Below, one piece after another: positions 1 to 64,000 of a stretch of DNA of 64,000 bases. A model generated the notes under the pieces. The model saw only the letters and a list, made by a program, of their open reading frames with translations. It was not told the origin of the DNA and did no database searches. How positions within the stretch are numbered: the first letter of the stretch is position 1; every line of letters begins with the position of its first letter. The position numbers and the translations under genes were made by a program. Source of the DNA: Gemmatimonadota bacterium (GTDB lineage: Bacteria > Gemmatimonadota > Gemmatimonadetes > Palauibacterales > Palauibacteraceae); contig JBDHGL010000002.1 in NCBI GenBank assembly GCA_039589875.1, positions 6,608-70,607 of the forward strand. Reading direction: 5' to 3'.

Positions 1-633
1 TGCCTCGGCCGGAACGGCTTCGGGTGCCGGCTCAACGTCGGCCGCCGGCGCCTCGCCTCGCGTCTCGATGAAGCCCAGGATGTCATCCCGGGTGACTCGC
101 CCGGCGATTCCGGAGCCCTCTAGTTGCTCGATGTCGACGGCGTGCTCCGCCGCGATTTTCCGAACGAGGGGGGTGGAGCGGGTGCGAATCCGTTCCTCCC
201 GCGTGGCGGGCCCGTCGCCATCCGCTGGCGGCACTGCTGGTTCTGCCAGCGGTTCTGCCGACCGCTCCTCCGGCGCCGCCGCGGCGGGTTCGACCGGCTC
301 GGGAAACGGCTCTGCACGTGAGGCTTCCTGAGGTTCTTCCGCCGCTTCCGGTGCGGCCGGAGCCGCGTCCGGTGCAGCTACTGCCGCGCCTTTCTCGGTC
401 TCGATGCGGGCGACGATGGTGTTCACCTCGACCGTATCGCCCTCCTGTACGAGGATCTCGGCGAGGGTCCCGCTGGCCGGGGACGGGATGTCGGCATCCA
501 CCTTGTCGGTCGAGATCTCGAAGAGATCTTCGTCCCGCTGGACCTCCTCTCCAAGCTGCTTGATCCACTTCGTCAGGGTGCCTTCCGCGATCGACTCGCC
601 CATCTGGGGCATGATCACGTCGACCTTAGCCAT
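1..633 (-). CDS. Dihydrolipoamide acyltransferase (E2) of a 2-oxoacid dehydrogenase complex. The N-terminal lipoyl domain and E3-binding domain are present. The 3' end runs off the window.
   Basis: Reverse-strand translation from the ATG at 633 gives MAKVDVIMPQMGESIAEGTLTKWIKQLGEEVQRDEDLFEISTDKVDADIPSPASG..., which is a biotin/lipoyl attachment motif. An Ala/Pro/Glu-rich linker follows, then a peripheral-subunit-binding motif (STPLVRKIAAEHAVDIEQLEGSGIAGRVTRDDI). There is no stop before position 1, which is why the ORF track omits it. It lies directly downstream of the E1beta gene. Confidence 0.8.
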   Translation of the reverse strand, partial: MAKVDVIMPQMGESIAEGTLTKWIKQLGEEVQRDEDLFEISTDKVDADIPSPASGTLAEILVQEGDTVEVNTIVARIETEKGAAVAAPDAAPAAPEAAEEPQEASRAEPFPEPVEPAAAAPEERSAEPLAEPAVPPADGDGPATREERIRTRSTPLVRKIAAEHAVDIEQLEGSGIAGRVTRDDILGFIETRGEAPAADVEPAPEAVPAEA

Positions 634-706
634 CTACGCCATCTCTTTCTCTTGGCCCGTTCTGGACGGGCGGTCAGCGATCAACGAATCGACGAGAGAT
701 TCGATC

Positions 707-1690
707 CTAGTAATCCAGCTGCCAGCGAGCGGCAGCGATGATGTCGTCGGTCTGGGGGAGATAGTATTCCTCGAGCGGCGGAGAGAAGGGGATCGGAGTG
801 TCCAGCGCGGTGACCCGCCGCGGCGGCGTGTCAAGCCACTCGAAGGCTTCCTCGCAGATCTGGGCGATGATCTCGCCGGCCAGCCCCCCGAAGCGCGGAG
901 CCTCGTGCACGACCAACACGCGACCCGTTCGACGGACGCTCTCGACGATGGCGGCCGTGTCGAGCGGCCGCAGGCTGCGGAGATCGAGAACCTCCAGCTC
1001 CGCCCCGTCCTCCTCGGCGATTCGCTCTGCGGCCTGCTCGGCTTTGTAGACCATGGCGCCGTAGGTCACGAGGGTGAGATCGGATCCGGGTCGGTGCGTC
1101 CGAGCCTCGCCGAGCGGGACAAAGACCTCCTCGTCCTGGGGGAGCGTCTCCTTGATTCGCCGATAGAGGTACTTGTGCTCGAAGAACAAGACAGGGTCCG
1201 GATCGCGAATCGCGGCCTTCAGGAGGCCCTTTGCGTCGTAGGCGGTGGCCGGTGCCACCATCTTGAGTCCCGCCACGTTCGCGAAGTACGACTCGACGTT
1301 CTGGGAGTGAAACGGCCCGGCGTGAGCTCCTCCTCCACACGGCCCGCGAATCACGAGCCCGGCGCCGACACCGGTGCGATAGCGCACCTTGGCGGCGAAG
1401 TTGACGATCATGTCGAAGGCCGGAGCGATGAAGTCGATGAACTGCATCTCGGCGATCGGCTTGAAACCCATGTGTGCCGCCCCGATCGCCGCCCCAACGA
1501 TCGCCGCTTCGGATATCGGGGTGTCGATTACCCGATCCGGCCCGAACTCCTCCAGGAACCCTTCCGTGATCTTGAAGGCGCCGCCGTACGTGCCGATATC
1601 CTCTCCCATGATGAAGACGTCCGGGTCCGTCTTCATCTCCTCCCAGATCGCCTCGCGGATCGCTTCGAGGTAGGTCGTCGTGCCGCTCAT
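707..1690 (-). CDS. 2-oxoacid (pyruvate/acetoin-type) dehydrogenase E1 component, beta subunit (transketolase-like)
   Basis: Product MSGTTTYLEAIREAIWEEMKTDPDVFIMGEDIG...FKITEGF...DTPISE is a typical E1beta. The ORF-track M at 1759 is an upstream extension. The internal ATG at 1690 overlaps the E1alpha stop as ATGA (translational coupling). Confidence 0.9.
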   Translation of the reverse strand: MSGTTTYLEAIREAIWEEMKTDPDVFIMGEDIGTYGGAFKITEGFLEEFGPDRVIDTPISEAAIVGAAIGAAHMGFKPIAEMQFIDFIAPAFDMIVNFAAKVRYRTGVGAGLVIRGPCGGGAHAGPFHSQNVESYFANVAGLKMVAPATAYDAKGLLKAAIRDPDPVLFFEHKYLYRRIKETLPQDEEVFVPLGEARTHRPGSDLTLVTYGAMVYKAEQAAERIAEEDGAELEVLDLRSLRPLDTAAIVESVRRTGRVLVVHEAPRFGGLAGEIIAQICEEAFEWLDTPPRRVTALDTPIPFSPPLEEYYLPQTDDIIAAARWQLDY

Positions 1691-2853
1691 GGTCCGCCCG
1701 CCTCGGATGCGGCGGGCCGTTCGGACAGATCGTCGTACACGGCTTCGCGGCGCGTCCACGGAACCGGAACAGCATCCCGGTCGAAGGTCCCGAAACGGGC
1801 TTCGTCACCGTCGGGCATCGGTGCGGAGAGGGCCTCATCGACCGCCTGGGCCAACTCCCGCCGCACGCCCTCCTTTACCACCGCCAGCGCGGCCCGAGAC
1901 ACGAACCCGGAGTCGACCAGGTATTGCTCGAGCCCGCTGACCGGATCGCGAGCTTTCCATCCCTGCAGCTCGGCCTCGGGGACGTAGTCCTGCGCATCGT
2001 GTTGATCTTGCCCGAGCATTCGATACGTCTCGGCCACGATGATCGTCATCCCGTCGCCACGCCTCGCTCGGCCGACGGCCCGTTGGGATTCATCGTAGAC
2101 GGCGAGCGCGTCATTCCCGTCCACCGTAGCTGCCGGCACTCCGTACGCGGAGGCCACGTCCAGCCAATCCGCGACCGCAGCCTCCTGGTCACTCCGGGTC
2201 GAGTACGCCCACCTATTGTGCTCGATGATGACGACGATCGGTAGGCGTTGGGCGGCGGCGAAGTTGAGCCCCTCGTGCGATGCTCCCGTTCGGGTCTCCC
2301 CTTCGCCCTGATACGTCAGGCAGACGCGCGCCTCCCCGCGCATGCGGAAGGCGAGAGCGACGCCGTTGAGGACACACAGCTGAGTTCCGAGAGGGCTGAT
2401 CGGACCGAGGAGACCGAGCTCCGGAATCGTAAAATGGTCTACCTCGTCCTTCCCGCCGGACGGCGAGCTGGCCCGGGCCATGTACTGCAGCAGCATCTCG
2501 CGCGGCCGTACCCCGCGAACGAGGAGGGCACCGAGGTCCCGGGCCGATGGGGCGAGCCAGTCCTGCTCCCCGAGAGCAAAGGCGCTGCCGACGGCCGTTG
2601 CCTCTTGACCCAAGCTCCGGCACAGGTTGCCGACGATCTGATCCTGCTTGAACAGCCGGTCGAGCCACTCCTCCAGCCCCCTGGTGAGGAGGAGAAACCG
2701 GTAGAGGTCTCGTAGCTGTTCTCTGTTCAGCGATGCCAACCGATGCCGTCCCGCCAGATTTGGTTCGATGTGCCGCCGAACATACGGCACCTCACGGAAC
2801 CGTACAATCGACGCTCGCCGATCCAAGAGACTAGAAGTGGGCGCAGAGCCCAC
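1687..2853 (-). CDS. 2-oxoacid dehydrogenase E1 component, alpha subunit (TPP-binding)
   Basis: 388 aa. Motifs: LNREQLRDLYRFLLLTRGLEEWL, GQEATAVGSAFAL, and the TPP-binding region YQGEGETRTGASHEGLNFAAAQRLPIVVIIEHNRWAYST. Its stop overlaps the E1beta start. Confidence 0.85.
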   Translation of the reverse strand: MGSAPTSSLLDRRASIVRFREVPYVRRHIEPNLAGRHRLASLNREQLRDLYRFLLLTRGLEEWLDRLFKQDQIVGNLCRSLGQEATAVGSAFALGEQDWLAPSARDLGALLVRGVRPREMLLQYMARASSPSGGKDEVDHFTIPELGLLGPISPLGTQLCVLNGVALAFRMRGEARVCLTYQGEGETRTGASHEGLNFAAAQRLPIVVIIEHNRWAYSTRSDQEAAVADWLDVASAYGVPAATVDGNDALAVYDESQRAVGRARRGDGMTIIVAETYRMLGQDQHDAQDYVPEAELQGWKARDPVSGLEQYLVDSGFVSRAALAVVKEGVRRELAQAVDEALSAPMPDGDEARFGTFDRDAVPVPWTRREAVYDDLSERPAASEAGGP

Positions 2854-2880
2854 GTGTGTATCGCGCTTTACGTGCGCGCT

Positions 2881-3909
2881 TTACGTTTGGGACTCGGCAG
2901 ACGCCGGAAAGGGCAGCTCGGTCAGTTCCACAAAGGGATCGCCGGAAGGCTCGAGGGCGAGGCGGGAGCCCGGCGGGAGCTCGGCGCGGGCAAGGCCCAG
3001 CGCGATCGGGCCGAGACGCGGTGAGACGACTACCGACCCGAGCGCACCCCGCTCACGATCTCCCTCGTACAGTGGCTGACCGGGAGCGAGGTCCGGCCGA
3101 GGTAGACTGAATCCGCGCAGAATCCGGTTCACGTGGCCCCGAAAGTGGATTCTGGCGACCACCTCCTGCCCGGTGTAGCAGCCTTTCTCGAAGCTGATGG
3201 CCCGGTCGTCCTGGGCGACTTCCTGGGCGAGCTCGTTCTCGCTGAAGTCGGGGCCCCAGACGGGAATGCCTCGCTCGACGCGCAGAATATCCCAGTCGGC
3301 CTGATCCGCCTTCGCGCCCCCGAATTCGAGCGTTGCGGCCTCCAGACTTCCAAGCGTTTCCCCGTACGAATCGGCCGTGACGTAGACATCAAAACCGGGT
3401 CCCTCGATCGCCTCGCGGCCGATGACGTGGGCGTGAAAACCATTCCGCTCGAGCGGAGAGGACTGAAGGGCCTTCAGATCGGAGCTCATCGGCTGGTCTG
3501 CCCAGAAGTCGAGGACCTCGAGAGCTACGGGTCCGACCACGCCTATTCTCCGGTGGTCGGTCTGCTCGAAGACGGCGAAGATAGGCGGCAAATACTTCCG
3601 GAGGTGGGACAGCGCCGAATCGCCGCAGCTCGCCGGCAGATCGAGCCAGACCTCGTCGGTGAGCCGGATCAGCCTCATCTCCGCGACGACCCGGCCCTTG
3701 GGAGTGAGCATGAAGGCGTACGTACCCTGTCCTGGCGAAAGGCCGGTCACATCGTTCGTGGTGAGGCCGTGCAACATCTCCGCGGCCTGCTCGCCCGTCA
3801 CTCGGATGACGACGCGGTCGGCCTCGTCGATAAGGCCGGCCGATTGAAGGAGTGCCGCGTAGCCTGCGCTCGCTCCCGCCGTTTCAGAGACGCTTTGCTG
3901 TGACACCAT
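2881..3909 (-). CDS. ygfZ: YgfZ/CAF17-family folate-binding protein (aminomethyltransferase GcvT-like fold)
   Basis: 342 aa. Carries the YgfZ signature K-G-C-Y-x-G-Q-E (EKGCYTGQEVVARIHFRGHVNR) and has GcvT-like N-terminal domain composition. Confidence 0.75.
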   Translation of the reverse strand: MVSQQSVSETAGASAGYAALLQSAGLIDEADRVVIRVTGEQAAEMLHGLTTNDVTGLSPGQGTYAFMLTPKGRVVAEMRLIRLTDEVWLDLPASCGDSALSHLRKYLPPIFAVFEQTDHRRIGVVGPVALEVLDFWADQPMSSDLKALQSSPLERNGFHAHVIGREAIEGPGFDVYVTADSYGETLGSLEAATLEFGGAKADQADWDILRVERGIPVWGPDFSENELAQEVAQDDRAISFEKGCYTGQEVVARIHFRGHVNRILRGFSLPRPDLAPGQPLYEGDRERGALGSVVVSPRLGPIALGLARAELPPGSRLALEPSGDPFVELTELPFPASAESQT

Positions 3910-3979
3910 GCTTCGTTCGCTCGGTTCTGGAGAGCAGGCCTCGACCCGGCCGGCGGGTCGGGCGCTTCGCTCCGGGCGT

Positions 3980-4022
3980 CGTCAGTAAAAAAAACAGCCC
4001 CCGGCTCGAGGCCGAGGGCTGC
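3980..4022 (-). terminator. Rho-independent terminator candidate downstream of the OmpA-family gene
   Basis: On the minus strand the sequence reads GGCAGCCCTCGGCC-TCGA-GCCGGGGGCTG followed by TTTTTTTT. The stem is GC-rich with one mismatch and the T-run lies immediately 3' on the minus strand. Confidence 0.5.
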
Positions 4023-4110
4023 CTTTGCTAGTCGGGCCGCGCGCTTGGCTTACTTCAGCGGAGGCCTGAGCCGCCGCGCGACGGCCACACGTCGGTTAGA
4101 GGGAGTCGCG

Positions 4111-4761
4111 CTATTGCCCCAGCGTTCCCGCGCGTCCGTCCCACTCGAGGACGAAGGCGACGCGACGGTTCTCGATGCCGCTCTGCGGATCCTGGGCTCC
4201 CGTGTTGCCCGGGTTCACCTGGCGGTTGCGGACCTCACCGAACGTGACCGTTCGGATCCGATCGCCGTTCATGCCGGCGCCGACCAAATAGGCCTTCACG
4301 GCATCCGCGCGTCGCTGTCCCAGACCCGCGTTGTAGGCGACCGAACCGGCCTCATCCGTGAAGCCTTCCAGCGTGATGAGGGCGTCGCCGTGATCGGCGC
4401 GCATCACGCGGGCGAATTCGTCGAGAACCGGCTTGTCGACGTCACGCACGACGTCTGAGGTGAAGTCGAAGTACACCGGGAGGCCGAGCGCCATCCCGCC
4501 GCAGCCGCACTCCTCGAACGCGCGGCGCAGCGCCGCGAGGTCATCCTCGAGAGCGCTCACACGACCTTCCAGATCCGCCACGGCTGCGCCGAGGCCAGCA
4601 AGGGCGGCCAACTGGGCGGCGTGGTCGTCGAGGCTGCTGTTGATGGCGGCGAAACGTGCGTCCAGCTCCTCGACGTGAACGAGGTGGCTGCACCCTCCAG
4701 CCAACACTACGGCGACGAGCGACGCGACCGCAACTTTGAGCGAACTTCCCTTCTTACCCAT
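4111..4761 (-). CDS. OmpA-family lipoprotein (Pal-like) with a coiled-coil N-region and a peptidoglycan-binding OmpA C-domain
   Basis: Signal peptide with lipobox (VVLAGGCS). A heptad-like Ala/Leu-rich segment follows. The OmpA-like domain is ...FDFTSDVVRDVDKPVLDEFARVM...NAGLGQRRADAVKAYLV... Confidence 0.8.
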   Translation of the reverse strand: MGKKGSSLKVAVASLVAVVLAGGCSHLVHVEELDARFAAINSSLDDHAAQLAALAGLGAAVADLEGRVSALEDDLAALRRAFEECGCGGMALGLPVYFDFTSDVVRDVDKPVLDEFARVMRADHGDALITLEGFTDEAGSVAYNAGLGQRRADAVKAYLVGAGMNGDRIRTVTFGEVRNRQVNPGNTGAQDPQSGIENRRVAFVLEWDGRAGTLGQ

Positions 4762-5021
4762 ACAGGCCTCCCTTTAGGGATTCTGAAAAACCCTTGTCGA
4801 AACGCCGACGTCGCGTCCCGAAATACATGTTAGCACGAATGGGGGGGCCATTTAACGTGTAAACCCATCCCATTTTGCGCAAGTGGTAGCTTGCCAGTCC
4901 GGCATCCCGCCGGCGTGCAAGGACGAGGCCATGGCGGCCCGCCCAAGCGTCCGGGGCCTCACACTTTACCGCATTTGCCCGCTCAGCGGAACCCCTGGAA
5001 CAAACGGGGCCCGGAAGGTCC

Positions 5022-6170
5022 CTAAAGAGGCTCTGTTGTCTCCGTGGTCGAGACGGATTTGCGGTACCAGTCGACCGCTCTCTGCCAACCCTCTTCCGTA
5101 GAGACGGCCGGCTTCCAGCCTAGCTCGTCGAAAATTCGCCCGCCGGCGTATGGGTCTCCCTCGGTGAACAACCGAAGGCGGCCCTCCGTAAGAATCGGCC
5201 TCCGTTGCCCGGGAAGCAGGCCGGCAAGCACCTTCGACACGCGGGTGATGAGCTTCATCGCCGGTATCGGAAGCGGCAAGACCGGCGCATCCGACCCCCG
5301 GCCCGCCGCCACACGGACGAGCGTTTTTTGTGTCAGCTGACCGTCGTCCGTGACGTTGTAGGCCTTCCAGGGAGCTGAAGCATGAGTGGCCGCCAGCCAC
5401 GCGGCCAGCGCGACGCTGCCCGCGTAGACGAGCGGCAGGTCGCTGCCACCGCCGCCGAGGGAGGCCAACACAGGCCTGGATGCCCAGCGGATCACCCTGG
5501 GAGTGAAGAGCCGGTCGCGCTCGCCCATGACCATGTCCGGACGGAGGATGCACCACTCGATTCGTTTCCCCGCCTTTCGGACTACCTCCTCGGCCATGCG
5601 CTTCGTGAGGCTGTAGAAGTCATCCTGCGGGATCGGGTACTCGAGCGAGGCTTCCTCATCGATCCCGGATTCCTCGGCGAAAGGCGCTCCATAGACCGCC
5701 ACGCTCGAAATATGGACGAACCTCGGGACGCCGCTGTCGATGGCTTCCTTCAGAACTCGCCGAGTTCCCTCGACGTTGACGTCCACGTGCCGATCCAAGC
5801 CTGCGGGGGTCCCGAGCTGCGCCGCCGAGTGAACGACCGCCTCGCAGCCTTCGGCCGCTCCGCTAATGGAGTTCGAGCTCGTCAAGTCACCGAGCACGAG
5901 CTGACAGCCCAGCTCCTCGAGGAACGATGCCTGGCTGGACGGCCGAACCAGCGCTCTGACCTGCCAGCCCATCTCGCGGAAGAGAGCCGCGGTGTGGCTA
6001 CCGATGAGCCCAGTGCCGCCGGTAAGGAAAACGGTTGCCGAGAGGGCCTCCAGGCCGGCTACGGGATCCGGCTCGGCGCTCTTGTCCTCCGACGCCTCCG
6101 GACCACTGTCGTCGGGCGCGTCCTCCAGCTCGAAGAGCGAATAGGAGTCGCTATCCTCGATGTCTCGCAT
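5022..6170 (-). CDS. NAD-dependent epimerase/dehydratase family protein (extended SDR)
   Basis: Rossmann motif FLTGGTGLIGSHTA is present. The C-terminal ...GRIFDELGWKPAVSTEEGWQRAVDWYRK is typical of sugar-nucleotide epimerases. The start is uncertain. ATG at 6170 (MRDIEDSD...) gives an acidic N-extension. ATG at 6359 gives an Arg/Ser-rich extension that looks non-coding. Confidence 0.7.
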   Translation of the reverse strand: MRDIEDSDSYSLFELEDAPDDSGPEASEDKSAEPDPVAGLEALSATVFLTGGTGLIGSHTAALFREMGWQVRALVRPSSQASFLEELGCQLVLGDLTSSNSISGAAEGCEAVVHSAAQLGTPAGLDRHVDVNVEGTRRVLKEAIDSGVPRFVHISSVAVYGAPFAEESGIDEEASLEYPIPQDDFYSLTKRMAEEVVRKAGKRIEWCILRPDMVMGERDRLFTPRVIRWASRPVLASLGGGGSDLPLVYAGSVALAAWLAATHASAPWKAYNVTDDGQLTQKTLVRVAAGRGSDAPVLPLPIPAMKLITRVSKVLAGLLPGQRRPILTEGRLRLFTEGDPYAGGRIFDELGWKPAVSTEEGWQRAVDWYRKSVSTTETTEPL

Positions 6171-6461
6171 TATGCGATAATCCTCGCGCTCTGCGAAAAG
6201 GATGCCCGGTCGAGACGAAACCACCGTCACCAGGCCGATCGCGATCTTCCGCTTCCGTAAACATGAAGCGGAACGGAGATGTGATCCAAAGTATGATTCT
6301 TCGGCTGGAGAGATAGGGCTTGTCCTCTGGCTCTGGCGGGCGCCGGACCCGCTTCTCACCTTTGTCCTCGGCCGGTAGCGCCGACGTCGTCGAGCTCGAC
6401 CTAGATCCTCGTCCCCTCATATCCGGCGCCGCCGCACGTTGGACCTGCCAGGACCTGGAGG

Positions 6462-7640
6462 GTGATCATGCGACTGCTTAGAGCTGCTCCGTACCCATCG
6501 CCAAGACCGCCCCGACGGGCCGCTCCCCTGGTGCTGCTCGTAGCGCTCTGCGCCGCCTGCTCGACCACGCCGCCGCCCCAGACCGCCCTCATCGCGTCGT
6601 CGGACGTCGATATGTCCACCGTGGAGCTGAGGCTGCGCGTGTACGGCTTTGCCGAGGAGTTCGCGAACGGGATCGTTCGTGCGGCGGACCAGATTCTGGA
6701 ATCCACGCAAGACGCGGCGGTATCACGGACCGCCGTCCGGTGGAAGATCAACACGGTGGCCACCACGCAGCTGACGGCGTTCGGGCTGGACCCACTGGCC
6801 GCTTTCTACGACATGTGGGCCCTGGCGATCCAGATGCGACAGTTCTTCGAGATCGGTGCCGGACAGGAGGCGTTCGGCCCGGACCAGGGGATCGCCCTGG
6901 AGACCACTCGCGGGCTCGAACGGAGGGCGTACGAGTTCGCGGCCTCCCTATCCAGCACCGGCCAGGTGCGCGACACCATACGACGCGACGTCGAAGCGTA
7001 CGCGGCGGCGAACCCGCTCACGGACGTGAACTTCGTGCGAGAGACAGCGACGCACGAGTTCGCCGGCGAGCTGGCGGCCGATCGAACCTCCGGTCTCGCC
7101 GTCCTGGGCGACCTGAGTGTCCAGGTAGGGGATCTCAGCGAGCGGATGAAGTACTACGCGGCGAGCCTGCCCGAACAGTTCCGCTGGCAGTCGGAGCTGC
7201 TCTTTCTGGACATCATCTCCGATTACCAGATCGGCCAGTTCCTCGACGACGTTACGGTCGTCGGTGAAGCAGCGGAGCGGCTCGCGGTTCTCGCCGATTC
7301 GCTTCCGGCGCTCGTGGATGCGCAGGCCGCGGCCGCCATCCGGGCGATGTCCCTCGAGGTTGCCGCATCGCTCCGTGAGGTCGATCGTCAGCGGCTCGAG
7401 ACGCTGGATGCGCTCACCGCAGAGCGGCTCGCGGTGATGGAGAGGCTCACCGCGGAGCGGCTCGCCGTCATGGAGGAGCTCGCGGCCATCACCGCTGGCA
7501 CGGTGGGGCAGGTTCCTTCGGCGTTCGATGAGGTCGTCGACTACGCCTTCAAGCGGGCCCTCGTGCTTCTCGCGTTGATCTTCGTCGGAGGTCTTGTCTT
7601 CGCGTTTCTGCTGCGCCTGATGTGGAATCGATCCGCCTGA
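6462..7640 (+). CDS. Hypothetical lipoprotein carrying an internal tandem repeat and a C-terminal transmembrane helix
   Basis: N-terminus: MIMRLLRAAPYPSPRPPRRAAPLVLLVALCAACS (lipobox). C-terminus: hydrophobic ALVLLALIFVGGLVFAFLL. I recognised no family motif. Confidence 0.55.
   Translation: MIMRLLRAAPYPSPRPPRRAAPLVLLVALCAACSTTPPPQTALIASSDVDMSTVELRLRVYGFAEEFANGIVRAADQILESTQDAAVSRTAVRWKINTVATTQLTAFGLDPLAAFYDMWALAIQMRQFFEIGAGQEAFGPDQGIALETTRGLERRAYEFAASLSSTGQVRDTIRRDVEAYAAANPLTDVNFVRETATHEFAGELAADRTSGLAVLGDLSVQVGDLSERMKYYAASLPEQFRWQSELLFLDIISDYQIGQFLDDVTVVGEAAERLAVLADSLPALVDAQAAAAIRAMSLEVAASLREVDRQRLETLDALTAERLAVMERLTAERLAVMEELAAITAGTVGQVPSAFDEVVDYAFKRALVLLALIFVGGLVFAFLLRLMWNRSA
7413..7478 (+). 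repeat. Direct tandem repeat, 2 x 33 nt, inside the lipoprotein CDS. It encodes LTAERLAVMER / LTAERLAVMEE.
   Basis: ctcaccgcagagcggctcgcggtgatggagagg is followed immediately by ctcaccgcggagcggctcgccgtcatggaggag. The units are about 88% identical. Confidence 0.6.
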
Positions 7641-7711
7641 GCCTGAGGAAGAGGGCGTCATCTTGGTGTCGTCCTACCCGGGCTGTGAACGAGAACAACG
7701 GGCAAGAAAAA

Positions 7712-7736
7712 GGGCGCGACCCGGAGGTCGCGCCCT
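7712..7736. terminator. Bidirectional hairpin terminator candidate between convergent genes
   Basis: The 10-bp GC stem GGGCGCGACC is followed by a CGGA loop and then GGTCGCGCCC. A-run on one side and T-rich on the other. It lies between 7640 (end of a plus-strand gene) and 7791 (end of a minus-strand gene). Confidence 0.5.
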
Positions 7737-7790
7737 TGATCGGCGGAGGCCTGAAGCTCAGAGGTTGATGTCCTCGCGCTAACCTCTAGC

Positions 7791-8534
7791 CTAGAGGACG
7801 TTGATCCGGATGTTGAGCCCGACAGGGAAAGTCTGGAAGCTGCCAAACGGCGACGCATTGGCGTAGAGCGACGTGATCGGCTCCGTGTCTTCCTCGTTAC
7901 CGAAGATCATGTTCACGCCACCGAAGATGCCGATCTCGCCGCAAACTCGGGCGCGAGCCGGCGTGCAGTCTCCGACCTCGAACCCGAGGCGGATTCCACC
8001 GCTGAACTCCGGATAAGCGTCCTGCCAATCGATCAGGCAGAAGCCGCCCGGCGCGTTTTCGCAACCGAGGTCACGCGTGTCGGTCGGGTTGGGGTCGCGG
8101 AAGTCGGCCTTCTGCGAGTTCACGAACGCCGCCCCGCCAAGCATGTAGAGCTGGAACTTGAACTTGCTGTCGGGCTTGTTGATGAAATCGAAGTCGATGC
8201 CGCCATTCAGGTGCCAGATCGTGATGTTGGGTCCCCCCCCGTCGAAATCGCTGCTGAGCGGAGTGGCGACCAGGACGTCCTGGCCCTTGAGCAGATCGAT
8301 TTCGGTACCGAGTCGAAGACCGACCAGCTCGCTTACGGCGTAGCCGAAGCCGACCTCGATCATGGGGCCGCCCTTCGCGATGTCGCTGAGGCCGCCAAGC
8401 GGAATCGCATAACCACCGCCCACGTCGAACGACCAGATCTTCGACGTATAGGCTTGAGCGTTCGCGGCCGACGGGATGGCCACCATGACAACAGCCGCCA
8501 TCAGGAGCGAGCGGAGTGTTTTGTAGCCGAACAT
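7791..8534 (-). CDS. Outer-membrane beta-barrel protein (porin/OmpW-like), secreted
   Basis: The internal ATG at 8534 is preceded by AAGGAGG. Signal peptide: MFGYKTLRSLLMAAVVMVAIPSAANA. The rest shows alternating hydrophobic beta-strand patterning with aromatic girdle residues and a C-terminal ...GLNIRINVL. The ORF-track start at 8645 looks like an upstream extension. Confidence 0.7.
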   Translation of the reverse strand: MFGYKTLRSLLMAAVVMVAIPSAANAQAYTSKIWSFDVGGGYAIPLGGLSDIAKGGPMIEVGFGYAVSELVGLRLGTEIDLLKGQDVLVATPLSSDFDGGGPNITIWHLNGGIDFDFINKPDSKFKFQLYMLGGAAFVNSQKADFRDPNPTDTRDLGCENAPGGFCLIDWQDAYPEFSGGIRLGFEVGDCTPARARVCGEIGIFGGVNMIFGNEEDTEPITSLYANASPFGSFQTFPVGLNIRINVL

Positions 8535-8934
8535 GTCAGGTTTCCTCCTTGCTTCAGTTCGTCCCGAGTTAAATGCCGTTGTCACGGATGGGACGGGAGA
8601 GCATACGGGCTCATCGCCGTTCGCGATGTGTCTGCCCTCGGGCACACTACACCGCGTCGACGCAAGTTTGTGTCATTAGAGGGAATCACGCAAGTACCGC
8701 GTGCTCCCGCAGCAAGATAGATGCCCTTTGTTTATACGGTGGTCCGCGGAGCCGGGCCACGTTTGGCAGGCGTACAAGCAGCCTGTAGCACCAACCCGAT
8801 CCCCGCCTCGGACGCCTTGGAGCGACTGCCACGAGTCTGACGTCCCGCTTGACCGCAAAATGTAACCAAAAGAGCGAAATAAAGGAACAGCGCCGGCAAG
8901 ATCGGTCGTAAGAGGCATCGTGACAGTTAACTGT

Positions 8935-9858
8935 TTACACGTAAGCCCCTAGCCCGTCGGCGAGCGGAGTGAGCCGGTGCGAGAAGAGTTCCCGAAAGTG
9001 GGTGTTGTCCGCTACCGCCCCCTGGGCCACGAAATCGACCGCGTCGCGAGAGAGCAGCTGACCTGGGAGCAGCTCCGCGAAGGCGGCGCCCGCCTTGACC
9101 AGCGACACCGGAAAATGGATGATCGGGCGCTGCAGACCCGTGACTTCCATTGTGACCCTCAGGATCTCGTCGAGCGTGTACGTGACCGGTCCGCCCAGCT
9201 CGAAGGTTCCGTCCTGCATGGCTTCGCCGAGCGCGAGATTGGCCACGACCGCCGCCAGGTCCTCCACATACAACGGGTTCAGGCGCTGCTGCCCGTCGCC
9301 GATCTGGGGAAAGAACAGCGGGTTGAGGCGCATGATCCGGATGAAGACGTTCAGGCTTCGGTCCTCTTTGCCGTAGACCCAGGAAGGCTGAACGATCGAG
9401 TAGCTCATTCCGGAATCTCGGATCGCCGTCTCCGCCAGACCCTTCGCTCGAAACCAGGCACGATCGGACGAGGGATCTGCGCCCACGCCGGAGAGGTAGA
9501 TAAAGCGTTGAACGCCGGCGTGGCAGGCGGCCTCCACGACGTTGCACGTGCCCCGTCCGTCCACCTCGGAGAACGTGAGACCTCGAGAGGGATCTTCCAC
9601 GGGGAAGCCGGAGAACTGAACGCATTGGATGATCGTATCCACGTGGGCGAAGCTCTTCTCGAGCGTCTCGGGCCGGGTGATGTCTCCCCGGCGGGCCTGG
9701 ACGGAGGTTCCGGCGAAGCGCCGCTCCACCCGGTCCGGGTTCCGGCCGAGCACGGCCACAGACTCTCCTCGTCTCGCCAGCTCGCGGACGAACGCTGCGC
9801 CGAGGAAGCCAGTGCCCCCGGTTACCAGTGTCGTAGGCCGGTCCGCGCTCTCGCTCAT
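8935..9858 (-). CDS. NAD(P)H-binding SDR (NmrA/NDUFA9-like atypical epimerase family)
   Basis: Motif TLVTGGTGFLGAAFVRELARRGESV. There is no classic YxxxK in the canonical position and the length is 307 aa. Confidence 0.7.
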   Translation of the reverse strand: MSESADRPTTLVTGGTGFLGAAFVRELARRGESVAVLGRNPDRVERRFAGTSVQARRGDITRPETLEKSFAHVDTIIQCVQFSGFPVEDPSRGLTFSEVDGRGTCNVVEAACHAGVQRFIYLSGVGADPSSDRAWFRAKGLAETAIRDSGMSYSIVQPSWVYGKEDRSLNVFIRIMRLNPLFFPQIGDGQQRLNPLYVEDLAAVVANLALGEAMQDGTFELGGPVTYTLDEILRVTMEVTGLQRPIIHFPVSLVKAGAAFAELLPGQLLSRDAVDFVAQGAVADNTHFRELFSHRLTPLADGLGAYV

Positions 9859-9892
9859 TCCCTCACCAGTCGCTAACCGCTAGGCTCCACGC

Positions 9893-11806
9893 ATGCCGGA
9901 CTTCCGCGAAGCTCTCGACAGCGGCAAGGTCATCGTCCTCGACGGGGCGATGGGGACTGAGATCTACAGGCGTGGTGTCTTTATCAACCGCTGCTACGAC
10001 GACCTCAGCCGCACCAACACCAATCTAATCCAAGAGATCCACACCGAGTATCGCCAGGCGGGGGCGGAGGTCCTCGAAACCAACACGTTCGGAGCCAACC
10101 GGTTCCGACTGCGGGGCTACGGGCTGGAGTCCGAGGCGGGCGCGATCAACGAGGCCGCCGCGAGGCTGGCCCGCGAGGTCGCCGGCGATGACCTATTCGT
10201 AGGTGGCAGCATCGGGCCGATAGGGGTCCGCCTGGAGCCATACGGGGAGACGTCACGCTCGGAGGCGCGGGAGGCGTTTAGGGAGCAGGCGGCCGCCCTC
10301 TTGGGCGGTGGCGTCGATCTATTCCTGCTCGAGACTTTCAGCGACCTGGAAGAGATCCGGCAGGCGATCGCGGGCTGCAGGGAGGCGACCGATCTACCGG
10401 TGGTGGCCCAGGCGACGATCCAGACCGATGGCCACACGACGTACGGAGACCGGCCGGAGCATGTTGCGGAGGAGCTGGAAGGGATGGGGGTGGACGCGAT
10501 CGGGCTGAACTGCAGCGTAGGCCCGGCGATCATTCTCGGTGCGATTCAGCGGATGGCCGAGGTCACGAACCTACCGCTCGCGGCGACCCCCAACGCGGGC
10601 CTTCCCCGCGAGGTACAGGGGCGGAAGATCTATCTGGCCGATCCGGAATACATGGCCAGCTACGCACGCAAGCTGGTGCAGGCAGGCGTGCGGATCGTCG
10701 GCGGGTGCTGCGGAACCACGCCGGAGCACACGCGGGAGATGGTCAGCCAGCTGCGCGCGGTGTCGCCGCGGACCCCGGTGGTTACCGTCGGCAAGGAGCT
10801 GGTCGGCGTCCCAGGGGCAACCGAGGTTGCCGCCGACGCGGCGGTCGAGCCGTTGCCGCTGGCCGAGCGCTCGGCGTGGGGCCGGAGGCTGGCAGCCGGC
10901 GAGATGGTGACCAGCGTCGAGATTCTCCCGCCCCGGGGCGCGGATGCGACCGGCATGTTGGACGCCTGCCGGTGGCTCAAGGAGGCCGGAGGGCACGCGG
11001 TGAACGTGCCGGACGGAGCCCGCGCGATGATGCGCATGGGGGTAATTGCGGCCTCGTCGCTGATCGAGCGGGAGGTGGGGATCGAGACGGTCGTTCACTA
11101 CTGCTGTCGCGACCGAAACCTGCTGGGCATGATGAGCGACCTGATCGGCGCGGAGGCCCTGGGCCTCAGGAACATGCTCATCATCACGGGGGACCCACCG
11201 AAGATGGGCCCGTATCCGGATGCGACCGCGGTCTTCGATGTCGATTCAGTCGGCCTGACGAACCTCGTCTCCCGCCTGAACCGGGGGCTTGATCTCGGAG
11301 GAAACGCCCTGGGAAGCTCGACTTCATTCGTCGTCGGGGTCGGCGTCAATCCCGGCGCCGTCGACTTCGAGCGTGAGATCGAGCACTGGTACTGGAAGGT
11401 AGAGGCGGGGGCGGAGTTCGGCGTTACGCAGCCCGTCTTCGACGTCGAGACCCTCGTCAGCTTCTTGGATAGAATAGAGAAGGACGGGACGCGGATCCCG
11501 ATCGTCGCGGGAATCTGGCCTCTCGTAAGCCTGCGAAACGCCGAGTTCCTGAACAGCGAGGTGCCCGGGATCGACGTTCCGGAGCGCTATCTGGAGCGCA
11601 TGAAGGCGGCGCAGGAACTGGGAAAGGACGAGGCTCGGGCGGAGGGATGCACGATCGCCCGGGAGATGCTGGCTGAGGTGAAAGAGCTCGTCGAAGGGGT
11701 GCAGGTCAGCGCTCCGTTCGGAAAGGTGCCCTACGCGCTGGATGTTTTCGCGGCGCTCGATGAGTATCCGAGTCTGGAGGAGTTGGGAGAGCGAATGGCC
11801 GGCTAG
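9893..11806 (+). CDS. Bifunctional homocysteine S-methyltransferase domain / methylenetetrahydrofolate reductase (YitJ-like fusion)
   Basis: The N-terminal half has the Hcy-binding (S-methyltransferase) domain: VLDGAMGTE..., ...GLNCSVGP..., ...GGCCGTTPEHT. The C-terminal half resembles MetF (MTHFR): VEILPPRG..., ...HYCCRDRN..., ...ITGDPPK..., ...FGVTQPVFD. Confidence 0.85.
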   Translation: MPDFREALDSGKVIVLDGAMGTEIYRRGVFINRCYDDLSRTNTNLIQEIHTEYRQAGAEVLETNTFGANRFRLRGYGLESEAGAINEAAARLAREVAGDDLFVGGSIGPIGVRLEPYGETSRSEAREAFREQAAALLGGGVDLFLLETFSDLEEIRQAIAGCREATDLPVVAQATIQTDGHTTYGDRPEHVAEELEGMGVDAIGLNCSVGPAIILGAIQRMAEVTNLPLAATPNAGLPREVQGRKIYLADPEYMASYARKLVQAGVRIVGGCCGTTPEHTREMVSQLRAVSPRTPVVTVGKELVGVPGATEVAADAAVEPLPLAERSAWGRRLAAGEMVTSVEILPPRGADATGMLDACRWLKEAGGHAVNVPDGARAMMRMGVIAASSLIEREVGIETVVHYCCRDRNLLGMMSDLIGAEALGLRNMLIITGDPPKMGPYPDATAVFDVDSVGLTNLVSRLNRGLDLGGNALGSSTSFVVGVGVNPGAVDFEREIEHWYWKVEAGAEFGVTQPVFDVETLVSFLDRIEKDGTRIPIVAGIWPLVSLRNAEFLNSEVPGIDVPERYLERMKAAQELGKDEARAEGCTIAREMLAEVKELVEGVQVSAPFGKVPYALDVFAALDEYPSLEELGERMAG

Positions 11807-11860
11807 TGCGCCGCCGCCAAACACGACAATTCAGGACACCGAGAATACACGGAAGAAGAG

Positions 11861-13876
11861 ATGCTCACCAAGCTGCTTGAACGCGACATAGCCAAGCTGC
11901 CGGACACGGTCCGGCTACAGGGCCGGATTCTGTTCCTGACGGAGGATCCCGACCTCATCCGCCGTCAACTCGAGGGGGAGGATCTGGATTGGGATCCGTC
12001 GATCCCTCTCAGAGATGACATCTCGACCGACGAGATCACGCCCGGCTGGGTCTGCTACTACTACGACGAGAAGCTCGGCGAGTACCCCTACGTCGGACTG
12101 CGCTGTCAGGGTGAGCAGCCGATCGGCCGAAACGACGTGAAGAACGGCGGCTTCGTCTGTTCCGTGTCCGGAAAGCGTCGCGGAAAGGGATCGAGCCGCG
12201 AGGCAGCGCCGTTCGCCGAGCAGGCGGCGGGGATCCGCATCGTCATCGCGGAGAACATCGAACGCATCTATCGCGAGAACTGCCAGAACCGCGGAATCCT
12301 GGCGTCGACCGACTTCTCGCTGATCGACAAGATCCGGGCGGGCGAGGAGATGGCGCTCGAGACGTTCATCGCGGACGCCGGGCAGATCGAGCGGGACATC
12401 GTCGAGTACGGGGGGCTGCTCGATTACGCCGTCGCGCGCCTAAAGGGGCTGGTCCAGGTCCCCGAGATCCGCACGCCGCCGGGACCGATGACCCTGGCCG
12501 AGAAGATCCTGGCGCGCCACTGGGTGACGGATCTGGCGGCCGATGAGATCGGCGTGGACGCTGTGAAGCCCGGCGACACGGGCTTCGTTCGGACCGATCT
12601 ACGGTTCAGCCACGAGTACGTGACGCCAATGGCATCCACCTTCTGGGAGGATTTCGCCGGCGAGGATGCCGACGTGAACGAGAGGGAGAGCGTGCTGTTC
12701 TTTCGCGACCACCTCGCCTTCCTCGACCAGGTGATGACCGAAGAGAGAATCCAGAAGGGCCTGCTGGACGCGGCGCACGCGCTGCACGACCGGCAGCGCG
12801 AGTTCGCCGAGCGTCAGGGGATCCGCCTGCACGGGGAGCTTCCGGATCGCGTAGGGAGCGAGGCGATCTGTCACGTCATGGTCCAGGACCGTTACGCCTT
12901 GCCGGGAACAGTCATCGTAGGCAGCGATTCACATACGCCGCACTCCGGCTGCGTCGGCGCCGTCGCGTTCGGGGTGGGAACGTCGGCGATCGTGAACTCC
13001 TGGGCTACGCGGGACGTGCGGCTTCAGGTGCCGCCGAGCGTTCGTATCCGCATCTCCGGCGAGCTCTCCGAGAACGTGACCGCCAAGGACCTGATGATCG
13101 AGATCCTCAGGCATCCGTACGTGAAGGGCGGAGACGCGATCGGGAAGATCATCGAGTACTGCGGCGAGACGGTGGAGGCGCTGAGCATCGATGAACGAGC
13201 GACGCTCACGAACATGGCGGCCGAGGTGGGCGCGTTCACCGGGATCGTGGCGCCGGACGGGCGCACGGTGGACTGGCTGGTCGAGCGCCGCGGCATGTCG
13301 CCGGACGAGGCGGAGGGTCTCCTCGCGGGCGCGGACAGCGATGAGGGCGCGCAGTACGAGTGGACGCTCGACATCGACGCCTCTGCTCTGCGTCCCATGG
13401 TGGCTCAGCCGGGCGATCCGGGAAACGGGGTCTTTCTGGACGAGATCGAAGCTAGCGTGCCGATCGACATCGTGTTCGCCGGCTCCTGCACCGGAGGGAA
13501 GCGGGAGGACTTCGACATGTACGCCGAGGTGGCCCGTGAGGCCGTTCAGGGCGGCATCACGGTGCCGGACACGGTCGCGGCGTACATCCAGTACGGCTCG
13601 ATCGACGTCGAGGAGTACGCCCGGGGCCGCGGCTACGAAGAACTGTTTCGGGAGGCCGGCTTTACGGTCCTGGCTCCGGGCTGCGGTGCCTGCATCAACG
13701 CCGGCCCCGGGGTGAGCACGTCCGCCGACCAGGTCACCGTCAGCTCGATCAACCGGAACTTCCCGGGCCGGAGCGGTCCGGGGAGGGTCTATCTGGCGAG
13801 CCCGTACACGGTCATGGCATCGGCCTTGGCCGGCCGGCTCGCCGCATACGATCCGAAGGTGGCCGTCCCCGCTTGA
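11861..13876 (+). CDS. Aconitase-family hydro-lyase with swivel (LeuD-like) domain N-terminal to the catalytic domain (AcnB-type order, no HEAT domain)
   Basis: The N-terminal section (DDISTDEITPG, ...GSSREAAPFAEQAAGIRIVIAENIERIYRENCQNRGIL) resembles the LeuD/aconitase swivel domain. The C-terminal section has the aconitase catalytic motifs GSDSHTP and ...GSCTGG, and the Fe-S Cys ligands in ...PGCGACI... Confidence 0.75.
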   Translation: MLTKLLERDIAKLPDTVRLQGRILFLTEDPDLIRRQLEGEDLDWDPSIPLRDDISTDEITPGWVCYYYDEKLGEYPYVGLRCQGEQPIGRNDVKNGGFVCSVSGKRRGKGSSREAAPFAEQAAGIRIVIAENIERIYRENCQNRGILASTDFSLIDKIRAGEEMALETFIADAGQIERDIVEYGGLLDYAVARLKGLVQVPEIRTPPGPMTLAEKILARHWVTDLAADEIGVDAVKPGDTGFVRTDLRFSHEYVTPMASTFWEDFAGEDADVNERESVLFFRDHLAFLDQVMTEERIQKGLLDAAHALHDRQREFAERQGIRLHGELPDRVGSEAICHVMVQDRYALPGTVIVGSDSHTPHSGCVGAVAFGVGTSAIVNSWATRDVRLQVPPSVRIRISGELSENVTAKDLMIEILRHPYVKGGDAIGKIIEYCGETVEALSIDERATLTNMAAEVGAFTGIVAPDGRTVDWLVERRGMSPDEAEGLLAGADSDEGAQYEWTLDIDASALRPMVAQPGDPGNGVFLDEIEASVPIDIVFAGSCTGGKREDFDMYAEVAREAVQGGITVPDTVAAYIQYGSIDVEEYARGRGYEELFREAGFTVLAPGCGACINAGPGVSTSADQVTVSSINRNFPGRSGPGRVYLASPYTVMASALAGRLAAYDPKVAVPA

Positions 13877-14856
13877 AGGGACTCTGGCTGAACGAAGGGC
13901 GGCTGCGCTTCCGCGACGATTTGCCCGTCCCGGAACCGGCCCCGGCCGAAGCGCTCGTGCGGGTCCTCCAGGCGGGCATCTGCAACACCGACCTCGAAAT
14001 CCTCGGCGGCTACCGGCCCCACTCCGGCATCCTCGGACACGAGTTCGTCGGTGTCGTCGAGCGATCTGGCTCCGGAGTCTCGGATTCCACGAAAGCCGAG
14101 TTGTCGGGGCGACGAGTTGTCGGGGAGATCAACGTCGCCTGCGGGACGTGCGCCTCCTGCAAAGCAGGGCGCCGTATCCACTGCGAAGAGCGCTCGGTCC
14201 TCGGCATCATGGGCCGAGATGGGTCGTTCGCCGAGCACCTCTGCCTTCCGATCTCGAATCTACACCTCGTTCCGGACGGCGTGTCGTCCGCTGCGGCGGT
14301 GTTCACGGAACCACTCGCGGCCGCTCTGGCGATCCAGAGCCGGGTGGCGATCGATGAGGGGGATCGGGTGCTAATCGTCGGCGCCGGCAAGCTCGGTCTG
14401 CTGATCGCTCAGACGTTGGCCCTCACAGGGTGCAATCCGAGGGTCGTCACGACCGGCAGGGGAGCGGCCGGGAAGCTGCTGGACGGCTGGGGGATCGAAT
14501 CGCGGTCCGTCGAAGAGGTAGAGGCCGGCGCATACGACCTGGCAGTGGAGTGCACGGGCAACCCCGCCGGATTCGCGCTCGCCCGGTCGGCGCTACGCCC
14601 TCGCGGGGCCTTGGTGCTGAAGAGCACCTATGCTGGTCATCCCTCGATCGATGCGACTTCCCTGGTCGTCGACGAGATCACGGTGATCGGATCCCGCTGC
14701 GGGCCGTTCGAGCCAGCGCTCTCGTTGCTGGAGGGAGGTCAGGTGGACGTAGAAGCCCTCGTGCAGGCGACGTATCCGCTCGAGCGCGGCGAGGAGGCAC
14801 TCGAGCATGCGGCCCGGCCGGGCGTCCTGAAGGTGTTGCTGGAGATAGGCGAGTAG
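13873..14856 (+). CDS. Zinc-dependent alcohol dehydrogenase (MDR family)
   Basis: Motifs: GICNTDLEI...GHEFVGVV...CGTCASCKAG (structural Zn site) and GAGKLGLL (Rossmann). Its ATG overlaps the upstream stop as ATGA. Confidence 0.85.
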   Translation: MKGLWLNEGRLRFRDDLPVPEPAPAEALVRVLQAGICNTDLEILGGYRPHSGILGHEFVGVVERSGSGVSDSTKAELSGRRVVGEINVACGTCASCKAGRRIHCEERSVLGIMGRDGSFAEHLCLPISNLHLVPDGVSSAAAVFTEPLAAALAIQSRVAIDEGDRVLIVGAGKLGLLIAQTLALTGCNPRVVTTGRGAAGKLLDGWGIESRSVEEVEAGAYDLAVECTGNPAGFALARSALRPRGALVLKSTYAGHPSIDATSLVVDEITVIGSRCGPFEPALSLLEGGQVDVEALVQATYPLERGEEALEHAARPGVLKVLLEIGE

Positions 14857-16503
14857 TCAGGTCGCCGACTCCAGCGTCTCCAGCGCGCGGCGCGTAGCCC
14901 AGCGGCGCAGCGCCGGCTTCCAGGCGAAGCCGAAAACGCCGGCCAGGAAGCCCGCGTCGAGCTCGCCGACCGCTCGATCCACCACCGACTCGACGAGCTC
15001 CTCGAGACGTCCACGCTGCGCCGAGCTGAGCGCCGCCATGGATGCGTCCAGCTCCGGAACCGCATAGGCGGCGTCCGGATCCGGCTCGTAGCTGATCACG
15101 TCGTGCAGCCCGCTCTCGATGAGATCCCGTGCGTCTCGTCGACCGGCCCGAAAGTCCGCCTCTCGCCATTCCCGCCGGAAGATGCCGCCGAAGTTGCCAA
15201 GAAAATCTCCGGCCAGACGATCGGGTGGAGCTACCAGATAGAGCGGGAGCGGCTCCTTGTCGTCGAGGCCGCCGGCCGCCTCGATCAGGAAGATGAGCTT
15301 GGAGAGCCGGCTGCGGGCCGCCCGCGTGCCGACTTGCGAGAGGACGTCCGGATACCGTCGTTCGATCCGGTCGAGGCTCTCCTCGAGGAGCTCGAGAACC
15401 GGATCAGCGCCTCCGGCCTCGGTCGCGCGACCGGCGGAGCCACGCCCGCCGCAGGCCAAGCGCCGCTCACAAACGCCCTCGGCCAGCTCGCCCACCGTCC
15501 GGCCCAGCTCGAAGGCGTCCGGGTCGGTGAGGGAGTCTGCGATCTCGGGAAGCCATTCTACGATCGAGTCCAGGATCACCAGGCGCTCGTTCGTTCGGTT
15601 CGCCCGGATCCAATCCTTGGAGCTTCCCTGTCCTAGGAAGGCGCGGCTCAGCAAGCCCGCGACGTCGACGGCCGACCGCGGACCGGCCTCCGGGATCGCC
15701 GACGGCTCGCCCACCGGGCCGGCTTGGAGGGAGGGGTCGACGAAGATGAATCGCCAGTCGTCGTCCTCCTGGCCGGACCTCACCACGAGCCGCTTCGCCA
15801 GACGCACCGGCTCGTTGTTGAAGAGCCCGCCGTCCGTGTACCACATGCCGATGTCGCCGAGCTCGGCGAGCACGGAGCCGGCGTAATCGCTTCCTCGTCG
15901 GTCGAGTCGCCGAGGCGGGAAGGCGAATGGAAAGCTGGCAGAAGCCACTGCTGCCCGACGGATCTCATCCCACACGGCTGCGCCGGCCGCATCATCTCGA
16001 TCGAGCTCGAAGCTGATCCAATCATCGAACATCCGCGTGCCGAACGACTGTTCGCTCCGGTTGAGGTAGCCCTGCAAGAGCTCGTATTCGACGCCGTGCA
16101 GGTTCGACAGCGTCAGTCCCAGCCCGAGCGTATCGGCCAGAAGGGGCGACGGTTCGTCATCGGCCGCCGGATCGGCGGTGACGAGGGCTCGACTGATCTC
16201 GTCCAGCACGTCGGCGTCCAGGAGCGAGGTGCGGGTTGCGCGGCTCGAGCGCAGGAGCAGCGAGGCATCCATGCCCTCGATCCATGCCTTGCCGATCCAT
16301 GGAAGGAGGTTGGGATTAACGACGAGCGCACGGGCGGCCACGGCGGCGGTGAGCGCTCCGGCGGACGCTCCGGCCAGCACGCCGACCTGCACGGGTTCCC
16401 GGTTGCGATTTCGGCCGAGTGCGGCCAACAGCTCGGTAACGGCGCCGGCCGTATAGGTGCCGAGAGAGGCTCCGCCGCTGAGGATCAGTCCGATCTTCAT
16501 CAT
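14857..16503 (-). CDS. Patatin-like phospholipase family protein
   Basis: Begins MMKIGLILSGGASLGTYTAGAVTELL at the internal ATG pair (16503..16498). The active-site G-x-S-x-G is GASAG. The upstream 140 aa of the ORF-track ORF are Arg-rich and overlap the M23 gene, so they were rejected. Confidence 0.8.
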   Translation of the reverse strand: MMKIGLILSGGASLGTYTAGAVTELLAALGRNRNREPVQVGVLAGASAGALTAAVAARALVVNPNLLPWIGKAWIEGMDASLLLRSSRATRTSLLDADVLDEISRALVTADPAADDEPSPLLADTLGLGLTLSNLHGVEYELLQGYLNRSEQSFGTRMFDDWISFELDRDDAAGAAVWDEIRRAAVASASFPFAFPPRRLDRRGSDYAGSVLAELGDIGMWYTDGGLFNNEPVRLAKRLVVRSGQEDDDWRFIFVDPSLQAGPVGEPSAIPEAGPRSAVDVAGLLSRAFLGQGSSKDWIRANRTNERLVILDSIVEWLPEIADSLTDPDAFELGRTVGELAEGVCERRLACGGRGSAGRATEAGGADPVLELLEESLDRIERRYPDVLSQVGTRAARSRLSKLIFLIEAAGGLDDKEPLPLYLVAPPDRLAGDFLGNFGGIFRREWREADFRAGRRDARDLIESGLHDVISYEPDPDAAYAVPELDASMAALSSAQRGRLEELVESVVDRAVGELDAGFLAGVFGFAWKPALRRWATRRALETLESAT

Positions 16504-17435
16504 GGCCTCGGCGTCTCCGGAACCCTGAGGTCCAGCAGGCTGCGCGCGTCGAGTCTCTCCGCGTCGACGAAGAAGCTCCAGTGGAGGTGCGGGCCGGTGA
16601 CTCGACCGGTGGCGCCCACTTGACCGATTACCTGTCCCCTCTCGACGACGTCGCCCTCGCTCACATCGATTCGCGATAGGTGGTAGTATCCACTGAACAC
16701 CCCGAGGCCGTGATCCACGTAAATGGCGTTGCCCGCGTAATAGAGGTTGCGGGCGATCGCGATCCGGCCGCGTCCGGCCACGTGGACCTCGGCTCCGACA
16801 TCTCCCGCCAGGTCCACGCCCCAGTGACGGCTCTGCAGTTCGCCGTTGAAGACCCTCTTCTGACCGAACGGGCTCGTGATGCGCGTATTGCGAGGTCGAA
16901 CGAAGTTCCCATCGATCAGCCAATCGGGAGTCACCTGGCGCAGAGTAGAGCGGACCAGCTCGCGCTCCCGGTCGATCCGCTCCATCACATCCGCCGGTGG
17001 GTTAGTGAACTGAGGAGCCACGCTCAACTCGGTCTCTCCATATACGTGGGGCCTCACCTGAAGCGTCCAGTGCTGTTCCACGGGCGGCTCGCCCGGCCGG
17101 CTCGTAGTGACGCTCAACTCGGTCGGACCCGATTCGTCGCTTGGAAGCGGTGCCAGGCCGAACCAAGCTCCGGCCAGTCGACCGAAACGCACCGGGCGGC
17201 CACCGAGCTCCGCCGCCACCGCCACGCTCCCGCCATCCTCCGGCAGCTCGACGGTGATCGCCAGTGCCGAGCCATCGGTGGGGCTAGCGGGTTCCCAGCG
17301 GACCGCGGCCGGCGCATGCAGCGGGGCGGCGTCCTCCTGGAACGAGCCCGGTACCGCGCCTGCCGGGGCGGCGACGAACAACGCCGCGAACAACACGATC
17401 GAGTCCTTATGAAACCGGCCGGCCCTGCCCATCAT
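16500..17435 (-). CDS. M23 family metallopeptidase (LytM domain), secreted
   Basis: Signal peptide MMGRAGRFHKDSIVLFAALFVAAPAGA. LytM motifs HWGVDLAG...and...GPHLHWSF. Its stop overlaps the patatin start and its start overlaps the upstream gene's stop. Confidence 0.8.
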   Translation of the reverse strand: MMGRAGRFHKDSIVLFAALFVAAPAGAVPGSFQEDAAPLHAPAAVRWEPASPTDGSALAITVELPEDGGSVAVAAELGGRPVRFGRLAGAWFGLAPLPSDESGPTELSVTTSRPGEPPVEQHWTLQVRPHVYGETELSVAPQFTNPPADVMERIDRERELVRSTLRQVTPDWLIDGNFVRPRNTRITSPFGQKRVFNGELQSRHWGVDLAGDVGAEVHVAGRGRIAIARNLYYAGNAIYVDHGLGVFSGYYHLSRIDVSEGDVVERGQVIGQVGATGRVTGPHLHWSFFVDAERLDARSLLDLRVPETPRP

Positions 17436-18898
17436 GAGCGCAGCCCGCGGGTGAACCGGAAATACCGGTCCAACCACTTCTTCGAGTTCTCGGTCAGCTT
17501 GGCTCGGTAGTACATATCCGCAGTACGTCGAATCCCCTCGCTCATGGTCGGATACGGGTGGATAAGGCCCGACAGGTCCGAGACCCGGAGCCCGTGCCGC
17601 ATGGCCAACGCCACCTCCACGATCATCGTCCCGGCGGAGGGCGCCAGCACGTGCCCTCCGAGCAATCGTCCCCGCGTGTCCGTGATCAACTTGACGAGTC
17701 CTCCCGATTCCCGGTCCGTGATCACCCGATCCAAACCGGCGGTATCGTAACGATACACCTGTACGTTCCTGTGGCGAACCCGCGCCTCCTCCTCCGTCAG
17801 ACCCACCCGAGCGAGCGGTGGGTCCGTGAAGATGGTCCAGGGGACGACCGAGTAGTCGACCCGCGCACCAAACGGAAAGAGGGCGTTGCGCAGCACCGAG
17901 CGAGCCTCGTGGTCGGCTACGTGAGTGAATCGGAGGCCGCCCGTCACATCTCCGGCCGCGAAGATATGACGCCGGGTCGTACGGAGCCTACTGTCGACAC
18001 GAATGCCATCTCGATCCGTATCGACGCCGCCGGCTTCCAGATCGAGTTCGGAGACGTTCGGACTTCTTCCGGCCGCGACGAAGATGCGCTCGGCGCTTAC
18101 ACGAAGGCTGTCTCCTCGCGGCCTTTCCACCGGAGCTACGAGCAACGAGGCTTGTCCATCGTGCCGCTCGGCACCAGTGGCGCTGTGCCCCGTTAGGATC
18201 GTGATGCCCTCGCCGCGAAGTCGATCCTCGAGCCCGGCCACGAGCTCGCTGTCCTCTTGCGGCAGGATACGCGGAGCCATCTCGACGAGCGTGACATCTA
18301 CGCCGAGCCGCCGGTAGGCCTGCGCGAACTCGATCCCGATCGGTCCTCCGCCCAGGATGATCACCGAGGCAGGTAGGGCGGTATCCTCGAAGGCCGATTC
18401 GTGGGTGTAGTAGCCGGTCTCTTCGAGGCCCGCGATCGGCGGAATCGCCGGTCGACTCCCGGTCGCGATCAGGAATCGTCGGCCCCGCAGAACTCGATCT
18501 CCGGCCTCGACCCGGTCGGGCGCGAGAAACCGAGCGGGCGTGCCTTCGAGCACGTCGACGCCTAGTCCCCGGAAACGGTCCGGATCATCGTGAGGCTGGA
18601 CCCGGGCTCGCGCTTCCCTGACGCTCTCGAGCACAGCCGAGTGCCGCGTGGAATCGAGCTGCCGGTCTTCGATGCCGAACTCGGAGGCCCGCCTCATGAG
18701 GTCGGCAAGCCGCGCGGAGCCAATGAGTGCCTTGCTGGGCACACACCCCGTCCAGAGGCATTCGCCACCGAGACGGTGGCGCTCGACCAACGCGGTCCGA
18801 GCACCGAGGCTGGCCGCGCCGGCCGACGCGACCAGACCCGCCGTCCCGCCACCGATCACCACGAGGTCGTACTTCTCGTTCGTAACGGCAGCGCTCAC
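17432..18898 (-). CDS. Class I pyridine nucleotide-disulfide oxidoreductase (dihydrolipoyl dehydrogenase / mercuric reductase-like flavoprotein)
   Basis: GTG start. Motifs: DLVVIGGGTAG, the redox-active disulfide GGECLWTGCVPSK, a second Rossmann region IILGGGPIGIEFAQ, and the dimerisation/His-Pro region ...HPYPTMSE. It has a roughly 35-aa C-terminal extension. Confidence 0.8.
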   Translation of the reverse strand: MSAAVTNEKYDLVVIGGGTAGLVASAGAASLGARTALVERHRLGGECLWTGCVPSKALIGSARLADLMRRASEFGIEDRQLDSTRHSAVLESVREARARVQPHDDPDRFRGLGVDVLEGTPARFLAPDRVEAGDRVLRGRRFLIATGSRPAIPPIAGLEETGYYTHESAFEDTALPASVIILGGGPIGIEFAQAYRRLGVDVTLVEMAPRILPQEDSELVAGLEDRLRGEGITILTGHSATGAERHDGQASLLVAPVERPRGDSLRVSAERIFVAAGRSPNVSELDLEAGGVDTDRDGIRVDSRLRTTRRHIFAAGDVTGGLRFTHVADHEARSVLRNALFPFGARVDYSVVPWTIFTDPPLARVGLTEEEARVRHRNVQVYRYDTAGLDRVITDRESGGLVKLITDTRGRLLGGHVLAPSAGTMIVEVALAMRHGLRVSDLSGLIHPYPTMSEGIRRTADMYYRAKLTENSKKWLDRYFRFTRGLRS

Positions 18899-18905
18899 GG
18901 CAGCC

Positions 18906-20426
18906 CTAGAGCTCTAGAAAGCACCATTCCTTCGTGGCCGGAGTGGTGCCCATCTGGAGTCCCGTCTCGCTGCCTACGAGGATGTTGTTGGAGTGGTTGA
19001 AGCCGAAGCCGTTCTCCGGATCGTACAGACCCGGCTCGTTGGAGAAGTGCATGCCCTCTCTCATCACCGTGTAGTCTCCCAGGGCATGGTAGGGGGGCTG
19101 GTGGCCCTCCATCCCCTCGCCATGTCCAGGACGGTGGTAGACCAGGTGCTCGACCGAGTTCTCCACCTGGTAGTCGTGAACGGCCTTGGCGACGTTCGAG
19201 CAGACGTTGCCCGCGAAGGACTCCTCCGCCTGGATGTAGTAGGTGCGCGTGTGCACCTCCCACACCCGCTGCTGCCACTCCGTCCAGGGCGCGACGAGGA
19301 ACGAGCGGTACAGCTCGCCTCCGTATCCGCCCACCCGGACGACGCCCGAGATCTGTAGCGCGTCGCCGGGTTGAACCCGTCTCCAGAACATCTGGTTCGG
19401 GTGGGGATAGGCGGTCGTGCGGCCCGTCCGGCAGCCGACCCCGACCGAGATGCCGACCGCCCCGTGCGGCTCTCCGTTGTGTGGGATGTCCTGCATGATC
19501 CGGCTCGTCCCCCAGAGTCTCGCGGCGTTGGCGACCTCCCAATCGATCGCTTCCAGGCCGCGCTCGAGAAGGTAGTTGCGAGCGAAAGCGTGGATCTCGG
19601 ACCAGTAGTCTTCGGCGAGCTGGGTGAGCCGGTTCTCCATCTCGTCCTTGACGATCCGGTTTCGGATCATGATGTCGTTGATGTCGACGAACCAGGCATT
19701 CGGCATGGCCGTGGCCATCTCGCCGAACGACCCGCCCTCCGGTCGCTTCTTCTCCGGGGTCTCGATCTCTCCCCACATGTCGAGCCGGGTCGCGTTCTCC
19801 TGGCCGGGAAGCACGCCGATCTCGGCCAAGCCTCCGGAATCGAGGCCGATGGTGCCGCCGCCGTACCCGAGTCGCTCGAGTGTCTCGCCCCACCAGCGGT
19901 ACAGGTTGACCGTATCTCCCTGCACGACCTCGCCCCGGCTCGGAAAGCCGTCACGCGCGTGGTGGTAGTCGAAGTAGGCGTTGGAGTCCGTCGTCCACCA
20001 GTCGTTGACCAGCTGCTGATCCAGGTACGGATTCAGCCAGATGAGTGCGTCGTCCTGATCCATCGGGAGAAAGCAGGCGAACGGGCGCTCGGTGGTCGAG
20101 TGAAACAGACCGGTGGCGTAGATGATGTTCCAGCGGCGGGTGAGAAAGATGCCCGAATCTACGCCACGCTCCGCCGCGGCGGCTTTCAGCTGCCGGACCT
20201 TGCCCTTGTACCAGGAGAGCGGCAGACGATGGAAGTCGGCCGGCTCGGGCAGTTGGTTCCTGCGAGACCCCTGCTCGCGGCGCAGCAGGGCGAAGCTGTC
20301 CGTTCGGCGCTCGGCACGGGCCATCGCCCGCTCGTCGGGCCAGATGTTCCGAGGTCCGACGACCGCTGCTCCGAGCATTCCGCTACCTGAGGCCGACACG
20401 AACTCTCGGCGACTCCAACGCTGCAT
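18906..20426 (-). CDS. M24 family metallopeptidase (Xaa-Pro aminopeptidase/creatinase-like) with a Tat signal
   Basis: Twin-arginine motif SRREFVSASGSGMLGAAVV. The C-terminal pita-bread fold residues are ...GHGEGMEGHQPP...and...FSNEPGLY. Confidence 0.75.
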   Translation of the reverse strand: MQRWSRREFVSASGSGMLGAAVVGPRNIWPDERAMARAERRTDSFALLRREQGSRRNQLPEPADFHRLPLSWYKGKVRQLKAAAAERGVDSGIFLTRRWNIIYATGLFHSTTERPFACFLPMDQDDALIWLNPYLDQQLVNDWWTTDSNAYFDYHHARDGFPSRGEVVQGDTVNLYRWWGETLERLGYGGGTIGLDSGGLAEIGVLPGQENATRLDMWGEIETPEKKRPEGGSFGEMATAMPNAWFVDINDIMIRNRIVKDEMENRLTQLAEDYWSEIHAFARNYLLERGLEAIDWEVANAARLWGTSRIMQDIPHNGEPHGAVGISVGVGCRTGRTTAYPHPNQMFWRRVQPGDALQISGVVRVGGYGGELYRSFLVAPWTEWQQRVWEVHTRTYYIQAEESFAGNVCSNVAKAVHDYQVENSVEHLVYHRPGHGEGMEGHQPPYHALGDYTVMREGMHFSNEPGLYDPENGFGFNHSNNILVGSETGLQMGTTPATKEWCFLEL

Positions 20427-20501
20427 GTGGGGCTCCTTTCGAGACGATTCGCTAACGATCTTGAGGTGTGGATCCGACGGGGGTGCGTCGCGTCTCAGGA
20501 C

Positions 20502-21944
20502 CTATCTTTCAACCGGAGGCCGTCCGTGGCCAGACGCGAGCGCCGCGCGAGCCGCGTGATAGCCACACATCCCGTGCACACCGCCGCCGGGCGGCGTCGA
20601 AGCCGAGCAGAGGTAGATCCCCCGGATAGGCGTCGCGTAGGGGCGCTTGGCCGGAAACGGCCGGGCCAGCGTCTGGAAGAGGGTGTTCGCGCCGCCCGTG
20701 ATGTCTCCGCCGACGATGTTGGCGTTCCTTCCCTCGAGCTCTGCCGGGCCGAGCGCGCTTCGAGCCAGTATGCAATCCCGGAAGCCGGGAGCGAACCGCT
20801 CTACCTGCGCCTCGATCCGATCGGTCATGTCCTGGCTGGAGCCGCTGGGGACATGGCAATAGGCCCAGGCGGTGTGGCTTCCGTCAGGGGCTCGCGATGG
20901 GTCGAACAGGCTCTGCTGAGCGAGCAGCACGAAGGGTCGCTCGGCTGCCCTGCCGTCCCAGGCATCGCGCTCCGAGCTCGCGATCTCCTCGAAGCTTCCT
21001 CCGACGTGGACCGTCGCGGCCCGCCGGCACTCGGAGGCGCGCCACGGGATCGGCTCGCTCAACGCCCAGTCGAGCTTGAACGCACCAGGGCCGTAACGAT
21101 AGCCGGCCAGCCGCCTTCGGTAATGTGCCGGGAGGCGGTCACCCGCCAACTCCAGGAACTGTCGCGGCGTCAGAGAGAGGAGGATCGGTCCGGCCCCGTC
21201 CAGGTCGTCCAGGCTCATGACGGGTCGCTCTGTCACGATCTCTCCGCCGAGGTCCCGCAGAACGGCCTGCAGGCCCTCTGCCAACCGCTCCGAGCCGCCC
21301 CGCGGAAACGGCCAGCCCACGTCGTGGCCCAGTGCCGCAAGCACGAGCCCGAAAGACGCGCTGGGGCGCGCGTCCAGGGGGATGACGGAGTGGCCGGCCA
21401 GCCCGGCCAGAAGCGCTCGGGCTCTATCTTCGTCGAAGCGCCTTGCCACCGACCGGGCGGAGCGTAGGGCGAGCCCCCCGAAGCGGGCGAGCGTCAAGGG
21501 GTGCCTCGGAAGTCCGAGAGGTGACAGGAGATCGACCTCCAGCCTCTCCCAGCCCTCGACGATCGGATTGATGAGCCGCCGATAAGAATCCCCGTCAGCA
21601 CCCAGACCCGACGCGGTATCGTCGATCGAACGCTCCAGAACCACGGCCGTGCCGTCGTCGAGCGGATGGGCCAGCGGCGCGGCCGGCTGTACCCAGGTGA
21701 CGCCGTGCTCCTCGAGTCGCAAACCGCGAAAGAACGGGGACGCGAACCCGAGGGGATGGATGGCCGAGCAGACGTCGTGGCGGAAGCCGGGCAGGGTCAG
21801 CTCGGCGGTGCGCAGACCTCCGCCTACCCGCTCGCCTGCCTCGTAAAGGGTGACCTTTCGGCCCGCCTGTCCGAGGACGATCGCCGCTGCCAGGCCGTTC
21901 GGACCGGCACCGACAACGGCAGCCTCTCGCTGGGATCCGCTCAT
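20502..21944 (-). CDS. Phytoene desaturase (CrtI)-family FAD-dependent oxidoreductase
   Basis: The internal start gives MSGSQREAAVVGAGPNGLAAAIVLGQAGRKVTLYEAGERVGG (dinucleotide-binding motif). The C-terminal region is typical of the CrtI/amine-oxidase family. I chose the start at 21944 so that a roughly 68-nt divergent intergenic region remains before the AOS gene. Confidence 0.7.
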   Translation of the reverse strand: MSGSQREAAVVGAGPNGLAAAIVLGQAGRKVTLYEAGERVGGGLRTAELTLPGFRHDVCSAIHPLGFASPFFRGLRLEEHGVTWVQPAAPLAHPLDDGTAVVLERSIDDTASGLGADGDSYRRLINPIVEGWERLEVDLLSPLGLPRHPLTLARFGGLALRSARSVARRFDEDRARALLAGLAGHSVIPLDARPSASFGLVLAALGHDVGWPFPRGGSERLAEGLQAVLRDLGGEIVTERPVMSLDDLDGAGPILLSLTPRQFLELAGDRLPAHYRRRLAGYRYGPGAFKLDWALSEPIPWRASECRRAATVHVGGSFEEIASSERDAWDGRAAERPFVLLAQQSLFDPSRAPDGSHTAWAYCHVPSGSSQDMTDRIEAQVERFAPGFRDCILARSALGPAELEGRNANIVGGDITGGANTLFQTLARPFPAKRPYATPIRGIYLCSASTPPGGGVHGMCGYHAARAALASGHGRPPVER

Positions 21945-22012
21945 GATTGCAGCGATCTCTGACCGCAGGTAGCTTCCCGTGCTCCGCTCCGCCATCGGAA
22001 AGGTCACACGTC

Positions 22013-23194
22013 ATGCACGTTTTCGCTAAGTGCGAGAACTTCACTACCTCCCTCGAGCTCCGAGAGATCGGCTTGTATCCGTACTTTCAGCCGATCGAGG
22101 AGTCGTGTGACACGACCGTCGTCATCAAAGGCGAGCGAAAGGTCATGGTCGGGTCCAACAACTACATGGGCCTGACCCACGATCCGCGCATCCTGGAAGC
22201 CGCTCGAGAGGCGCTCGACCGATACGGCAGCGGCAATACGGGCAGCCGGTTCCTGAACGGGAACCTCGACCTGCACGATCGGCTCGAGGAGGAGCTCGCG
22301 CAGTTCGTCGGCAAGGAGGCGGCGCTCGTCTTCAGCACGGGCTATCTGACGAACCTGGGGACCCTCTCGGCGCTGATCGGACGGAACGACACGGTCTTCG
22401 TCGACAAGCTGGACCACGCCTGCATCCAGGATGGCGCCCGGCTGGGCTTCGGAAGGGTCCAGCGCTTCAATCACGGCGACTACGGCAAGCTGCGCCAGAT
22501 GCTGGCCGCGGAGAAGGAGGAGCGAGGCAAGCTGATCGCCGTCGATGGCGTGTACAGCATGGAGGGTGATCTGGCCGATCTCCCGAGCCTCGTCCAGCTT
22601 CGTGAGGAGTACGGAGCCGGACTGATCGTAGATGACGCCCACTCACTCGGCGTGGTCGGGCCGGTGGGCGACGGCACGGCGGCCCACTTCGACCTCACCG
22701 AGCGCGTCGACCTGATCACCGGAACCTTCTCCAAGTCGTTCGCCTCCATCGGGGGTTTCGTGGCCGGCAGCGCCACGATCTGCGAGTACCTCCGCAACAA
22801 CTCTCGAGCTCTGATCTTCAGTGCGAGCATGCCGCCCGCCGCAGTCGCCACGGTTCTCAAGGCACTCGAGATCATCCGGGCCGAGCCGTGGCGGCGAGAA
22901 CAGCTGTGGAAGAACACCCACAAGATGACCGAGGGCTTTCGAACGATAGGCTTCGAGATCGGACCCACGGAGACCCCGATCATCCCTGTGCTCGTCGGGC
23001 CCATGGACAAGACCTTCCGGTTCTGGCGCGAGCTGTTCGACGCGGGAGTGTTTACGAACCCGGTCGTACCGCCCGCGGTGCCCGAAGGGAGCTGCCGCCT
23101 CCGCACGAGCTACATGGCGACCCATACCGAGGAGCAGCTGGATTTCGTTCTCGAGTGCATCGAGAAGATCGGCAAGAAGCTCCAGGTCGTGTAG
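22013..23194 (+). CDS. Alpha-oxoamine synthase family PLP enzyme (serine palmitoyltransferase / 8-amino-7-oxononanoate synthase-like)
   Basis: 393 aa from the ATG at 22013 (MHVFAKCENF...). Motifs: GSNNYMGL, GSGNTGSRFLNG, the PLP lysine in GTFSKSF, and ...DDAHSLGVVG. Confidence 0.85.
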   Translation: MHVFAKCENFTTSLELREIGLYPYFQPIEESCDTTVVIKGERKVMVGSNNYMGLTHDPRILEAAREALDRYGSGNTGSRFLNGNLDLHDRLEEELAQFVGKEAALVFSTGYLTNLGTLSALIGRNDTVFVDKLDHACIQDGARLGFGRVQRFNHGDYGKLRQMLAAEKEERGKLIAVDGVYSMEGDLADLPSLVQLREEYGAGLIVDDAHSLGVVGPVGDGTAAHFDLTERVDLITGTFSKSFASIGGFVAGSATICEYLRNNSRALIFSASMPPAAVATVLKALEIIRAEPWRREQLWKNTHKMTEGFRTIGFEIGPTETPIIPVLVGPMDKTFRFWRELFDAGVFTNPVVPPAVPEGSCRLRTSYMATHTEEQLDFVLECIEKIGKKLQVV

Positions 23195-23343
23195 GCAGCA
23201 GGTCTCGAGACGCTCACCTGACGAGCCCGAATCGCCGCCCGTTGAGTCAGAACACCGCCCCCGGCACGAGCCCGGACGCCCCAGGCGCCAGCCTCCCGGC
23301 CCCAGCCGTCTCCGTCATACCGGCGACGCCGCAGAGCGACACC

Positions 23344-24426
23344 ATGGAGGCCTTCATCCGACTCCCGTGGTCGATCTACGAGGGTGATCCCACCTGGGTC
23401 CCACCGCTGTTGCACGATATGCGTGTGATGATGAACCCGGAGCGCCATCCGTTCTACAGACACTCCGAGGTGCAGGCATTTCTCGCCCTCCGAGACGGTC
23501 GGCCCGTCGGCCGGGTGGCGGCGATCCGAAACCGGCGCCACGAGGAGTTCCAAGGCGAGAGGATCGGGTTCTTCGGGTTCTACGAGTGCGAAGACGATGC
23601 GGCTGCTTCCGCCTCCCTGCTCGAGGCCGCCGCCGCTTGGCTTGCCGAGCGTGGGCTGGAGGGGATGCGAGGGCCGGCCAGCTTTTCGACGAACGAGCAG
23701 GCCGGCTTGCTCGTCGAGGGGTTCGACGATCCACCCGCGGTTCTGATGAACTACAATCCGCGGTACTACGAGGAGCAGATGCTCGCCTACGGCTTGAGGC
23801 CCTCCAAGACGCTGGTCGCCTATTACCTCCATGCGGGCCAGCCGCCGGAGTATCTGGCGCGAGCCGCGGCAGCCGTAGAGCGACGGACGGGAGTGAAGGT
23901 CAGGCCGTTGAGCAAGCGCGATTTCGGACGGGACCTCGAGATCATCAAGGATCTCTACAACTCGGCGTGGGAGCGTAACTGGGGGTTCGTGCCGATGACC
24001 GACGAGGAGATCGACCATATGGCAAAGGAGTTGAAGCCGGTTCTGGATCCTCGTCTAGCGCTGATCGGCGAAGACCCGGAGGGGCGGCCGGTGGGCTTCG
24101 CTCTGGCCCTGCCCGACCTGAATCAGGTGCTCAAGCACCTGAACGGCCGGCTCTTGCCGTTCGGGATCCTCAAGGCCCTATGGCTGCGCCGAAAGGTCGA
24201 CCGCCTCCGCGTGCTCACCCTCGGCGTGCGAGAGGAGTACCGCGGCCGCGGCCTCGACGCGCTCTTCTACCTCGGCATTTTCCGCGGCGGCAACGTCCAG
24301 GGAATCGATCGGGGCGAGTTCTCCTGGGTGCTCGAGGACAACGACATGATCCGAAAGCCCCTGGAGCGAATGGGGGCCCGCATCTACAAGCGTTACCGCC
24401 TGTACGACGGACCCCTCGTCTCGTGA
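23344..24426 (+). CDS. Large (about 360 aa) GNAT-family acyltransferase and candidate N-acyltransferase of the lipid cluster (bacterial ceramide synthase-like). The functional call is inference.
   Basis: The ATG at 23344 gives MEAFIRLPWSIYEGDPTWVPPLL... The C-terminal part carries GNAT motif A (VREEYRGRGLDALFYLGIF). Frame-contiguous upstream sequence may hold an alternative non-ATG start. Confidence 0.65.
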   Translation: MEAFIRLPWSIYEGDPTWVPPLLHDMRVMMNPERHPFYRHSEVQAFLALRDGRPVGRVAAIRNRRHEEFQGERIGFFGFYECEDDAAASASLLEAAAAWLAERGLEGMRGPASFSTNEQAGLLVEGFDDPPAVLMNYNPRYYEEQMLAYGLRPSKTLVAYYLHAGQPPEYLARAAAAVERRTGVKVRPLSKRDFGRDLEIIKDLYNSAWERNWGFVPMTDEEIDHMAKELKPVLDPRLALIGEDPEGRPVGFALALPDLNQVLKHLNGRLLPFGILKALWLRRKVDRLRVLTLGVREEYRGRGLDALFYLGIFRGGNVQGIDRGEFSWVLEDNDMIRKPLERMGARIYKRYRLYDGPLVS

Positions 24427-24430
24427 TCGG

Positions 24431-25390
24431 GTGCGCGACATGACGATGCCTACCACCCTCATCACCGGCGCGACCGGCTTTCTCGGCGGCCAGGTCGCGG
24501 CCGCCTGGGTCGATCAGGGACACTCGGTTCGCTGCACGGTGCGGGCGACGAGCGATGCCAGTCGGCTGAACGACCTGGGCGTGGAGCTCGCGGAGTGGGA
24601 CGTCCACGCCACCGAGGGCGTGCGATCGGCCCTGGAGGGGATCGACACCGTGGTTCACGTCGCCGGGATCACCCGAGCGCCGCGCGAGACCGAGTACTTC
24701 CAGGTAAACGCGACCGGCGCCGGCCGCTTGGCGGAAGCGGCCGCCTCCGCTGGCGTGAGACGCTTCGTTCTCGTCAGCAGCCTTGCGGCACGGGGACCGG
24801 ACGGCGGGACCGGCCCGATCTCCGCGTACGGCGCGAGCAAGCTCCGGGGCGAGGAGCTCGTGCGACTGTTCGAGGAGAAGATGGAGATCGTCATCTTGCG
24901 GCCAGGGGGGATCTACGGGCCGCGGGACACCGACATGTTCCCCCTGTTCGAATCAGCCAGTCGCGGATGGCTTGTGGCGCCGGCCGGCGGTCCGCCGCTG
25001 CAGCCGATCTACGTGACCGACGCGGCGAGTCTCACGGTCGCGGCAGGAACGGCGCCCCACGCGATCGGACCGTTCCCGGTAGCGGAGGAAGGGCAGTACG
25101 AGTGGACCGATGTGCGCGATGGTCTTGCCGCCGCTCTCGATCGGCAGATCCGCATCGTCTCGCTGCCGGCGACCGTTTTCATCTCCATCGGCGCCGTAGC
25201 GGAGACCGCGGCCCGCCTGTTGAGGAAGGATCCGCCGCTCGACAAGCGAAACGCGATCGACCTGAGCCGGCACGGATGGACGTGCGATACGGCACCGACG
25301 CGCGAGACGTTCGGGTGGCGCACCGAGGTGGCTCTGCCGGAGGGTTTGGCGAAGACCGTGCGCTGGTACCGCGACGCCGGGTGGTTGTGA
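24431..25390 (+). CDS. NAD(P)-dependent epimerase/dehydratase-fold reductase (CerR-like 3-ketosphinganine reductase candidate)
   Basis: Motifs: LITGATGFLGGQVAAAW, YGASKLRGE (YxxxK), and RPGGIYGPRD. It lies 4 nt after the GNAT stop. Confidence 0.8.
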   Translation: MRDMTMPTTLITGATGFLGGQVAAAWVDQGHSVRCTVRATSDASRLNDLGVELAEWDVHATEGVRSALEGIDTVVHVAGITRAPRETEYFQVNATGAGRLAEAAASAGVRRFVLVSSLAARGPDGGTGPISAYGASKLRGEELVRLFEEKMEIVILRPGGIYGPRDTDMFPLFESASRGWLVAPAGGPPLQPIYVTDAASLTVAAGTAPHAIGPFPVAEEGQYEWTDVRDGLAAALDRQIRIVSLPATVFISIGAVAETAARLLRKDPPLDKRNAIDLSRHGWTCDTAPTRETFGWRTEVALPEGLAKTVRWYRDAGWL

Positions 25391-25391
25391 G

Positions 25392-26264
25392 ATGACAGGC
25401 AGAGACGACGCCACGGGCCTGCTCGCCATCGACCGGTTGGCCCTCACCTATATCGGCCTGACAGCCGTCTTCGGGCTGGTGGCGGGGGGATGGGGGCTCG
25501 CCATTACCGGACTGCACGCGACCGCGATAGTCCTGATTCTCTGGGCAGCCCGCAGGCCTCTGCCGACGGGTCCGGTGGGAAGGTTCTTCCGGCTTCTGTA
25601 CCCGGTGATCGCTACGCCCCTGTACTACAAGGAGCTGGCGGTCCTGACCCCGACATTCCACACAACCACTCTGTTCGATTCGATCGTCCAGAGCTGGGAG
25701 ATCGGCGTCTTCGGTTCCCAGATCAGCCAGGAGGCCATCAACTGGCTGCCCTGGTTCTGGCTCTCCGAGTTCATGCAGCTCGGCTACCTGACGTACTACT
25801 TCGTCATCCCCTTCCTGGCCATCGCGGCGTGGCGGGCGACGGGTGTGGCCGGTTTTCACCGCTTCTCGGTCACCGTCACCCTCGCCTTCATCGTCTGCTA
25901 TTTGTGGTTTGTCGCTTTTCCCGTGGCGGGCCCGAGGTATTGGTTCGGCGCACTGGAGGGGCCGCTCACAGATGGCAGCTTCGGCACTTTCACGCGCAAC
26001 ATGCTCGCGGCCGCCTCGTCGAAGGGGACCGCCTTCCCGAGCTCCCACGTCGCCGGGACGGTAGCCGCATGGTTTGCCGCGGGCTTGGAGGACGAGAGGC
26101 CGTTCTTTTTCGCCGCCGTGCCCGTGCTGGCGCTCACGATCGGAACCATCTGGGGCGGGTATCACTATGCCATCGATGCGGCAGCCGGCGTCCTGATCGC
26201 GGTCGCCGCGACCGCGATCGCGCCACGCCTCGTGGCCCGCGCACCGCTTGCGGAGGGGGCGTGA
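25392..26264 (+). CDS. PAP2-superfamily integral membrane protein (Aur1/sphingomyelin-synthase-like head-group transferase or lipid phosphatase candidate)
   Basis: Multiple TM helices. PAP2 C2/C3-like motifs FPSSHVAGT and YHYAIDAAAGVLIA. Its start lies 1 nt after the reductase stop. Confidence 0.7.
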   Translation: MTGRDDATGLLAIDRLALTYIGLTAVFGLVAGGWGLAITGLHATAIVLILWAARRPLPTGPVGRFFRLLYPVIATPLYYKELAVLTPTFHTTTLFDSIVQSWEIGVFGSQISQEAINWLPWFWLSEFMQLGYLTYYFVIPFLAIAAWRATGVAGFHRFSVTVTLAFIVCYLWFVAFPVAGPRYWFGALEGPLTDGSFGTFTRNMLAAASSKGTAFPSSHVAGTVAAWFAAGLEDERPFFFAAVPVLALTIGTIWGGYHYAIDAAAGVLIAVAATAIAPRLVARAPLAEGA

Positions 26265-26309
26265 GGACGTGAGCCTGCGCCGGTAGCTTCAAGCCGGGAG
26301 ATTCTGAAG

Positions 26310-26618
26310 ATGGAAGAACTGGAAATCCTCGCGCCGATGATCGTTACCGTCACGCTGATCCTCGTGGTCGGGGCGGTCATCCTGCTGAAGCCGGTCTCCA
26401 AGCAGGCCTCCGCCCTGCTCGAGCAGATGCTCAAGGATCGAAGAGCCGGTCAGGGCACCCATGACTCCGAGCGACTAACTGCAACGCTGGAAGGTATTTC
26501 GGAGCGTATGCGGCTGCTGGAGGAGCGTCAGACGTTCGCCGAATCGCTGATCCAGACGCGATCGGAGGAGCCTCTCCTGATTCCGCGCGAGCCGGACGCG
26601 GCGAAATCGGAGGAGTAG
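26310..26618 (+). CDS. Small hypothetical membrane protein
   Basis: 102 aa with one N-terminal TM helix (ILAPMIVTVTLILVVGAVILL) followed by a charged tail. No motif recognised. Confidence 0.4.
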   Translation: MEELEILAPMIVTVTLILVVGAVILLKPVSKQASALLEQMLKDRRAGQGTHDSERLTATLEGISERMRLLEERQTFAESLIQTRSEEPLLIPREPDAAKSEE

Positions 26619-26643
26619 ACGCCCGATTCCCGGCGCGGCACGG

Positions 26644-26669
26644 GCAACCAAACCGCGCTGCCAGGCGTC
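26644..26669 (+). promoter_or_regulatory. Candidate ECF-type promoter (GCAAC - 17 nt - CGTC) upstream of the ECF sigma gene
   Basis: gGCAACcaaaccgcgctgccaggCGTCgaa lies about 30 nt upstream of the 26699 start. It resembles the GGAAC-N16-17-CGTC autoregulatory promoters of ECF sigma factors. Confidence 0.3.
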
Positions 26670-26698
26670 GAATGGACGGACAAAAGTAAAGGACTCGG

Positions 26699-27253
26699 GT
26701 GGAAGAGCAGGCACTCGTAGACCGCGCCAAGGCAGGCGATCGAATCGCGATGAGCCATCTGTACGAAGCTCATTCGCGGAGGGTTTACGCCGTGGTGCGG
26801 CGGCTGGCAGGCGACGATGACCTCGCTGCCGATCTGTCCCAAGACGCGTGGGTGAGGGCGTTCGAGCGCATTCACCTCTATCGTGGCGAGGCGGCGTTCG
26901 GCACATGGATTCATCGATTGGCGACCAATGTGGCCCTCAACCGGTTGCGTCGACGCACGAAGCGGCCGGAGGTAGAGCGGTCGGCGGTCGGGTTTCCGAC
27001 GTACGAGAAACCGTCGGACGATGCCGTGATCAGCCGCCGGATCCTGAGCGAGGCGCTGGACAGATTGCCGGACGGATACCGGCGCGTGCTTGTGCTGCAC
27101 GACGTCGAGGGTTGGACACATGAGGAAATCGGTAAGGAGCTGGGGATCGCTTCCGGCACCTCTAAATCACAGCTTCACAAGGCGCGCGCGCGAATGCGGC
27201 AGTTCATCGCCCCGTCCGCCGTCACCAGCGAAGCAGGGAATGGCCTACAATGA
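26699..27253 (+). CDS. ECF (sigma-70 family) RNA polymerase sigma factor
   Basis: Region 2 (DLSQDAWVRAFER) and region 4 (VLVLHDVEGWTHEEIGKELGIASGTSKSQLHKAR) are present. Confidence 0.85.
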   Translation: MEEQALVDRAKAGDRIAMSHLYEAHSRRVYAVVRRLAGDDDLAADLSQDAWVRAFERIHLYRGEAAFGTWIHRLATNVALNRLRRRTKRPEVERSAVGFPTYEKPSDDAVISRRILSEALDRLPDGYRRVLVLHDVEGWTHEEIGKELGIASGTSKSQLHKARARMRQFIAPSAVTSEAGNGLQ

Positions 27254-27951
27254 CTGAAACGAAGTCGGAGCACCTGACGCTCGAGATGATTTCGGCGGTG
27301 CTCGAGGAGCCGGAGCTCCATCCGGACGCGGAGACGCACCTGGCTACGTGCGAGATCTGTGGTCTGGAGCACTCGCGGATGCGGCGCATGCTGATGGCCC
27401 TGTCGGGCCTGGGCGAGATCGAGCCGCCGGAGGGCGAGTGGGAGCGAATCGAGGCAAAGCTGCCTGACGAGCGGCAGGTCATCCCGTTCCGGCGCCTGGG
27501 CGTATTCGCTGCTTGGCCAGCTCAAGCGGCCGCCGCGATGCTCGTGTTCGCCGGAGGGATCGCCGCGGGGCTCGCGCTGACCGGTGGTCCGGATGGTGCG
27601 GCCACGTCGGTCGCCGCCGGAGATGCCCTTCCGTACGTCGGGGAGCCGGTGGCGGTCGGTCCGCAGACGGCGTCTCCGTTCGCGTCAGGGCGGTACTACG
27701 ATGCGGTTGCAGAGCTGGAGGGACTCCGCACCCGGCCCGTGAGCTCGGGAAATCTGATGGAGAATCCGGCGGCCGCGGCAGCGCGGTTGGCGAGGTTGGA
27801 CGCTCTGATCCTTGCCTCGCGTGAGGAGCTGGCGAGATCCCCGGCCGATCCGGCGATCAACAACCTCCTTTTCGAGCTCGTCGAGGAGCGGGATGCCCTG
27901 GCGGACGGTTTCGAAGGCACGGTTCGACTCGCAGGGCTCGAGTACAGGTAG
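27250..27951 (+). CDS. Anti-sigma factor (zinc-finger ZAS-like, single TM)
   Basis: Its ATG overlaps the sigma stop (ATGA). It carries an H-x3-C-x2-C motif (HLATCEICG) and a central hydrophobic helix. Confidence 0.7.
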   Translation: MTETKSEHLTLEMISAVLEEPELHPDAETHLATCEICGLEHSRMRRMLMALSGLGEIEPPEGEWERIEAKLPDERQVIPFRRLGVFAAWPAQAAAAMLVFAGGIAAGLALTGGPDGAATSVAAGDALPYVGEPVAVGPQTASPFASGRYYDAVAELEGLRTRPVSSGNLMENPAAAAARLARLDALILASREELARSPADPAINNLLFELVEERDALADGFEGTVRLAGLEYR

Positions 27952-28001
27952 CTCGGGGAAGCAAACTGGACGGATAGATAAAGGTTCTAGATAGAGGATC
28001 G

Positions 28002-29222
28002 ATGCAGAAGTCGAATATGAGGTTCATCGTTTTCGCTGCGGCTGCGGCGAGCGTGCTTGGCGCGGAGGCCCTCCTCGCCCAGCAGCCCGAGCAGCCGGAT
28101 GCCGCGCCGAGAGTGGCGCCCACGCCACGCTACGCCCCACAGGCGCGCGAAGCTGAGAAGCCACCCAAGGCCTGGCTGGGCGTTGGCCTCGAGACCCATC
28201 GAGAGTGTCGTAACAACACCGAAGACGATTGCGAGTACCGCATGCTCATCAGCTCCGTCGTCGTCGGTAGCCCGGCCGAAGAGGGCGGGATCGAGGTCGG
28301 CGATCTGATCGTCTCGTTGGACGGCGCCGCGCCGGGAAGCCCGGAGTTCAAGGTGCGTCTGAACGAGATGGTCGTCGGCGAGCCGGTCGTCATCGAGGTG
28401 TCGCGGGGCGGCGAGCCGCTCCTCCTAGACGTGCTCCCGAGGACCCGTCCGGAGAGGTCGGTTCACGTTCGGGCACGTCCGAGTCAATCGTGGACGTGGG
28501 CGATGCCGGAGGGCGAACTGAAGGTACCGATCGTCATCGAGGTGAACGATTCGACGGACGCGGCCGGTTGGACGTACGGGAGCGATGACGAGGGCTACGT
28601 CGTGATCGCTCCGAGCGATGACGGTTGGCGCGTTCAGGTGCATACGGAAGGTCACGAGGGAGAGGTAGAAGAGGCTCTCAAGCACATGGAGCTTGAGCTT
28701 CGCGATCTCCAGCGACACATGATCGAGGGGTACCAGGAGGAAATCGCGAAGGCGCAGGAGCAGGCGAAGTACTGGGGCCGTGTGAAGGCCGAGCTCACCC
28801 CCGAGCTCGCCGCGATGCGCGACTCCGTACTTGCCCTGGCCCGGGTGAAGCTCGCTGAGGTACGGAAGGCTCGGCTGGTGTATCGAGCCGAGGCCCGCGA
28901 GGCTCGAGCAGCCAACGAGAGCTATTCGTCGGCGCCGCACCTGGCCGAGGCCTCACGCCGCATCGCCGGCGCAGAGTTCGAGCCGCTCGGCGGAGAGCTC
29001 CGCCATGAGGGTCGCGATCAGGGGCTGTTGGTTCTCCGGGTCATTCCGGGGACGCCGGCCCATGCCCTGGGCCTCCGCCGGGGAGACGTCGTCGTCGAGG
29101 TAGGCGGTAGCGAGTGTAGCGCCGTCTCGGATCTCCGAGAGGCGCTCGTCGAATCCGACGAGCGGGTCCCGGTCACGTGGATCCGGAAGGGCGAGGCCAT
29201 GTCGGGAGCGCTGAACGAGTAG
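28002..29222 (+). CDS. Secreted protein with two PDZ domains
   Basis: Signal peptide MRFIVFAAAAASVLGAEALLA. The PDZ-like segments are ...VVVGSPAEEGGIEVGDLIVSLDG...and...VIPGTPAHALGLRRGDVVVEVGG. Confidence 0.65.
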   Translation: MQKSNMRFIVFAAAAASVLGAEALLAQQPEQPDAAPRVAPTPRYAPQAREAEKPPKAWLGVGLETHRECRNNTEDDCEYRMLISSVVVGSPAEEGGIEVGDLIVSLDGAAPGSPEFKVRLNEMVVGEPVVIEVSRGGEPLLLDVLPRTRPERSVHVRARPSQSWTWAMPEGELKVPIVIEVNDSTDAAGWTYGSDDEGYVVIAPSDDGWRVQVHTEGHEGEVEEALKHMELELRDLQRHMIEGYQEEIAKAQEQAKYWGRVKAELTPELAAMRDSVLALARVKLAEVRKARLVYRAEAREARAANESYSSAPHLAEASRRIAGAEFEPLGGELRHEGRDQGLLVLRVIPGTPAHALGLRRGDVVVEVGGSECSAVSDLREALVESDERVPVTWIRKGEAMSGALNE

Positions 29223-29419
29223 AGCCCTCACTCGGGGCACCGGCGGCCGCCACTACGTGCCCCGAACATCTCCATCCGAGTTGTTCCGCACGACTCCACC
29301 AGATCTCTTCTCGAAGAGTTGCCTCACCGCCGTTCGCTCACCGATTGACAGACATTGAGGTGGCCGTCGTACTTTCAGCCCCTACGGGACCCGACGTACG
29401 ACAGGAGAAAACGGACAAC

Positions 29420-30712
29420 GTGCTTACGACCCGGGCCGGCGATTCGCCGGCTTCCACCGACATGCGTGAATCGGACGACGTTTGGGAGCGCTATGCGGAG
29501 TATCTGAAGACTCCGCCCGAGACGGTCGTCGAGTGGACCGACCCACTCAGCGAAGCCCGAGGCTGGCTCGTTCTGAACAGCCTGCGCGGCGGCGCGGCAG
29601 GTGGCGGGACGCGAATGCGAGTCGGGCTCGATCGAGACGAGGTCACGTACCTCGCCAAGGTCATGGAGCTGAAGTTCGCGGTCTCCGGCCCGCCGATCGG
29701 AGGTGGGAAGTCCGGGATCGCCTTCGATCCGACGGACCCACGCAAAGCCGAAGTTCTCGGCCGTTGGTTCACGGCCATCAATCCCTACTTGAAGACGGTC
29801 TACGGAACGGCCGGCGATCTGAACGTCGACGAAAGCCGAGATGTGTTGCCGATCTTCCAGGAGCTTGGCCTGGCTCATCCGCAGGAAGGTGCTCTCCGCG
29901 GGCATTACGCCCTGTCCGGCGAAGCGCTGGAGCACCGATTGCTCGCCATGACCGCCGGAATGGAGCAGCGCGTCGACCGGCGGTTCGCACCGGCCGGCTG
30001 GAACGCCTGCATCTCCGACCTGGTGACCGGTTACGGCGTGGCTGCCTCGGCGCGTCGTCTCCTGGAGCTCCGGGGAAGCTCCGTCGAGGGAGCGCGGGTC
30101 CTGATCGAGGGCTTCGGCTGCGTTGGCGGGGGCGCGGCTTTCTTCCTTGCCGATTCAGGGGCAAAGATCGTCGGGATCGTCGATGTGGCGAACGGTCTCG
30201 TAGCCCCGGATGGTCTCGATGCGGAGGACGTGGACGGACTCCTGGCGCGCCGGCAGGGGACGACCCTCCCGGTCACTTCCGAAGACGCCAGCCGGGCCGA
30301 TCGCGAGGCGTTCAAGCGCGTACCGGCGGATCTGTTCGTGACGGCAGCGGCCTCCGGCACGCTGACGGCCGACGTTCTCGACCGGCTGGATGGCCAGGGC
30401 GTTCAGACGATCGTATGCGGCTCCAACCTGCCTTTCGCGTCTGTATCACCCGCGGACACGGCGCTGCAGCGGGAGGCGGACTCGCGGTTCGCGATCGCTA
30501 CGGATTTCATCGCGAACCTCGGGGCGGCCAATGCCTTCGCGTATCAGATGGAGCGAGATGCGGCGGCCGCGGCGCCGGAGTTCTTCGAGTCGGTCGGCTC
30601 GACCGTTCGTGCCGGACTGGACGAGGCCGTTCGCCGCGCTGGCTCGGCCGAGCGCGGTCTGGTGGCGGCTGCGCTGGACATGGTTCTGGACCGCGTTCGT
30701 CCGGCGGAGTAG
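29420..30712 (+). CDS. Glu/Leu/Phe/Val dehydrogenase family protein
   Basis: Catalytic region GGAAGGGTRMR...KFAVSGPPIGGGKSGIAFDP, plus a C-terminal NAD-binding region GFGCVGGGAAFFL. The likely start is GTG at 29420, preceded by AGGAGA. The ORF-track start at 29177 overlaps the PDZ gene. Confidence 0.75.
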   Translation: MLTTRAGDSPASTDMRESDDVWERYAEYLKTPPETVVEWTDPLSEARGWLVLNSLRGGAAGGGTRMRVGLDRDEVTYLAKVMELKFAVSGPPIGGGKSGIAFDPTDPRKAEVLGRWFTAINPYLKTVYGTAGDLNVDESRDVLPIFQELGLAHPQEGALRGHYALSGEALEHRLLAMTAGMEQRVDRRFAPAGWNACISDLVTGYGVAASARRLLELRGSSVEGARVLIEGFGCVGGGAAFFLADSGAKIVGIVDVANGLVAPDGLDAEDVDGLLARRQGTTLPVTSEDASRADREAFKRVPADLFVTAAASGTLTADVLDRLDGQGVQTIVCGSNLPFASVSPADTALQREADSRFAIATDFIANLGAANAFAYQMERDAAAAAPEFFESVGSTVRAGLDEAVRRAGSAERGLVAAALDMVLDRVRPAE

Positions 30713-30747
30713 CCACCTTGTCGATGGCAGGGACGTGAGATCGTGAC

Positions 30748-31458
30748 ATGCTGAGCCGCACGGCGATCCCGCCCGACGAAAGGCTGATCCTCGCCCTCGA
30801 CGTCCCGACCGTGTCCGAGGCGCGAGACCTGGTCGAGAGTTTGGGCGAGGCCTGCCGATTCTACAAAATGGGCCTCGAGCTGCTGATGACCGGGCAGTAT
30901 TTCGAGCTCGTGCGCTGGCTAGTGGACCGGGGCAGTCTCGTCTTCGCGGACCTCAAGCTCTTCGATGTCCCGAATACCGTGGAGTCAGCCGTGCGCCAGC
31001 TCGACGGTCGAGGCATCACGTTCGTCACGGTGCACGGGAACGACGGGATGATCAAGGCTGCCTGCGGCGCCAAAGGCGACGTGAAGATCCTCGCGGTCAC
31101 GGCTCTCACGAGCCTGGATCGCGGCGACATCGAGGATCTCGGCTTCGATACGGATGTGTCGAGCCTGGTGCTGTCGCGGGCGCGACGGGCCCTGGAGCTC
31201 GGCTGTGACGGCGTGATCTCCTCCGGGCGCGAGGCGAGCGCGATTCGCGAGGAGCTGGGAGAGCGGTTGCTCGTCGTGACGCCGGGAATCAGGCCCGTCG
31301 CCAATGTCGACGATCAGAAACGGACGGTTGACGTGGCAGAGGCGTTTCGCTTGGGCGCCGACTACATCGTGGTTGGCAGGCCGATTCACGCGGCCGCGGA
31401 CCCGAGGGAAGCCGCCGAGAGCATTCAGCGAACGATCCGCTCCGTCTTTTCCGGCTGA
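30748..31458 (+). CDS. pyrF: Orotidine 5'-phosphate decarboxylase
   Basis: Motifs LILALDVPT...FYKMGLEL...DLKLFDVPNTV...and...VTPGIR, at about 236 aa. Confidence 0.9.
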   Translation: MLSRTAIPPDERLILALDVPTVSEARDLVESLGEACRFYKMGLELLMTGQYFELVRWLVDRGSLVFADLKLFDVPNTVESAVRQLDGRGITFVTVHGNDGMIKAACGAKGDVKILAVTALTSLDRGDIEDLGFDTDVSSLVLSRARRALELGCDGVISSGREASAIREELGERLLVVTPGIRPVANVDDQKRTVDVAEAFRLGADYIVVGRPIHAAADPREAAESIQRTIRSVFSG

Positions 31459-31977
31459 TCAGCCGCCCTTCTCCGCGGGGATGTACATTCCGTCGAACAC
31501 GGTCCTCCAGGAGCCGCCCTCGTCCTGCGAGACGGCCCAGATCTGACGGACCCTCCCCCCTTCGATCGCTTCCCAGGAGATCCGGTGAAGCACCAGGGAG
31601 CCGTCGGGACCAGGACGCTCGCCGGAGAGGACCATCTTTCCGTCCTCCAAGGTGCCGTCCAGCTGAAGCAGTCTTCCCCGATCGTCCACCCACGTCTGGT
31701 GCCAGTTGCCGGTTTGCGCATCGTAGATGTTGTAGCTGAAGCCCTTGCCCCCGCCGGCTCCCTCCCAGCTCTCGCGGACGGCACAGTCGCCCAGGATGCG
31801 CTCGATTCGGTTGGTGCCGGCGAGACCGCCATCGGCGTTCTCGACCCTCCACTCGCCGACCCAGAAATCGAACTCACGGTACTCGGGGCCTTCGCAGGCG
31901 TCGGCTTGCTCCTGGGCGTACGCTCCGCTGGGCGCGAGGCTGATCGCTACGAGAACTTGGACGATGCGTGTGGACAC
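31459..31977 (-). CDS. Secreted hypothetical protein
   Basis: Signal peptide MSTRIVQVLVAISLAPSGAYA. Trp/Gly-rich small domain. No motif recognised. Confidence 0.5.
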   Translation of the reverse strand: MSTRIVQVLVAISLAPSGAYAQEQADACEGPEYREFDFWVGEWRVENADGGLAGTNRIERILGDCAVRESWEGAGGGKGFSYNIYDAQTGNWHQTWVDDRGRLLQLDGTLEDGKMVLSGERPGPDGSLVLHRISWEAIEGGRVRQIWAVSQDEGGSWRTVFDGMYIPAEKGG

Positions 31978-32041
31978 GAGATCCTCCCTTCCGGTGGTGC
32001 GTCGTCTGATGAACGCGCCGGAACGGAGGAGCGAGACAACC

Positions 32042-32395
32042 TCAGAGGGTCAGCTTGAGCGCCACCGACGTCTTGGGGCCCGACGACCCGAACTCCTGCT
32101 CGATCGAAACGTCCAGGTCTTTCGCGATCCGGAGGCGAGCGCTCACCTCGCCGCTGAACTCTCCGTTGGCCAGGTCTCTAGTCAGCCCGCCGGACAGAGT
32201 AAGCGAGTCATCGCTGCTCAGCTTGAAGCCGACGGTCGAATCGATCCGCAGACGGATGTCCTCCGGGCTTCGGTAGTCCAGGCCGATCTTGGCCCGAGCA
32301 GCGTCGCTGATGTCGAACCTGAGCTGGCCGCTGCCCTTGAACTCGCCCGCGAAGTTCGTCGTGCCCTTGACTTCCAGTCGGATGTGGCTGGACAT
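32042..32395 (-). CDS. Hypothetical protein (beta-rich, 117 aa)
   Basis: Open frame with plausible composition. No signal peptide or recognisable motif. Confidence 0.4.
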   Translation of the reverse strand: MSSHIRLEVKGTTNFAGEFKGSGQLRFDISDAARAKIGLDYRSPEDIRLRIDSTVGFKLSSDDSLTLSGGLTRDLANGEFSGEVSARLRIAKDLDVSIEQEFGSSGPKTSVALKLTL

Positions 32396-32476
32396 CTATC
32401 ACCGAGTTGAAGGCTCCGAATATGGGATGCGGCCCGAGGCGGCAGCCTTACGGTCCGGGCCGAGCGAGGAGGGGGG

Positions 32477-33169
32477 ATGGCCAAGCACATCGGAATCGTC
32501 GCCTGCAGCGCAGAGGGCGCAGCGCTCTGCTATCGCACCATTTGCCTGGAGGCGGCAGCCCACATGGGCGAACATGATCATCCGGAGATCACTCTCAACA
32601 ACATCAGCATGGCCCTCCAAATGGACGCCGTTCGCACCCGCGGCTGGGAGGCCGTCGCGGATTTGCTGCTGGCGTCCGCCGAGAAGGTAAGGGCGGCGGG
32701 AGCCGACTTCGCGATCTGTCCCGACAACACGGTTCATGAGGCGTTCGATCATCTTCTGCCACGTTCACCGCTCCCTTGGTTGCACATCGCGGAGGTCGTT
32801 GCAGAAGAGGCTGCCGGTCGCGGCTTCGAGCGGATCGGGGTGATGGGGACCCGCTACCTGATGGAGGGATCGGTCTACAAGGGCGCCGTGGCCGGCCGCG
32901 GCCTCGAGATGGCGATTCCCCCGCCCAAGGACCGCGAGCGCATCGACCGAATCATCTTCAAAGAGCTCGTGAACGCCGTGTTCAGCGACGAGTCGCGGGA
33001 GTTCTTCAATGAGGTGATGCGCCGTCTGGGCGAGCTGGGCTGCGACGCGGCGGTGCTCGGTTGCACGGAAATTCCGCTTATCGTCCGGCCGGAGGAAGCG
33101 CCGCTCCCGACGCTGGATTCGACACGGTTGTTGGCGCGCGCGGCCCTTCGCCACGCGCTGGAGGCTTGA
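32477..33169 (+). CDS. Asp/Glu/hydantoin racemase family protein (aspartate racemase-like)
   Basis: Motifs IGIVACSAEGAALCY and a second Cys in ...AVLGCTEIPL, typical of two-Cys PLP-independent racemases. Confidence 0.75.
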   Translation: MAKHIGIVACSAEGAALCYRTICLEAAAHMGEHDHPEITLNNISMALQMDAVRTRGWEAVADLLLASAEKVRAAGADFAICPDNTVHEAFDHLLPRSPLPWLHIAEVVAEEAAGRGFERIGVMGTRYLMEGSVYKGAVAGRGLEMAIPPPKDRERIDRIIFKELVNAVFSDESREFFNEVMRRLGELGCDAAVLGCTEIPLIVRPEEAPLPTLDSTRLLARAALRHALEA

Positions 33170-33296
33170 TCAGCCGTCGCTGACCTTTCGCCCTACGGCT
33201 CCGTTCCGATGGGAGTCCATGCTCGATATGTTGCCCCGGCTCTCGGACCGAACAGAAACAAACCTGTCTCCCGAACCCTGATGGAGCTCACGAGCG

Positions 33297-34655
33297 ATGG
33301 GTATCGACGCTTACTTGAACGAGAATCGGAACCGGTTTGAAGAAGAGCTGAACGAGCTGCTGCGCATCCCCAGCGTGAGCACCGACAGCACCTACGCCGG
33401 AGACGTGAAACGCTGCGCCGACTGGCTGGCCGGCCACCTCACGGAGGCGGGGCTCGAGACCGTGGAGGTGATCGGCACCGACGGCCACCCGGTCGTCTAT
33501 GCAGAACATCAAGCGGGCGTCGAGTCACCGACGGTTCTCATTTACGGGCACTACGACGTGCAGCCGGCGGACCCGGAGCACCTGTGGACCTCTCCTCCTT
33601 TCGAGCCGGAGGTGCGGGACGGTCGCGTCTACGCTCGCGGTTCCGAGGATGACAAGGGGCAGGTGCACATGCACGCCAAGGCCCTGGAGGCGAGGCTCCG
33701 CTCGGGCGCCGGCGTTCCGGTGAACGTGAAGATGGTCATCGAGGGTGAAGAAGAGATCGGCAGCCGGCACCTCGAGGGCTTCCTGCAGGAGAACCGGAAG
33801 CGTCTATCGTGCGACGCCGTCATGATCAGCGACACGACCATGCTCGGCCCCGACCTTCCCGCCATCACGTCCGGGCTTCGCGGGCTCGCCTATATGGAGG
33901 TCAGTGTGAGCGGTCCGAACCGCGATCTCCACTCGGGCAGCTACGGCGGAGCGGTCCAAAATCCGGCCAACGCCCTGGCCACCATCATCGCTGGACTCAA
34001 GGACGAGTACGGGCGTGTGGCCGTGCCCGGCTTTTATGATCGCGTGAAGGAGATGACCGGAGAGGAGCGCGCCTCTTTGAAGGCAATTCCGTTCGAGGAC
34101 GATGACTTTCAGCGGGACCTGAATCTGGAGACGCTGGCCGGAGAGGCCGGATACAGCACCCTCGAGAGGTTGTGGTACCGTCCGGCGCTGGACGTGAACG
34201 GCGTGATCAGCGGCTTTACCGGGGAGGGTGCGAAGACCGTTCTCCCGTCGGAGGCCCGGGCCAAGATCTCCATGCGGCTGGTCCCGGATCAGGATCCGGA
34301 GGAGATCCAGGCCTCCTTCAAGAAGCACGTGCTGTCGCTGGCGCCGGACGGTGTCGATGTGGAGGTGGAGTACCACCACGGGGCGGTTCCCTGGAGAGCG
34401 GATCCGAAAGGGCCCGTCTTCGAGGCCGCTTCGGCCGCGCTCGATGAAGCCTTCGACCGCAAGCCATTACTCATCCGCGAGGGCGGGTCCATACCGATCG
34501 TACCGATGTTCGAGTCCCTACTGGACGCACCGGTGATCCTGGTCGGCTTCGGATTGCCCGGCGCAAACCCCCACGCGCCGGACGAATGGCTGGATCTCGG
34601 GGTCTATCACAAGGGGATCGCCGCCCTGGTCTCGATGTGGGGCAGGCTGGGCTAG
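33297..34655 (+). CDS. M20 family dipeptidase/deacylase
   Basis: Motifs LIYGHYDVQPADP, ...RGSEDDKGQ, and a metal-binding His/Glu pattern. Confidence 0.85.
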   Translation: MGIDAYLNENRNRFEEELNELLRIPSVSTDSTYAGDVKRCADWLAGHLTEAGLETVEVIGTDGHPVVYAEHQAGVESPTVLIYGHYDVQPADPEHLWTSPPFEPEVRDGRVYARGSEDDKGQVHMHAKALEARLRSGAGVPVNVKMVIEGEEEIGSRHLEGFLQENRKRLSCDAVMISDTTMLGPDLPAITSGLRGLAYMEVSVSGPNRDLHSGSYGGAVQNPANALATIIAGLKDEYGRVAVPGFYDRVKEMTGEERASLKAIPFEDDDFQRDLNLETLAGEAGYSTLERLWYRPALDVNGVISGFTGEGAKTVLPSEARAKISMRLVPDQDPEEIQASFKKHVLSLAPDGVDVEVEYHHGAVPWRADPKGPVFEAASAALDEAFDRKPLLIREGGSIPIVPMFESLLDAPVILVGFGLPGANPHAPDEWLDLGVYHKGIAALVSMWGRLG

Positions 34656-34674
34656 CCGACCGCGTGCTCGGAGG

Positions 34675-34706
34675 GCTATCAACTGCGAGCGAGCAAGCGG
34701 TTGATA
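34675..34706. repeat. Inverted repeat (8-bp arms, 16-nt spacer) in the intergenic region upstream of the SARP-type regulator
   Basis: CTATCAAC, then tgcgagcgagcaagcg, then GTTGATAG. Confidence 0.4.
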
Positions 34707-34814
34707 GCCGGTTGAGGTTCCTGCTTAGTTTGGCTCCTACTGGAGACAGCGTCTCTATCGGCTCTCGATCACCCGCCCAACGACAAGGGGCGAGCTTGAG
34801 GGCCGAGCATCGGA

Positions 34815-37800
34815 ATGGAGCCGCCCATGATCCACATCCGCTGTTTCGGTGGGATCTCGATCGAGGGTCCAGAGAATGGACCTATATATTTCAGGTCTAG
34901 AAAGCACGTAGCGCTCCTCACCTACCTCGTCGCCAATCGGAATCGGGCACACGGTCGAGACGAGCTGATTCGGCTCTTCTGGGATTCACCACCCGCCTCC
35001 GCGCGCCACTCCCTGAGCCAGGCGCTGTACGACGTCAAGCGGCGCCTCGGAGGGCTTTCGGTGGAAAGGTTCGGCGACGGTCTGCGTCTCACCAGCACGT
35101 TCGAATTCGACGGGCGACTCTTCGAACACGCGGTGAAGCGCGGCGACATCCGGAGCGCTGTGGGCCTGTATCGCGGTGACTTCGCAGCTGCGTACGACAA
35201 GGTAGGAACGGAGGAGTTCGAGTGTTGGGTCGACGATGAGCGGAGGCGGTACCGCATCCTCGCGCAGGCAGCCCTGCACAGGTACGTGGAGCAATGTGAC
35301 GGCCGAGGAGACTGGGGCGAGATGTGCCTCGCGGCGCTCAAGCTCGTGAAGATCGATCCCATCAGCGAGCGAGCGCACGGCAGCTTGATGCGAGCGCTTT
35401 GGCTACACGGCGATCAGGCATCGGCGCTCCGACATTTCAGCGACGTCGAGGAGAGCCTTTCGCGCAACGTGCCTGGCGGGATCTCGGAGGAGACCCGTGA
35501 TCTCGTGCGACGCATTAGAAGCTCCGCTCCTCCTGTTCCGAAGGAGATCGCGCGCAACGAGCCTCCCATGGTGGGGCGTGAAAAAGAGTTCTCGCACCTT
35601 CGAGACCTCGTGACCCTCGCGGGCGCTGGAGAGGGCTCTCTGGCTGTGGTTCGCGGCGAACCCGGCATAGGAAAAACTCGACTGGCCGCCGAACTGGGGC
35701 GGTGCGTGTCGGTTGAGGGAGTCCGGCTTCTGCAGAGCCGCTGTTATGCTGCGGAAGAGAATGTTGCGTACGGTCCAGTCGTCGACGGACTGCGGTCCTT
35801 CTCCGACGCCGTGTGCGCGGTCAAGGGTACCGATGGGCCGCTATACCCACACCTTCGTCAGCTTCTCCGGTGCGAGCCCGACATGACAGGCGCGGTCAGT
35901 CTCGAAGCCGACTTGGCCGGCGAGCGTCGACGACTCTACGAAGAAGTGGTCGGATTCATGCGCCGGCTCTGCGAATCACAGACGACGCTGTGGGTGGTCG
36001 ACGACGTCCATTGGGTCGATGGATCCTCTGCGTCGCTGCTGAGCTATCTCGCTCGCCGGCTCAGAGATCGCCGTTTTCTCCTTCTCGTCACTGTGCGGGA
36101 CGACGCAGATCTCAGCGCTGCTTGCCGAAAGCTCCTTCGTGATCGGTCGACCGACGAGCAAGCCGCGACGTTGACGTTGGGGCCGCTCTCCTTGGAGGCC
36201 GTGAGAGCTCTGGTGAAGGGTCAGCCAGGAGCCGGAGACGGGGGCACTGGCTCGCTAGCGCAGAGAATCCACAAGCTCTCGGGCGGGAATCCGTTCTACG
36301 TCCTCGAGCTCCTCCGAGACGCCGGTACGGCGGCATCGCCCGAAGCTGCAGGAATCTCCGGCGAGGCAGTTCTCTCCGATCGGGTCCGCGGTCTCCTCCA
36401 AACGCGCCTGCAGGGGCTCGCGCCGAGTTCGATCCGGCTGCTCGAGGCGGTCGCGGTACTCGGCCGGAACGCCACACCGGGCCACGCGGCGGATGCCGGT
36501 GGTCTCACCTTGCAGAGCGCGTCCGACGTCTCGGACGAGCTGTATGCCCGGGGCATACTGCGTGACCATGGAGATAGGCTCGAGTTCGCTCACGATATCA
36601 GCCGGGAGTTTGTCTATCACAACCTCGGTGGAGTGAGACGAGCGTCACTCCACCTTTTCGTCGCTGAGGCCCTCGCGAGCGATGTCCAAGCAACCCTGCC
36701 GACGATCGCGCGGCACTTCCACCTGGGCGGCGACCGAGCTCGTGCGTTCGAGTACGCCATCAGAGCCGCCCGAGCTTCGATATCCTCGTTTGGACATGAG
36801 GAAGCGAAGGCAATGGCGACCCTGGCCCTCTCCCAGGCTTCCACGGACGCCGAGCGACATACGCCTCTAGATATTATCGGCCGCTCAGCACTTGCTCTCG
36901 GACAGCTGACAGAAGCCGAGCAGCACTTCGAAGAGATCAGCAAGCTGCAAGACGACGTGTCGCCCTCAGATAGGGTTCATGCGCGGCTGTTACAGGGTTA
37001 CGCGAGGTTGGAGCACTCTGACTGGGATGGCCTGAGCGAAGTCCTTCAAAGCGCCGAATTCGGCAGCCTTCCCCCGGCTGATCAGTACGAAGCGAGACTC
37101 TCTTCGCTGTCGCTGCTTCTCAAGGCTGCAATGAGGCAGCTAAACGCCGACCTGGCTCACCGCTTGATCGGGGAATTGCGAGAAACGCACGCGATCGCCC
37201 AGAGCGAAGACACTCTGACAGACGCTGCTGCGGCTCGCAGCTACTACAGCATGGCCGCCTATGCAGCATTTTTCGAGTCCGTTGGCAAAGCGGACGAACT
37301 CGTCACGAAGGCGTGGAGCCGCTGTAAGGGGATCCCCGAGGAGCTTGAGGAGCTTGCTGTGAGGATCCTGCTCCTACGTGGTTTGATCAAGTCGCACCGG
37401 ACGAAGTGGGATGAAGCGACCGTGTTTTTTCGCCACGCGTTGTCTCGATCGAGGGAAAAGAACCGAGTGCTCGAAACGGGGATTGCATGGAACAGCCTCG
37501 CCTTTTGCGCTCTCGAACAAGCACAATGGGCTGATGCGGAGCGGTGTTGTCGTGCGAGCATCGAGATCTACGATCAACTCACAGCGTCGACATACGTTAC
37601 CGCCACGCCTCTAACCAACCTCGGGGACACATTCTTCTACCAGAGCTTTGCTAGAAAGGCGATACCTGTTTACCAGCAAGCTCTGAGGGAAACGCGGCCT
37701 GATCTTCGACCGCCGATGCTGGCTTCTTTAGGTCTAGCAGCCCTCCAGATCGGAGACTATCCGGCCGCAATCCAACACTGGGACTCTCTTGAAGAAATGG

Positions 37801-38111
37801 CGCACTCTGAGCTGGCCGGACTACAGGAGCGTTTCAAGGTCGCCTGGCTCGGCGCGTACATGCTAGCCGCATCGAATCCAGCATTAGCTAGGCGATTGCT
37901 CGACGAGGCTGCCGAGGAGCAGCGGGACCTCAATGTCGGGGCGCACTTGAAGTTGCTATGGCTTCGGGCTCTGCTTTGCGATGGTGACCTCAGACAGGAG
38001 AGAGCGTCCACAAGGGACGTGGTTGGAGACCTGGGCGAGGCAAAGCTTGGCTGGTTCGTGCCCTTCACGCGGAGATGGTTAACGGCGGCCAGAGCAAACA
38101 ATGCCGGCTAG
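34815..38111 (+). CDS. AfsR/SARP-family transcriptional regulator: OmpR-type winged helix, BTAD, NB-ARC-like P-loop NTPase and TPR repeats (STAND class)
   Basis: 1098 aa. N-terminus: IRCFGGISIEGPENGPIYFRSRKHVALLTYLVANRNRAHGRDELIRLFW (trans_reg_C). BTAD region: ...WLHGDQASALRHFSDV. Walker A: VRGEPGIGKTRLAAELG. The C-terminal half is an alpha-helical repeat. The 3' half of the gene is noticeably less GC-rich. Confidence 0.8.
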   Translation: MEPPMIHIRCFGGISIEGPENGPIYFRSRKHVALLTYLVANRNRAHGRDELIRLFWDSPPASARHSLSQALYDVKRRLGGLSVERFGDGLRLTSTFEFDGRLFEHAVKRGDIRSAVGLYRGDFAAAYDKVGTEEFECWVDDERRRYRILAQAALHRYVEQCDGRGDWGEMCLAALKLVKIDPISERAHGSLMRALWLHGDQASALRHFSDVEESLSRNVPGGISEETRDLVRRIRSSAPPVPKEIARNEPPMVGREKEFSHLRDLVTLAGAGEGSLAVVRGEPGIGKTRLAAELGRCVSVEGVRLLQSRCYAAEENVAYGPVVDGLRSFSDAVCAVKGTDGPLYPHLRQLLRCEPDMTGAVSLEADLAGERRRLYEEVVGFMRRLCESQTTLWVVDDVHWVDGSSASLLSYLARRLRDRRFLLLVTVRDDADLSAACRKLLRDRSTDEQAATLTLGPLSLEAVRALVKGQPGAGDGGTGSLAQRIHKLSGGNPFYVLELLRDAGTAASPEAAGISGEAVLSDRVRGLLQTRLQGLAPSSIRLLEAVAVLGRNATPGHAADAGGLTLQSASDVSDELYARGILRDHGDRLEFAHDISREFVYHNLGGVRRASLHLFVAEALASDVQATLPTIARHFHLGGDRARAFEYAIRAARASISSFGHEEAKAMATLALSQASTDAERHTPLDIIGRSALALGQLTEAEQHFEEISKLQDDVSPSDRVHARLLQGYARLEHSDWDGLSEVLQSAEFGSLPPADQYEARLSSLSLLLKAAMRQLNADLAHRLIGELRETHAIAQSEDTLTDAAAARSYYSMAAYAAFFESVGKADELVTKAWSRCKGIPEELEELAVRILLLRGLIKSHRTKWDEATVFFRHALSRSREKNRVLETGIAWNSLAFCALEQAQWADAERCCRASIEIYDQLTASTYVTATPLTNLGDTFFYQSFARKAIPVYQQALRETRPDLRPPMLASLGLAALQIGDYPAAIQHWDSLEEMAHSELAGLQERFKVAWLGAYMLAASNPALARRLLDEAAEEQRDLNVGAHLKLLWLRALLCDGDLRQERASTRDVVGDLGEAKLGWFVPFTRRWLTAARANNAG

Positions 38112-38115
38112 TGGA

Positions 38116-39462
38116 TTACGAAGAGAGGCTGATTACGCCTTGCAGGTTTCTTTCGAGGACCTGGTCGGTGGTCCGCATCTCGATTTCATCGAGTATTCCA
38201 GATCGAATAGCGGCGTCGGCAACATTCGGGTCGAACTGCGTACCGCGGTTGTCGACTAGCTCTTGCTTGATCTTCTCACGCGAGAGGGCGGCGCGATAAG
38301 GCCGATCGGTGGCCATGGCGTCGATTGAGTCCGCGACCATGATTATCCGGGCACCGATAGGTATGTTCTCGCCTGCAATGCCGGTGGGATAGCCGCTTCC
38401 GTCATACCACTCGTGGTGATGCCGAATGCACTCCAGTATTTCCGAGGAGATGCTTCGTACTGATTGGACTATATCCACGCCTTTGTCTGGGTGTGCCCTT
38501 ATGAGTTCTCGCTGCTCGGGAGTCAGCGGGCCTGCTTGCCTGAGGATCTCTCCATAGGCCATATCGATCTTGCCTATGTCGTGAAGGAGCGCCCCCGTTT
38601 CGATTAGCTGAGTCAAACGTGGCCCGAGCTTTAGCTCCTCAGCCATTCTGCGAGCACGCTCTGCTACTCTGATAGAATGACCTGAAGTGTACTGATCTCT
38701 GGCCTCAATAGTCTTAACCAAAACACGAAGAAGATCTCGGTTCAGTTGCTTGAGCTGCAGGTTAACGCCGTAGCTGTAGCGAAGGCCGATTAATGGGATG
38801 ACACTGAGCAGGAGTGCCACTGGTCCCCACATCGCATAGAGAACATGCACCAAGTAGGCGAGCGGACTTATCGCGAGATCGAATACGATGATTCCGCCCG
38901 TGAGGTCCCGCCAGGTTCGGAGAAAACTCTCCTTCTGCTGAACTGAGACCACATACGACACCGCCGCCGAATTGATGCCGAAGAACACTGCGGCCGCGAG
39001 CATGAAGGCAGGGAATGAGCGGTTAAATGGCAGTACGTCTAGGCTAAACTGTCCACCGAACCACTTGTACGCTAAGCCAGCGGCACCTAAGGCTAGAACG
39101 GTTTGGGCTGTGTTGAAGGCTGCCTTATGGCTTGGCTTTCGCTGTAGCACAAACTGCTTGAACAGCATAGTGACTGTGCTCAGTCCAATCGCCCCGACTG
39201 GTCCAAGAAGAAGGAGCGAGCCCAGCTGCGGTAGGAAGTCCATCGACGTCGTGGTTCCGCCTTCTGTGATACGGAGGTCCAGCATCGAAGCAAAGACCGC
39301 CAGGCCGATGAGCGTTCCTAGTGCGATTAGCCATGGGCGGTCTATGGGAGGAGGGAGCCAAACGGCGAGCGCGGCTGTGAAGCCGGCCGCCGCCCCTACG
39401 GTGAGCAGAATCGCGATCCGTACTTTGCTAGGCAAAGACATGCGATAAGTAGAAGCCCCCAA
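38116..39462 (-). CDS. Membrane-anchored HD-GYP domain c-di-GMP phosphodiesterase (multi-TM N-terminal sensor)
   Basis: It has about 7 predicted TM helices. The HD domain is ...LHDIGKI..., followed by the HD-GYP signature HHEWYDGSGYP. GC content is about 52-55%, against about 68% for the surrounding DNA. Confidence 0.85.
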   Translation of the reverse strand: MGASTYRMSLPSKVRIAILLTVGAAAGFTAALAVWLPPPIDRPWLIALGTLIGLAVFASMLDLRITEGGTTTSMDFLPQLGSLLLLGPVGAIGLSTVTMLFKQFVLQRKPSHKAAFNTAQTVLALGAAGLAYKWFGGQFSLDVLPFNRSFPAFMLAAAVFFGINSAAVSYVVSVQQKESFLRTWRDLTGGIIVFDLAISPLAYLVHVLYAMWGPVALLLSVIPLIGLRYSYGVNLQLKQLNRDLLRVLVKTIEARDQYTSGHSIRVAERARRMAEELKLGPRLTQLIETGALLHDIGKIDMAYGEILRQAGPLTPEQRELIRAHPDKGVDIVQSVRSISSEILECIRHHHEWYDGSGYPTGIAGENIPIGARIIMVADSIDAMATDRPYRAALSREKIKQELVDNRGTQFDPNVADAAIRSGILDEIEMRTTDQVLERNLQGVISLSS

Positions 39463-39771
39463 TCCAAGCCATTTACCAGTCTAACTTACCGGCCAACAAT
39501 GCGATTAGTGCCCAGAGCTGCATTTGTAACACCTCCTTTCGTGACAAGTCGCAACCGTTCCGCTAAGAGGTTGCGCTTCGTCTCCGCTCGGAGGATTCGC
39601 TCAGCTCCCGGTGCTGGTAGCCAGAATTGGGGGCGTTCGCTACTCCGTTTTCAGCAGTATATGCCTATCAGCCTTCTCCTATCTTAGCGCTGTCGGTCGA
39701 AAGGCCTCTTAAGAGAGGATTCCGTAACCGTCGGCGCAAGGCAAACTGCGATGCTGTTGGCGCAGAAAGCC

Positions 39772-40497
39772 TTAGCGGGACGCCCCAACCCACCGGTTGG
39801 TGGCATCCAGGCAGGCCAGTATCGCCGCTTCCTCTAACGAATCATGCACGCGACTGGCTCCGGGCAGCGTTGTGGAACGCCGACCAGCGAACGCTCTAAC
39901 TAGGGCGATCACCAGCGGTTGCCCGGCCACCTGCGTACTCGAAACGTCCGAGATCACGAACCGCACCGTGGAGGCATGTGCATTCTCCAGGGCCCGGAGC
40001 ACGGCGTTGGCCGCCACTTCGAGGCGTACAGTTGCATAGTCTGCGCCTTCCGCCTCGCCGACATGTACGGATTCCCCTCGTCTGAGCTCAACGCGGCATA
40101 CCGCTTGGCCGCCTCTGCGCTCGACGTCGAACGTCTCTAAAAGGATATCCCGGCCCGCTTTCGCGGCGCTTGCGGCCGCCGGCGCCGCCGGGACGGGCTC
40201 AGGGACTTCTGCCCGAGGGATATCGGGCATCTGAACCTGAGCGACAGATATCTTTCGGTGGTCGATCTCGACGCTGAACTCGGCCATGAGGGCCGATTCG
40301 ATGTTTCGGACGATCTGCTTGGCTCCGAGCGTCGAGCTCGAAAGCACGTGAATCTCCTCGATCCCTCCGATGCCATCCGGGACGAGCTTGATGGAGTCGA
40401 CGCCCTCCAACCCCGTTAGAAGCTGCTCGATGCGGCGGAGGCCCCACGGATCCAGGCCGGTCACTTCGTCTCGAGCCTCAGGGCCATCAGGTGTCAT
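39772..40497 (-). CDS. Hypothetical protein with two tandem domains of about 100 aa, co-transcribed with the GGDEF gene
   Basis: Its start overlaps the stop of the upstream GGDEF gene by 4 nt. Internal duplication is visible (...IKLVPDGIGGIEEIHVLSS... against ...RVELRRGESVHVGEAEGADYATVRLEV...). No motif recognised. Confidence 0.5.
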   Translation of the reverse strand: MTPDGPEARDEVTGLDPWGLRRIEQLLTGLEGVDSIKLVPDGIGGIEEIHVLSSSTLGAKQIVRNIESALMAEFSVEIDHRKISVAQVQMPDIPRAEVPEPVPAAPAAASAAKAGRDILLETFDVERRGGQAVCRVELRRGESVHVGEAEGADYATVRLEVAANAVLRALENAHASTVRFVISDVSSTQVAGQPLVIALVRAFAGRRSTTLPGASRVHDSLEEAAILACLDATNRWVGASR

Positions 40498-42302
40498 CGA
40501 GCGTACTCCCCTTTTCGAACGGGATGGATGCGGTTGCCTCCGTGCGCCTTGGCGATATACACGGCGGCATCGGCTTCGGCCAGGAGGTCGTCTCCCGTGA
40601 GAATGGCGTCTCGGGCGCCGGTATGGAAGGCGATTCCGACACTTACAGTAACTCGAACGTGGCCGTCCGGCACGGCGATGGCGATCCGTCCGACCCGCTC
40701 TCGGATCTCCTCTGCGACACGTTCCACGCCCTCGAGTTCTGCGTTGACCAGCAGGACGACGAACTCATCGCCGCCGAAGCGCGCGGCGACGTCCGTTGTA
40801 CGGATGCTCTCACGAATCGCTTCCGCCACGGCCCGTAGCACGTCGTTGCCGACCTGGTGTCCATGCCTGTCGTTGGCCTCCTTGAAACCGTCCAGGTCCA
40901 GGAAGAGCATCGCGAGCGTGGCCTCGGTGCGGTTCGCCCGGGCCACTTCCTGGTGAAGCCGCTCCTCCAGCGCTCGAAAGCTGTATAGATCGGTGAGCGC
41001 ATCATGAGCCGCGTCGCGGGCCATCCTCTGGTACTGGCCGATCATGTAGTAGGGGCAGATTGTGAGACTCGCTCTCTCCCGCGCTGCGGCCTCGGCGAAT
41101 GATCGGCAGGTCAAATGACCGCACGCTCCGCAGTCCCAGGGCTCCCCTCCGGGCGCGGTGCCGATTTCGCTCAGCACAGCCTGAACATCGGCCTCCTGAA
41201 CCGGCGCGGGTCGCTCCCGGGCTTCGTAGCTGGTCGATAGGTCGAGTGCTTCTGGACGAACGATCACCGGGCTGTCGGATTTGCTTCCCTCCGAGAGCTT
41301 AGCGAGCTGCCGTCGCCAGAACAGCTCGTCGCGTGGACCCAGCGCCGGATGATCGAGGGCCCCCTCGAAGGGCAGGATGTCCACAAACCCCAAAACCTTA
41401 CCTTCCTGCACGGCCCACGAGACGGCTTCTAGCGAATGCAAGCCTCTGAGCTTCATGAATCCGCGCGAAGAGAGCCGCAATTCATCCAGCATCTCTCGTG
41501 GCAACCCTCCGGGGAACGAGAGATGACGTCGCCGCTCGGGTGGAATCGATCTCAGGGTGACCGGCTGGTCGGCTGGACGAGCTTCCCGCTTCTCGAACAG
41601 CTCATCGAGCTCGACCAGCGATAGGGAGGCGTCGACTCCGTTGCGGCCCTCCGGACCGGCCGAATGGACGCCGGCGTAGACGATGCTGGCTTCGCCGAGC
41701 GTGTGCCGGAGATAGCGCGCGAGAGCGACGGTCGGCGTGACCACTGGAACCAGGTAGGGAACGAGATTCGGGTATTTGGCCCGGATGAAATCGACCACGA
41801 TCGGACTGGTCGATCGAATCCAGGTGCCCTGCTCCTCCGCTTGCCAGATGCGGAGGTACTCGGCGGCCACTAGCTCATCGCCCAACGATTCGAAGAAAAC
41901 AGCGCGGAATCCAGCGGCCAGGCAGGCGTTGACGAGCTGCTCCGGCGTGGCCGGGTAAAACCGTACGACCACTTCGGAGGGGAGGACCAGTAGCGTGTCG
42001 CTCGCCTCGAGCGACTGGAGCGCGCCGCCAAGGTCTCCAAGCACGTCGATCGCCGCGTGCGGGCAGGCCGGCACGCAGAAACCGCACTCGGTACACGTGG
42101 TGTTTACGATCTCAAGCTCGCCGCCCCGTACCGAGATGGCCTCGACGGGACAGACACGGACGCACGCCATGCAGGCGACGCACCGATCGTTTATGGAAAG
42201 GCTAAGGCTCACTGCGTCCAGTACCGCTCTCGTCTCACGCTGGGCTCTGCCGGCACACCAAGACCTACTTGCTCGGCGTGGCAGCCCGCATCTCAGAGGC
42301 AC
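40494..42302 (-). CDS. Multidomain signalling protein: 2x[4Fe-4S] ferredoxin-type dicluster, degenerate [FeFe]-hydrogenase large-subunit-like domain, and GGDEF diguanylate cyclase
   Basis: Two C-x2-C-x2-C-x3-CP motifs (CVACMACVRVCP and CTECGFCVPACP). The central domain resembles Fe_hyd_lg_C but lacks the H-cluster Cys pair (TSPIVVDF where TSCCPGWV would be), while keeping a C-terminal CGACGHLTC. The C-terminal GGDEF domain has RFGGDEF and ...DLDGFKEANDRHGH. Confidence 0.75.
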   Translation of the reverse strand: MPLRCGLPRRASRSWCAGRAQRETRAVLDAVSLSLSINDRCVACMACVRVCPVEAISVRGGELEIVNTTCTECGFCVPACPHAAIDVLGDLGGALQSLEASDTLLVLPSEVVVRFYPATPEQLVNACLAAGFRAVFFESLGDELVAAEYLRIWQAEEQGTWIRSTSPIVVDFIRAKYPNLVPYLVPVVTPTVALARYLRHTLGEASIVYAGVHSAGPEGRNGVDASLSLVELDELFEKREARPADQPVTLRSIPPERRRHLSFPGGLPREMLDELRLSSRGFMKLRGLHSLEAVSWAVQEGKVLGFVDILPFEGALDHPALGPRDELFWRRQLAKLSEGSKSDSPVIVRPEALDLSTSYEARERPAPVQEADVQAVLSEIGTAPGGEPWDCGACGHLTCRSFAEAAARERASLTICPYYMIGQYQRMARDAAHDALTDLYSFRALEERLHQEVARANRTEATLAMLFLDLDGFKEANDRHGHQVGNDVLRAVAEAIRESIRTTDVAARFGGDEFVVLLVNAELEGVERVAEEIRERVGRIAIAVPDGHVRVTVSVGIAFHTGARDAILTGDDLLAEADAAVYIAKAHGGNRIHPVRKGEYAR

Positions 42303-42589
42303 CGCTACAAGAAGCAGGCCCTCGACAATGCTCTTCGGCAGCGCCTGGCGCCAGGTCTCTCAACACTCTGTGCAGCAATATGTTATGCAGGAGGTGCCGT
42401 CTTGATTGGTGTCAGCGGCTACGACGGTGCTTCGAGCCCCGCTGGCATCTGTGGCGAGGTTTCTACGCCAGCGTTGGCGTTTCGGGTCGCGTCGTCCCGC
42501 CAAACGACTACACGCCGCCACAATTCATGATCTGTAATACGGTTACAGCGCTGCAAGCTGCGCTTCGCTGCTACCCTGCTACCCTGCCA

Positions 42590-43267
42590 TCAAGCAGTGA
42601 TTTCCTCGACGCATTTGGCATCATCGTTCGCTGTCCGGTTCACGTGGTCGGAGACCGGAACAGCAACGAGCGCGTTTGCAGGCGCCGGTTGGAAAAGGTG
42701 CGCCAGCTGCTGCTGCCGCCGGATACCCGGGTCGAGCCAGAGCCCATAGGAGTCGTCGGGCACGATCACGGGCATACGGTCGTGCAGCGGGCCGACCAGT
42801 TCGTTCGCCCTCGTGGTCAGCACCGTGACCGACTCGACCGTCCGTCCGGCGCGCTCCCAGTGCTCCCACAGGCCGGCAAACGCAAACGGGGCCCCGTCGG
42901 GCCGGCGAAGGTAAAAGGGCATGCTGCGGCCGGCTTCACGCTTCCACTCATAAAACCCGTCCGCGATGACCAGACAACGGCGATCGGCGAGCGCCTCCTT
43001 GAAGGCCGGCTTGACATGGACCGTTTCGGTCCGGGCGTTGATGAGCAATGGCCAGTCGGATGGGTCATCCACCCAGTACGGCAGAAGACCCCACCGATAG
43101 AGCTTCAGTTCTCGCCCGCCTCGGTGATCGTCGAAGCGGATGGCTGGAATCTCTTGCGTGGGGGCGACATTGAAGCGTGGCGCCGAAAGATCGGCATCCA
43201 GGTAGTCGACCTCGAACAGCCTGGCCACCTCCGCCGCCTGTGTGGTGAGGGTGAAGCGACCGCACAT
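42590..43267 (-). CDS. SOS-response-associated peptidase (SRAP/YedK family, abasic-site DNA-protein crosslink)
   Basis: The N-terminal MCGRF holds the catalytic Cys2. Other motifs: ...FNVAPTQ..., ...RWGLLPYW..., ...INARTET... Confidence 0.85.
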   Translation of the reverse strand: MCGRFTLTTQAAEVARLFEVDYLDADLSAPRFNVAPTQEIPAIRFDDHRGGRELKLYRWGLLPYWVDDPSDWPLLINARTETVHVKPAFKEALADRRCLVIADGFYEWKREAGRSMPFYLRRPDGAPFAFAGLWEHWERAGRTVESVTVLTTRANELVGPLHDRMPVIVPDDSYGLWLDPGIRRQQQLAHLFQPAPANALVAVPVSDHVNRTANDDAKCVEEITA

Positions 43268-43269
43268 CC

Positions 43270-45042
43270 TCAGGACTCTCCGGAGACGCCCGCGGCAGCC
43301 TCTATCTCCAGCACCGTGGAACGAAGGCCATCAACGGTGGTGAGGTACACTACGTTGCTATCGACGCCGGTCGATTCGGGTCCAACGGACGCGCCGGCGT
43401 AGACTCTCACGCCGGCGGGAATGTCGCAGAAGACGAAGCTCCCTTGCTCATCCGTCACGGTCTTGAATCGACGTGCGGACTCGAGCGCCTGTGATTCCAC
43501 TTCGATCGAGGCAGCGAGAAGAGCCAGAATCTGAGTGGAAACGTGTACCGTCACCCCCGCGGCGGGGCCACCGCTGCCGGCATCGGTCACGGTCCCGACA
43601 AGGACGCTTTCGGGCGAGACGTCCTCGTCTCGGCAGAGAGCGGGCATCAGCACGCGCGGTGGAGGTACGGCCAGATCCGCCTCAGCTACGGTCCCTTCCG
43701 GGATCGTGGCTTTCTGGAGAACCGAGCCGAGCCGTAGGGCCGTCGTCTTCCGGTGCGAGAAGGTGATGTAGAATTCGCCCGCCGGTACATCGCTCATCAC
43801 GTACCGGCCATCGTAGTCCGAGGTGGCCTGATGGTTCGTGCCCAACAACGAGACGGTGGCTCCTGACAGCGGCGCGTTCACCGTGCTGTCGAAGACGAGC
43901 CCCTGCAGCGCTCCACGACCCGGTCTCGTACGGCTGACTCCCAGGGTGACGTTGCCGCTCGGATCCGCAACGACCAATACCTCGCCGCCCTCCTCCAGCA
44001 CCGCCGCCAGCCGATGTTCTCTTCGCATCTCCTGTCGGCGTGCGGGACCGGGCGGCCCCACGTTCTCCCATCGGGCGAGGGACTCGACGACGGGCATCCG
44101 GATGTACCAGTTGTCGACGATCCAAGCACCGCTCGGAAGCATCCGGAATTGCACGCGTCCTCCGACCCGGTCGGATTGGAAGCCGCCGGGCAGGTTCTCG
44201 TAGCCATACTCGATGAACTGCAGTTGGGCGTCGGCACGATTCAGCCACAGGACTCCACGAACATCGGCCCTATCGTCCCGGAGTAGCGGTTCGAAAAGCA
44301 TGCCGACCAGTCCTTCGGTCTCGCCATCACCGTCCACGACCCGAAAACAGTGGTCATCGATGAATCGGTCGGAAAGAAGCACGTGCGCGTCCGGCGCGTA
44401 GTACTCGTCGATCTCCTTCGAGAGGCTACGGACGTAGCCCAGGGACGCGAGCTCCTCCACCGGAAGCGCCCGAAACGGGTTAGTCGAGAGGCCACTCAGG
44501 ATCTCCGCCTCCTCCTCCAGAACTCGGAGGGTCTCTGGATCGAGCGTGCTCCGATGCATCCGGGTCGTGAAGCGGAATGTGCTCTGTTCTTCAGTCCAGG
44601 CCGCTGCCATGAGCGCCTTTCGCGCCTCCTCCCAGACGCGCGCGGCGCGCAGCCCTTCAGCGGGCCGGATTTCACACTGCCGCTCGCTCTCCACGCTCAG
44701 GGCGTCCAAGTGGATCGGCCGCACCGGCATCGTGAGACGGTACTCGATCGTTTGGCCGTCTTCTACGGACAGCCCGCGTGTCGAGAAGCTCTCGTATCCG
44801 ATCCGCTCGGCACGGATGGTGTAGCGGCCCGGTCCAGGTGCCTGAAGGATGAAGCGACCGGCGTGGTTGGTGAGAGCGGCCGCGACGTCGGTTCCGCTCT
44901 CGTCCAGTAGCACGAGAAAGGCTGCGTCGATCGGCGAGCCGACGCTCTCTTCTAGAAGCTCGCCACGGATGGTCTGTGCCGAGATCGGTCCAGCGGTCCC
45001 GAGGACGCCGAGCAGACAGCTGGCGAGCGTCGCAAGGCGCAC
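43270..45042 (-). CDS. Secreted CarboxypepD_reg-like domain protein, tandem paralog A
   Basis: Signal peptide MRLATLASCLLGVLGTAGPISA. Three carboxypeptidase-regulatory-like beta-sandwich segments (...GRFILQAPGPGRYTIRAERIGY..., ...SDYDGRYVMSDVPAGEFYITF..., ...TDEQGSFVFCDIPAG...). A roughly 250-aa central region is unassigned. Confidence 0.65.
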   Translation of the reverse strand: MRLATLASCLLGVLGTAGPISAQTIRGELLEESVGSPIDAAFLVLLDESGTDVAAALTNHAGRFILQAPGPGRYTIRAERIGYESFSTRGLSVEDGQTIEYRLTMPVRPIHLDALSVESERQCEIRPAEGLRAARVWEEARKALMAAAWTEEQSTFRFTTRMHRSTLDPETLRVLEEEAEILSGLSTNPFRALPVEELASLGYVRSLSKEIDEYYAPDAHVLLSDRFIDDHCFRVVDGDGETEGLVGMLFEPLLRDDRADVRGVLWLNRADAQLQFIEYGYENLPGGFQSDRVGGRVQFRMLPSGAWIVDNWYIRMPVVESLARWENVGPPGPARRQEMRREHRLAAVLEEGGEVLVVADPSGNVTLGVSRTRPGRGALQGLVFDSTVNAPLSGATVSLLGTNHQATSDYDGRYVMSDVPAGEFYITFSHRKTTALRLGSVLQKATIPEGTVAEADLAVPPPRVLMPALCRDEDVSPESVLVGTVTDAGSGGPAAGVTVHVSTQILALLAASIEVESQALESARRFKTVTDEQGSFVFCDIPAGVRVYAGASVGPESTGVDSNVVYLTTVDGLRSTVLEIEAAAGVSGES

Positions 45043-45045
45043 CAG

Positions 45046-46845
45046 CTACTGACCTCTCCGGTCTTTGGCCGAGAGCGCAATCTCCAGGAAGGCCTCGTGG
45101 ATCGCGTCCGCGGCCACTGAAAAGTGGATTACCGGGCTTTCGCTCGCCTGCTCACCGACCACAACCGTTGCTGCCGCCGAGAGTTCGGTGTCGAGCGGCA
45201 CGTTGCAGATGATGAAGCCGCCGTCGTGGTCGGTGACCGTCTCGAACCTGCCGTCCGCGGCGTCGTGCGAGACGGCCACCGTTGCTCCCTGCAGAGGGTC
45301 GCCCGAGATCGCGTCGGTGACGAGGCCCACCACGATCCCGCGTTGCTCGCTCTGTCGTGGACAGAGTGCCGGAGCAAGCCGGCGAGCCGGCGGGATCGCC
45401 AAGTTGACCGTAGCCACTTGATCCGGGCGGATTCGGACCGGCCGCAGCGCCGAACCGAGGCGTAGCATGCCCACTCTCGGGTGCGCGATCGTGACGAAGA
45501 AGTCACCGGCCGGCACGTACCGCATGGAATAGCGGCCCGCCGCATCGGTCGTCGTTCGATGGTTCGTGCCGAGAAGCGTGACCGTCGCATAGGAGAGGGG
45601 TGCGTTGCGCGTGCTGTCGATCACGACTCCGCCCAGCGAGCCCCTCCCGTTCAGGCCGAATTGCTGCCCTCCGGGCTCGAAGTCGGAGATCTCGAGCACG
45701 GCGCCCCCCTCTTCCTTGATGGCCACCAGCTTCCGCTTCTGGCGGAGCTCGCTCAGGCCGCCAGTACCGGAGTCCGGAGCCCGTTCGAAGGTGGTCTCCG
45801 TGATCGGCATTCGGATATACCAGTCGTCGACGACCCAGGCGCCGCCCGGCAAAAGCCGGAATTCGAGGCGGCCACCCAGTTTGTCTGATCCGCGGATGTC
45901 GGCGGGCAGGTTCTCGTACCGGTATTCGACGAACCGGAGATGGGCGGTGCGCGCGCTGAGCCAGAGAACGCCGCTTACCTCGGTCTTATCACTCTCCGCG
46001 GCCGGCTCGAACTCCAGGCCGATCATGCCGGTCTTGTTACCCTTTCCTTCGACGATCTTGAAGCAGTGGTCATCTAGAAAAACGTCCGAGAGGAGCGCTT
46101 CTGCATCAGGTGCGTAGTATTCGGTCGCGCTGGCGCCTTCGAGCCGACGGGCGTAGCCAACGTCGGCAAGCTCTTCTGCGGTCAGCGCCCTGAATGGGTT
46201 GGCAGCCAGGCCGGTCAGCACCTCCGCCCGCTCCTCGAGTATCTGGAGGTTTCGAGGATCGAGCAGCCGATCCCACAGCTGCGTCGTAAAACGGAAGTTC
46301 AACTCCTGCTCGGTCCACACGGCTGCTGTCAGCGCCTTGCGCGCCTCATCCCAAACGGACGCGACGCGCTGTCCCTCCGCTTGACGGAGTTCGCACTGCC
46401 GCTCTCCCTCCACGCTTAGATCGGCCAGTTGGATCGGGCGCACCGGCATCGTCATCTGGTAATCGAGCATCTGCCCGACGGCGAGCTCGAGAGCGGGCGA
46501 TGCGAAGCTTTCGTAGCCGATTCGTTCCGCGTTCAGCCGATACGAGCCGGGACCCGGGGCGTGAAGAACGAACCGTCCGACATCGTTGGTCAGCATCGCC
46601 GCCACCTGCTCGCCGGCCTCATCGAGCAGAACAACGAACGCTCCTTCGATCGGCGCCTCGAGTGTTTCCTCGATCAGTTCACCGCGAACTGTTTGGGAAC
46701 TGAGGGTTCCGAGCGGTGCAAGGATGGCGAGAAAGAGACAAGCGGCCAGACGGGTGCCTTGGCATCGGAGTCGTCCGACTCCGATGCGCCTGCTACGAGT
46801 TTCTGACTTCGCGGAAGCTTCCGCTGTGATGTTCGTTCTTGGCAT
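45046..46845 (-). CDS. Secreted CarboxypepD_reg-like domain protein, tandem paralog B
   Basis: From the ATG at 46845: MPRTNITAEAS...LAACLFLAILAPLGTLSSQ. Over the first roughly 200 aligned residues it is about 55-60% identical to paralog A by eye (TVRGELIEETLEAPIEGAFVVLLDEAGEQVAAMLTNDVGRFVLHAPGPGSYRLNAERIGYESF...). The ORF-track 5' extension to 47202 was rejected. Confidence 0.65.
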   Translation of the reverse strand: MPRTNITAEASAKSETRSRRIGVGRLRCQGTRLAACLFLAILAPLGTLSSQTVRGELIEETLEAPIEGAFVVLLDEAGEQVAAMLTNDVGRFVLHAPGPGSYRLNAERIGYESFASPALELAVGQMLDYQMTMPVRPIQLADLSVEGERQCELRQAEGQRVASVWDEARKALTAAVWTEQELNFRFTTQLWDRLLDPRNLQILEERAEVLTGLAANPFRALTAEELADVGYARRLEGASATEYYAPDAEALLSDVFLDDHCFKIVEGKGNKTGMIGLEFEPAAESDKTEVSGVLWLSARTAHLRFVEYRYENLPADIRGSDKLGGRLEFRLLPGGAWVVDDWYIRMPITETTFERAPDSGTGGLSELRQKRKLVAIKEEGGAVLEISDFEPGGQQFGLNGRGSLGGVVIDSTRNAPLSYATVTLLGTNHRTTTDAAGRYSMRYVPAGDFFVTIAHPRVGMLRLGSALRPVRIRPDQVATVNLAIPPARRLAPALCPRQSEQRGIVVGLVTDAISGDPLQGATVAVSHDAADGRFETVTDHDGGFIICNVPLDTELSAAATVVVGEQASESPVIHFSVAADAIHEAFLEIALSAKDRRGQ

Positions 46846-47309
46846 GCACTCCACCCCACTCCGATCCGCCGCACGATCGGGACCACGGTGGCAACTTAAG
46901 GCCGCGCGAGTGGACGCGCTGCGCGGGGTTGCCATACCCTCAGCCGGGCCAGAGAATGCCTCGGGCTCGTGCGATGGATCGACCGAAGTGCGGAGTGACA
47001 TGCCGGGAAGCTCTTCGATGCTCAAGAAGCTGCTGTTCCGCCTCGACGGTGCGGCGGACAGCAAGAAGGTGAGGTTCACGAGCGCGGCCGGGACGCGCTG
47101 GATGGCCGAAATTTGCCTGCATTCGGGGACGAACGCCCAGTCGCCCCGTTTGATGATTCTCTTCCGCGACCAGGATGAGCCCACCCGGCCGCAGCGGTAC
47201 ACCCTGGCGCCGCCCTGGGCATCGAAGGTGCCCGCGGAGGCCGCCGAGGAGCTGGACGAGGATCAGTTGAGAGAGTTGCTCGCCGGGTCGGTCAAGGCCT
47301 GAGGTCATC

Positions 47310-47546
47310 ATGCGCAGGACTTTCCTCGACGAGAACCTCCTGGAATGGGAGGCGTACGTGTCGGGCGGCCAGCCGGGAACGCTTGCTGCTGCCCGCATTT
47401 TTTTCAACTGCCTGACCGACCGCACCCGCCGACCGCTGTTCGTGCCACACGAGAGCCGGGATGTTGCTGCGGCCCAACGCGCGCTCGCGGGGCTCGAGAT
47501 CAACGAGCTGCAGGTCATGCTGGAGCAGGCTCAGCCTCTTACCTGA
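47310..47546 (+). CDS. Small hypothetical protein (78 aa) immediately upstream of tdk
   Basis: Non-Arg-skewed composition (MRRTFLDENLLEWEAYVSGGQPGTLAAARIFFNCLTD...). Its stop lies 4 nt before the tdk start. Confidence 0.4.
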   Translation: MRRTFLDENLLEWEAYVSGGQPGTLAAARIFFNCLTDRTRRPLFVPHESRDVAAAQRALAGLEINELQVMLEQAQPLT

Positions 47547-47550
47547 CGGA

Positions 47551-48186
47551 ATGACCAGGGAACGCCGAGACGGCCGGATCGAGGTCATCACGGGCGTCAT
47601 GTTCAGCGGGAAGTCCGAGGAACTGCTGCGGCGTGTCCGCCGCGCGATGATCGCCCGAAAGACCGTTCAGGTGTTCAAGTCGCAGCTCGACGACCGATAT
47701 GGCGGCATCAGCAGCGTCACCTCCCACGACGGACAGGAAGTCCCTGCCATCCCTGTCTCCTCGTCGGTGGAGATCGCCGAGCGAGTGAACGCCGACACAA
47801 AGGTCGTCGCGATCGACGAAGCACAGTTCCTTGACGGCGGTGTCGTGCGAGTGGCGAACGAGCTGGCGGACGAAGGCCGGCGTGTGATCCTGTCGGGTAC
47901 CGACATGGACTTCAAGGGCGAGCCGTTCGGACCGGTTCCCGCTCTGCTCGCTGTCGCGGAGAGGATCGACAAGCTCCATGCGATCTGTGTGGTGTGTGGA
48001 GAGTCGGCTACTCGCAACCAGCGGTTGGTCGACGGTACGCCGGCGCCCGCCGAGGGGCCGGTCATCCAGGTCGGGGGGCTCGAGAGCTACGAGGCGCGCT
48101 GTAGACCCTGTCACGAAGTGCCCTCCATCGCGGACGACCAGATGCCACTCCTGTCCCAGACGCGCCGTCCCGATCCGGGCCCCTGA
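47551..48186 (+). CDS. tdk: Thymidine kinase
   Basis: MTRERRDGRIEVITGVMFSGKSEELLRR (P-loop). Motifs ...VVAIDEAQF and a C-terminal zinc ribbon CVVCG...CRPCH. Confidence 0.85.
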   Translation: MTRERRDGRIEVITGVMFSGKSEELLRRVRRAMIARKTVQVFKSQLDDRYGGISSVTSHDGQEVPAIPVSSSVEIAERVNADTKVVAIDEAQFLDGGVVRVANELADEGRRVILSGTDMDFKGEPFGPVPALLAVAERIDKLHAICVVCGESATRNQRLVDGTPAPAEGPVIQVGGLESYEARCRPCHEVPSIADDQMPLLSQTRRPDPGP

Positions 48187-48322
48187 GGGATCCCTGCGTC
48201 CCGGAATCCGTATGTAATTCGTTCCCAGATAGCGGGCGGGCCGCTTGCGCGCTCGAATCGCCAGGGAATCGAACGGGTTGAAGGGTGAGTTTGGGTTGCG
48301 AGATTCGGGACGTGAGACCACG

Positions 48323-50089
48323 AAAATGAGACCTCGAGCTGCAGCATGGCCCCGCCTACGCACGGCGACGATCCTGACAGGTCTTACCCTTCTGCCGGCA
48401 TGCAGCGGCAGCTCGCCCGCCGGACCGGAAGTACCCTCGATCCTCCTCAACTTCGATTCATCGAGCCTGGATCTCGGCAGCGACCTCCAGGGAGCCACGA
48501 CCTTGCGCAACGAGGGAGCTCTCTCGGTCGGGCCGGTCAGCCTGATCGCGAGTCAGCTCCAGCTTGGCGGAACGGCCATTCCCGGCGTGCGGGCGGTGGT
48601 CACGCCGGACGAGGTGCCTACCCTGAACCCGGGCAGCTCGGCGGCCCTGTCGGTGCGCGTGGAGGCGGACGGGGAGCTCCAGCCGGGCAACTACAGCGCT
48701 CGCGTAGACGCGATCGTGGCGGGTCTCCCCGAGGCGACGCTCGGTTTGGAATTCGTCGTCATCGCGGCGGACGAACCCGGCGTGGCTCTCGTCGAGATCA
48801 TCGATCCGCCCACGGCGGCTCGTCAGGGCGATGTGGTCGGCCTTACCGCTCGGGCGCGCGGTGAGGCGGGTGAGGTGCTCGAGGATGTGCAGTTCGCGTG
48901 GCAGGTGACCCCTGCCGGTGCGGGTCTCGTCGTGGGCGACGGTCGGTTCGTCGGCTACGTGCCGGGAGAGACTCAGGTAACGTTGCGTGCCGGGAGCGCC
49001 GAAGCTTCGATAACGATCGGTGTATCGCCGCGTGGTCTGCAGGCAGGCTCTTACCACCTGGTGGGACAGGGCGAGCAGACGACGCGCTTCAACGCGGACC
49101 TCTGGGTCCACGGGGATTGCGCCTACACGGGCACTTGGGGAGACAAGGCCGGATCGCTCGGCAACACGCTGAACGCCTGGGATATCTCGAACCCTGCCAC
49201 GCCCACGCTCTCGGATGCCGTGACGGTCGACGCGCGGGTCGTGAACGACGTCAAGGTACGTTCCGACGGCACCCTCGCGGCGATCAGTCACGAGTTTTCT
49301 CTGGATCAGCTGAACGGTGTCACCCTGCTGGATCTATCCGGCCCATGCGGCATGTCGGCGATCAGCCGGTTTACGTCGGGCCTGCAGAGCGGGGTTCACA
49401 ATCTCTGGGTCGAGGGCGACTTCCTCTACGTGGTGGCCGACAACGTCGGCGCCGGCCTGCGAGTCCTGGATATCTCCGACCCAGCCAGCCCGCATGTGGT
49501 AGCCGCGTTCGCCGATCCGGCGAGCTTCCTGCACGACGTGTATGTCCGAGACGGTCTGGCCTTCCTCTCACACTGGGACTCCGGCCTCATCATCCTCGAT
49601 GTGGGGAACGGCATCGCCGGTGGGAGTCCGAGCAGCCCGGCGGAGGTGAGCCGCGTGCTAACGAGCGGCGGCCAGACGCACAACGCGTGGTACTGGCCCG
49701 AAGGCGGCTACGTCTTCGTCGGGGAGGAAGACTTCGGCACGCCGGGTCGCATGCACGTCGTGGACGTCGGCGACCTTCGGGCGCCGGTCGAGGTAGCCAG
49801 TTTTGTCGTGCCCGGCGACACGCCGCACAACTTCTGGCTCGACGAGGCCAACGAGATTCTGCACATGGCTTGGTACACTCAGGGACTCGTCGCTCTGGAC
49901 GTCTCCGGTGAGCTCCTCGGGGCCCTGGATCAGCAGGGCCGGACGTTGGCCAGCATGAGGTACGCGGGTTCCGGCAGTTGCCCCGGATCCGTCACTGGCA
50001 CGTGCACCTGGGCACCGCAGCTGCATGAAGGGCTCGTCTACCTGGCCGACATGAATACCGGCCTCTGGGTCCTGCGTCCCGACTTCTGA
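48323..50089 (+). CDS. Lipoprotein with LVIVD-repeat-like beta-propeller region
   Basis: The internal start gives MRPRAAAWPRLRTATILTGLTLLPACSG (lipobox). There are repeated G-[LV]-x-[VIL]-[LV]-D-[IV]-S motifs (GLRVLDISDP, GLIILDVGNG, GLVALDVSGE). Confidence 0.65.
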   Translation, partial: KMRPRAAAWPRLRTATILTGLTLLPACSGSSPAGPEVPSILLNFDSSSLDLGSDLQGATTLRNEGALSVGPVSLIASQLQLGGTAIPGVRAVVTPDEVPTLNPGSSAALSVRVEADGELQPGNYSARVDAIVAGLPEATLGLEFVVIAADEPGVALVEIIDPPTAARQGDVVGLTARARGEAGEVLEDVQFAWQVTPAGAGLVVGDGRFVGYVPGETQVTLRAGSAEASITIGVSPRGLQAGSYHLVGQGEQTTRFNADLWVHGDCAYTGTWGDKAGSLGNTLNAWDISNPATPTLSDAVTVDARVVNDVKVRSDGTLAAISHEFSLDQLNGVTLLDLSGPCGMSAISRFTSGLQSGVHNLWVEGDFLYVVADNVGAGLRVLDISDPASPHVVAAFADPASFLHDVYVRDGLAFLSHWDSGLIILDVGNGIAGGSPSSPAEVSRVLTSGGQTHNAWYWPEGGYVFVGEEDFGTPGRMHVVDVGDLRAPVEVASFVVPGDTPHNFWLDEANEILHMAWYTQGLVALDVSGELLGALDQQGRTLASMRYAGSGSCPGSVTGTCTWAPQLHEGLVYLADMNTGLWVLRPDF

Positions 50090-50121
50090 TACCGACCTCC
50101 CGCTCTCTCCCCCTCTTTCGA

Positions 50122-51210
50122 TTAGCCGCCGGGCTCGCGCTCACGGCCCTGATAGTCGGTGCGTGCGAGCGTGGCGAAGACGGGGAGCATACTGCAGCAA
50201 GAGTAAGTGAGAAGGCCGGCCGACTCTACGTGACGTCCGGTCTTACCGACCAGGTTTTCCGGCTGGATCCCGAGACCGGCGCCGTTCTCTCGACGTTCGA
50301 GGTTGACGTTCGGCGTGATGAGCTTGACGAACCGCACGGCATCGCCGTCTCGCCCGACGGTCGACACTGGTACGTGACGATCGCGCACGGAAACCCGACG
50401 CTCTGGAAGTTCGAGCTGGAAGGTGATCGACTGGTTGGGCGGTTGGGTCTTGGCGCCCGCGGAGCATCGAGGGTGGGGCTCACGCCGGACGGGATTTGGG
50501 CCTTCGTGCCGGATTATTATAGGGCGGGCGGTGGAGCCGCAGGCGAGGTGGCGGTGGTCAGGACAGAAGATCTCCACCTCGCCAGCCGCATCGAGGTGTG
50601 TCCAGCGCCGCACGACGCCCAGGCATCGCCGGACGGATCCTTGGTTGCCCTCACCTGCACGCAAAGCGATGAGATCGCCATCCTGAATGTCAGCAGCCTG
50701 CAGGTCGAAAACCGCTTTGCGGCGGGGCACGATCCGGGCCCCGCGGGGTCGCCCCGCTACAAGCCACTGAACCTCTCGTGGTCCCCGGATGGGGCCTTCC
50801 TGCACGTGACCCTGAGCGCCGCCGGCACGCTGAGGACCTTCTCCCGGGTCGGCGAACCCGTTGCCGAGTTGGCGGTCGGGGCGGGCCCAGCTCAGCTCGC
50901 GTCGACGGCGGACGGGCAGCTCCTCGTCACGGCGAACCGGCTGGACGAATCAGCGTCGATCATTCGGGTTACGCCCGCCTCTTCGGGAACGCCAATCTTG
51001 GCGGAGACCCGTCGCGTAGACCTCGGCGTGCCGTTTCCCCACGGAGTCGCGATGACACCGGAGGGGGAGCTCGCGTTCATCACGTGGGAGGGGGACACGG
51101 GCCGGCGTGCCGGCGTGTTGGCGATGTCCACGGCCACCGGCAACGTGGAGTGGCGGACCGAGGTAGGAGCGTACGTGCTCGGCGTGGCCTATCACATGAG
51201 AAGGGACTGA
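50122..51210 (+). CDS. Beta-propeller (YVTN/lactonase-like repeat) lipoprotein. The start codon is unresolved.
   Basis: The ORF-track GTG at 50230 lies inside a frame that, from just after the upstream stop at 50089, encodes a lipoprotein signal (...RLAAGLALTALIVGACERGEDGE...). That stretch contains no ATG, GTG or TTG in frame. The body has repeated beta-propeller blades (HGIAVSPDGRHWYVT..., SPDGSLVALTC..., SPDGAFLHVT...). Confidence 0.55.
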   Translation, partial: LAAGLALTALIVGACERGEDGEHTAARVSEKAGRLYVTSGLTDQVFRLDPETGAVLSTFEVDVRRDELDEPHGIAVSPDGRHWYVTIAHGNPTLWKFELEGDRLVGRLGLGARGASRVGLTPDGIWAFVPDYYRAGGGAAGEVAVVRTEDLHLASRIEVCPAPHDAQASPDGSLVALTCTQSDEIAILNVSSLQVENRFAAGHDPGPAGSPRYKPLNLSWSPDGAFLHVTLSAAGTLRTFSRVGEPVAELAVGAGPAQLASTADGQLLVTANRLDESASIIRVTPASSGTPILAETRRVDLGVPFPHGVAMTPEGELAFITWEGDTGRRAGVLAMSTATGNVEWRTEVGAYVLGVAYHMRRD

Positions 51211-51271
51211 AGGCGCGGACCTCGCAACAGGTCCGCTGACGGGAGGCGGTTCAGCGCTGCTTAGACGGCTA

Positions 51272-53689
51272 CTAGAGCCCCCACCTCACGCCGATCAGCG
51301 GAATCAGAGGGACGGCGCCGAGTGAGACCGGCCGCCGGTCCTGATCAGGGTCGAACTGGAAGAAAAGCCCGTCGCGCCGATCGAGCGCGTTCAGGATTCT
51401 CAAATACGGCGAAATGCTGATCGGAATCCCGTTGACGTTCAAAACCCAGGTTCGGTAGATGGTCCCGTCGAGCCTCAGATAGGTCCCGCGAGCGGCTCCG
51501 GCCCAGGGCGTAGCGTCTCCTAGGTCCGACGCCGGAGTCGGTCCGACGGCATATGCCGGTTCAACCGAGAGCTGAGGCGAGTTGCCGCCGCCGGGCCCGC
51601 TGATCCCTCCGCCACCGCCGTCATCTGCCTGAGGAATCGGCGTGAACGGAAGGGCCACGCCGTACGCCAGGCTCACGTCCACTCCGAAGCCGGACAGCAG
51701 GTGGGCACTCACGCCGCCGGTAAACAACTGGCGCCCTAGAGACCTGGCCACGGCTTGTCTCCCCTCGTACTCGGGCCGGTACCAGGCGACGGAATAGCCG
51801 ACCCAACCGCTGACCTCGCCCGCGCTCCTCTGCAGGAAGAAGTCGAGGCCGGAAGTCTCGATATCCGGGCCGACCGGCAGGTCTTGGAACGACTTGACGT
51901 AGCCTTCCAGTCCCACGACGAAATTCTGCAGCGCTCGGCTGTTGATCCCGAACACAAGGTGCGTGGAGCTGGAAACACGCAGAGCGGACTCTCCAGGCTG
52001 CGTTTCGCTCTCCAAGTCGGGATCGCCGGACGCGACACCCGCAAGGCTACCCAGCTCGGCGGCGAACAACGTCTCGGGCGCCAGAACACGCTGATGGTAG
52101 CGTCCGGCTGCGAACGACAGCTCCGTTTCGTCGATGAAGCTCCAAGCGACGCTCACCCGAGGAGCTATCTTCATCCCGTCGGCGAAGAAGTAATCGGCGC
52201 GGACCCCGCCTCGCACGAAGACGGTGGGCAGGACGCGCATCGTCGCTTCCGCGTGCGCGCCGACCGATTCGCCGGCGTTGTGGCTGCTGAGCGAACGCTC
52301 GGTCCTGTCTATCGCAGGTCCCGCCTCGTGAACCAGGGCGACGCGGTCAAACGAGGCACCGATCTCCACTTGCGCGGAGCTTATGTTCCGGCTGAGGATG
52401 CCCGCTAAGCGGGTTCGATCCGAGCGCCCGTCCACGACCAGGGGTACGCGGCCGCCCAACGGGAGGCTCGTAGAGAATTTGCCATGAGCGGCCGTCAACT
52501 CGAGGTCACTGTCGAGTGCGCGCCCCAGATAGCGGATCGAGCCGGCCAGATTCCCCCAGCTCGCGAGCTCGCCAAATCTTAGCTCCGGAGCCAGGCCCGG
52601 TTCGTTTGCCTGCAGCTCTCCCGATTCAGGGTCGTCCGATCGTGCCAGGTCCACGGATTCGCGATTGTAGAACCCGGTCACGGACAGCTGGCCCTCTCGG
52701 CCCACCCCCCAGTCCATCCGGAGCAGGGCGTCGCCATACGCGTACGGGAGCTCGGTACCGGTGAGGCGGTCGGGGCCTTCGCCGTGGATGTACCTCCCAC
52801 CGACCAGGAACGAGCCGCCCGGTAGCGCACCTTCCACATCACCACGGGCGCTCATCATGTCGACCGCGCCGGCGGTGTGGAATCGGTCGCTCCGTCCGGG
52901 ACGCGAGCCCATGTCGAGGATGTAGGAGAGACCGCCGCTATAGCGGGCCGGAGCTCCGCCTATGTACGCGCGTGAGTGCTCGAGCGCGCCGGGTCGGAAG
53001 GCCTCGATAAGACCGCCGAGGTGGAACGGAGCGTAAACCGGGGCGCCATCCAGCAGGACCAGCTTGAGGTCCGACGTGGCCCCACGTACGTATAAGATGC
53101 TGGAGGGGTCTTCAGGGTCGGGGCTAGAAGCTGCCTGAATGAGTTGTACGAGACCGAGCTCCGCTACGCCGGGCGTCGATTCGAGCATCTGGAGTTCCGC
53201 CTCGGCCGGACTGATCTCTCCACGCTCCCTGGCCGGCGCCGTTACCGGGGTCGGTTCGGGCGGCTCCTCTCGCGTCGTCTCGGCGCTCAGCGGTTCCATC
53301 TCTATCGGCTCTACGGCCAGGGAGAGATCGAGTAATACCTCCTCGCCCGGCGGTACACGTACACCGATGGACAACTCGGAATGATCGAGCGCTCGGGCGC
53401 GGACGAGGCGCGATCCGGCGGGGACGTTGGCGATCTGGTATCGTCCGTAACGATCGGTGAGAACGCTGAGAACGCGACCCTGCGCTACGATTTCGACAAC
53501 CGCGTGCTCGAGGACGGAGCCGTTGATTTCACTCCGGACGCGGCCAGAAACCGCGCCGGTGCTCGTGTCGGCCGCGGCAAGAGCTTCCTGGGAAAAGTCT
53601 CGCGAGAGGATGCTCGAAGCTTCTCCAGGCTCCGTGATGTTCGGGAGCCCGGCCGCAGCGAGTACGCTTACGAGCAAAGAGGACAGCAA
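51272..53689 (-). CDS. TonB-dependent receptor-like outer-membrane protein with an N-terminal CarboxypepD_reg domain
   Basis: The plug region is ...ILYVRGATSDLKLVLLDGAPVYAPFHLGGLIEAF. The long C-terminal beta-barrel ends in an aromatic-rich terminal strand ...IGVRWGL. The apparent TTG start at 53689 is the first in-frame start after a stop. Confidence 0.75.
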   Translation of the reverse strand: MLSSLLVSVLAAAGLPNITEPGEASSILSRDFSQEALAAADTSTGAVSGRVRSEINGSVLEHAVVEIVAQGRVLSVLTDRYGRYQIANVPAGSRLVRARALDHSELSIGVRVPPGEEVLLDLSLAVEPIEMEPLSAETTREEPPEPTPVTAPARERGEISPAEAELQMLESTPGVAELGLVQLIQAASSPDPEDPSSILYVRGATSDLKLVLLDGAPVYAPFHLGGLIEAFRPGALEHSRAYIGGAPARYSGGLSYILDMGSRPGRSDRFHTAGAVDMMSARGDVEGALPGGSFLVGGRYIHGEGPDRLTGTELPYAYGDALLRMDWGVGREGQLSVTGFYNRESVDLARSDDPESGELQANEPGLAPELRFGELASWGNLAGSIRYLGRALDSDLELTAAHGKFSTSLPLGGRVPLVVDGRSDRTRLAGILSRNISSAQVEIGASFDRVALVHEAGPAIDRTERSLSSHNAGESVGAHAEATMRVLPTVFVRGGVRADYFFADGMKIAPRVSVAWSFIDETELSFAAGRYHQRVLAPETLFAAELGSLAGVASGDPDLESETQPGESALRVSSSTHLVFGINSRALQNFVVGLEGYVKSFQDLPVGPDIETSGLDFFLQRSAGEVSGWVGYSVAWYRPEYEGRQAVARSLGRQLFTGGVSAHLLSGFGVDVSLAYGVALPFTPIPQADDGGGGGISGPGGGNSPQLSVEPAYAVGPTPASDLGDATPWAGAARGTYLRLDGTIYRTWVLNVNGIPISISPYLRILNALDRRDGLFFQFDPDQDRRPVSLGAVPLIPLIGVRWGL

Positions 53690-53740
53690 AGACTACCCCC
53701 GCCGCGCGGGAATCGGACGGCCGACGGCGTCTACTCCGGC

Positions 53741-54589
53741 TCAGTCACGTGCCCGGAAAGACACCTCCGCATCCGACGAGTCGGCGGCCGGAATCAGCAG
53801 CTTCAGATCCGGCCCTTCCTTCACTGCAACAAGGTGCCCATTCAGCTCCACCCGGGCCAGAGGCGTCGATTTCGGCAGCAGCACTACCACTTCGCCTGGC
53901 CCGGCATCGAGCACCTCGATCTCGCCCGGTGCGGTCCGGTATCGGCCATCCACGGAAAATACGGACGCCGGTCCCTTATCCAACAATCTCAGTCGGATCA
54001 AGGTTTCCGGCGCTGGCTCCGTAATCAATATACGCACGACACCGTCTCGAGGTTGCACCGAGATAGCGGAGGGACCGGCCCCATCGGCCGGAGTGGGGAC
54101 ACCGACCGGTTCTTCAGACGTTCCGGTAACCACGTCGAAGGACCGCAGCAGCCACTCCCGGACCGGAGATCCGGGGATCGCCGCACCTGCGCCGGCTACG
54201 AACATGATTATGAGGGCCGCGGCCAGAAGAGGCCGGCGGGAGCTACGTTCACGGCGGAGTGGCGTGACCACGCCAATCTCGGGCTCTTCGGCGGGCTGCC
54301 CGGCTTTTCTTCGGACCTCGTCGGCCGTGACTCCAGGGGCGGGCCCGTCCAGCTCTCCCAGTGCCTTCGCAACCAGACGTTCCTCGAGCTGAGCAGCCGA
54401 GAGCACGGGTGCGGGCACGTCGAGAACGCCGACTGCTCGGGACACCGTCTCCGTCGACTGCCTCCATCCGTCGAGCACCTCAGCACAGCGCGTACAGGAA
54501 CGAAGGTGCTCCTCCACCCTGTCCCGTTCGGCCAGGGAAAGCTCTTGGTCCAGAAAAGCGAGCAGTTCGAACTCGCTGGAATGTTCCAT
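53741..54589 (-). CDS. Anti-sigma factor (zinc-finger, single TM, periplasmic C-domain)
   Basis: H-x3-C-x2-C motif (HLRSCTRCAE). TM helix LLAAALIIMFVAGAGAAI. It lies 7 nt downstream of the ECF sigma gene stop. Confidence 0.7.
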   Translation of the reverse strand: MEHSSEFELLAFLDQELSLAERDRVEEHLRSCTRCAEVLDGWRQSTETVSRAVGVLDVPAPVLSAAQLEERLVAKALGELDGPAPGVTADEVRRKAGQPAEEPEIGVVTPLRRERSSRRPLLAAALIIMFVAGAGAAIPGSPVREWLLRSFDVVTGTSEEPVGVPTPADGAGPSAISVQPRDGVVRILITEPAPETLIRLRLLDKGPASVFSVDGRYRTAPGEIEVLDAGPGEVVVLLPKSTPLARVELNGHLVAVKEGPDLKLLIPAADSSDAEVSFRARD

Positions 54590-54595
54590 TAGCGA

Positions 54596-55195
54596 TTATT
54601 CGTCATTGTTGTCGTTACGCTGTTTCTTTTCCGACGCTTCACCGTAGGCAGCGGCAAACCGTCGGAGCGCCCTGGCCAGCAACGTTCCGACCGAGCCCGG
54701 TGCGACTCCGACGACTTCCGCGATCTCGGCGTACCGAAAGCCCTCCTCACGCATGAGCAGAATCTCTCGGTCTCTGGGCGCGAGCTCCGCCAGTGTTGCT
54801 CGCACCGCCGCGATGCGCTCGGATCGCTCCGCGTCCTCGTCCGGACGCGCCGGAGGCGCGGGCCCCTGATACGAGTCGCGCAACAGCCGCCGCCGGCGTT
54901 CGCCGGCGCGCGCCCAATCGCGCACCAAGTTCGTTGCAACTGTGAACAACCAGCGCCGCGCGTCGGCTTCAGGCAGCGGGCGCTCGAGGAGGCGAACGAA
55001 AGCCTCCTGCGCGATGTCGGCAGAGACATCGGGGTCACCCGTCAGCCGATTCAAATAACGGAACAGCGACGGGTAGAGTTTGGCGAAGATCGCCTCGAAA
55101 TCCACATCACCCCGCGGTCCGAACCGATTTCTATTCAAGAACGCGCTGCTCTCCCCGATAATGACACGGCTTACGCCGCCGCCGTTCGCGGTCAA
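54596..55195 (-). CDS. ECF (sigma-70 family) RNA polymerase sigma factor
   Basis: Region 2 (ADIAQEAFVRLLER) and region 4 (REILLMREEGFRYAEIAEVVGVAPGSVGTLLARA) are present. Confidence 0.85.
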   Translation of the reverse strand: MTANGGGVSRVIIGESSAFLNRNRFGPRGDVDFEAIFAKLYPSLFRYLNRLTGDPDVSADIAQEAFVRLLERPLPEADARRWLFTVATNLVRDWARAGERRRRLLRDSYQGPAPPARPDEDAERSERIAAVRATLAELAPRDREILLMREEGFRYAEIAEVVGVAPGSVGTLLARALRRFAAAYGEASEKKQRNDNNDE

Positions 55196-55273
55196 GGGCG
55201 AGAACCTGACCGACGGCGTCGAGTCCGGAAAGGGCAGGTGCCGATGAAGCCGGTCAGATTGGGAAAAGCGCTG

Positions 55274-56407
55274 TCAGATCGGGAACGCGTGAAGAGCGGC
55301 TGCCTTGATGCGCACGGCTACTCGACAACCCTGCTCAAGGCCGATCTTGTCGGCGGCGGGACGGCTCACCAGCGCTACCATTCGAGGTGGTCCATCCAGG
55401 CGAACGCGCACCAGACCACCCAACATCCGCATCTCGGAGACGGTGGCGAAGAAGGAGTTTCGGGCCGAATCCAAGAGCTCGTCTTCACCAGGATCGGCTA
55501 GCACGAGATCTTCCGGACGATATGCAATCTTGACAACCGCATCCGGCGACGCCGCGCCGACGGCGCACATCGACACTCCATCCACGGAGACGAAGAGAAG
55601 TCCGTTCTCGCTCCCCGTCACCCGGCCCCGGACGGCTAGCTCGGCGCCCGTCAGGCTGGCGATGTACAGCGTGGCCGGGTCCTCGTAGAGATCGGTCGGC
55701 GTGCCCACCTGTACGAGCTGACCGTCCTCCAGGACCGCAATGCGATCGGCGAGCGAAAACGCCTCATGTCGATCGTGCGTGACCAGGAGCGTGCTTCCGG
55801 CTCTCGTTCTGGCCAGGCGCTCGATATCCTGCCGAAGGGTGGTTCGCACGTCGGAGTCGAGGTTGGAGGTGGGCTCATCGAGGAAGAGGATGGCGGGTTC
55901 CAGCACGAGAGCGCGAGCAAGCGCAACGCGCTGTGCTTCTCCGCCCGACAGCGTGGAAGCCGATTCATCCAGCAGAGAGTCGATCCCCAAGAGCTCGGCG
56001 ATGCTGCTGACACGCTCTCGAACATCGGCCGGACCGGCGCGCTGAAAGCGAAGGCTCTGAGAGATGTTGTGAGCAACGCTGCCGGCCCAGAGGTGCGGTC
56101 TCTGGAAGACGGCGGCCGAGCTCCGGCGCAGGGTCTCAGCCGCACGTGCGCCGGTGCGCCCACGGTACCACACCCGGCCGGAGCTCGGAGCCTGCAGCAT
56201 CGCGAGCACCCGCATCAGCGTGGACTTCCCGGCCCCATTCGGTCCGAGTACGGCGAGGATCTCACCCTCGTGCAGCGAAAGCCGCTCGACCGACAGTACG
56301 AGTCGCTCGCGGTACCGAACGCACAGATCTTCCCCGAGTAGGACGTCTGAGCTCACACCGCGTATCCTCTGAGTGAGGGGCGGAGTTGGCCAGGCCGAGG
56401 GGCGCAC
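55274..56407 (-). CDS. ABC transporter ATP-binding protein with a C-terminal TOBE-like domain. No adjacent permease.
   Basis: Walker A GPNGAGKST, signature LSGGEAQRVALARAL, Walker B ILFLDEPTSNLD. The C-terminal roughly 100 aa resemble TOBE/MOP domains. Confidence 0.8.
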   Translation of the reverse strand: MRPSAWPTPPLTQRIRGVSSDVLLGEDLCVRYRERLVLSVERLSLHEGEILAVLGPNGAGKSTLMRVLAMLQAPSSGRVWYRGRTGARAAETLRRSSAAVFQRPHLWAGSVAHNISQSLRFQRAGPADVRERVSSIAELLGIDSLLDESASTLSGGEAQRVALARALVLEPAILFLDEPTSNLDSDVRTTLRQDIERLARTRAGSTLLVTHDRHEAFSLADRIAVLEDGQLVQVGTPTDLYEDPATLYIASLTGAELAVRGRVTGSENGLLFVSVDGVSMCAVGAASPDAVVKIAYRPEDLVLADPGEDELLDSARNSFFATVSEMRMLGGLVRVRLDGPPRMVALVSRPAADKIGLEQGCRVAVRIKAAALHAFPI

Positions 56408-56768
56408 AGTTGCGCCCGAACAACAGCCGCGACGCTCTCGGACACCGCTTCACCTCCCTCGGACGCAGGCCCTACGCTGCCTGTTTACCGCCGCGGCCGC
56501 CCTTTTTCAGCACCGCGGCTGGACATCTCGGCATCTCGAACCCGGCCGAGAGCTTTGACCGATGAGCAAGCCTTGTGCGCGCAGCAGAGCTTGCGCGTGG
56601 CCTACCCTTTGCGTTGTCCTCGGTACCTGCGCAGTGGCCCACCGCCGGGTGCAGAAAGCGCCTCGCCACGAACGCCGAGCAGTACGGAGTTGGAGCGTTC
56701 TGGTTTGCTGTCCTCGAGCAGTGACCTCCAGGCCAACGTCTCCACGAGCTTGAACCTGATGTCGAGGG

Positions 56769-57992
56769 ATGGAGATGAAAGCCTTCGTGCGCCCTTTGAT
56801 CACGTCTGCCGGTCGCTCGGCAGCGATCCTGTCGTTGTTTGCTCTTGTCGCGGCCACAAGCGCTTGTCGGGTGGAGCCGGCCGCCTCGGAAGAGGCCGCC
56901 ATGCAGCGCCTCGAGAGTATTCCCTATCTGAACTGGTTGGGAGTAAGTGAGTCGGCGCGCTATCTGGATGGGGTGACCGCTCATCAGCCGGAGCTCACGG
57001 CCTCGGGCGTCAATTTCTTCAACTCACGGCCTCGGGCGCGGGCCGTGTTCATGGACCTCGACGGCTCCGAGGTACACGCTTGGCGCGGAAGCTCGAGGGA
57101 CGGTTGGCACCATATCGAGCTCGATTCCGACGGCTCGCTCTACGCCATCGAAAAGGACGTGGCGCTGTCCAAGCTCGATTGGCACTCCAATCTGCTGTGG
57201 AAGCGGGAAATCGGCGCACACCACGACATCGCCTTGCTTCCCGAAGGCGTCCTCGTCCTCACCAGGGGACCCGCCGAACTCACCGTCCGAGGGCATCGTC
57301 TGCGCATACTGGATGACTACATCGAGCTTCTCTCGTCGGAAGGGGAGCGCGTTCGACGAATCCCGGTCTCGCGGCTGTTCGGAGAACGTCTCTCGGATGA
57401 GACGATCGCGGAGATCGAGCTGATCCTGAAGGAAACCCCGCTCGCCGTGCCGGAGCCGGAGACCGCTCTGGATGTGTTCCATACGAATGCGATCGAGATG
57501 TTGGCCGACGGTCGCCTGCTGGTCGGAGTGCGGAATCTGGATCTGGTCGCGATCGTGGACCTCGAGAGCGAGTCCGTTGTCTGGGAGTGGGGGCCCGGTG
57601 AGCTGGACCGACCTCATGAGCCGACGATGTTGGCCAATGGCCACTTGCTGATCTTCGATAACGGCATGCACCGCGGCTACTCACGCGTCGTCGAAGTCGA
57701 CACCGCCACCTCGCAGATCGTGTGGGAGTACTCGGAAGGACCGGGTGGCGACTTCTACACCCGGATTCGGGGTGGCGTGCAGCAGCTCCCCAACGGGAAC
57801 GTACTCGTCACGGAATCAGATCGCGGCCGCGTCTTCGAGGTGACGCGCGAGAAGCAGATCGTCTGGGAGTACTACAACCCCGATCGCATCAGCGCCGAAC
57901 CGATCCCCAACGACGTCAGGGCCTTTCGAGCGCCGATCTACCGAGTCAAGCGAATCTCGCTGGAGGTTATGGCGGCGATCGCGGAACGCTAG
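56769..57992 (+). CDS. Lipoprotein, arylsulfotransferase (ASST)-like beta-propeller protein
   Basis: Lipobox ...LFALVAATSAC. Repeated W-x-Y/W-x-W blades (VWEWGPG, IVWEYSEG, IVWEYYNP) and the NGHLLIFDNG motif. The family call is by resemblance only. Confidence 0.5.
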   Translation: MEMKAFVRPLITSAGRSAAILSLFALVAATSACRVEPAASEEAAMQRLESIPYLNWLGVSESARYLDGVTAHQPELTASGVNFFNSRPRARAVFMDLDGSEVHAWRGSSRDGWHHIELDSDGSLYAIEKDVALSKLDWHSNLLWKREIGAHHDIALLPEGVLVLTRGPAELTVRGHRLRILDDYIELLSSEGERVRRIPVSRLFGERLSDETIAEIELILKETPLAVPEPETALDVFHTNAIEMLADGRLLVGVRNLDLVAIVDLESESVVWEWGPGELDRPHEPTMLANGHLLIFDNGMHRGYSRVVEVDTATSQIVWEYSEGPGGDFYTRIRGGVQQLPNGNVLVTESDRGRVFEVTREKQIVWEYYNPDRISAEPIPNDVRAFRAPIYRVKRISLEVMAAIAER

Positions 57993-59095
57993 ACGGTCTG
58001 CCGGCCTTCGGCGCGGCGGATCAGCCGCCCGACGACCGCCCAGACGGCGAGGACGATCAGAACGCTGACATAGCCGTCGATCGCGTAGTGCCAGGCCAGA
58101 TGAACCGATCCGATCAGGATCGCGACCAGGTAGGCCAGAAACGCCCAGCCAAGCCATCGCTTGGTTCGAAAACCCACCAGGACGTAAAGCGTAGGCAACG
58201 CGACGTGCATGCTGGGCATGGCCGAGATTCCGTAGAACCGGTGGTCTCCCTGATAGCCGTCCCAGAGGAGCTCCTGTACGTGGAGTGCCGCCACGGGAAC
58301 GGATTGGTTCACCTCCGCGAGGAAGGCCAGGAGGGGCGCGAACGGATCGGGCAGGCCGACCACCTGCCCGTAGAAGCACGGGCCGGCGGATGACAACATG
58401 ATCGCGAGCACGGTTCCCACGACGATCGACGAGATTGCGAAGGAGAGCAGAAACTGCTTGCGTAGCGCACGGTTCGCGCTCCAGAACTGCCAGGCGAGAA
58501 CCAGCGGGATCGAGCGGAGCCAAAGGATATAGATCTTGTCGATCGCCCAGGTGGCCGTGACGTTGCCGAACAGTGGCTGCAGCCAGAGCCACGGATCGCG
58601 TCCGAAGTGCAGCGCCCGGTCCAGCTGCATGAAGGCCGGGTCCCACGAGAAGGGGTTGAACAGGGGGATCGCGCGCTTGTACGCCATAAAAGTGCTCATG
58701 ACGATGGCCAGCAAGGTGCACGCGACTACCACCCCTCCGAACCGGAAGGCAGAGAAATGGTCGCTGCGATAAGCCTCCCAGCTCTCCGCCAGGCTGGTTC
58801 GCCGATCGGCCGGGACCGTCCGAACGTTCTTGAAGTATGCCGCATTGAAGCGGACTAAATGGTAGGCGATCGGAAACGCCAGGGCGATCAGCAGATATGT
58901 CCACCAGATGGCGGCCGTGCTGCGCTCGATGGGTTGTAGGACTTCGTGTCCAAACGTCAATCGCAGCAGATAGCAGACGGCCACGTAGACCGCGACGACG
59001 ACGGCCAGAGCCCGGTGCTCCCGGATGCTCGCCAGCAGTTGCTCGAGCGTACCTTCGCCCGGCCCTTCGCGCCGACCTACGGCTGTCTGCTCCAT
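57989..59095 (-). CDS. PAP2-superfamily integral membrane protein, paralog of the 25392-26264 PAP2
   Basis: About 8 TM helices. Motifs SMHVALP and WHYAIDGYVSVLIVLA, matching FPSSHVAGT and YHYAIDAAAGVLIAVA in the first PAP2. Confidence 0.7.
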   Translation of the reverse strand: MEQTAVGRREGPGEGTLEQLLASIREHRALAVVVAVYVAVCYLLRLTFGHEVLQPIERSTAAIWWTYLLIALAFPIAYHLVRFNAAYFKNVRTVPADRRTSLAESWEAYRSDHFSAFRFGGVVVACTLLAIVMSTFMAYKRAIPLFNPFSWDPAFMQLDRALHFGRDPWLWLQPLFGNVTATWAIDKIYILWLRSIPLVLAWQFWSANRALRKQFLLSFAISSIVVGTVLAIMLSSAGPCFYGQVVGLPDPFAPLLAFLAEVNQSVPVAALHVQELLWDGYQGDHRFYGISAMPSMHVALPTLYVLVGFRTKRWLGWAFLAYLVAILIGSVHLAWHYAIDGYVSVLIVLAVWAVVGRLIRRAEGRQTV

Positions 59096-59304
59096 GAGCT
59101 CTCGAAGTTACGAGTTGCTTGGATTCTCGGTCTTCCCTGGCTTACACTAAACGCGCTGCGCCGCCGCCGCCGGCATTGCACGATATACGCCATTCACCGC
59201 GTCGGATGCTCGGGCATGGCGTTTCGCGCTGCGTTTCCGGCGCATGCCCAGCCGGGTGAAGCGGACATACCGAGGGCACGATCCCTGCTATCCCTGATGG
59301 CCTG

Positions 59305-61344
59305 ATGTCTGAAGCTCGCGACCACGTATTCAAGATCCAGAACGCAGCCCTCTGGGCCGGCATGGGAGTACTCTCCCTGGCCCTCTACGTGGCCGTGCCG
59401 CGCTCTGCTTGGCACGATTCCCTGCTCCCATTGGCTTCACGACTCGGGCTGGCCGGTATCGAGCTCGTCCTACTGGCCGTTCTCTGCATGATCCTGGCGC
59501 TAGGTCTCTCGTGGTACACGGTCCACTACGGCGACTGGAAACCGGTTTGGCAACGTCTCGCAGGCGGGATCGTACTTGGCTTCGGCTGGGCCTTCCTGCT
59601 CACGTATCTGGCAAGCTGGGCCGCCCTGCACTCGACGGGCCGATTCCTCGACTCGGTCACGGTGCTCCTGTTCGGGGCGAACGCCGTACAGATGATCCAA
59701 CACGCTGCCCAAATGGATCCGGTGTTGCTGATCGCGCTCCCCGTCCTGGCCTTCGCTCTGGCGGCAGGCGTGACGGTGGCCCTGCCGCGACTGGCGATGA
59801 AGGCGAGTCCGAAGACGGCACGGATCGCCTCGGTATCGGCGCTCTTTGCCGTGGCCGGCTGCGCGGTTCTCGCCGGGGCCGGGAGTCGCTACACGGTCAC
59901 GCAGATGTATAAGGGTGGCTTCGGCCAGACCGGGCCGCTCACCAGTCTGGGCCAGGATTTGGCCACGCAGATCTCGTTTCGGTCCGACCCGGTATGGAGC
60001 GCGCAAATCGTTCCGCTCGAGCAGCGGCCTGCCGTCGCCATGGAGGAGTATCTGAACGGCGTCGAGCCAGCCTATAGACGCAACATCGTGGTCGTCGTGG
60101 TCGAGTCGCTCAGAAACGATCAGCTGCAGGCCACCGGTGGTGAGAGGGAGGTGATGGGCGTTGTCGATTCCATCGCCCGCTTCTCGCGCGTCTTCACGCG
60201 AAACTATACGCAGTCGAGCCATTCCGATTACGCTGACCTGGCGATCTTCTCGTCTCATTACCCCCTTCGGTCGCCACGCTACCATATGTATCCGAAGAAC
60301 CCGACATACCCCCGTGTTCTCGTGTACGATGTTCTCAAGGGACTGGGCTATCGGACGGGCGTGTTCTCGTCGCAGAACGAGAGTTGGAGCGGGATGATCA
60401 ACTACCTGGACACAGGGAACATCGATCGCCTTCTTCACGCGGATACCTACGACGGTCCGACGTATGTTCCACGGAACGACCAGTTCTTCTACCGGTGGGT
60501 TAAGGGCTCGAAGCGAGCGGGCAAGATCGATGACCGGTTCACGGTGGGCGAGGCGATCGAGTGGATCGACGGCCTGGGCGACCAACCGTTCTTCGCCTAC
60601 GTAAACCTGCAGAGCAGTCACGTGCCGTACGAGATTCCGGCCGATTTCCCCGTCAAGTACGGCACCGGCCGCGTCTCCTTTCCCTTGCAGTTCGCCTACT
60701 TTCCTCCCGATTCTGTCGCTGCTGTGAAGGACCTGTACGCCAACAGCCTCGCCTACGTCGACGCACAGATCGCCCGTTTGGTCGCGCATCTGCAGGAGAC
60801 AGGGCGCTGGGAGAACACGATCTTCGTCGTCACCGGCGATACAGGGCAGGCTTTCTTCGAGCATGGTTTCGCCGGGCACGCGAACGCGCTGTATGATGAG
60901 GTGATGCGGGTTCCATTGGTGATTCGCTCGCCCGGGCTAGAGCCGGGCGTCGATGTCAGACTCTCACAACACGTCGATGTACCGCCCTCGTTGCTCCACC
61001 TGATAGGAGTTCCTCCGCACCCCGCCTTCCAGGGCCGCAACCTTTTTACGGAGTCGACTGGCGAGCAGCGGTTTGCCTATCTGCTCGCCCAGGCTGCGGC
61101 TCACCAATACGCGATCGTGGACGCGCGGTACAAGCTGATCTACGATGCCACCCGCCGACGCTACCTGCTGTACGATCTGAACGAAGACCCGGGAGAGATT
61201 CGTGATATCAGCGCCGAGCGGGAAGATATCGTTGGATCGCTCGCCGCGCGGCTTCATGCATGGCGTCGGGCGCAGCTCGGCTTCTATTCGGATGTGCGGC
61301 TACACGGGGATTGGTATCCGCCCGTACTGCCGGAATCGCTATAG
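59305..61344 (+). CDS. Membrane-anchored LTA-synthase/phosphoglycerol- or phosphoethanolamine-transferase family protein (sulfatase fold)
   Basis: It has an N-terminal 5-TM region. The sulfatase-fold domain carries the metal/nucleophile region ...VVVVESLRNDQL... and the ...NLQSSHVPYE, ...TGDTGQAF, and ...GFAGHAN motifs. Confidence 0.75.
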   Translation: MSEARDHVFKIQNAALWAGMGVLSLALYVAVPRSAWHDSLLPLASRLGLAGIELVLLAVLCMILALGLSWYTVHYGDWKPVWQRLAGGIVLGFGWAFLLTYLASWAALHSTGRFLDSVTVLLFGANAVQMIQHAAQMDPVLLIALPVLAFALAAGVTVALPRLAMKASPKTARIASVSALFAVAGCAVLAGAGSRYTVTQMYKGGFGQTGPLTSLGQDLATQISFRSDPVWSAQIVPLEQRPAVAMEEYLNGVEPAYRRNIVVVVVESLRNDQLQATGGEREVMGVVDSIARFSRVFTRNYTQSSHSDYADLAIFSSHYPLRSPRYHMYPKNPTYPRVLVYDVLKGLGYRTGVFSSQNESWSGMINYLDTGNIDRLLHADTYDGPTYVPRNDQFFYRWVKGSKRAGKIDDRFTVGEAIEWIDGLGDQPFFAYVNLQSSHVPYEIPADFPVKYGTGRVSFPLQFAYFPPDSVAAVKDLYANSLAYVDAQIARLVAHLQETGRWENTIFVVTGDTGQAFFEHGFAGHANALYDEVMRVPLVIRSPGLEPGVDVRLSQHVDVPPSLLHLIGVPPHPAFQGRNLFTESTGEQRFAYLLAQAAAHQYAIVDARYKLIYDATRRRYLLYDLNEDPGEIRDISAEREDIVGSLAARLHAWRRAQLGFYSDVRLHGDWYPPVLPESL

Positions 61345-61370
61345 TCTCGAGACGGATGGCCGGGCGCCCG

Positions 61371-62420
61371 TCAGCCGGCTGAGGAGCGTGGGGCCAGCTT
61401 GAGCGATTCGAAGGACTCGAGCACGCGGAAGTCCTGGAGGTAGGTCTCGAGATCCTCGCCCACCTGCCGGATGCGCTCGAGTTCCACGTTTCCGAGGAAG
61501 ATCCCGGCCTCTCCGATGTAGGACACTCTGGCCGGATCGATGCTCATCAGGCGAGCACAGGTGGCGTCCACGGCTACCGGATCGGCGCCGAGCACCAGGA
61601 CGCCCACGTGCTTGGCTTCCCCTTGGATCGGGCCGTTTCCTTCCATACCGACGATTCCGTCCACCAGGTTGAAGCGCGGCACCTCGAGCGCGGCGTTGAT
61701 ATCGAGGATGCTCGAGTTGATCCCCACCCAGTGAAGCAGGTTCTTCGGCCAGCCATAGACCGTACCGGGCACGACACCGAACATGTTCTTCATGGACAGC
61801 GTAACGCCCGCCCAATGATGCGTCTTGAGCTTCGGCATGGAGATGAGCAGGTCGGCGTCCAGAACCGTCTCCGGCAGGTAGAGCGCGTCGAGCCCGGTGT
61901 ACTCGCTTAGCAGCTCGACGCGTCGAAGCGAGTCGGAGTTGAGGTCGACGTACGGTGCTCCCGTCTCGCGGAGCACGTCCTCGAGCCCCGAGGCGCGGTG
62001 CAGGTACTCGTTGTCCCGACGGTGGCCCGGACCCTCTGCCACAACCACCTCACGTGCCCCGAGACCTCGCAGCGCCTCCACCGCGGCTCCGATCAGCACC
62101 GGATTCGTGTTGATGACGCCCTGCGGATCGAACTCCACCAGGTTCGGCTTGAGCACGACTCGCTTGCCGCTGACGTCCAGGGGAAAGAGCCGCAGTCCAG
62201 ACGTCACGATGCTGCGCAGATCATCCTCGTAGCTGGCGGCCGGCAGGATCGCCACTCGAGACGACTCCGGTTTCCGGATCGCTTCGGCGCTCCAGCGTGG
62301 ACGGTCCTCATCCCTGCGGCATCCGGGAACGGATACCGCCGCCGCCGCGGCAGCGCTGACCTTCAGGAAGTCGCGCCGATCAAGCCTCACGAGGCACCTC
62401 CAGAGGTCGAGCAGCCTCAT
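61371..62420 (-). CDS. DUF362-family protein with a Tat signal
   Basis: From the internal start: MRLLDLWRCLVRLDRRDFLKVSAAAAAAVSVPG (twin-arginine). The core (...VVLKPNLV, ...ISMPKLKTHHWAGVTLSMKNMFG...) resembles DUF362. Confidence 0.6.
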   Translation of the reverse strand: MRLLDLWRCLVRLDRRDFLKVSAAAAAAVSVPGCRRDEDRPRWSAEAIRKPESSRVAILPAASYEDDLRSIVTSGLRLFPLDVSGKRVVLKPNLVEFDPQGVINTNPVLIGAAVEALRGLGAREVVVAEGPGHRRDNEYLHRASGLEDVLRETGAPYVDLNSDSLRRVELLSEYTGLDALYLPETVLDADLLISMPKLKTHHWAGVTLSMKNMFGVVPGTVYGWPKNLLHWVGINSSILDINAALEVPRFNLVDGIVGMEGNGPIQGEAKHVGVLVLGADPVAVDATCARLMSIDPARVSYIGEAGIFLGNVELERIRQVGEDLETYLQDFRVLESFESLKLAPRSSAG

Positions 62421-63285
62421 CCAGCGCCAGTGCCGCGAACGCAATGGCTCGGGTCTGGACCGGCGGCGGAGCCGTCGCGACGCGCTGGGCCAGAGCGGTG
62501 CGTCGATCCGAGACGTCTTCATCGAACAGCTGAAAAGCGAGCACGCCGAGCGCTTGCACGAGCACGGAGTCGTTCTCGTCGAGCATTCGCCTCAAGGCGG
62601 CAAGGCTTCGCTCGATCAGTTCGTTCCTGGGCACATCCTGCAGGGCGATCAGGCCGAGCGCGGTCGTGTCCGGGTAGGGCCAAAGGTGCTCGCCGAGAAC
62701 CAGCGAGTTTCCATAGTTCCAGCCGCCCTCTTCGCAGGTGCGATCGAAGATCATGCGCTCGGCCTCATCGATACGGGCTCGAGAGCGCCGGCTCGACAGC
62801 TCAGGGCGTAGCGATTTGAGGGCGATCAGGGCGTACGAGGTCGGCTCGACCCAGCTGAAAGTGTCCGGAAGCCAGGGCCATCCGGTGAGGTCCCAGTCCA
62901 GCTCGACGGGCTTGCGCTCCGGGAAAAAGCGGAACATCAGTCGGGTGAGCCAGCTGTGTCCGCGGCCTTCCTGCTGCAAGAGCCAGCGAGCCCCGGACTC
63001 GACCCGGCCCCGGTCCTCTTCCGAGCGGCGGAGGGCTAGAACAGCTAGGCTGGTCATCCAGTGGCTGAGGGGCACTTGATCGGAATGGGGCCACGATCCA
63101 TCGGAGCGCTGTAGGATGCGAAGCCATTCTCTGGCCCGGGTCGCCGAGCCTTCCGGGCCGCCGCCATTGGCAAGCGAGAGGGCTAGCAGGGAGAGAGCGG
63201 TGGATTCCGTGTCGCTCGGTCCGTCTGGACGCGCGGACCAGCCCCCATCCGCCCGCTGCGTCTCCTGGAGCAGCAGGCGTAGCAT
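62380..63285 (-). CDS. Prenyltransferase/squalene-oxidase-repeat (terpene cyclase-like alpha-alpha toroid) protein
   Basis: Repeated QxxDGGW/DGSW motifs (QRADGGWSARPDG, QRSDGSWPHSD, CEEGGWNYGNS). I chose the start at 63285 (MLRLLLQETQ) to avoid overlap with the divergent plus-strand gene. The ORF-track start at 63417 is the alternative. Confidence 0.55.
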   Translation of the reverse strand: MLRLLLQETQRADGGWSARPDGPSDTESTALSLLALSLANGGGPEGSATRAREWLRILQRSDGSWPHSDQVPLSHWMTSLAVLALRRSEEDRGRVESGARWLLQQEGRGHSWLTRLMFRFFPERKPVELDWDLTGWPWLPDTFSWVEPTSYALIALKSLRPELSSRRSRARIDEAERMIFDRTCEEGGWNYGNSLVLGEHLWPYPDTTALGLIALQDVPRNELIERSLAALRRMLDENDSVLVQALGVLAFQLFDEDVSDRRTALAQRVATAPPPVQTRAIAFAALALDEAARPLEVPREA

Positions 63286-63372
63286 CGCGAGCGCGGACAA
63301 CGAGGACACGTTCGATTCCTCACCCTCCGCTTGCTTTTCTTGGCCCAGGACTTGCCGATTCACCGGTTCCTC

Positions 63373-64000
63373 ATGAACAACAAACATAGTACTTCGTCGG
63401 ACGGATCCGAGCGCCAAAAGCGGCTTTGGAACATCGCGGTCGCAGCGCTAGCGCTTTCCGCCTCCCTACTCCTGGTGATCAGGACAGCCGCCGACCCCGA
63501 CCTGTGGGGTCACGTGCTCTTCGGTTTGGATCTTCTCCGAACCAGCACGCTGCCGGAGACGGATCCGTATTCGTACGTCAGCTATGGGCATCCGTGGATC
63601 AACCACGAGCTCCTTTCGGAGCTGGCCTTCGGTCTGAGCTACCGCACCGCTGGAACGTTCGGCCTCATGCTGCTCAAAGCCGTGGTCGCAATGTCTTTGG
63701 TGGGGCTCCTCTTCCGCCACCTGATCCGCCGCGGACTGCCGACCGTCCGAGCAGCTATCGTACTCATTCTGACCGTTTTTGCCATGTTGACGGCGATCGG
63801 TACTCTGCGCCCTCACCTCTTCACACTCCTCTTTTTCCTGATGACTCTCCTGGTCATCGAACGGGCGCAGCGAGGGCAGCCTCGTTGGCTGTGGGCTCTG
63901 CCGCCGATCTTCGCTCTCTGGATCAACTTCCACGGTGGAGTGCTGGCCGGGATCGGAATTCTGGTCCTTTGGGCCGGGATACGAGTCGTGCTTTCGATGT
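63373..64000 (+). CDS. Polytopic membrane protein. The 5' part only is in the window. Possibly a glycosyltransferase-type membrane enzyme.
   Basis: The ATG at 63373 opens a frame that stays open to the window end. It has several TM helices (IAVAALALSASLLLVI, FGLMLLKAVVAMSLVGLLF, ...). Confidence 0.5.
   Translation, partial: MNNKHSTSSDGSERQKRLWNIAVAALALSASLLLVIRTAADPDLWGHVLFGLDLLRTSTLPETDPYSYVSYGHPWINHELLSELAFGLSYRTAGTFGLMLLKAVVAMSLVGLLFRHLIRRGLPTVRAAIVLILTVFAMLTAIGTLRPHLFTLLFFLMTLLVIERAQRGQPRWLWALPPIFALWINFHGGVLAGIGILVLWAGIRVVLSM

Follow-up and report, generated by a model that had tools for sequence, protein, structure and literature searches.

The question raised by this locus is whether four consecutive genes of an uncultured Gemmatimonadota bacterium form an operon for the synthesis of a phosphosphingolipid. 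The genes (22013-26264, plus strand) lie in a window of 64,000 nucleotides, which is the whole stretch of DNA analysed, and encode an alpha-oxoamine synthase (AOS), a large GNAT protein, an epimerase-fold SDR and a PAP2_3 membrane protein (Table 1). The initial annotation had proposed an operon for a phospho-headgroup sphingolipid made up of Spt, a bCerS-type GNAT, a CerR-type reductase and an IPC-synthase-like PAP2. Homology and synteny support this proposal, and from them we infer the individual steps; it is probable that the operon directs the synthesis of such a lipid in this organism.

The description of four plus-strand genes in a row, the last three no more than 4 nt apart, is confirmed by their positions and by the gaps between GNAT and SDR genes (4 nt) and between SDR and PAP2 genes (1 nt). 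On the other hand, the length of about 360 aa first given for the large GNAT probably has to be revised. Before the ATG codon the frame encodes the residues VSVIPATPQSD, and these line up with an N-terminus that is conserved among the homologues of six Gemmatimonadota loci, Rubrobacter, Streptomyces and Sphingomonas, a match that makes the longer form likelier; translation probably starts at the TTG codon, in which case the gap between the AOS and GNAT genes is 47 nt instead of 149 nt.

Table 1. Predicted genes of the locus and its surroundings (positions counted from the first nucleotide of the window).
Feature	Position	Strand	Remarks
Spt-like alpha-oxoamine synthase (AOS)	22013-23194	+	393 aa, GTFSKSF; Pfam Aminotran_1_2
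bCerS-type tandem-GNAT N-acyltransferase	23242-24426	+	394 aa from TTG 23242 (probable start); 360 aa from ATG 23344
CerR-type extended-SDR (epimerase-fold) NAD(P)H reductase	24431-25390	+	319 aa; Pfam Epimerase
AUR1-like PAP2_3 membrane protein, candidate ceramide phospho-headgroup transferase	25392-26264	+	290 aa; FPSSHVAGT, YHYAIDAAAG
Small single-pass membrane protein	26310-26618	+	102 aa; without Pfam match
ECF sigma factor	26699-27253	+	Pfam
Putative anti-sigma	27250-27951	+	Pfam
PDZ protein	28002-29222	+	Pfam
CrtI/CrtO-family FAD oxidoreductase	20502-22007	-	divergent neighbour

Each Pfam assignment of the four genes is generic when taken alone (Aminotran_1_2, Acetyltransf_1, Epimerase and PAP2), as would be expected from a chance row of housekeeping genes consisting of a BioF/Kbl enzyme, an unrelated acetyltransferase, a sugar epimerase and a phosphatase. 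Against this, the gene order is kept among relatives. Within the best 80 species-representative genomes carrying the PAP2 gene, the AOS, GNAT and SDR genes are found directly upstream of it and on the same strand in all the Gemmatimonadota loci with enough upstream sequence (63/63), and the SDR gene adjoins the PAP2 gene in 75 of 76, so the arrangement is not due to chance. Besides, five further phyla or classes have the same trio, the similarity of the AOS to SPT is clear, and the last three genes are separated by gaps of only 1-4 nt. A fortuitous row is hardly credible, and it is effectively refuted by the bit scores of the PDB search together with this synteny.

Regarding the AOS, the search against the PDB retrieved as top matches the SPT entries 3a2b/8guh from Sphingobacterium (430 bits), whereas a BioF/Kbl-type enzyme (287), Sphingomonas SPT (281), Kbl (256), cysteate acyltransferase (236), BioF (232), ALAS (205) and CqsA (129) scored lower. 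Its top NCBIfam model was NF047600 (SPT, CFB type), with 526 bits against a trusted cutoff of 640, and the protein was also under the cutoffs of two other SPT models and of bioF (394 against 426), all three SPT equivalog models being lineage-specific. The Pfam family Aminotran_1_2 was matched with an E-value of 9e-56. The enzyme is thus nearer to characterised SPTs than to the BioF/Kbl type, as the initial annotation had held, and both the bit scores and the ranking of the NCBIfam models indicate that it does not group with BioF/Kbl. The identity with Sphingomonas Spt is 38%, and the motifs GTFSKS (PLP-Lys), DDAHSLG, DHACIQDG and RLRTS align with the matching ones of that protein. The arginine of RLRTS is the conserved counterpart of that in the LLRCS motif of Sphingomonas Spt, and we take this residue to bind the carboxylate of serine. 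Co-location with bCerS and CerR has been used as the criterion for the 'Spt-like' clade B (PMC11334938); both genes stand in one row with the AOS gene here and in every one of the 63 related genomes.

The substrate choice of the AOS is not readable with certainty from sequence. Related to this, a non-canonical N-acyl amino-lipid could be considered, in which serine would be replaced as substrate of the enzyme either by cysteate, leading to bases of the sulfonolipid type, or by alanine or glycine, leading to 1-deoxy bases; the scores below the SPT equivalog cutoffs fit this explanation, as does the presence of 1-deoxyceramides and sulfate-1-deoxyceramides in environmental bacteria (PMC11334938). 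Nevertheless, it seems quite improbable because the AOS scores far higher with the solved SPTs than with Kbl or cysteate-C-fatty acyltransferase and keeps the arginine aligned with LLRCS, and because an AUR1-like transferase requires a C1 hydroxyl, which is present only on serine-derived bases. The use of serine by an SPT-type enzyme is the preferred reading.

The second protein is a GNAT-type acyl-CoA N-acyltransferase with a tandem-GNAT fold, homologous over its full length to an N-acetyltransferase of Sphingomonas parapaucimobilis (36% identity over 371 columns, E 1e-69). The gene for the latter comes after lptF-lptG-desaturase, the whole Sphingomonas layout being cerR-acp-spt ... lptF-lptG-desaturase-GNAT. 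In S. wittichii, Swit_3905, Swit_3906 and Swit_3908 are the orthologues of CC_1156, CC_1155 and CC_1154, respectively (PMC11324152, supplement), and the S. parapaucimobilis layout fits this numbering, which places its GNAT at the CC_1154 position. The resemblance to bCerS noted at first is borne out, the GNAT being homologous along its entire length to the protein that occupies the bCerS position in Sphingomonas; both the GNAT and the SDR are linked to Caulobacter CC_1154 and CC_1164 through Sphingomonas in this way rather than by those sequences directly. Besides Sphingomonas, full-length homologues of the GNAT are encoded inside sphingolipid clusters of Rubrobacter, Streptomyces, a Klebsiella plasmid, Aureispira and Nonomuraea. 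The bCerS family also takes in YghO from E. coli, an observation that counts against the ceramide reading.

The SDR belongs to the Pfam family Epimerase (E 4e-26) and displays TGATGFLGG (GxxGxxG) at residues 12-20. It is 32% identical to the Sphingomonas SDR encoded beside acpR/spt (E 8e-38) and about 50-51% identical to the SDR of the Rubrobacter cluster. NDUFA9 and 39-kDa subunits are among its relatives in the PDB, CerR itself being presumably NDUFA9-like. Three epimerase-like SDRs are encoded in the window, and this one is the best match to all six cluster SDRs tested, with a modest margin over its paralogues (124 bits against 80 and 70 for the Sphingomonas SDR). The reductase can consequently be regarded as CerR-type, in agreement with the earlier proposal, since it matches proteins standing at the CerR position.

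The same three enzyme families, i.e. an SPT-type AOS, a tandem GNAT of roughly 370 aa and an NDUFA9-like extended SDR, constitute the Caulobacter/sphingomonad pathway of Spt, bCerS (CC_1154, CCNA_01212) and CerR (CC_1164, CCNA_01222), and full-length homology (32-38% identity) is found between the trio and the Sphingomonas cluster proteins. Unlike those systems, the present locus is devoid of dedicated AcpR, AasR, LptF2/G2 and Cpg genes, and spt, bcerS and cerR are contiguous and followed by the PAP2_3 gene. The Spt-GNAT-SDR order is that of the clusters from a Rubrobacter radiotolerans plasmid and from Streptomyces sp. NBC_01001, which show the highest identities outside Gemmatimonadota (49% for Spt and 45% for GNAT in the case of Rubrobacter). 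The ceramide genes had been described as usually scattered, but this does not hold: they are often clustered (PMC11334938), and the contiguous trio of Rubrobacter and Streptomyces together with the published surveys means that contiguity is not the novel point. The trio is a known ceramide pathway in a new lineage, and its coupling to PAP2_3 is a new operon variant. The fourth gene differs elsewhere: in Rubrobacter it encodes a membrane protein with an LtaS-like sulfatase domain and in Streptomyces a protein with a condensation domain. In Nonomuraea gerenzanensis, Spt is transcribed divergently from GNAT-SDR and the trio has a PAP2_3 gene as its immediate neighbour; this gene is convergent, whereas that of the Gemmatimonadota operon is co-directional.

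As read from homology and synteny, like all the enzymatic steps considered here, the three enzymes very probably lead to dihydroceramide. First, 3-ketosphinganine would arise by the Spt-catalysed condensation of L-serine and a long-chain acyl thioester; since genes for a dedicated ACP or for an acyl-ACP synthetase are missing from the neighbourhood, the acyl group probably comes from acyl-CoA or from housekeeping acyl-ACP. The tandem-GNAT bCerS would then N-acylate the long-chain base, and dihydroceramide would result from the NAD(P)H-dependent reduction of the ketone at C3 by the CerR-type SDR. Even for Caulobacter there is no agreement on which comes first, N-acylation or ketone reduction.

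Most enzymes with the PAP2 fold are hydrolases, and the trio could make ceramide beside a PAP2 protein that is not a headgroup transferase but a lipid-phosphate phosphatase acting on ceramide-1-phosphate, long-chain-base phosphate, lipid A or undecaprenyl pyrophosphate. However, the protein matches PF14378 (PAP2_3) with 56.7 bits (cutoff 27; profile positions 26-189 of 190), whereas the generic PAP2 family PF01569 reaches 17.4 bits, under its cutoff of 27.2. The classical phosphatase motif C1 (KxxxxxxRP) is absent from the protein, in which only C2-like PSSH and C3-like HYxxD were found. In structure comparisons, IPC synthases align over 238-287 residues/columns (TM 0.61-0.64), while phosphatases cover only about 160 residues (TM not above 0.43), so that the match is full-length, with the N-terminal helices and the catalytic core included, to IPC synthases only. 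Furthermore, no ceramide or long-chain-base kinase gene is found in the operon, and the close association of the PAP2 gene with cerR in different phyla is consistent with a biosynthetic step. A phosphatase is thus unlikely, and a transferase is preferred.

The catalytic triad (H219, H258 and D262) is invariant in 37 sequences, and its spacing of 39 and 4 is the same as that of H255/H294/D298 in Aur1 (PMC12122681). Membership of PF14378, this spacing and the full-length structural match agree with the previous assignment to the IPC-synthase branch; the identity with Aur1 is only 13-16%, and neither sequence nor profile searches gave any PDB match. Genes for inositol-phosphate synthase, PI synthesis or other headgroup supply are absent among the window proteins scanned, and for lack of inositol genes the protein is named AUR1-like rather than IPC synthase. 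LpxE and PgpB are its next structural matches after the IPC synthases.

The transfer of a headgroup to ceramide by the PAP2_3 protein is somewhat more probable than not. Its His-His-Asp triad would move the phospho-headgroup of a glycerophospholipid to the C1 hydroxyl of ceramide, releasing diacylglycerol, and by analogy with Aur1 this would take place at the outer face of the inner membrane. Sequence does not reveal which headgroup (ethanolamine, glycerol, inositol or choline) is transferred. Yeast Aur1 (PDB 9ivc) and the IPC synthase 9vj4 share with this protein the PAP2_3 domain, the 39/4 spacing and a full-length multi-helix fold; unlike in Aur1, no Kei1-like subunit was seen here. The animal sphingomyelin synthase family (SMS1/2 and SMSr; PDB 8ijq/8ijr) employs the same His-His-Asp chemistry and follows the same logic, from glycerophospholipid phospho-headgroup to ceramide (PMC12122681). 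Among bacteria, BT_1522, the AUR1 homologue of B. thetaiotaomicron, is an earlier example of an AUR1-type PAP2_3 that acts on ceramide, and it is genetically proven to be a PI-dihydroceramide synthase (PMC9246714). Ceramide, the substrate of Aur1 and BT_1522, would also be that of the present protein. BT_1522, likened here by description, sits in an inositol cluster (PMC9246714), whereas this PAP2_3 gene begins right after the cerR stop codon.

PAP2 relatives at 33-36% identity (loci L098, L100 and L101) have an overlapping epimerase-type SDR or the whole trio in front, and Bacteroides finegoldii has an SDR gene that overlaps a PAP2_3 gene with the same motifs; one distant relative (L097) occurs by itself, sphingolipid genes being absent from its surroundings. 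The PAP2_3 protein is a good candidate for a bacterial sphingolipid headgroup-phosphate enzyme, none being described in the literature searched, where no bacterial ceramide phosphoethanolamine/phosphoglycerol synthase was found either. It may tentatively be suggested that the cerR-coupled PAP2_3 subfamily, defined by the motifs FPVAGPRY, KGTAFPSSH and HYxIDA, is such a synthase, AUR1-like and diacylglycerol-releasing, and, as part of the same tentative reading, that the two-gene unit of PAP2_3 and cerR predates the split of Gemmatimonadota, Bacteroidota and Actinomycetota or was moved among them by transfer. If this were true, the PE-dihydroceramide still present in the BT_1522 knockout would be a product of the Bacteroides PAP2_3 copy, and phosphosphingolipids would be regular envelope lipids of Gemmatimonadota, perhaps controlled by the adjacent ECF sigma / anti-sigma / PDZ module.

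Among related genomes, the ECF sigma gene lies directly downstream of PAP2 in 58 of 66 and the PDZ gene downstream in 60 of 66, the order of the three genes of this module being the same in loci L001-L005 and L012-L014. The CrtI-like flavoprotein was correctly placed as a divergent neighbour; nevertheless, of 54 related genomes only 8 have its gene upstream (it is missing in L004, L005 and L012-L014), so it stands outside the conserved module and its proposed role as a pathway partner is not sustained. All its Pfam and NCBIfam matches are far under the cutoffs, and its true start is likely near 21944, given that the homologues have 473 aa. Finally, the small membrane protein that follows PAP2 is conserved in the close clade only, where tblastn found it directly after PAP2 in the nearest relatives with 59-69% identity.

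The ceramide-type genes of the window, whose G+C content is about 65%, form a row of four on the plus strand, encoding an alpha-oxoamine synthase (AOS) of the serine palmitoyltransferase (Spt) type, a GNAT acyltransferase of the ceramide synthase (bCerS) type, an SDR of the CerR type and a PAP2 protein. The ORF listing and the junction sequences give the same arrangement as the initial annotation, with gaps of at most 4 nt among the last three genes (4 nt between GNAT and SDR, 1 nt between SDR and PAP2), and the motifs quoted there (GTFSKSF, FPSSHVAGT and YHYAIDAAAG) are all present. The GNAT start is most likely TTG 23242, giving 394 aa, rather than ATG 23344, because the protein sequence encoded 5' of this ATG matches the N-terminal region that is conserved among the homologues in Gemmatimonadota, Rubrobacter, Streptomyces and Sphingomonas. 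Promoter and terminator matches between 21700 and 27000 were no more numerous than in shuffled sequence, and therefore the scan says nothing on the operon boundaries either way.

Table. Coordinates of the features in the window and in the compared loci.
Feature	Position	Strand	Basis
CrtI-like flavoprotein	20502-22007	divergent	ORF listing
AOS	22013-23194	+	ORF listing, junction sequences
GNAT	end at 24426	+	ORF listing, junction sequences
SDR	24431-25390	+	ORF listing, junction sequences
PAP2 protein	25392-26264	+	ORF listing, junction sequences
Epimerase-fold SDR	5022-6359	-	
Epimerase-fold SDR	8935-9858	-	
Patatin-like phospholipase (688-aa ORF) and M23 peptidase	14857-17477	-	
Small ORF, 102 aa	26310-26618		
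ECF sigma factor, putative anti-sigma protein, two-PDZ protein	26699-29222		
Glutamate dehydrogenase	29177-30712		
BTAD/AAA_16/TPR regulator, 1098 aa	34815-38111	+	
HD_5/MASE9 protein	38116-39462	-	
GGDEF protein with Fe-S and Fe-hydrogenase-like domains	40494-42302	-	
Arylsulfotransferase-family gene	56769-57992	+	
Second PAP2_3 gene, 368 aa	57989-59095	-	
Membrane-anchored sulfatase/LtaS-like gene	59305-61344	+	
LuxE-like/LuxC-like pair, L001	14066-16647		
LuxE-like/LuxC-like pair, L005	14545-17146		
LuxE-like/LuxC-like pair, L012	11724-14268		
LuxE-like/LuxC-like pair, L014	10346-13015		
LtaS-like protein, Rubrobacter (L008)	11194-13263		
Condensation-domain protein, Streptomyces (L010)	10009-11256		
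Proteobacterial-type gene set, Klebsiella plasmid (L009)	115876-122422		
Spt homologue, Nonomuraea (L095)	3765-4921		

The likeness of the AOS to Spt rather than to BioF/Kbl is borne out by scores. Among solved structures the best one was Sphingobacterium SPT (430 bits), followed by BioF/Kbl-type (287), Kbl (256), cysteate acyltransferase (236), BioF (232), ALAS (205) and CqsA (129). The top NCBIfam model is serine palmitoyltransferase, with 526 bits against a cutoff of 640 for this lineage-specific model, and bioF reaches 394; identity to Sphingomonas Spt is 38%, with the active-site motifs in register. The GNAT has full-length relatives at 35-44% identity in plasmid and chromid records (tblastn) and belongs to the same family as E. 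coli YghO. Its relative in Sphingomonas parapaucimobilis (36% pairwise identity, E 1e-69) sits in the arrangement cerR-acp-spt ... lptF-lptG-desaturase-GNAT. This arrangement fits the locus numbers Swit_3905, Swit_3906 and Swit_3908, which the supplement of PMC11324152 gives for S. wittichii as orthologous to CC_1156, CC_1155 and CC_1154 (bCerS) of Caulobacter. The GNAT is linked to CC_1154 by way of this positional orthologue and that supplement. PDB sequence and profile searches gave no useful match for the GNAT, and NCBIfam holds no model matching it or the PAP2 protein. The SDR shares 32% identity (E 8e-38) with the SDR adjoining acp-spt in Sphingomonas and 50% with that of the Rubrobacter cluster, and NDUFA9 is among its PDB relatives. 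Among the three epimerase-like SDRs of the window it scores highest against each of the six cluster SDRs compared; the other two, both 5' of the operon, match cluster-type CerR more poorly. BT_0972, considered as a Bacteroides counterpart, was ruled out as a classical 31-kDa SDR.

These three genes had been described as usually scattered in bacteria, so that their contiguity would be special. Contrary to this, they are often clustered (PMC11334938), and the same trio recurs in Rubrobacter, Streptomyces, a conjugative Klebsiella plasmid, Aureispira and Nonomuraea, frequently in the contiguous order spt-GNAT-SDR; contiguity is therefore not special, and the trio is a new lineage's copy of a known pathway. 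As in the clusters of Bacteroidota and Actinomycetota, and unlike the proteobacterial ones, no dedicated ACP or acyl-ACP synthetase gene lies near the operon. On Rubrobacter radiotolerans plasmid 1 the gene after spt-bcerS-cerR encodes an LtaS-like sulfatase-domain membrane protein, and in Streptomyces it encodes a condensation-domain protein, which hints that ceramide decoration may differ by lineage. On the conjugative IncFIB plasmid of Klebsiella michiganensis (NZ_CP106839.1) the proteobacterial-type set is complete, with genes for a fatty acyl-AMP ligase, an epimerase-type SDR, an ACP, an AOS and a bCerS-family GNAT, and it adjoins a diacylglycerol kinase gene. For the Spt homologue of Nonomuraea gerenzanensis, tblastn gives two separate segments that are shifted relative to each other; a frameshift, a pseudogene or an error in sequencing might account for this.

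The fourth protein belongs to PAP2_3 (56.7 bits), the generic PAP2 model scoring 17.4 bits, under its cutoff. PDB sequence and profile searches gave no match at all; Foldseek gave only two matches at E<=0.001, both IPC synthases (TM 0.61 and 0.64). Residues H219, H258 and D262 are invariant across 37 family members and have the spacing of the Aur1 triad H255/H294/D298 (PMC12122681), and the phosphatase motif KxxxxxxRP is absent. On these features, and on the precedent of BT_1522, a bacterial AUR1 homologue and proven PI-dihydroceramide synthase (PMC9246714), the protein is interpreted as an AUR1-like transferase that would place a phospho-headgroup on ceramide. The name IPC synthase is withheld, since a look for genes of inositol supply in the window gave none and the sequence does not point to one headgroup.

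Almost all homologues of the GNAT (identity 55-90%) and of the PAP2 protein (42-100%) are from metagenome-assembled genomes, which carry the labels Gemmatimonadota, Gemmatimonadales, Longimicrobiales or Palauibacter. When each species was represented by a single genome, 304 genomes had a PAP2 relative, and linkage was counted by tblastn of the window proteins against the loci of the best 80 of them (nearly all labelled Gemmatimonadota, with a few 'uncultured bacterium' and one Akkermansiaceae), the denominators being testable loci. Spt-GNAT-SDR lies directly upstream of PAP2 on the same strand in all 63, and the SDR is adjacent to PAP2 in 75 of 76. The flavoprotein, for which a role on the long-chain base had been suggested as possible, is found upstream in 8/54, so it is a lineage-specific neighbour outside the module; it also lacks similarity to the FAD protein divergently placed beside the Rubrobacter cluster, and pathway membership is ruled out. 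A PAP2 profile search of 1.84 billion representatives returned 531 clusters with E-values of 1e-30 or lower. Four distant representatives, at 33-36% identity to the PAP2 of the window, were examined. A complete spt-GNAT-SDR row precedes the gene in L100, and GNAT-SDR precedes it in L101, where the contig breaks off at the GNAT. In L098/L099, whose DNA has 45% G+C, only an epimerase-type SDR comes before it, overlapping it, and the L097 copy lacks such neighbours. The pairing of an SDR with a PAP2_3 gene is also seen outside Gemmatimonadota: the PAP2_3 gene of Bacteroides finegoldii (WP_237923849.1; 23% identity over the full length, same motifs) has its start overlapped by an epimerase-type SDR gene (26% identity, E 2e-34), and the trio of Nonomuraea has a PAP2_3 gene directly beside it.

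From the observed gene identities and synteny, a catalytic sequence may be inferred in which Spt would form 3-ketosphinganine, bCerS would N-acylate it, CerR would reduce the C3 ketone to give dihydroceramide, and the PAP2_3 enzyme would transfer the phospho-headgroup of a glycerophospholipid onto the C1-OH of ceramide with release of diacylglycerol. The order of N-acylation and ketone reduction is debated even in Caulobacter (PMC11087976). The literature search found no sphingolipid report for Gemmatimonadota, into which the core trio carries the experimentally defined bacterial ceramide pathway. The same search found no bacterial ceramide phosphoethanolamine synthase, no work on the Bacteroides genes beside the CerR homologue, and no assignment of bacterial enzymes putting phosphoethanolamine or phosphoglycerol on ceramide. 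Deletion of BT_1522 in B. thetaiotaomicron abolishes PI-dihydroceramide and leaves PE-dihydroceramide, and some species without BT_1522 homologues still produce PI-dihydroceramide; therefore at least one further headgroup transferase must exist. The PAP2_3 subfamily, tightly linked to cerR in 75/76 Gemmatimonadota genomes and paired with an epimerase-type SDR in B. finegoldii, is a reasonable and concrete candidate for such a ceramide headgroup enzyme.

Directly 3' of the operon, the ECF sigma factor (26699-27253; 58/66 testable loci) and the PDZ protein (60/66) keep their position downstream of PAP2, and the sigma/anti-sigma/PDZ set is seen in the related loci L001-L005 and L012-L014. This conserved module suggests a putative link between envelope stress or regulation and sphingolipid synthesis. 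The small ORF between PAP2 and the sigma gene contains a single hydrophobic helix, matches no Pfam family, and is conserved (59-69% identity) in the closest relatives only. The PDZ gene is followed in many relatives by genes for a LuxE-like acyl-protein synthetase and a LuxC-like acyl-CoA reductase; the window is without this pair, and glutamate dehydrogenase follows. The phospholipase/peptidase pair upstream of the operon region also flanks the operon in L001, L005 and L014.

The stretch 34815-42302 has a lower G+C (0.57-0.61), and Rfam gave no match within 34500-40600. Further downstream, the second, divergent PAP2_3 gene (77 bits) shares with the operon PAP2 the C-terminal PS.H / HYAID motifs and nothing else. 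The LtaS-like protein beside it was rejected as a counterpart of the Rubrobacter fourth gene, the similarity (25%) being generic to the sulfatase domain. With its flanking arylsulfotransferase and sulfatase genes, 56769-61344 may be another lipid-headgroup or envelope-modification locus.

Follow-up and report, generated by a model that had tools for sequence, protein, structure and literature searches.

In this study, we found that the window, the whole stretch of 64,000 nucleotides that was analysed, encodes a diguanylate cyclase whose sensor part is homologous to an [FeFe]-hydrogenase and has lost the ligands of the H-cluster. We consider it fairly probable that the protein is a cytoplasmic sensor of Fe-S redox state, O2 or cluster integrity that controls c-di-GMP synthesis. 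This explanation was built on the observed domain homology, the ligands lost and retained, conservation, synteny and intact catalytic motifs. An earlier note on this DNA described a HydS-like module joined directly to a c-di-GMP output. That architecture was confirmed, with two predicted [4Fe-4S] sites, an H-domain, a Cx2Cx4Cx16C motif and a GGDEF domain in one protein.

The longest open reading frame, which the earlier note had given as the gene, was confirmed in the ORF list at 40494..42302 on the minus strand, but its start most likely does not hold, since a GTG at 42212 fits the N-termini of homologues. This GTG (V31 of the long frame) is almost certainly the true start, judged from the ORF list, the start DNA, the homologue N-termini and the translation. 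The coding sequence at 40494..42212 (minus strand) then comprises 572 amino acids and a stop. The protein begins with VSLSLSINDRC, compared with MSLRFSINEKC in full-length homologues. Many database gene calls in the family begin at M45, an internal Met, and thereby lose half of the first cluster motif, which is an annotation problem in this family. The sensor diguanylate cyclase was taken as cytoplasmic because it has no hydrophobic segments.

Domain boundaries were examined by profile searches, as had been proposed earlier, and Fer4, Fe_hyd_lg_C and GGDEF all matched significantly. In the numbering of the longest ORF, Pfam placed two Fer4 domains at residues 38-87, Fe_hyd_lg_C at 117-205 (E 2.6e-11, profile positions 24-116 of 245), PF04060 'FeS' at 390-418 (E 2e-8) and GGDEF at 431-591 (E 3.4e-40). 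NCBIfam TIGR04105 (monomeric [FeFe] hydrogenase) matched at 46-245 with an E-value of 1.9e-26, far below the family cut-off. Judged by their E-values, the Pfam and NCBIfam domain matches are well beyond chance.

The two complete ferredoxin-type motifs (CxxCxxCxxxCP) that had been read from the sequence were recovered at 42048..42191 (minus strand) by Pfam Fer4, Fer4_7, Fer4_9 and Fer4_10. Their eight Cys residues (C11, C14, C17, C21 and C40, C43, C46, C50) are all kept in homologues wherever the region is covered, and the motifs are predicted to bind two [4Fe-4S] clusters. Pfam LdpA_Fe-S-bd also matched the ferredoxin part (E 2.1e-7). An LdpA-like clock/redox protein was considered and rejected, as this match covers the generic dicluster ferredoxin motif only.

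A Cx2Cx4Cx16C motif of the PF04060 type (C361, C364, C369 and C386) is located at 41055..41132 (minus strand) and is predicted to bind a third [4Fe-4S] cluster. The sequence CGACGHLTC, previously read as a distal piece of the H-domain, belongs to this separate motif. Weak PDB sequence matches of the motif were found to the N-termini of the CFeSP large subunit (4djd_C) and RnfB (8ahx_B), both of which bind clusters. C364, C369 and C386 are invariant, and C361 is Cys in 31 of the 121 homologues and Thr or Ser in the others. The first Cys is replaced by Thr or Ser in most marine-type orthologues, so that the coordination or presence of the C-terminal cluster differs within the family, a point against the main explanation. 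Eleven of the 12 remaining cluster ligands are conserved wherever the sequence region is present. The last cluster Cys is followed by a 14-residue stalk (41013..41054, minus strand) that leads to the GGDEF domain; it is predicted to be helical, and the AF2 secondary structure has a helix at 387-405.

The central domain at residues 58-300 (41313..42041, minus strand) is a homologue of the [FeFe]-hydrogenase H-domain. Besides the Pfam match (PF02906), hhalign gave 96% against CpI (E 2.7e-9). The sensor aligned with Cys-retaining sensory-hydrogenase-like proteins at 100% over all 395 residues (E 7.8e-72), and these proteins aligned with CpI at 99.7% (E 3.9e-27). The domain had been proposed to be hydrogenase-like, with the lack of a significant match to hydrogenase families named as evidence against it. 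The match was significant, and the proposal stands. When the central domain by itself was searched against the PDB as a single sequence, no hydrogenase and only weak PF04060-type matches were returned, so that profiles are needed to detect the homology.

In alignments with CpI, whose numbering is used here for H-cluster residues (C299, C300, C355, K358, C499, C503), none of the four H-cluster Cys ligands nor Lys358 has an equivalent in the window protein. The former L1 (41802..41816, minus strand) reads RSTSP for TSCCP in the alignments and translation, with T135 opposite C299, S136 opposite C300 and P137 opposite P301. T135 occupies the position of the proton-transfer Cys299, where Thr is also found in sensory-type relatives. 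Loss of the Cys pair had been noticed before and is real, but the register then given (TSPIVVDF for TSCCPGWV) is replaced by this one. The loss is also wider than the pair, as the equivalents of C355, C499 and C503 are gone. The former L2 (41649..41675, minus strand), where MPCxxK would supply Cys355 and Lys358, reads AGVHSAGPE for VMPCTSKKFE in the alignments and translation; it contains no Cys, and a 9-residue deletion takes out the K358 segment. The former L3 (41346..41387, minus strand) has FVDILPFEGALDHP for FIEVMACHGGCVNG according to the alignments, conservation and translation. Instead of ExMxCxxGCxxG it reads DILPFEGALDHP, with F282 opposite Cys499 and A285 opposite the bridging Cys503. 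L286 was tried as the C503 equivalent and was rejected, because the alignments place C503 at A285. Since the four H-cluster Cys and Lys358 are gone, it is very unlikely that the window protein senses H2.

The orthologue group was defined as 80 loci kept from species-representative genomes. All 80 are from Gemmatimonadota, the group spans the whole phylum, and the sensor module is present in every one of these species-level orthologues. About 20 of the 80 (a quarter) keep the four Cys at the H-cluster site; in the other three quarters or so, the four Cys are lost in steps, as read from the alignments. Within the H-like domain, 22-26% of columns are at least 95% conserved, compared with 25% for GGDEF. 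By this measure the H-like domain is under constraint and as conserved as GGDEF. The linker from the H-like domain to the C-terminal cluster motif (residues 301-350; 41163..41312, minus strand) is poorly conserved, with 6% of its columns reaching the same level.

The GGDEF diguanylate cyclase domain at 40530..41012 (minus strand) was matched by TIGR00254 (E 2e-45) in addition to Pfam, and the earlier description of this domain as intact was correct. RFGGDEF at residues 478-484 retains the catalytic motif. The I-site, R471-T-T-D474, is five residues upstream of the GGDEF motif, and the two were located by alignment at 40761..40802 (minus strand). RxxD-x5-GGDEF is present in every orthologue covering the region except one, which has GGDEM. 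Foldseek gave a TM score of 0.87-0.90 and 38% identity against the DosC GGDEF domain. As the motif, I-site and fold are canonical, the domain is apparently active.

From these features we infer cluster binding, the sensed signal and the route of transmission. The protein would be a soluble cytoplasmic diguanylate cyclase whose sensor is a hydrogenase-derived scaffold; of its three predicted [4Fe-4S] clusters, the N-terminal ferredoxin-like domain would carry two and the Cx2Cx4Cx16C motif just ahead of the catalytic domain the third. With the H2-splitting H-cluster site erased, the signal would not be H2, and the sensor probably reports redox or oxygen state. The signal would be the redox state or integrity of the remaining clusters, on which the cell's low-potential electron pool, O2, NO, ROS or the supply of iron-sulfur could act. 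From the C-terminal cluster, a change would be relayed along the helical stalk to GGDEF, where it would change the arrangement of the catalytic homodimer and with it c-di-GMP synthesis; the intact I-site would provide product feedback. One point against this explanation is that, if the [4Fe-4S] part of the H-cluster formerly carried electrons, the N- and C-terminal clusters may have become uncoupled when it was lost.

The enzyme would act in a conserved module with a translationally coupled two-domain protein of 241 amino acids and a membrane MASE9-HD-GYP phosphodiesterase. The conserved gene cluster also includes a BTAD/AAA regulator. The 241-aa partner (39772..40497, minus strand) is conserved, without assigned function, and had no Pfam or NCBIfam match. 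Its gene lies directly downstream of the cyclase in 59 of 61 loci, and its ATG overlaps the cyclase stop codon (ATGA). In the AF2 model (pLDDT 85.6), the C-terminal half consists of two beta-beta-beta-alpha units and resembles the LeuA regulatory domain (Foldseek E 1.3e-5, ~15% identity). The MASE9 and HD-GYP (HD_5) protein at 38116..39462 (minus strand; Pfam HD_5 E 6.8e-34, MASE9 E 1.6e-7) has intact HD and GYP motifs and several hydrophobic segments, and it is predicted to be a c-di-GMP phosphodiesterase. In 29 of 33 loci, its gene follows downstream in the same orientation.

This coupled partner raises the possibility, which we regard as rather unlikely, that the Fe-S/hydrogenase-like module serves chiefly as a scaffold for structure or dimerisation and that the signal enters via the 241-aa protein or via a new ligand site in the pocket. 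The conserved coupling and the resemblance of the partner fold to the leucine-binding regulatory domain of LeuA would fit such a route. The pocket residues R133-S134-T135, D278 and H288-P289 are also conserved in at least 97% of the Gemmatimonadota orthologues despite the Cys loss, and H288 replaces the Gly of non-Gemmatimonadota relatives (DHP compared with DGP). However, eleven ligand Cys are conserved across the phylum, which is hard to explain if the clusters are unimportant. The LeuA match is a fold resemblance at a low level of identity that says nothing on ligand binding, and no ligand could be named.

The variable position 361 bears on another explanation, in which the signal is iron or Fe-S supply, read as cluster occupancy (apo versus holo activity) and not as redox state. 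Three cluster sites in one sensor could make activity steeply dependent on Fe-S, and Cys, Thr or Ser at 361 could make the C-terminal cluster labile. We consider this explanation improbable, because nothing tied to iron uptake or Fe-S assembly was found in the gene neighbourhood, and electron transfer is the usual role of ferredoxin-type 2x[4Fe-4S] domains.

The clear degeneration of the H-cluster site might also suggest that the N-terminal module is an evolutionary relic and that the cyclase is controlled by I-site feedback and gene expression only. This is very doubtful, since near-invariant columns are as frequent in the H-like domain as in the catalytic domain, only the 301-350 linker is relaxed, and no species-level orthologue has lost the module. 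Finally, a true HydS-like H2 sensor, in which electrons from H2 at an H-cluster switch the output domain, is scarcely credible and was rejected on the ligand evidence: the architecture is that of the putative sensory [FeFe]-hydrogenases of groups C and D, and Thr at C299 occurs in sensory-type relatives, but the four H-cluster Cys and K358 are missing, Phe and Ala stand at C499 and C503, and most orthologues share the loss, so the H2 sensing suggested in the earlier note was not upheld.

The layout of the window protein is shared with the putative sensory [FeFe]-hydrogenases of group C (M2f), such as HydS of Thermotoga maritima, and of group D (M2e), with HydS of Thermoanaerobacter mathranii. 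They have in common two ferredoxin motifs, the C-terminal Cx2Cx4Cx16C, which follows the H-domain in group C/D sensory hydrogenases (PMC8163306), and a Cys299 that is not conserved. In the group C/D HydS enzymes the H-cluster is functional and H2 is turned over (PMC8163306), whereas the four cluster Cys and K358 are absent in the window protein. The outputs also differ, with GGDEF in the window protein, PAS in group C and no fused output in group D. No PAS domain was matched in the window protein, where GGDEF comes directly after the cluster motif. HydDB [FeFe] C1-C3 (histidine-kinase-, chemotaxis- and phosphatase-linked) likewise combine a hydrogenase-type sensor with a signalling output. HydDB [NiFe] 2c (putative diguanylate-cyclase-linked) shares the idea of linking hydrogenase to c-di-GMP but belongs to an unrelated metalloenzyme family. 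The HydDB table contains no diguanylate-cyclase-linked [FeFe] subtype, and the window protein would fail hydrogenase classifiers that require H-cluster motifs.

The same four-part architecture (Fer4-Fe_hyd_lg_C-FeS-GGDEF) was found in Actinomycetota, including Coriobacteriia, and Bacillota (among them P0165, P0408, P0417 and P0467). These relatives are homologous over the whole length, with 33-35% identity to the Gemmatimonadota members found in the P0165 search. They keep all four H-cluster Cys, whereas the window protein has none, and in most of them the K358 position is Arg, Ala or Glu. Eukaryotic Nar1/NARFL (IOP1) is an H-domain homologue that neither makes nor uses H2 any more, has taken on a different role and still binds Fe-S clusters. 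In Nar1-type proteins the four Cys of the H-cluster site are kept and ligate a [4Fe-4S] cluster without the 2Fe subcluster; in the window protein these Cys are lost, and the 'CCC-type' Gemmatimonadota orthologues are the closer Nar1 analogue.

Among cyclases, DosC/DgcO (globin) and the hemerythrin Bhr-DGC also combine a cytoplasmic metallocofactor sensor with an active GGDEF domain and I-site, and the GGDEF domain of DosC is the closest in structure to that of the window protein. The cofactor is haem or di-iron in DosC and Bhr-DGC, compared with predicted [4Fe-4S] on a hydrogenase scaffold here. Hemerythrin diguanylate cyclases have been reviewed (PMC9388753). FNR, NreB, NsrR and cyanobacterial LdpA follow the same proposed logic, in which cluster state reports O2 or redox, with different folds and outputs; the LdpA likeness of the window protein is the shared dicluster ferredoxin motif only.

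The architecture had been expected to lack functional characterisation, and no paper describing it was found in our searches of open-access papers. These searches also yielded no GGDEF-linked or H-cluster-less bacterial [FeFe]-hydrogenase-like protein and no Fe-S diguanylate cyclase, an absence that is no proof. Among the sensor diguanylate cyclases known to us or met in these searches, the cofactor is haem, flavin, di-iron, zinc or a light-sensing one, and none with iron-sulfur was found. A confirmed case would add iron-sulfur clusters as a new class of cofactor for c-di-GMP input and would connect decisions on biofilm and motility directly with O2 or the low-potential electron pool. The phylum Gemmatimonadota is abundant in soil and sediment, and to our knowledge hardly any studies have addressed their signalling.

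A bolder reading, which we hold only tentatively and think more likely wrong than right by some way, is that the Gemmatimonadota orthologues record, in living lineages, how a hydrogenase module that sensed H2 turned into another type of sensor. In some species, the old active site may still be occupied by a [4Fe-4S] cluster. In others, including the window protein, the site may have been filled by Phe/Tyr, with an invariant His gained (DHP), and the emptied pocket, still highly conserved, may now serve to bind a new ligand or to contact a protein. With the LeuA-regulatory-like partner and the HD-GYP enzyme added, the result may be a c-di-GMP oscillator or switch that is complete in itself. If true, this would be the first diguanylate cyclase based on iron-sulfur clusters, and bacteria would have a parallel to eukaryotic Nar1.

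The family is also a natural deletion series for hydrogenase research, with four states. Kinase-linked relatives have the H-cluster ligands and K358, many GGDEF-linked relatives have the four Cys without K358, some Gemmatimonadota orthologues have the four Cys, and others have none. This series could reveal how far HydS-type signalling depends on the accessory clusters and on the scaffold.

An Rfam scan of the window detected no c-di-GMP riboswitch or other RNA family, and in the operon, promoters and terminators were not predicted beyond the level expected from shuffled sequence. Convergent to the operon, at 34815..38111 (plus strand), is the gene for a SARP/AfsR-like regulator of 1098 amino acids (Pfam Trans_reg_C, BTAD, AAA_16 and TPR). 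The BTAD/AAA regulator is convergent in 20 of the 26 loci with enough flank.

The open reading frame at 40494-42302 (minus strand), which an earlier note had described as an Fe-S and degenerate [FeFe]-hydrogenase-like sensor fused to a GGDEF domain, was real in the ORF list, and the description was confirmed overall after four corrections. Pfam profiles for Fer4, Fe_hyd_lg_C and GGDEF all matched the protein, as did PF04060. In longest-ORF numbering, residues 38-87 carry two ferredoxin-type motifs (a dicluster) and residues 431-591 a full GGDEF domain (E 3.4e-40). Between them, Fe_hyd_lg_C matched in part at 117-205, over positions 24-116 of a 245-position profile, and PF04060 (the 'FeS' motif) matched at 390-418 (E 2e-8). 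The central domain, whose relation to hydrogenases the note had judged by eye, therefore has a significant match (E 2.6e-11). TIGR04105 (monomeric [FeFe] hydrogenase, NCBIfam) matched below threshold with E 1.9e-26, and no hydrophobic segment was found in the protein. Homologues show nothing equivalent to codons 1-30 of the long ORF, and 'MSLRFSINEKC', the start of full-length relatives, aligns with the GTG at 42212 ('VSLSLSINDRC'). Because homologue N-termini match this GTG, which is likely the true start, we adopted the 572-aa protein (40494-42212) and its numbering. The identical database entry, P0001, has 558 aa and was called from an internal Met. This gene-call error is systematic in public data: the internal Met of 'CMACVRVCP' (window 42080-42212, minus strand) is used, giving proteins of 558-562 aa (P0001, P0097, P0109, P0120 and many others), so that cluster motif 1 loses its first two cysteines.

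The reference [FeFe]-hydrogenase CpI was checked against PDB 1FEH/3C8Y, in which 573 of 574 residues agreed and one was corrected. In profile comparison, CpI residues 144-455 aligned with the 55-sequence family profile at 96% probability (E 2.7e-9). A sensor-only profile of all 395 residues matched a profile of Cys-retaining relatives, proteins with kinase, PAS or GGDEF outputs, at 100% probability (E 7.8e-72), and CpI 139-511 matched the latter at 99.7% (E 3.9e-27) with the L3 motif inside the alignment. Ligand columns were read from the profile alignments and a MAFFT alignment. At L1, CpI FTSCCPGWV is replaced by IRSTSPIVV, with T135 for C299 and S136 for C300. At L2, VMPCTSKKFE is replaced by AGVHSAGP, in which the Cys is absent and the K358 segment deleted. 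At L3, EVMACHGGCVNG is replaced by DILPFE-GALDHP, with F282 for C499 and A285 for C503. With these replacements, the protein cannot accommodate the H-cluster's [4Fe-4S] part or supply the bridging cysteine to its 2Fe part. Judged by the alignments, the central domain is homologous to the hydrogenase H-domain but has no H-cluster site. Three of the four motif features that define a hydrogenase were tested and found missing; by its motifs, the protein is therefore not a hydrogenase in any functional sense. Near-invariant columns (at least 95% conserved) made up 22-26% of the H-like domain versus 25% of the GGDEF domain; residues 301-350 alone were relaxed (6%). The H-like domain is thus as conserved as the output domain, which argues that it is kept by selection and is not decaying.

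All eight ferredoxin-motif cysteines were conserved in homologues wherever that region was present. The C-terminal cluster motif is C361-x2-C364-x4-C369-x16-C386. C364, C369 and C386 were invariant among homologues; at position 361, 31 of 121 have Cys and the others Thr or Ser. Exactly this Cx2Cx4Cx16C spacing has been reported for an extra C-terminal cluster motif in putative sensory [FeFe]-hydrogenases of groups C and D (PMC8163306); the window motif is also similar to the N-terminal cluster-binding regions of RnfB and the corrinoid/iron-sulfur protein. By its motifs and alignments, the window sensor descends from, and would work like, putative sensory [FeFe]-hydrogenases. Marine-type orthologues (loci L001, L011-L039) have Thr or Ser at position 361 and extra conserved cysteines at 64, 143, 196 and 477; the corresponding residues of the window protein are A, I, S and A. 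One ligand may have been swapped for another, but some proteins with C361 intact carry the additional cysteines too.

We found RFGGDEF (478-484) and, five residues upstream, the I-site RxxD (R471-D474) in all region-covering orthologues save one with GGDEM. The modelled GGDEF domain superposed with that of DosC (TM 0.87-0.90, 38% identity), and the stretch from the last cluster cysteine to the start of this domain is only 14 residues long and predicted to be helical. The ferredoxin part of the model was poor. From its motifs and model, the output domain looks active.

The central region alone was searched against 1.84 billion cluster representatives, giving 1064 relatives at E <= 1e-3 and only 27 at E <= 1e-30. 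Scanning the sensor-only alignment against one genome per species yielded 143 relatives, and the 80 loci kept were all from Gemmatimonadota MAGs of soil, marine sediment and groundwater, complete chromosomes among them. Species-level orthologues share 47-75% identity, and their old active site is found in several states. In about 20, all four cysteines remain (RSTCP, AGVC(L/I)-TE, DILPCEGCLDHP), but the K358 segment is absent. The window type carries a four-Cys C-terminal motif, and its residues at C300, C499 and C503 are S, F and A. At those positions S, F and N mark a large and mostly marine group, which has Thr at 361 and the extra conserved cysteines described above. A further group has Tyr ('DLLPYERDLDHP'), and in the small group L061, L077, L078 and L080, to which an uncultured Gemmatimonas belongs, C300 is replaced by Asp and C499 by Ser, Tyr or Ala. 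Proteins of this kind are widespread in databases, labelled simply 'diguanylate cyclase'. In the complete-chromosome MAG CP070823 (L040:6001-9534), the cyclase frame extends to 1178 aa into DUF5916-type sequence, probably because its stop codon was lost, the locus was rearranged or the assembly is in error.

Outside the phylum, the four-part architecture was found in Actinomycetota (including Coriobacteriia) and Bacillota, and kinase-linked forms in Dehalococcoidia and Armatimonadota. P0190 of Moorella naiadis joins the Fer4 - H-domain - FeS sensor to a sigma-54 activator (Sigma54_activat, HTH_8), an additional output class for the sensor module. All of about 110 non-Gemmatimonadota proteins of the sensor family keep the four cysteines. 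The K358 position is Lys in kinase-linked relatives and Arg, Ala or Glu in most GGDEF-linked ones (P0165, P0394-P0480: Actinomycetota, Coriobacteriia, Bacillota), so many of the latter may hold only a [4Fe-4S] cluster at the old site, as in Nar1. Eukaryotic Nar1 is a hydrogenase homologue that abandoned H2 chemistry and keeps four cysteines. It is the nearest conceptual parallel: the Gemmatimonadota orthologues that still keep the H-cluster cysteines share these four, whereas the window protein does not. In a subset of P0170-P0270 (580-885 aa), resemblance to the H-like domain covers its N-terminal half and falls in the first 170-280 residues of the protein; no ferredoxin motifs were present in this subset, and the four members scanned with Pfam (P0171, P0178, P0191, P0218) had no other domains.

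HydDB includes [FeFe] subtypes linked to kinases, chemotaxis and phosphatases but places its diguanylate-cyclase-linked class among [NiFe] enzymes only (PMC5037454). Its table has no cyclase-linked [FeFe] subtype. Sensor cyclases with haem (DosC) and hemerythrin are known (PMC9388753); among open-access papers, we found no iron-sulfur sensor diguanylate cyclase and no study testing proteins of the kind found in the window.

The cyclase stop overlaps (ATGA) the start of a translationally coupled gene for a 241-aa partner (39772-40497, minus strand), which directly follows the cyclase in 59 of 61 loci. The partner matched no Pfam or NCBIfam family. It has about 2750 homologues; among the matches listed, each was a 'hypothetical protein' and the organism-named ones were all Gemmatimonadota. 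In a confident AF2 model of the partner (pLDDT 85.6), an alpha/beta N-terminal domain (a-b-b-a-b) is followed by a Pro/Ala-rich linker and then by two beta-beta-beta-alpha units. Among solved structures, these units come nearest to the leucine-binding regulatory domain of LeuA from M. tuberculosis (E 1.3e-5, 129 columns, 3.5 A), with double-stranded-RNA-binding domains next. We take this modelled likeness as a lead rather than a function; the partner may serve the c-di-GMP module as an adaptor that binds a ligand. Next lies a MASE9 and HD-GYP (HD_5) membrane protein (38116-39462, minus strand), a predicted c-di-GMP phosphodiesterase with intact HD and GYP motifs, whose gene was downstream of the cyclase in 29 of 33 loci. 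Its start codon is uncertain, as a homologue is called at 381 aa versus 448 aa for the longest ORF in the window. A convergent 1098-aa SARP/AfsR-like regulator (Trans_reg_C, BTAD, AAA_16, TPR; 34815-38111, plus strand) was kept in 20 of the 26 loci with enough flank. The order of the four genes was unchanged in a relative at 51% identity. In L040 and L050, both partner and HD-GYP gene were missing.

Taken at sequence level, these comparisons demonstrate a HydS-type sensor scaffold (HydS being the group C/D type) that has lost its catalytic metal site, with three accessory cluster sites and the scaffold under selection. A canonical cyclase is joined to it by a short helix, and a phosphodiesterase gene adjoins. 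We favour, with some confidence, control of c-di-GMP synthesis by Fe-S cluster redox or integrity sensing through the stalk. The three sites would bind [4Fe-4S] clusters, whose redox state or integrity would be set by the low-potential electron pool, O2, NO, reactive oxygen species or Fe-S supply. Cluster state, transmitted by the stalk, would alter cyclase dimer geometry and hence the level of synthesis, with the I-site adding feedback. It is unlikely that the sensor module is a scaffold, with the signal entering via the 241-aa partner or a re-used pocket; conservation of R133-T135, D278 and H288-P289 in at least 97% of orthologues is consistent with such a pocket. Sensing of Fe-S supply alone, one of the inputs to the favoured redox or integrity mechanism, appears less probable still. 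An unregulated relic is very improbable, being contradicted by the conservation of the sensor. H2 sensing is scarcely credible, as the state of the H-cluster ligands excludes it; of the earlier note's HydS-like redox, iron or H2 module, the HydS-like logic stands and H2 falls.

An Rfam scan detected no riboswitch or other Rfam family in the window. Upstream of the cyclase lies an SRAP (SOS-response-associated peptidase) gene (42590-43267, minus strand), syntenic in the closest clade (L002-L009) only, and beyond it two large CarboxypepD_reg-repeat proteins (43270-45042 and 45046-47202, both minus strand). G+C at 38001-40000 is 0.57, compared with about 0.65 in the rest of the window, and this low-G+C stretch covers the HD-GYP gene and the 310-bp gap preceding it.
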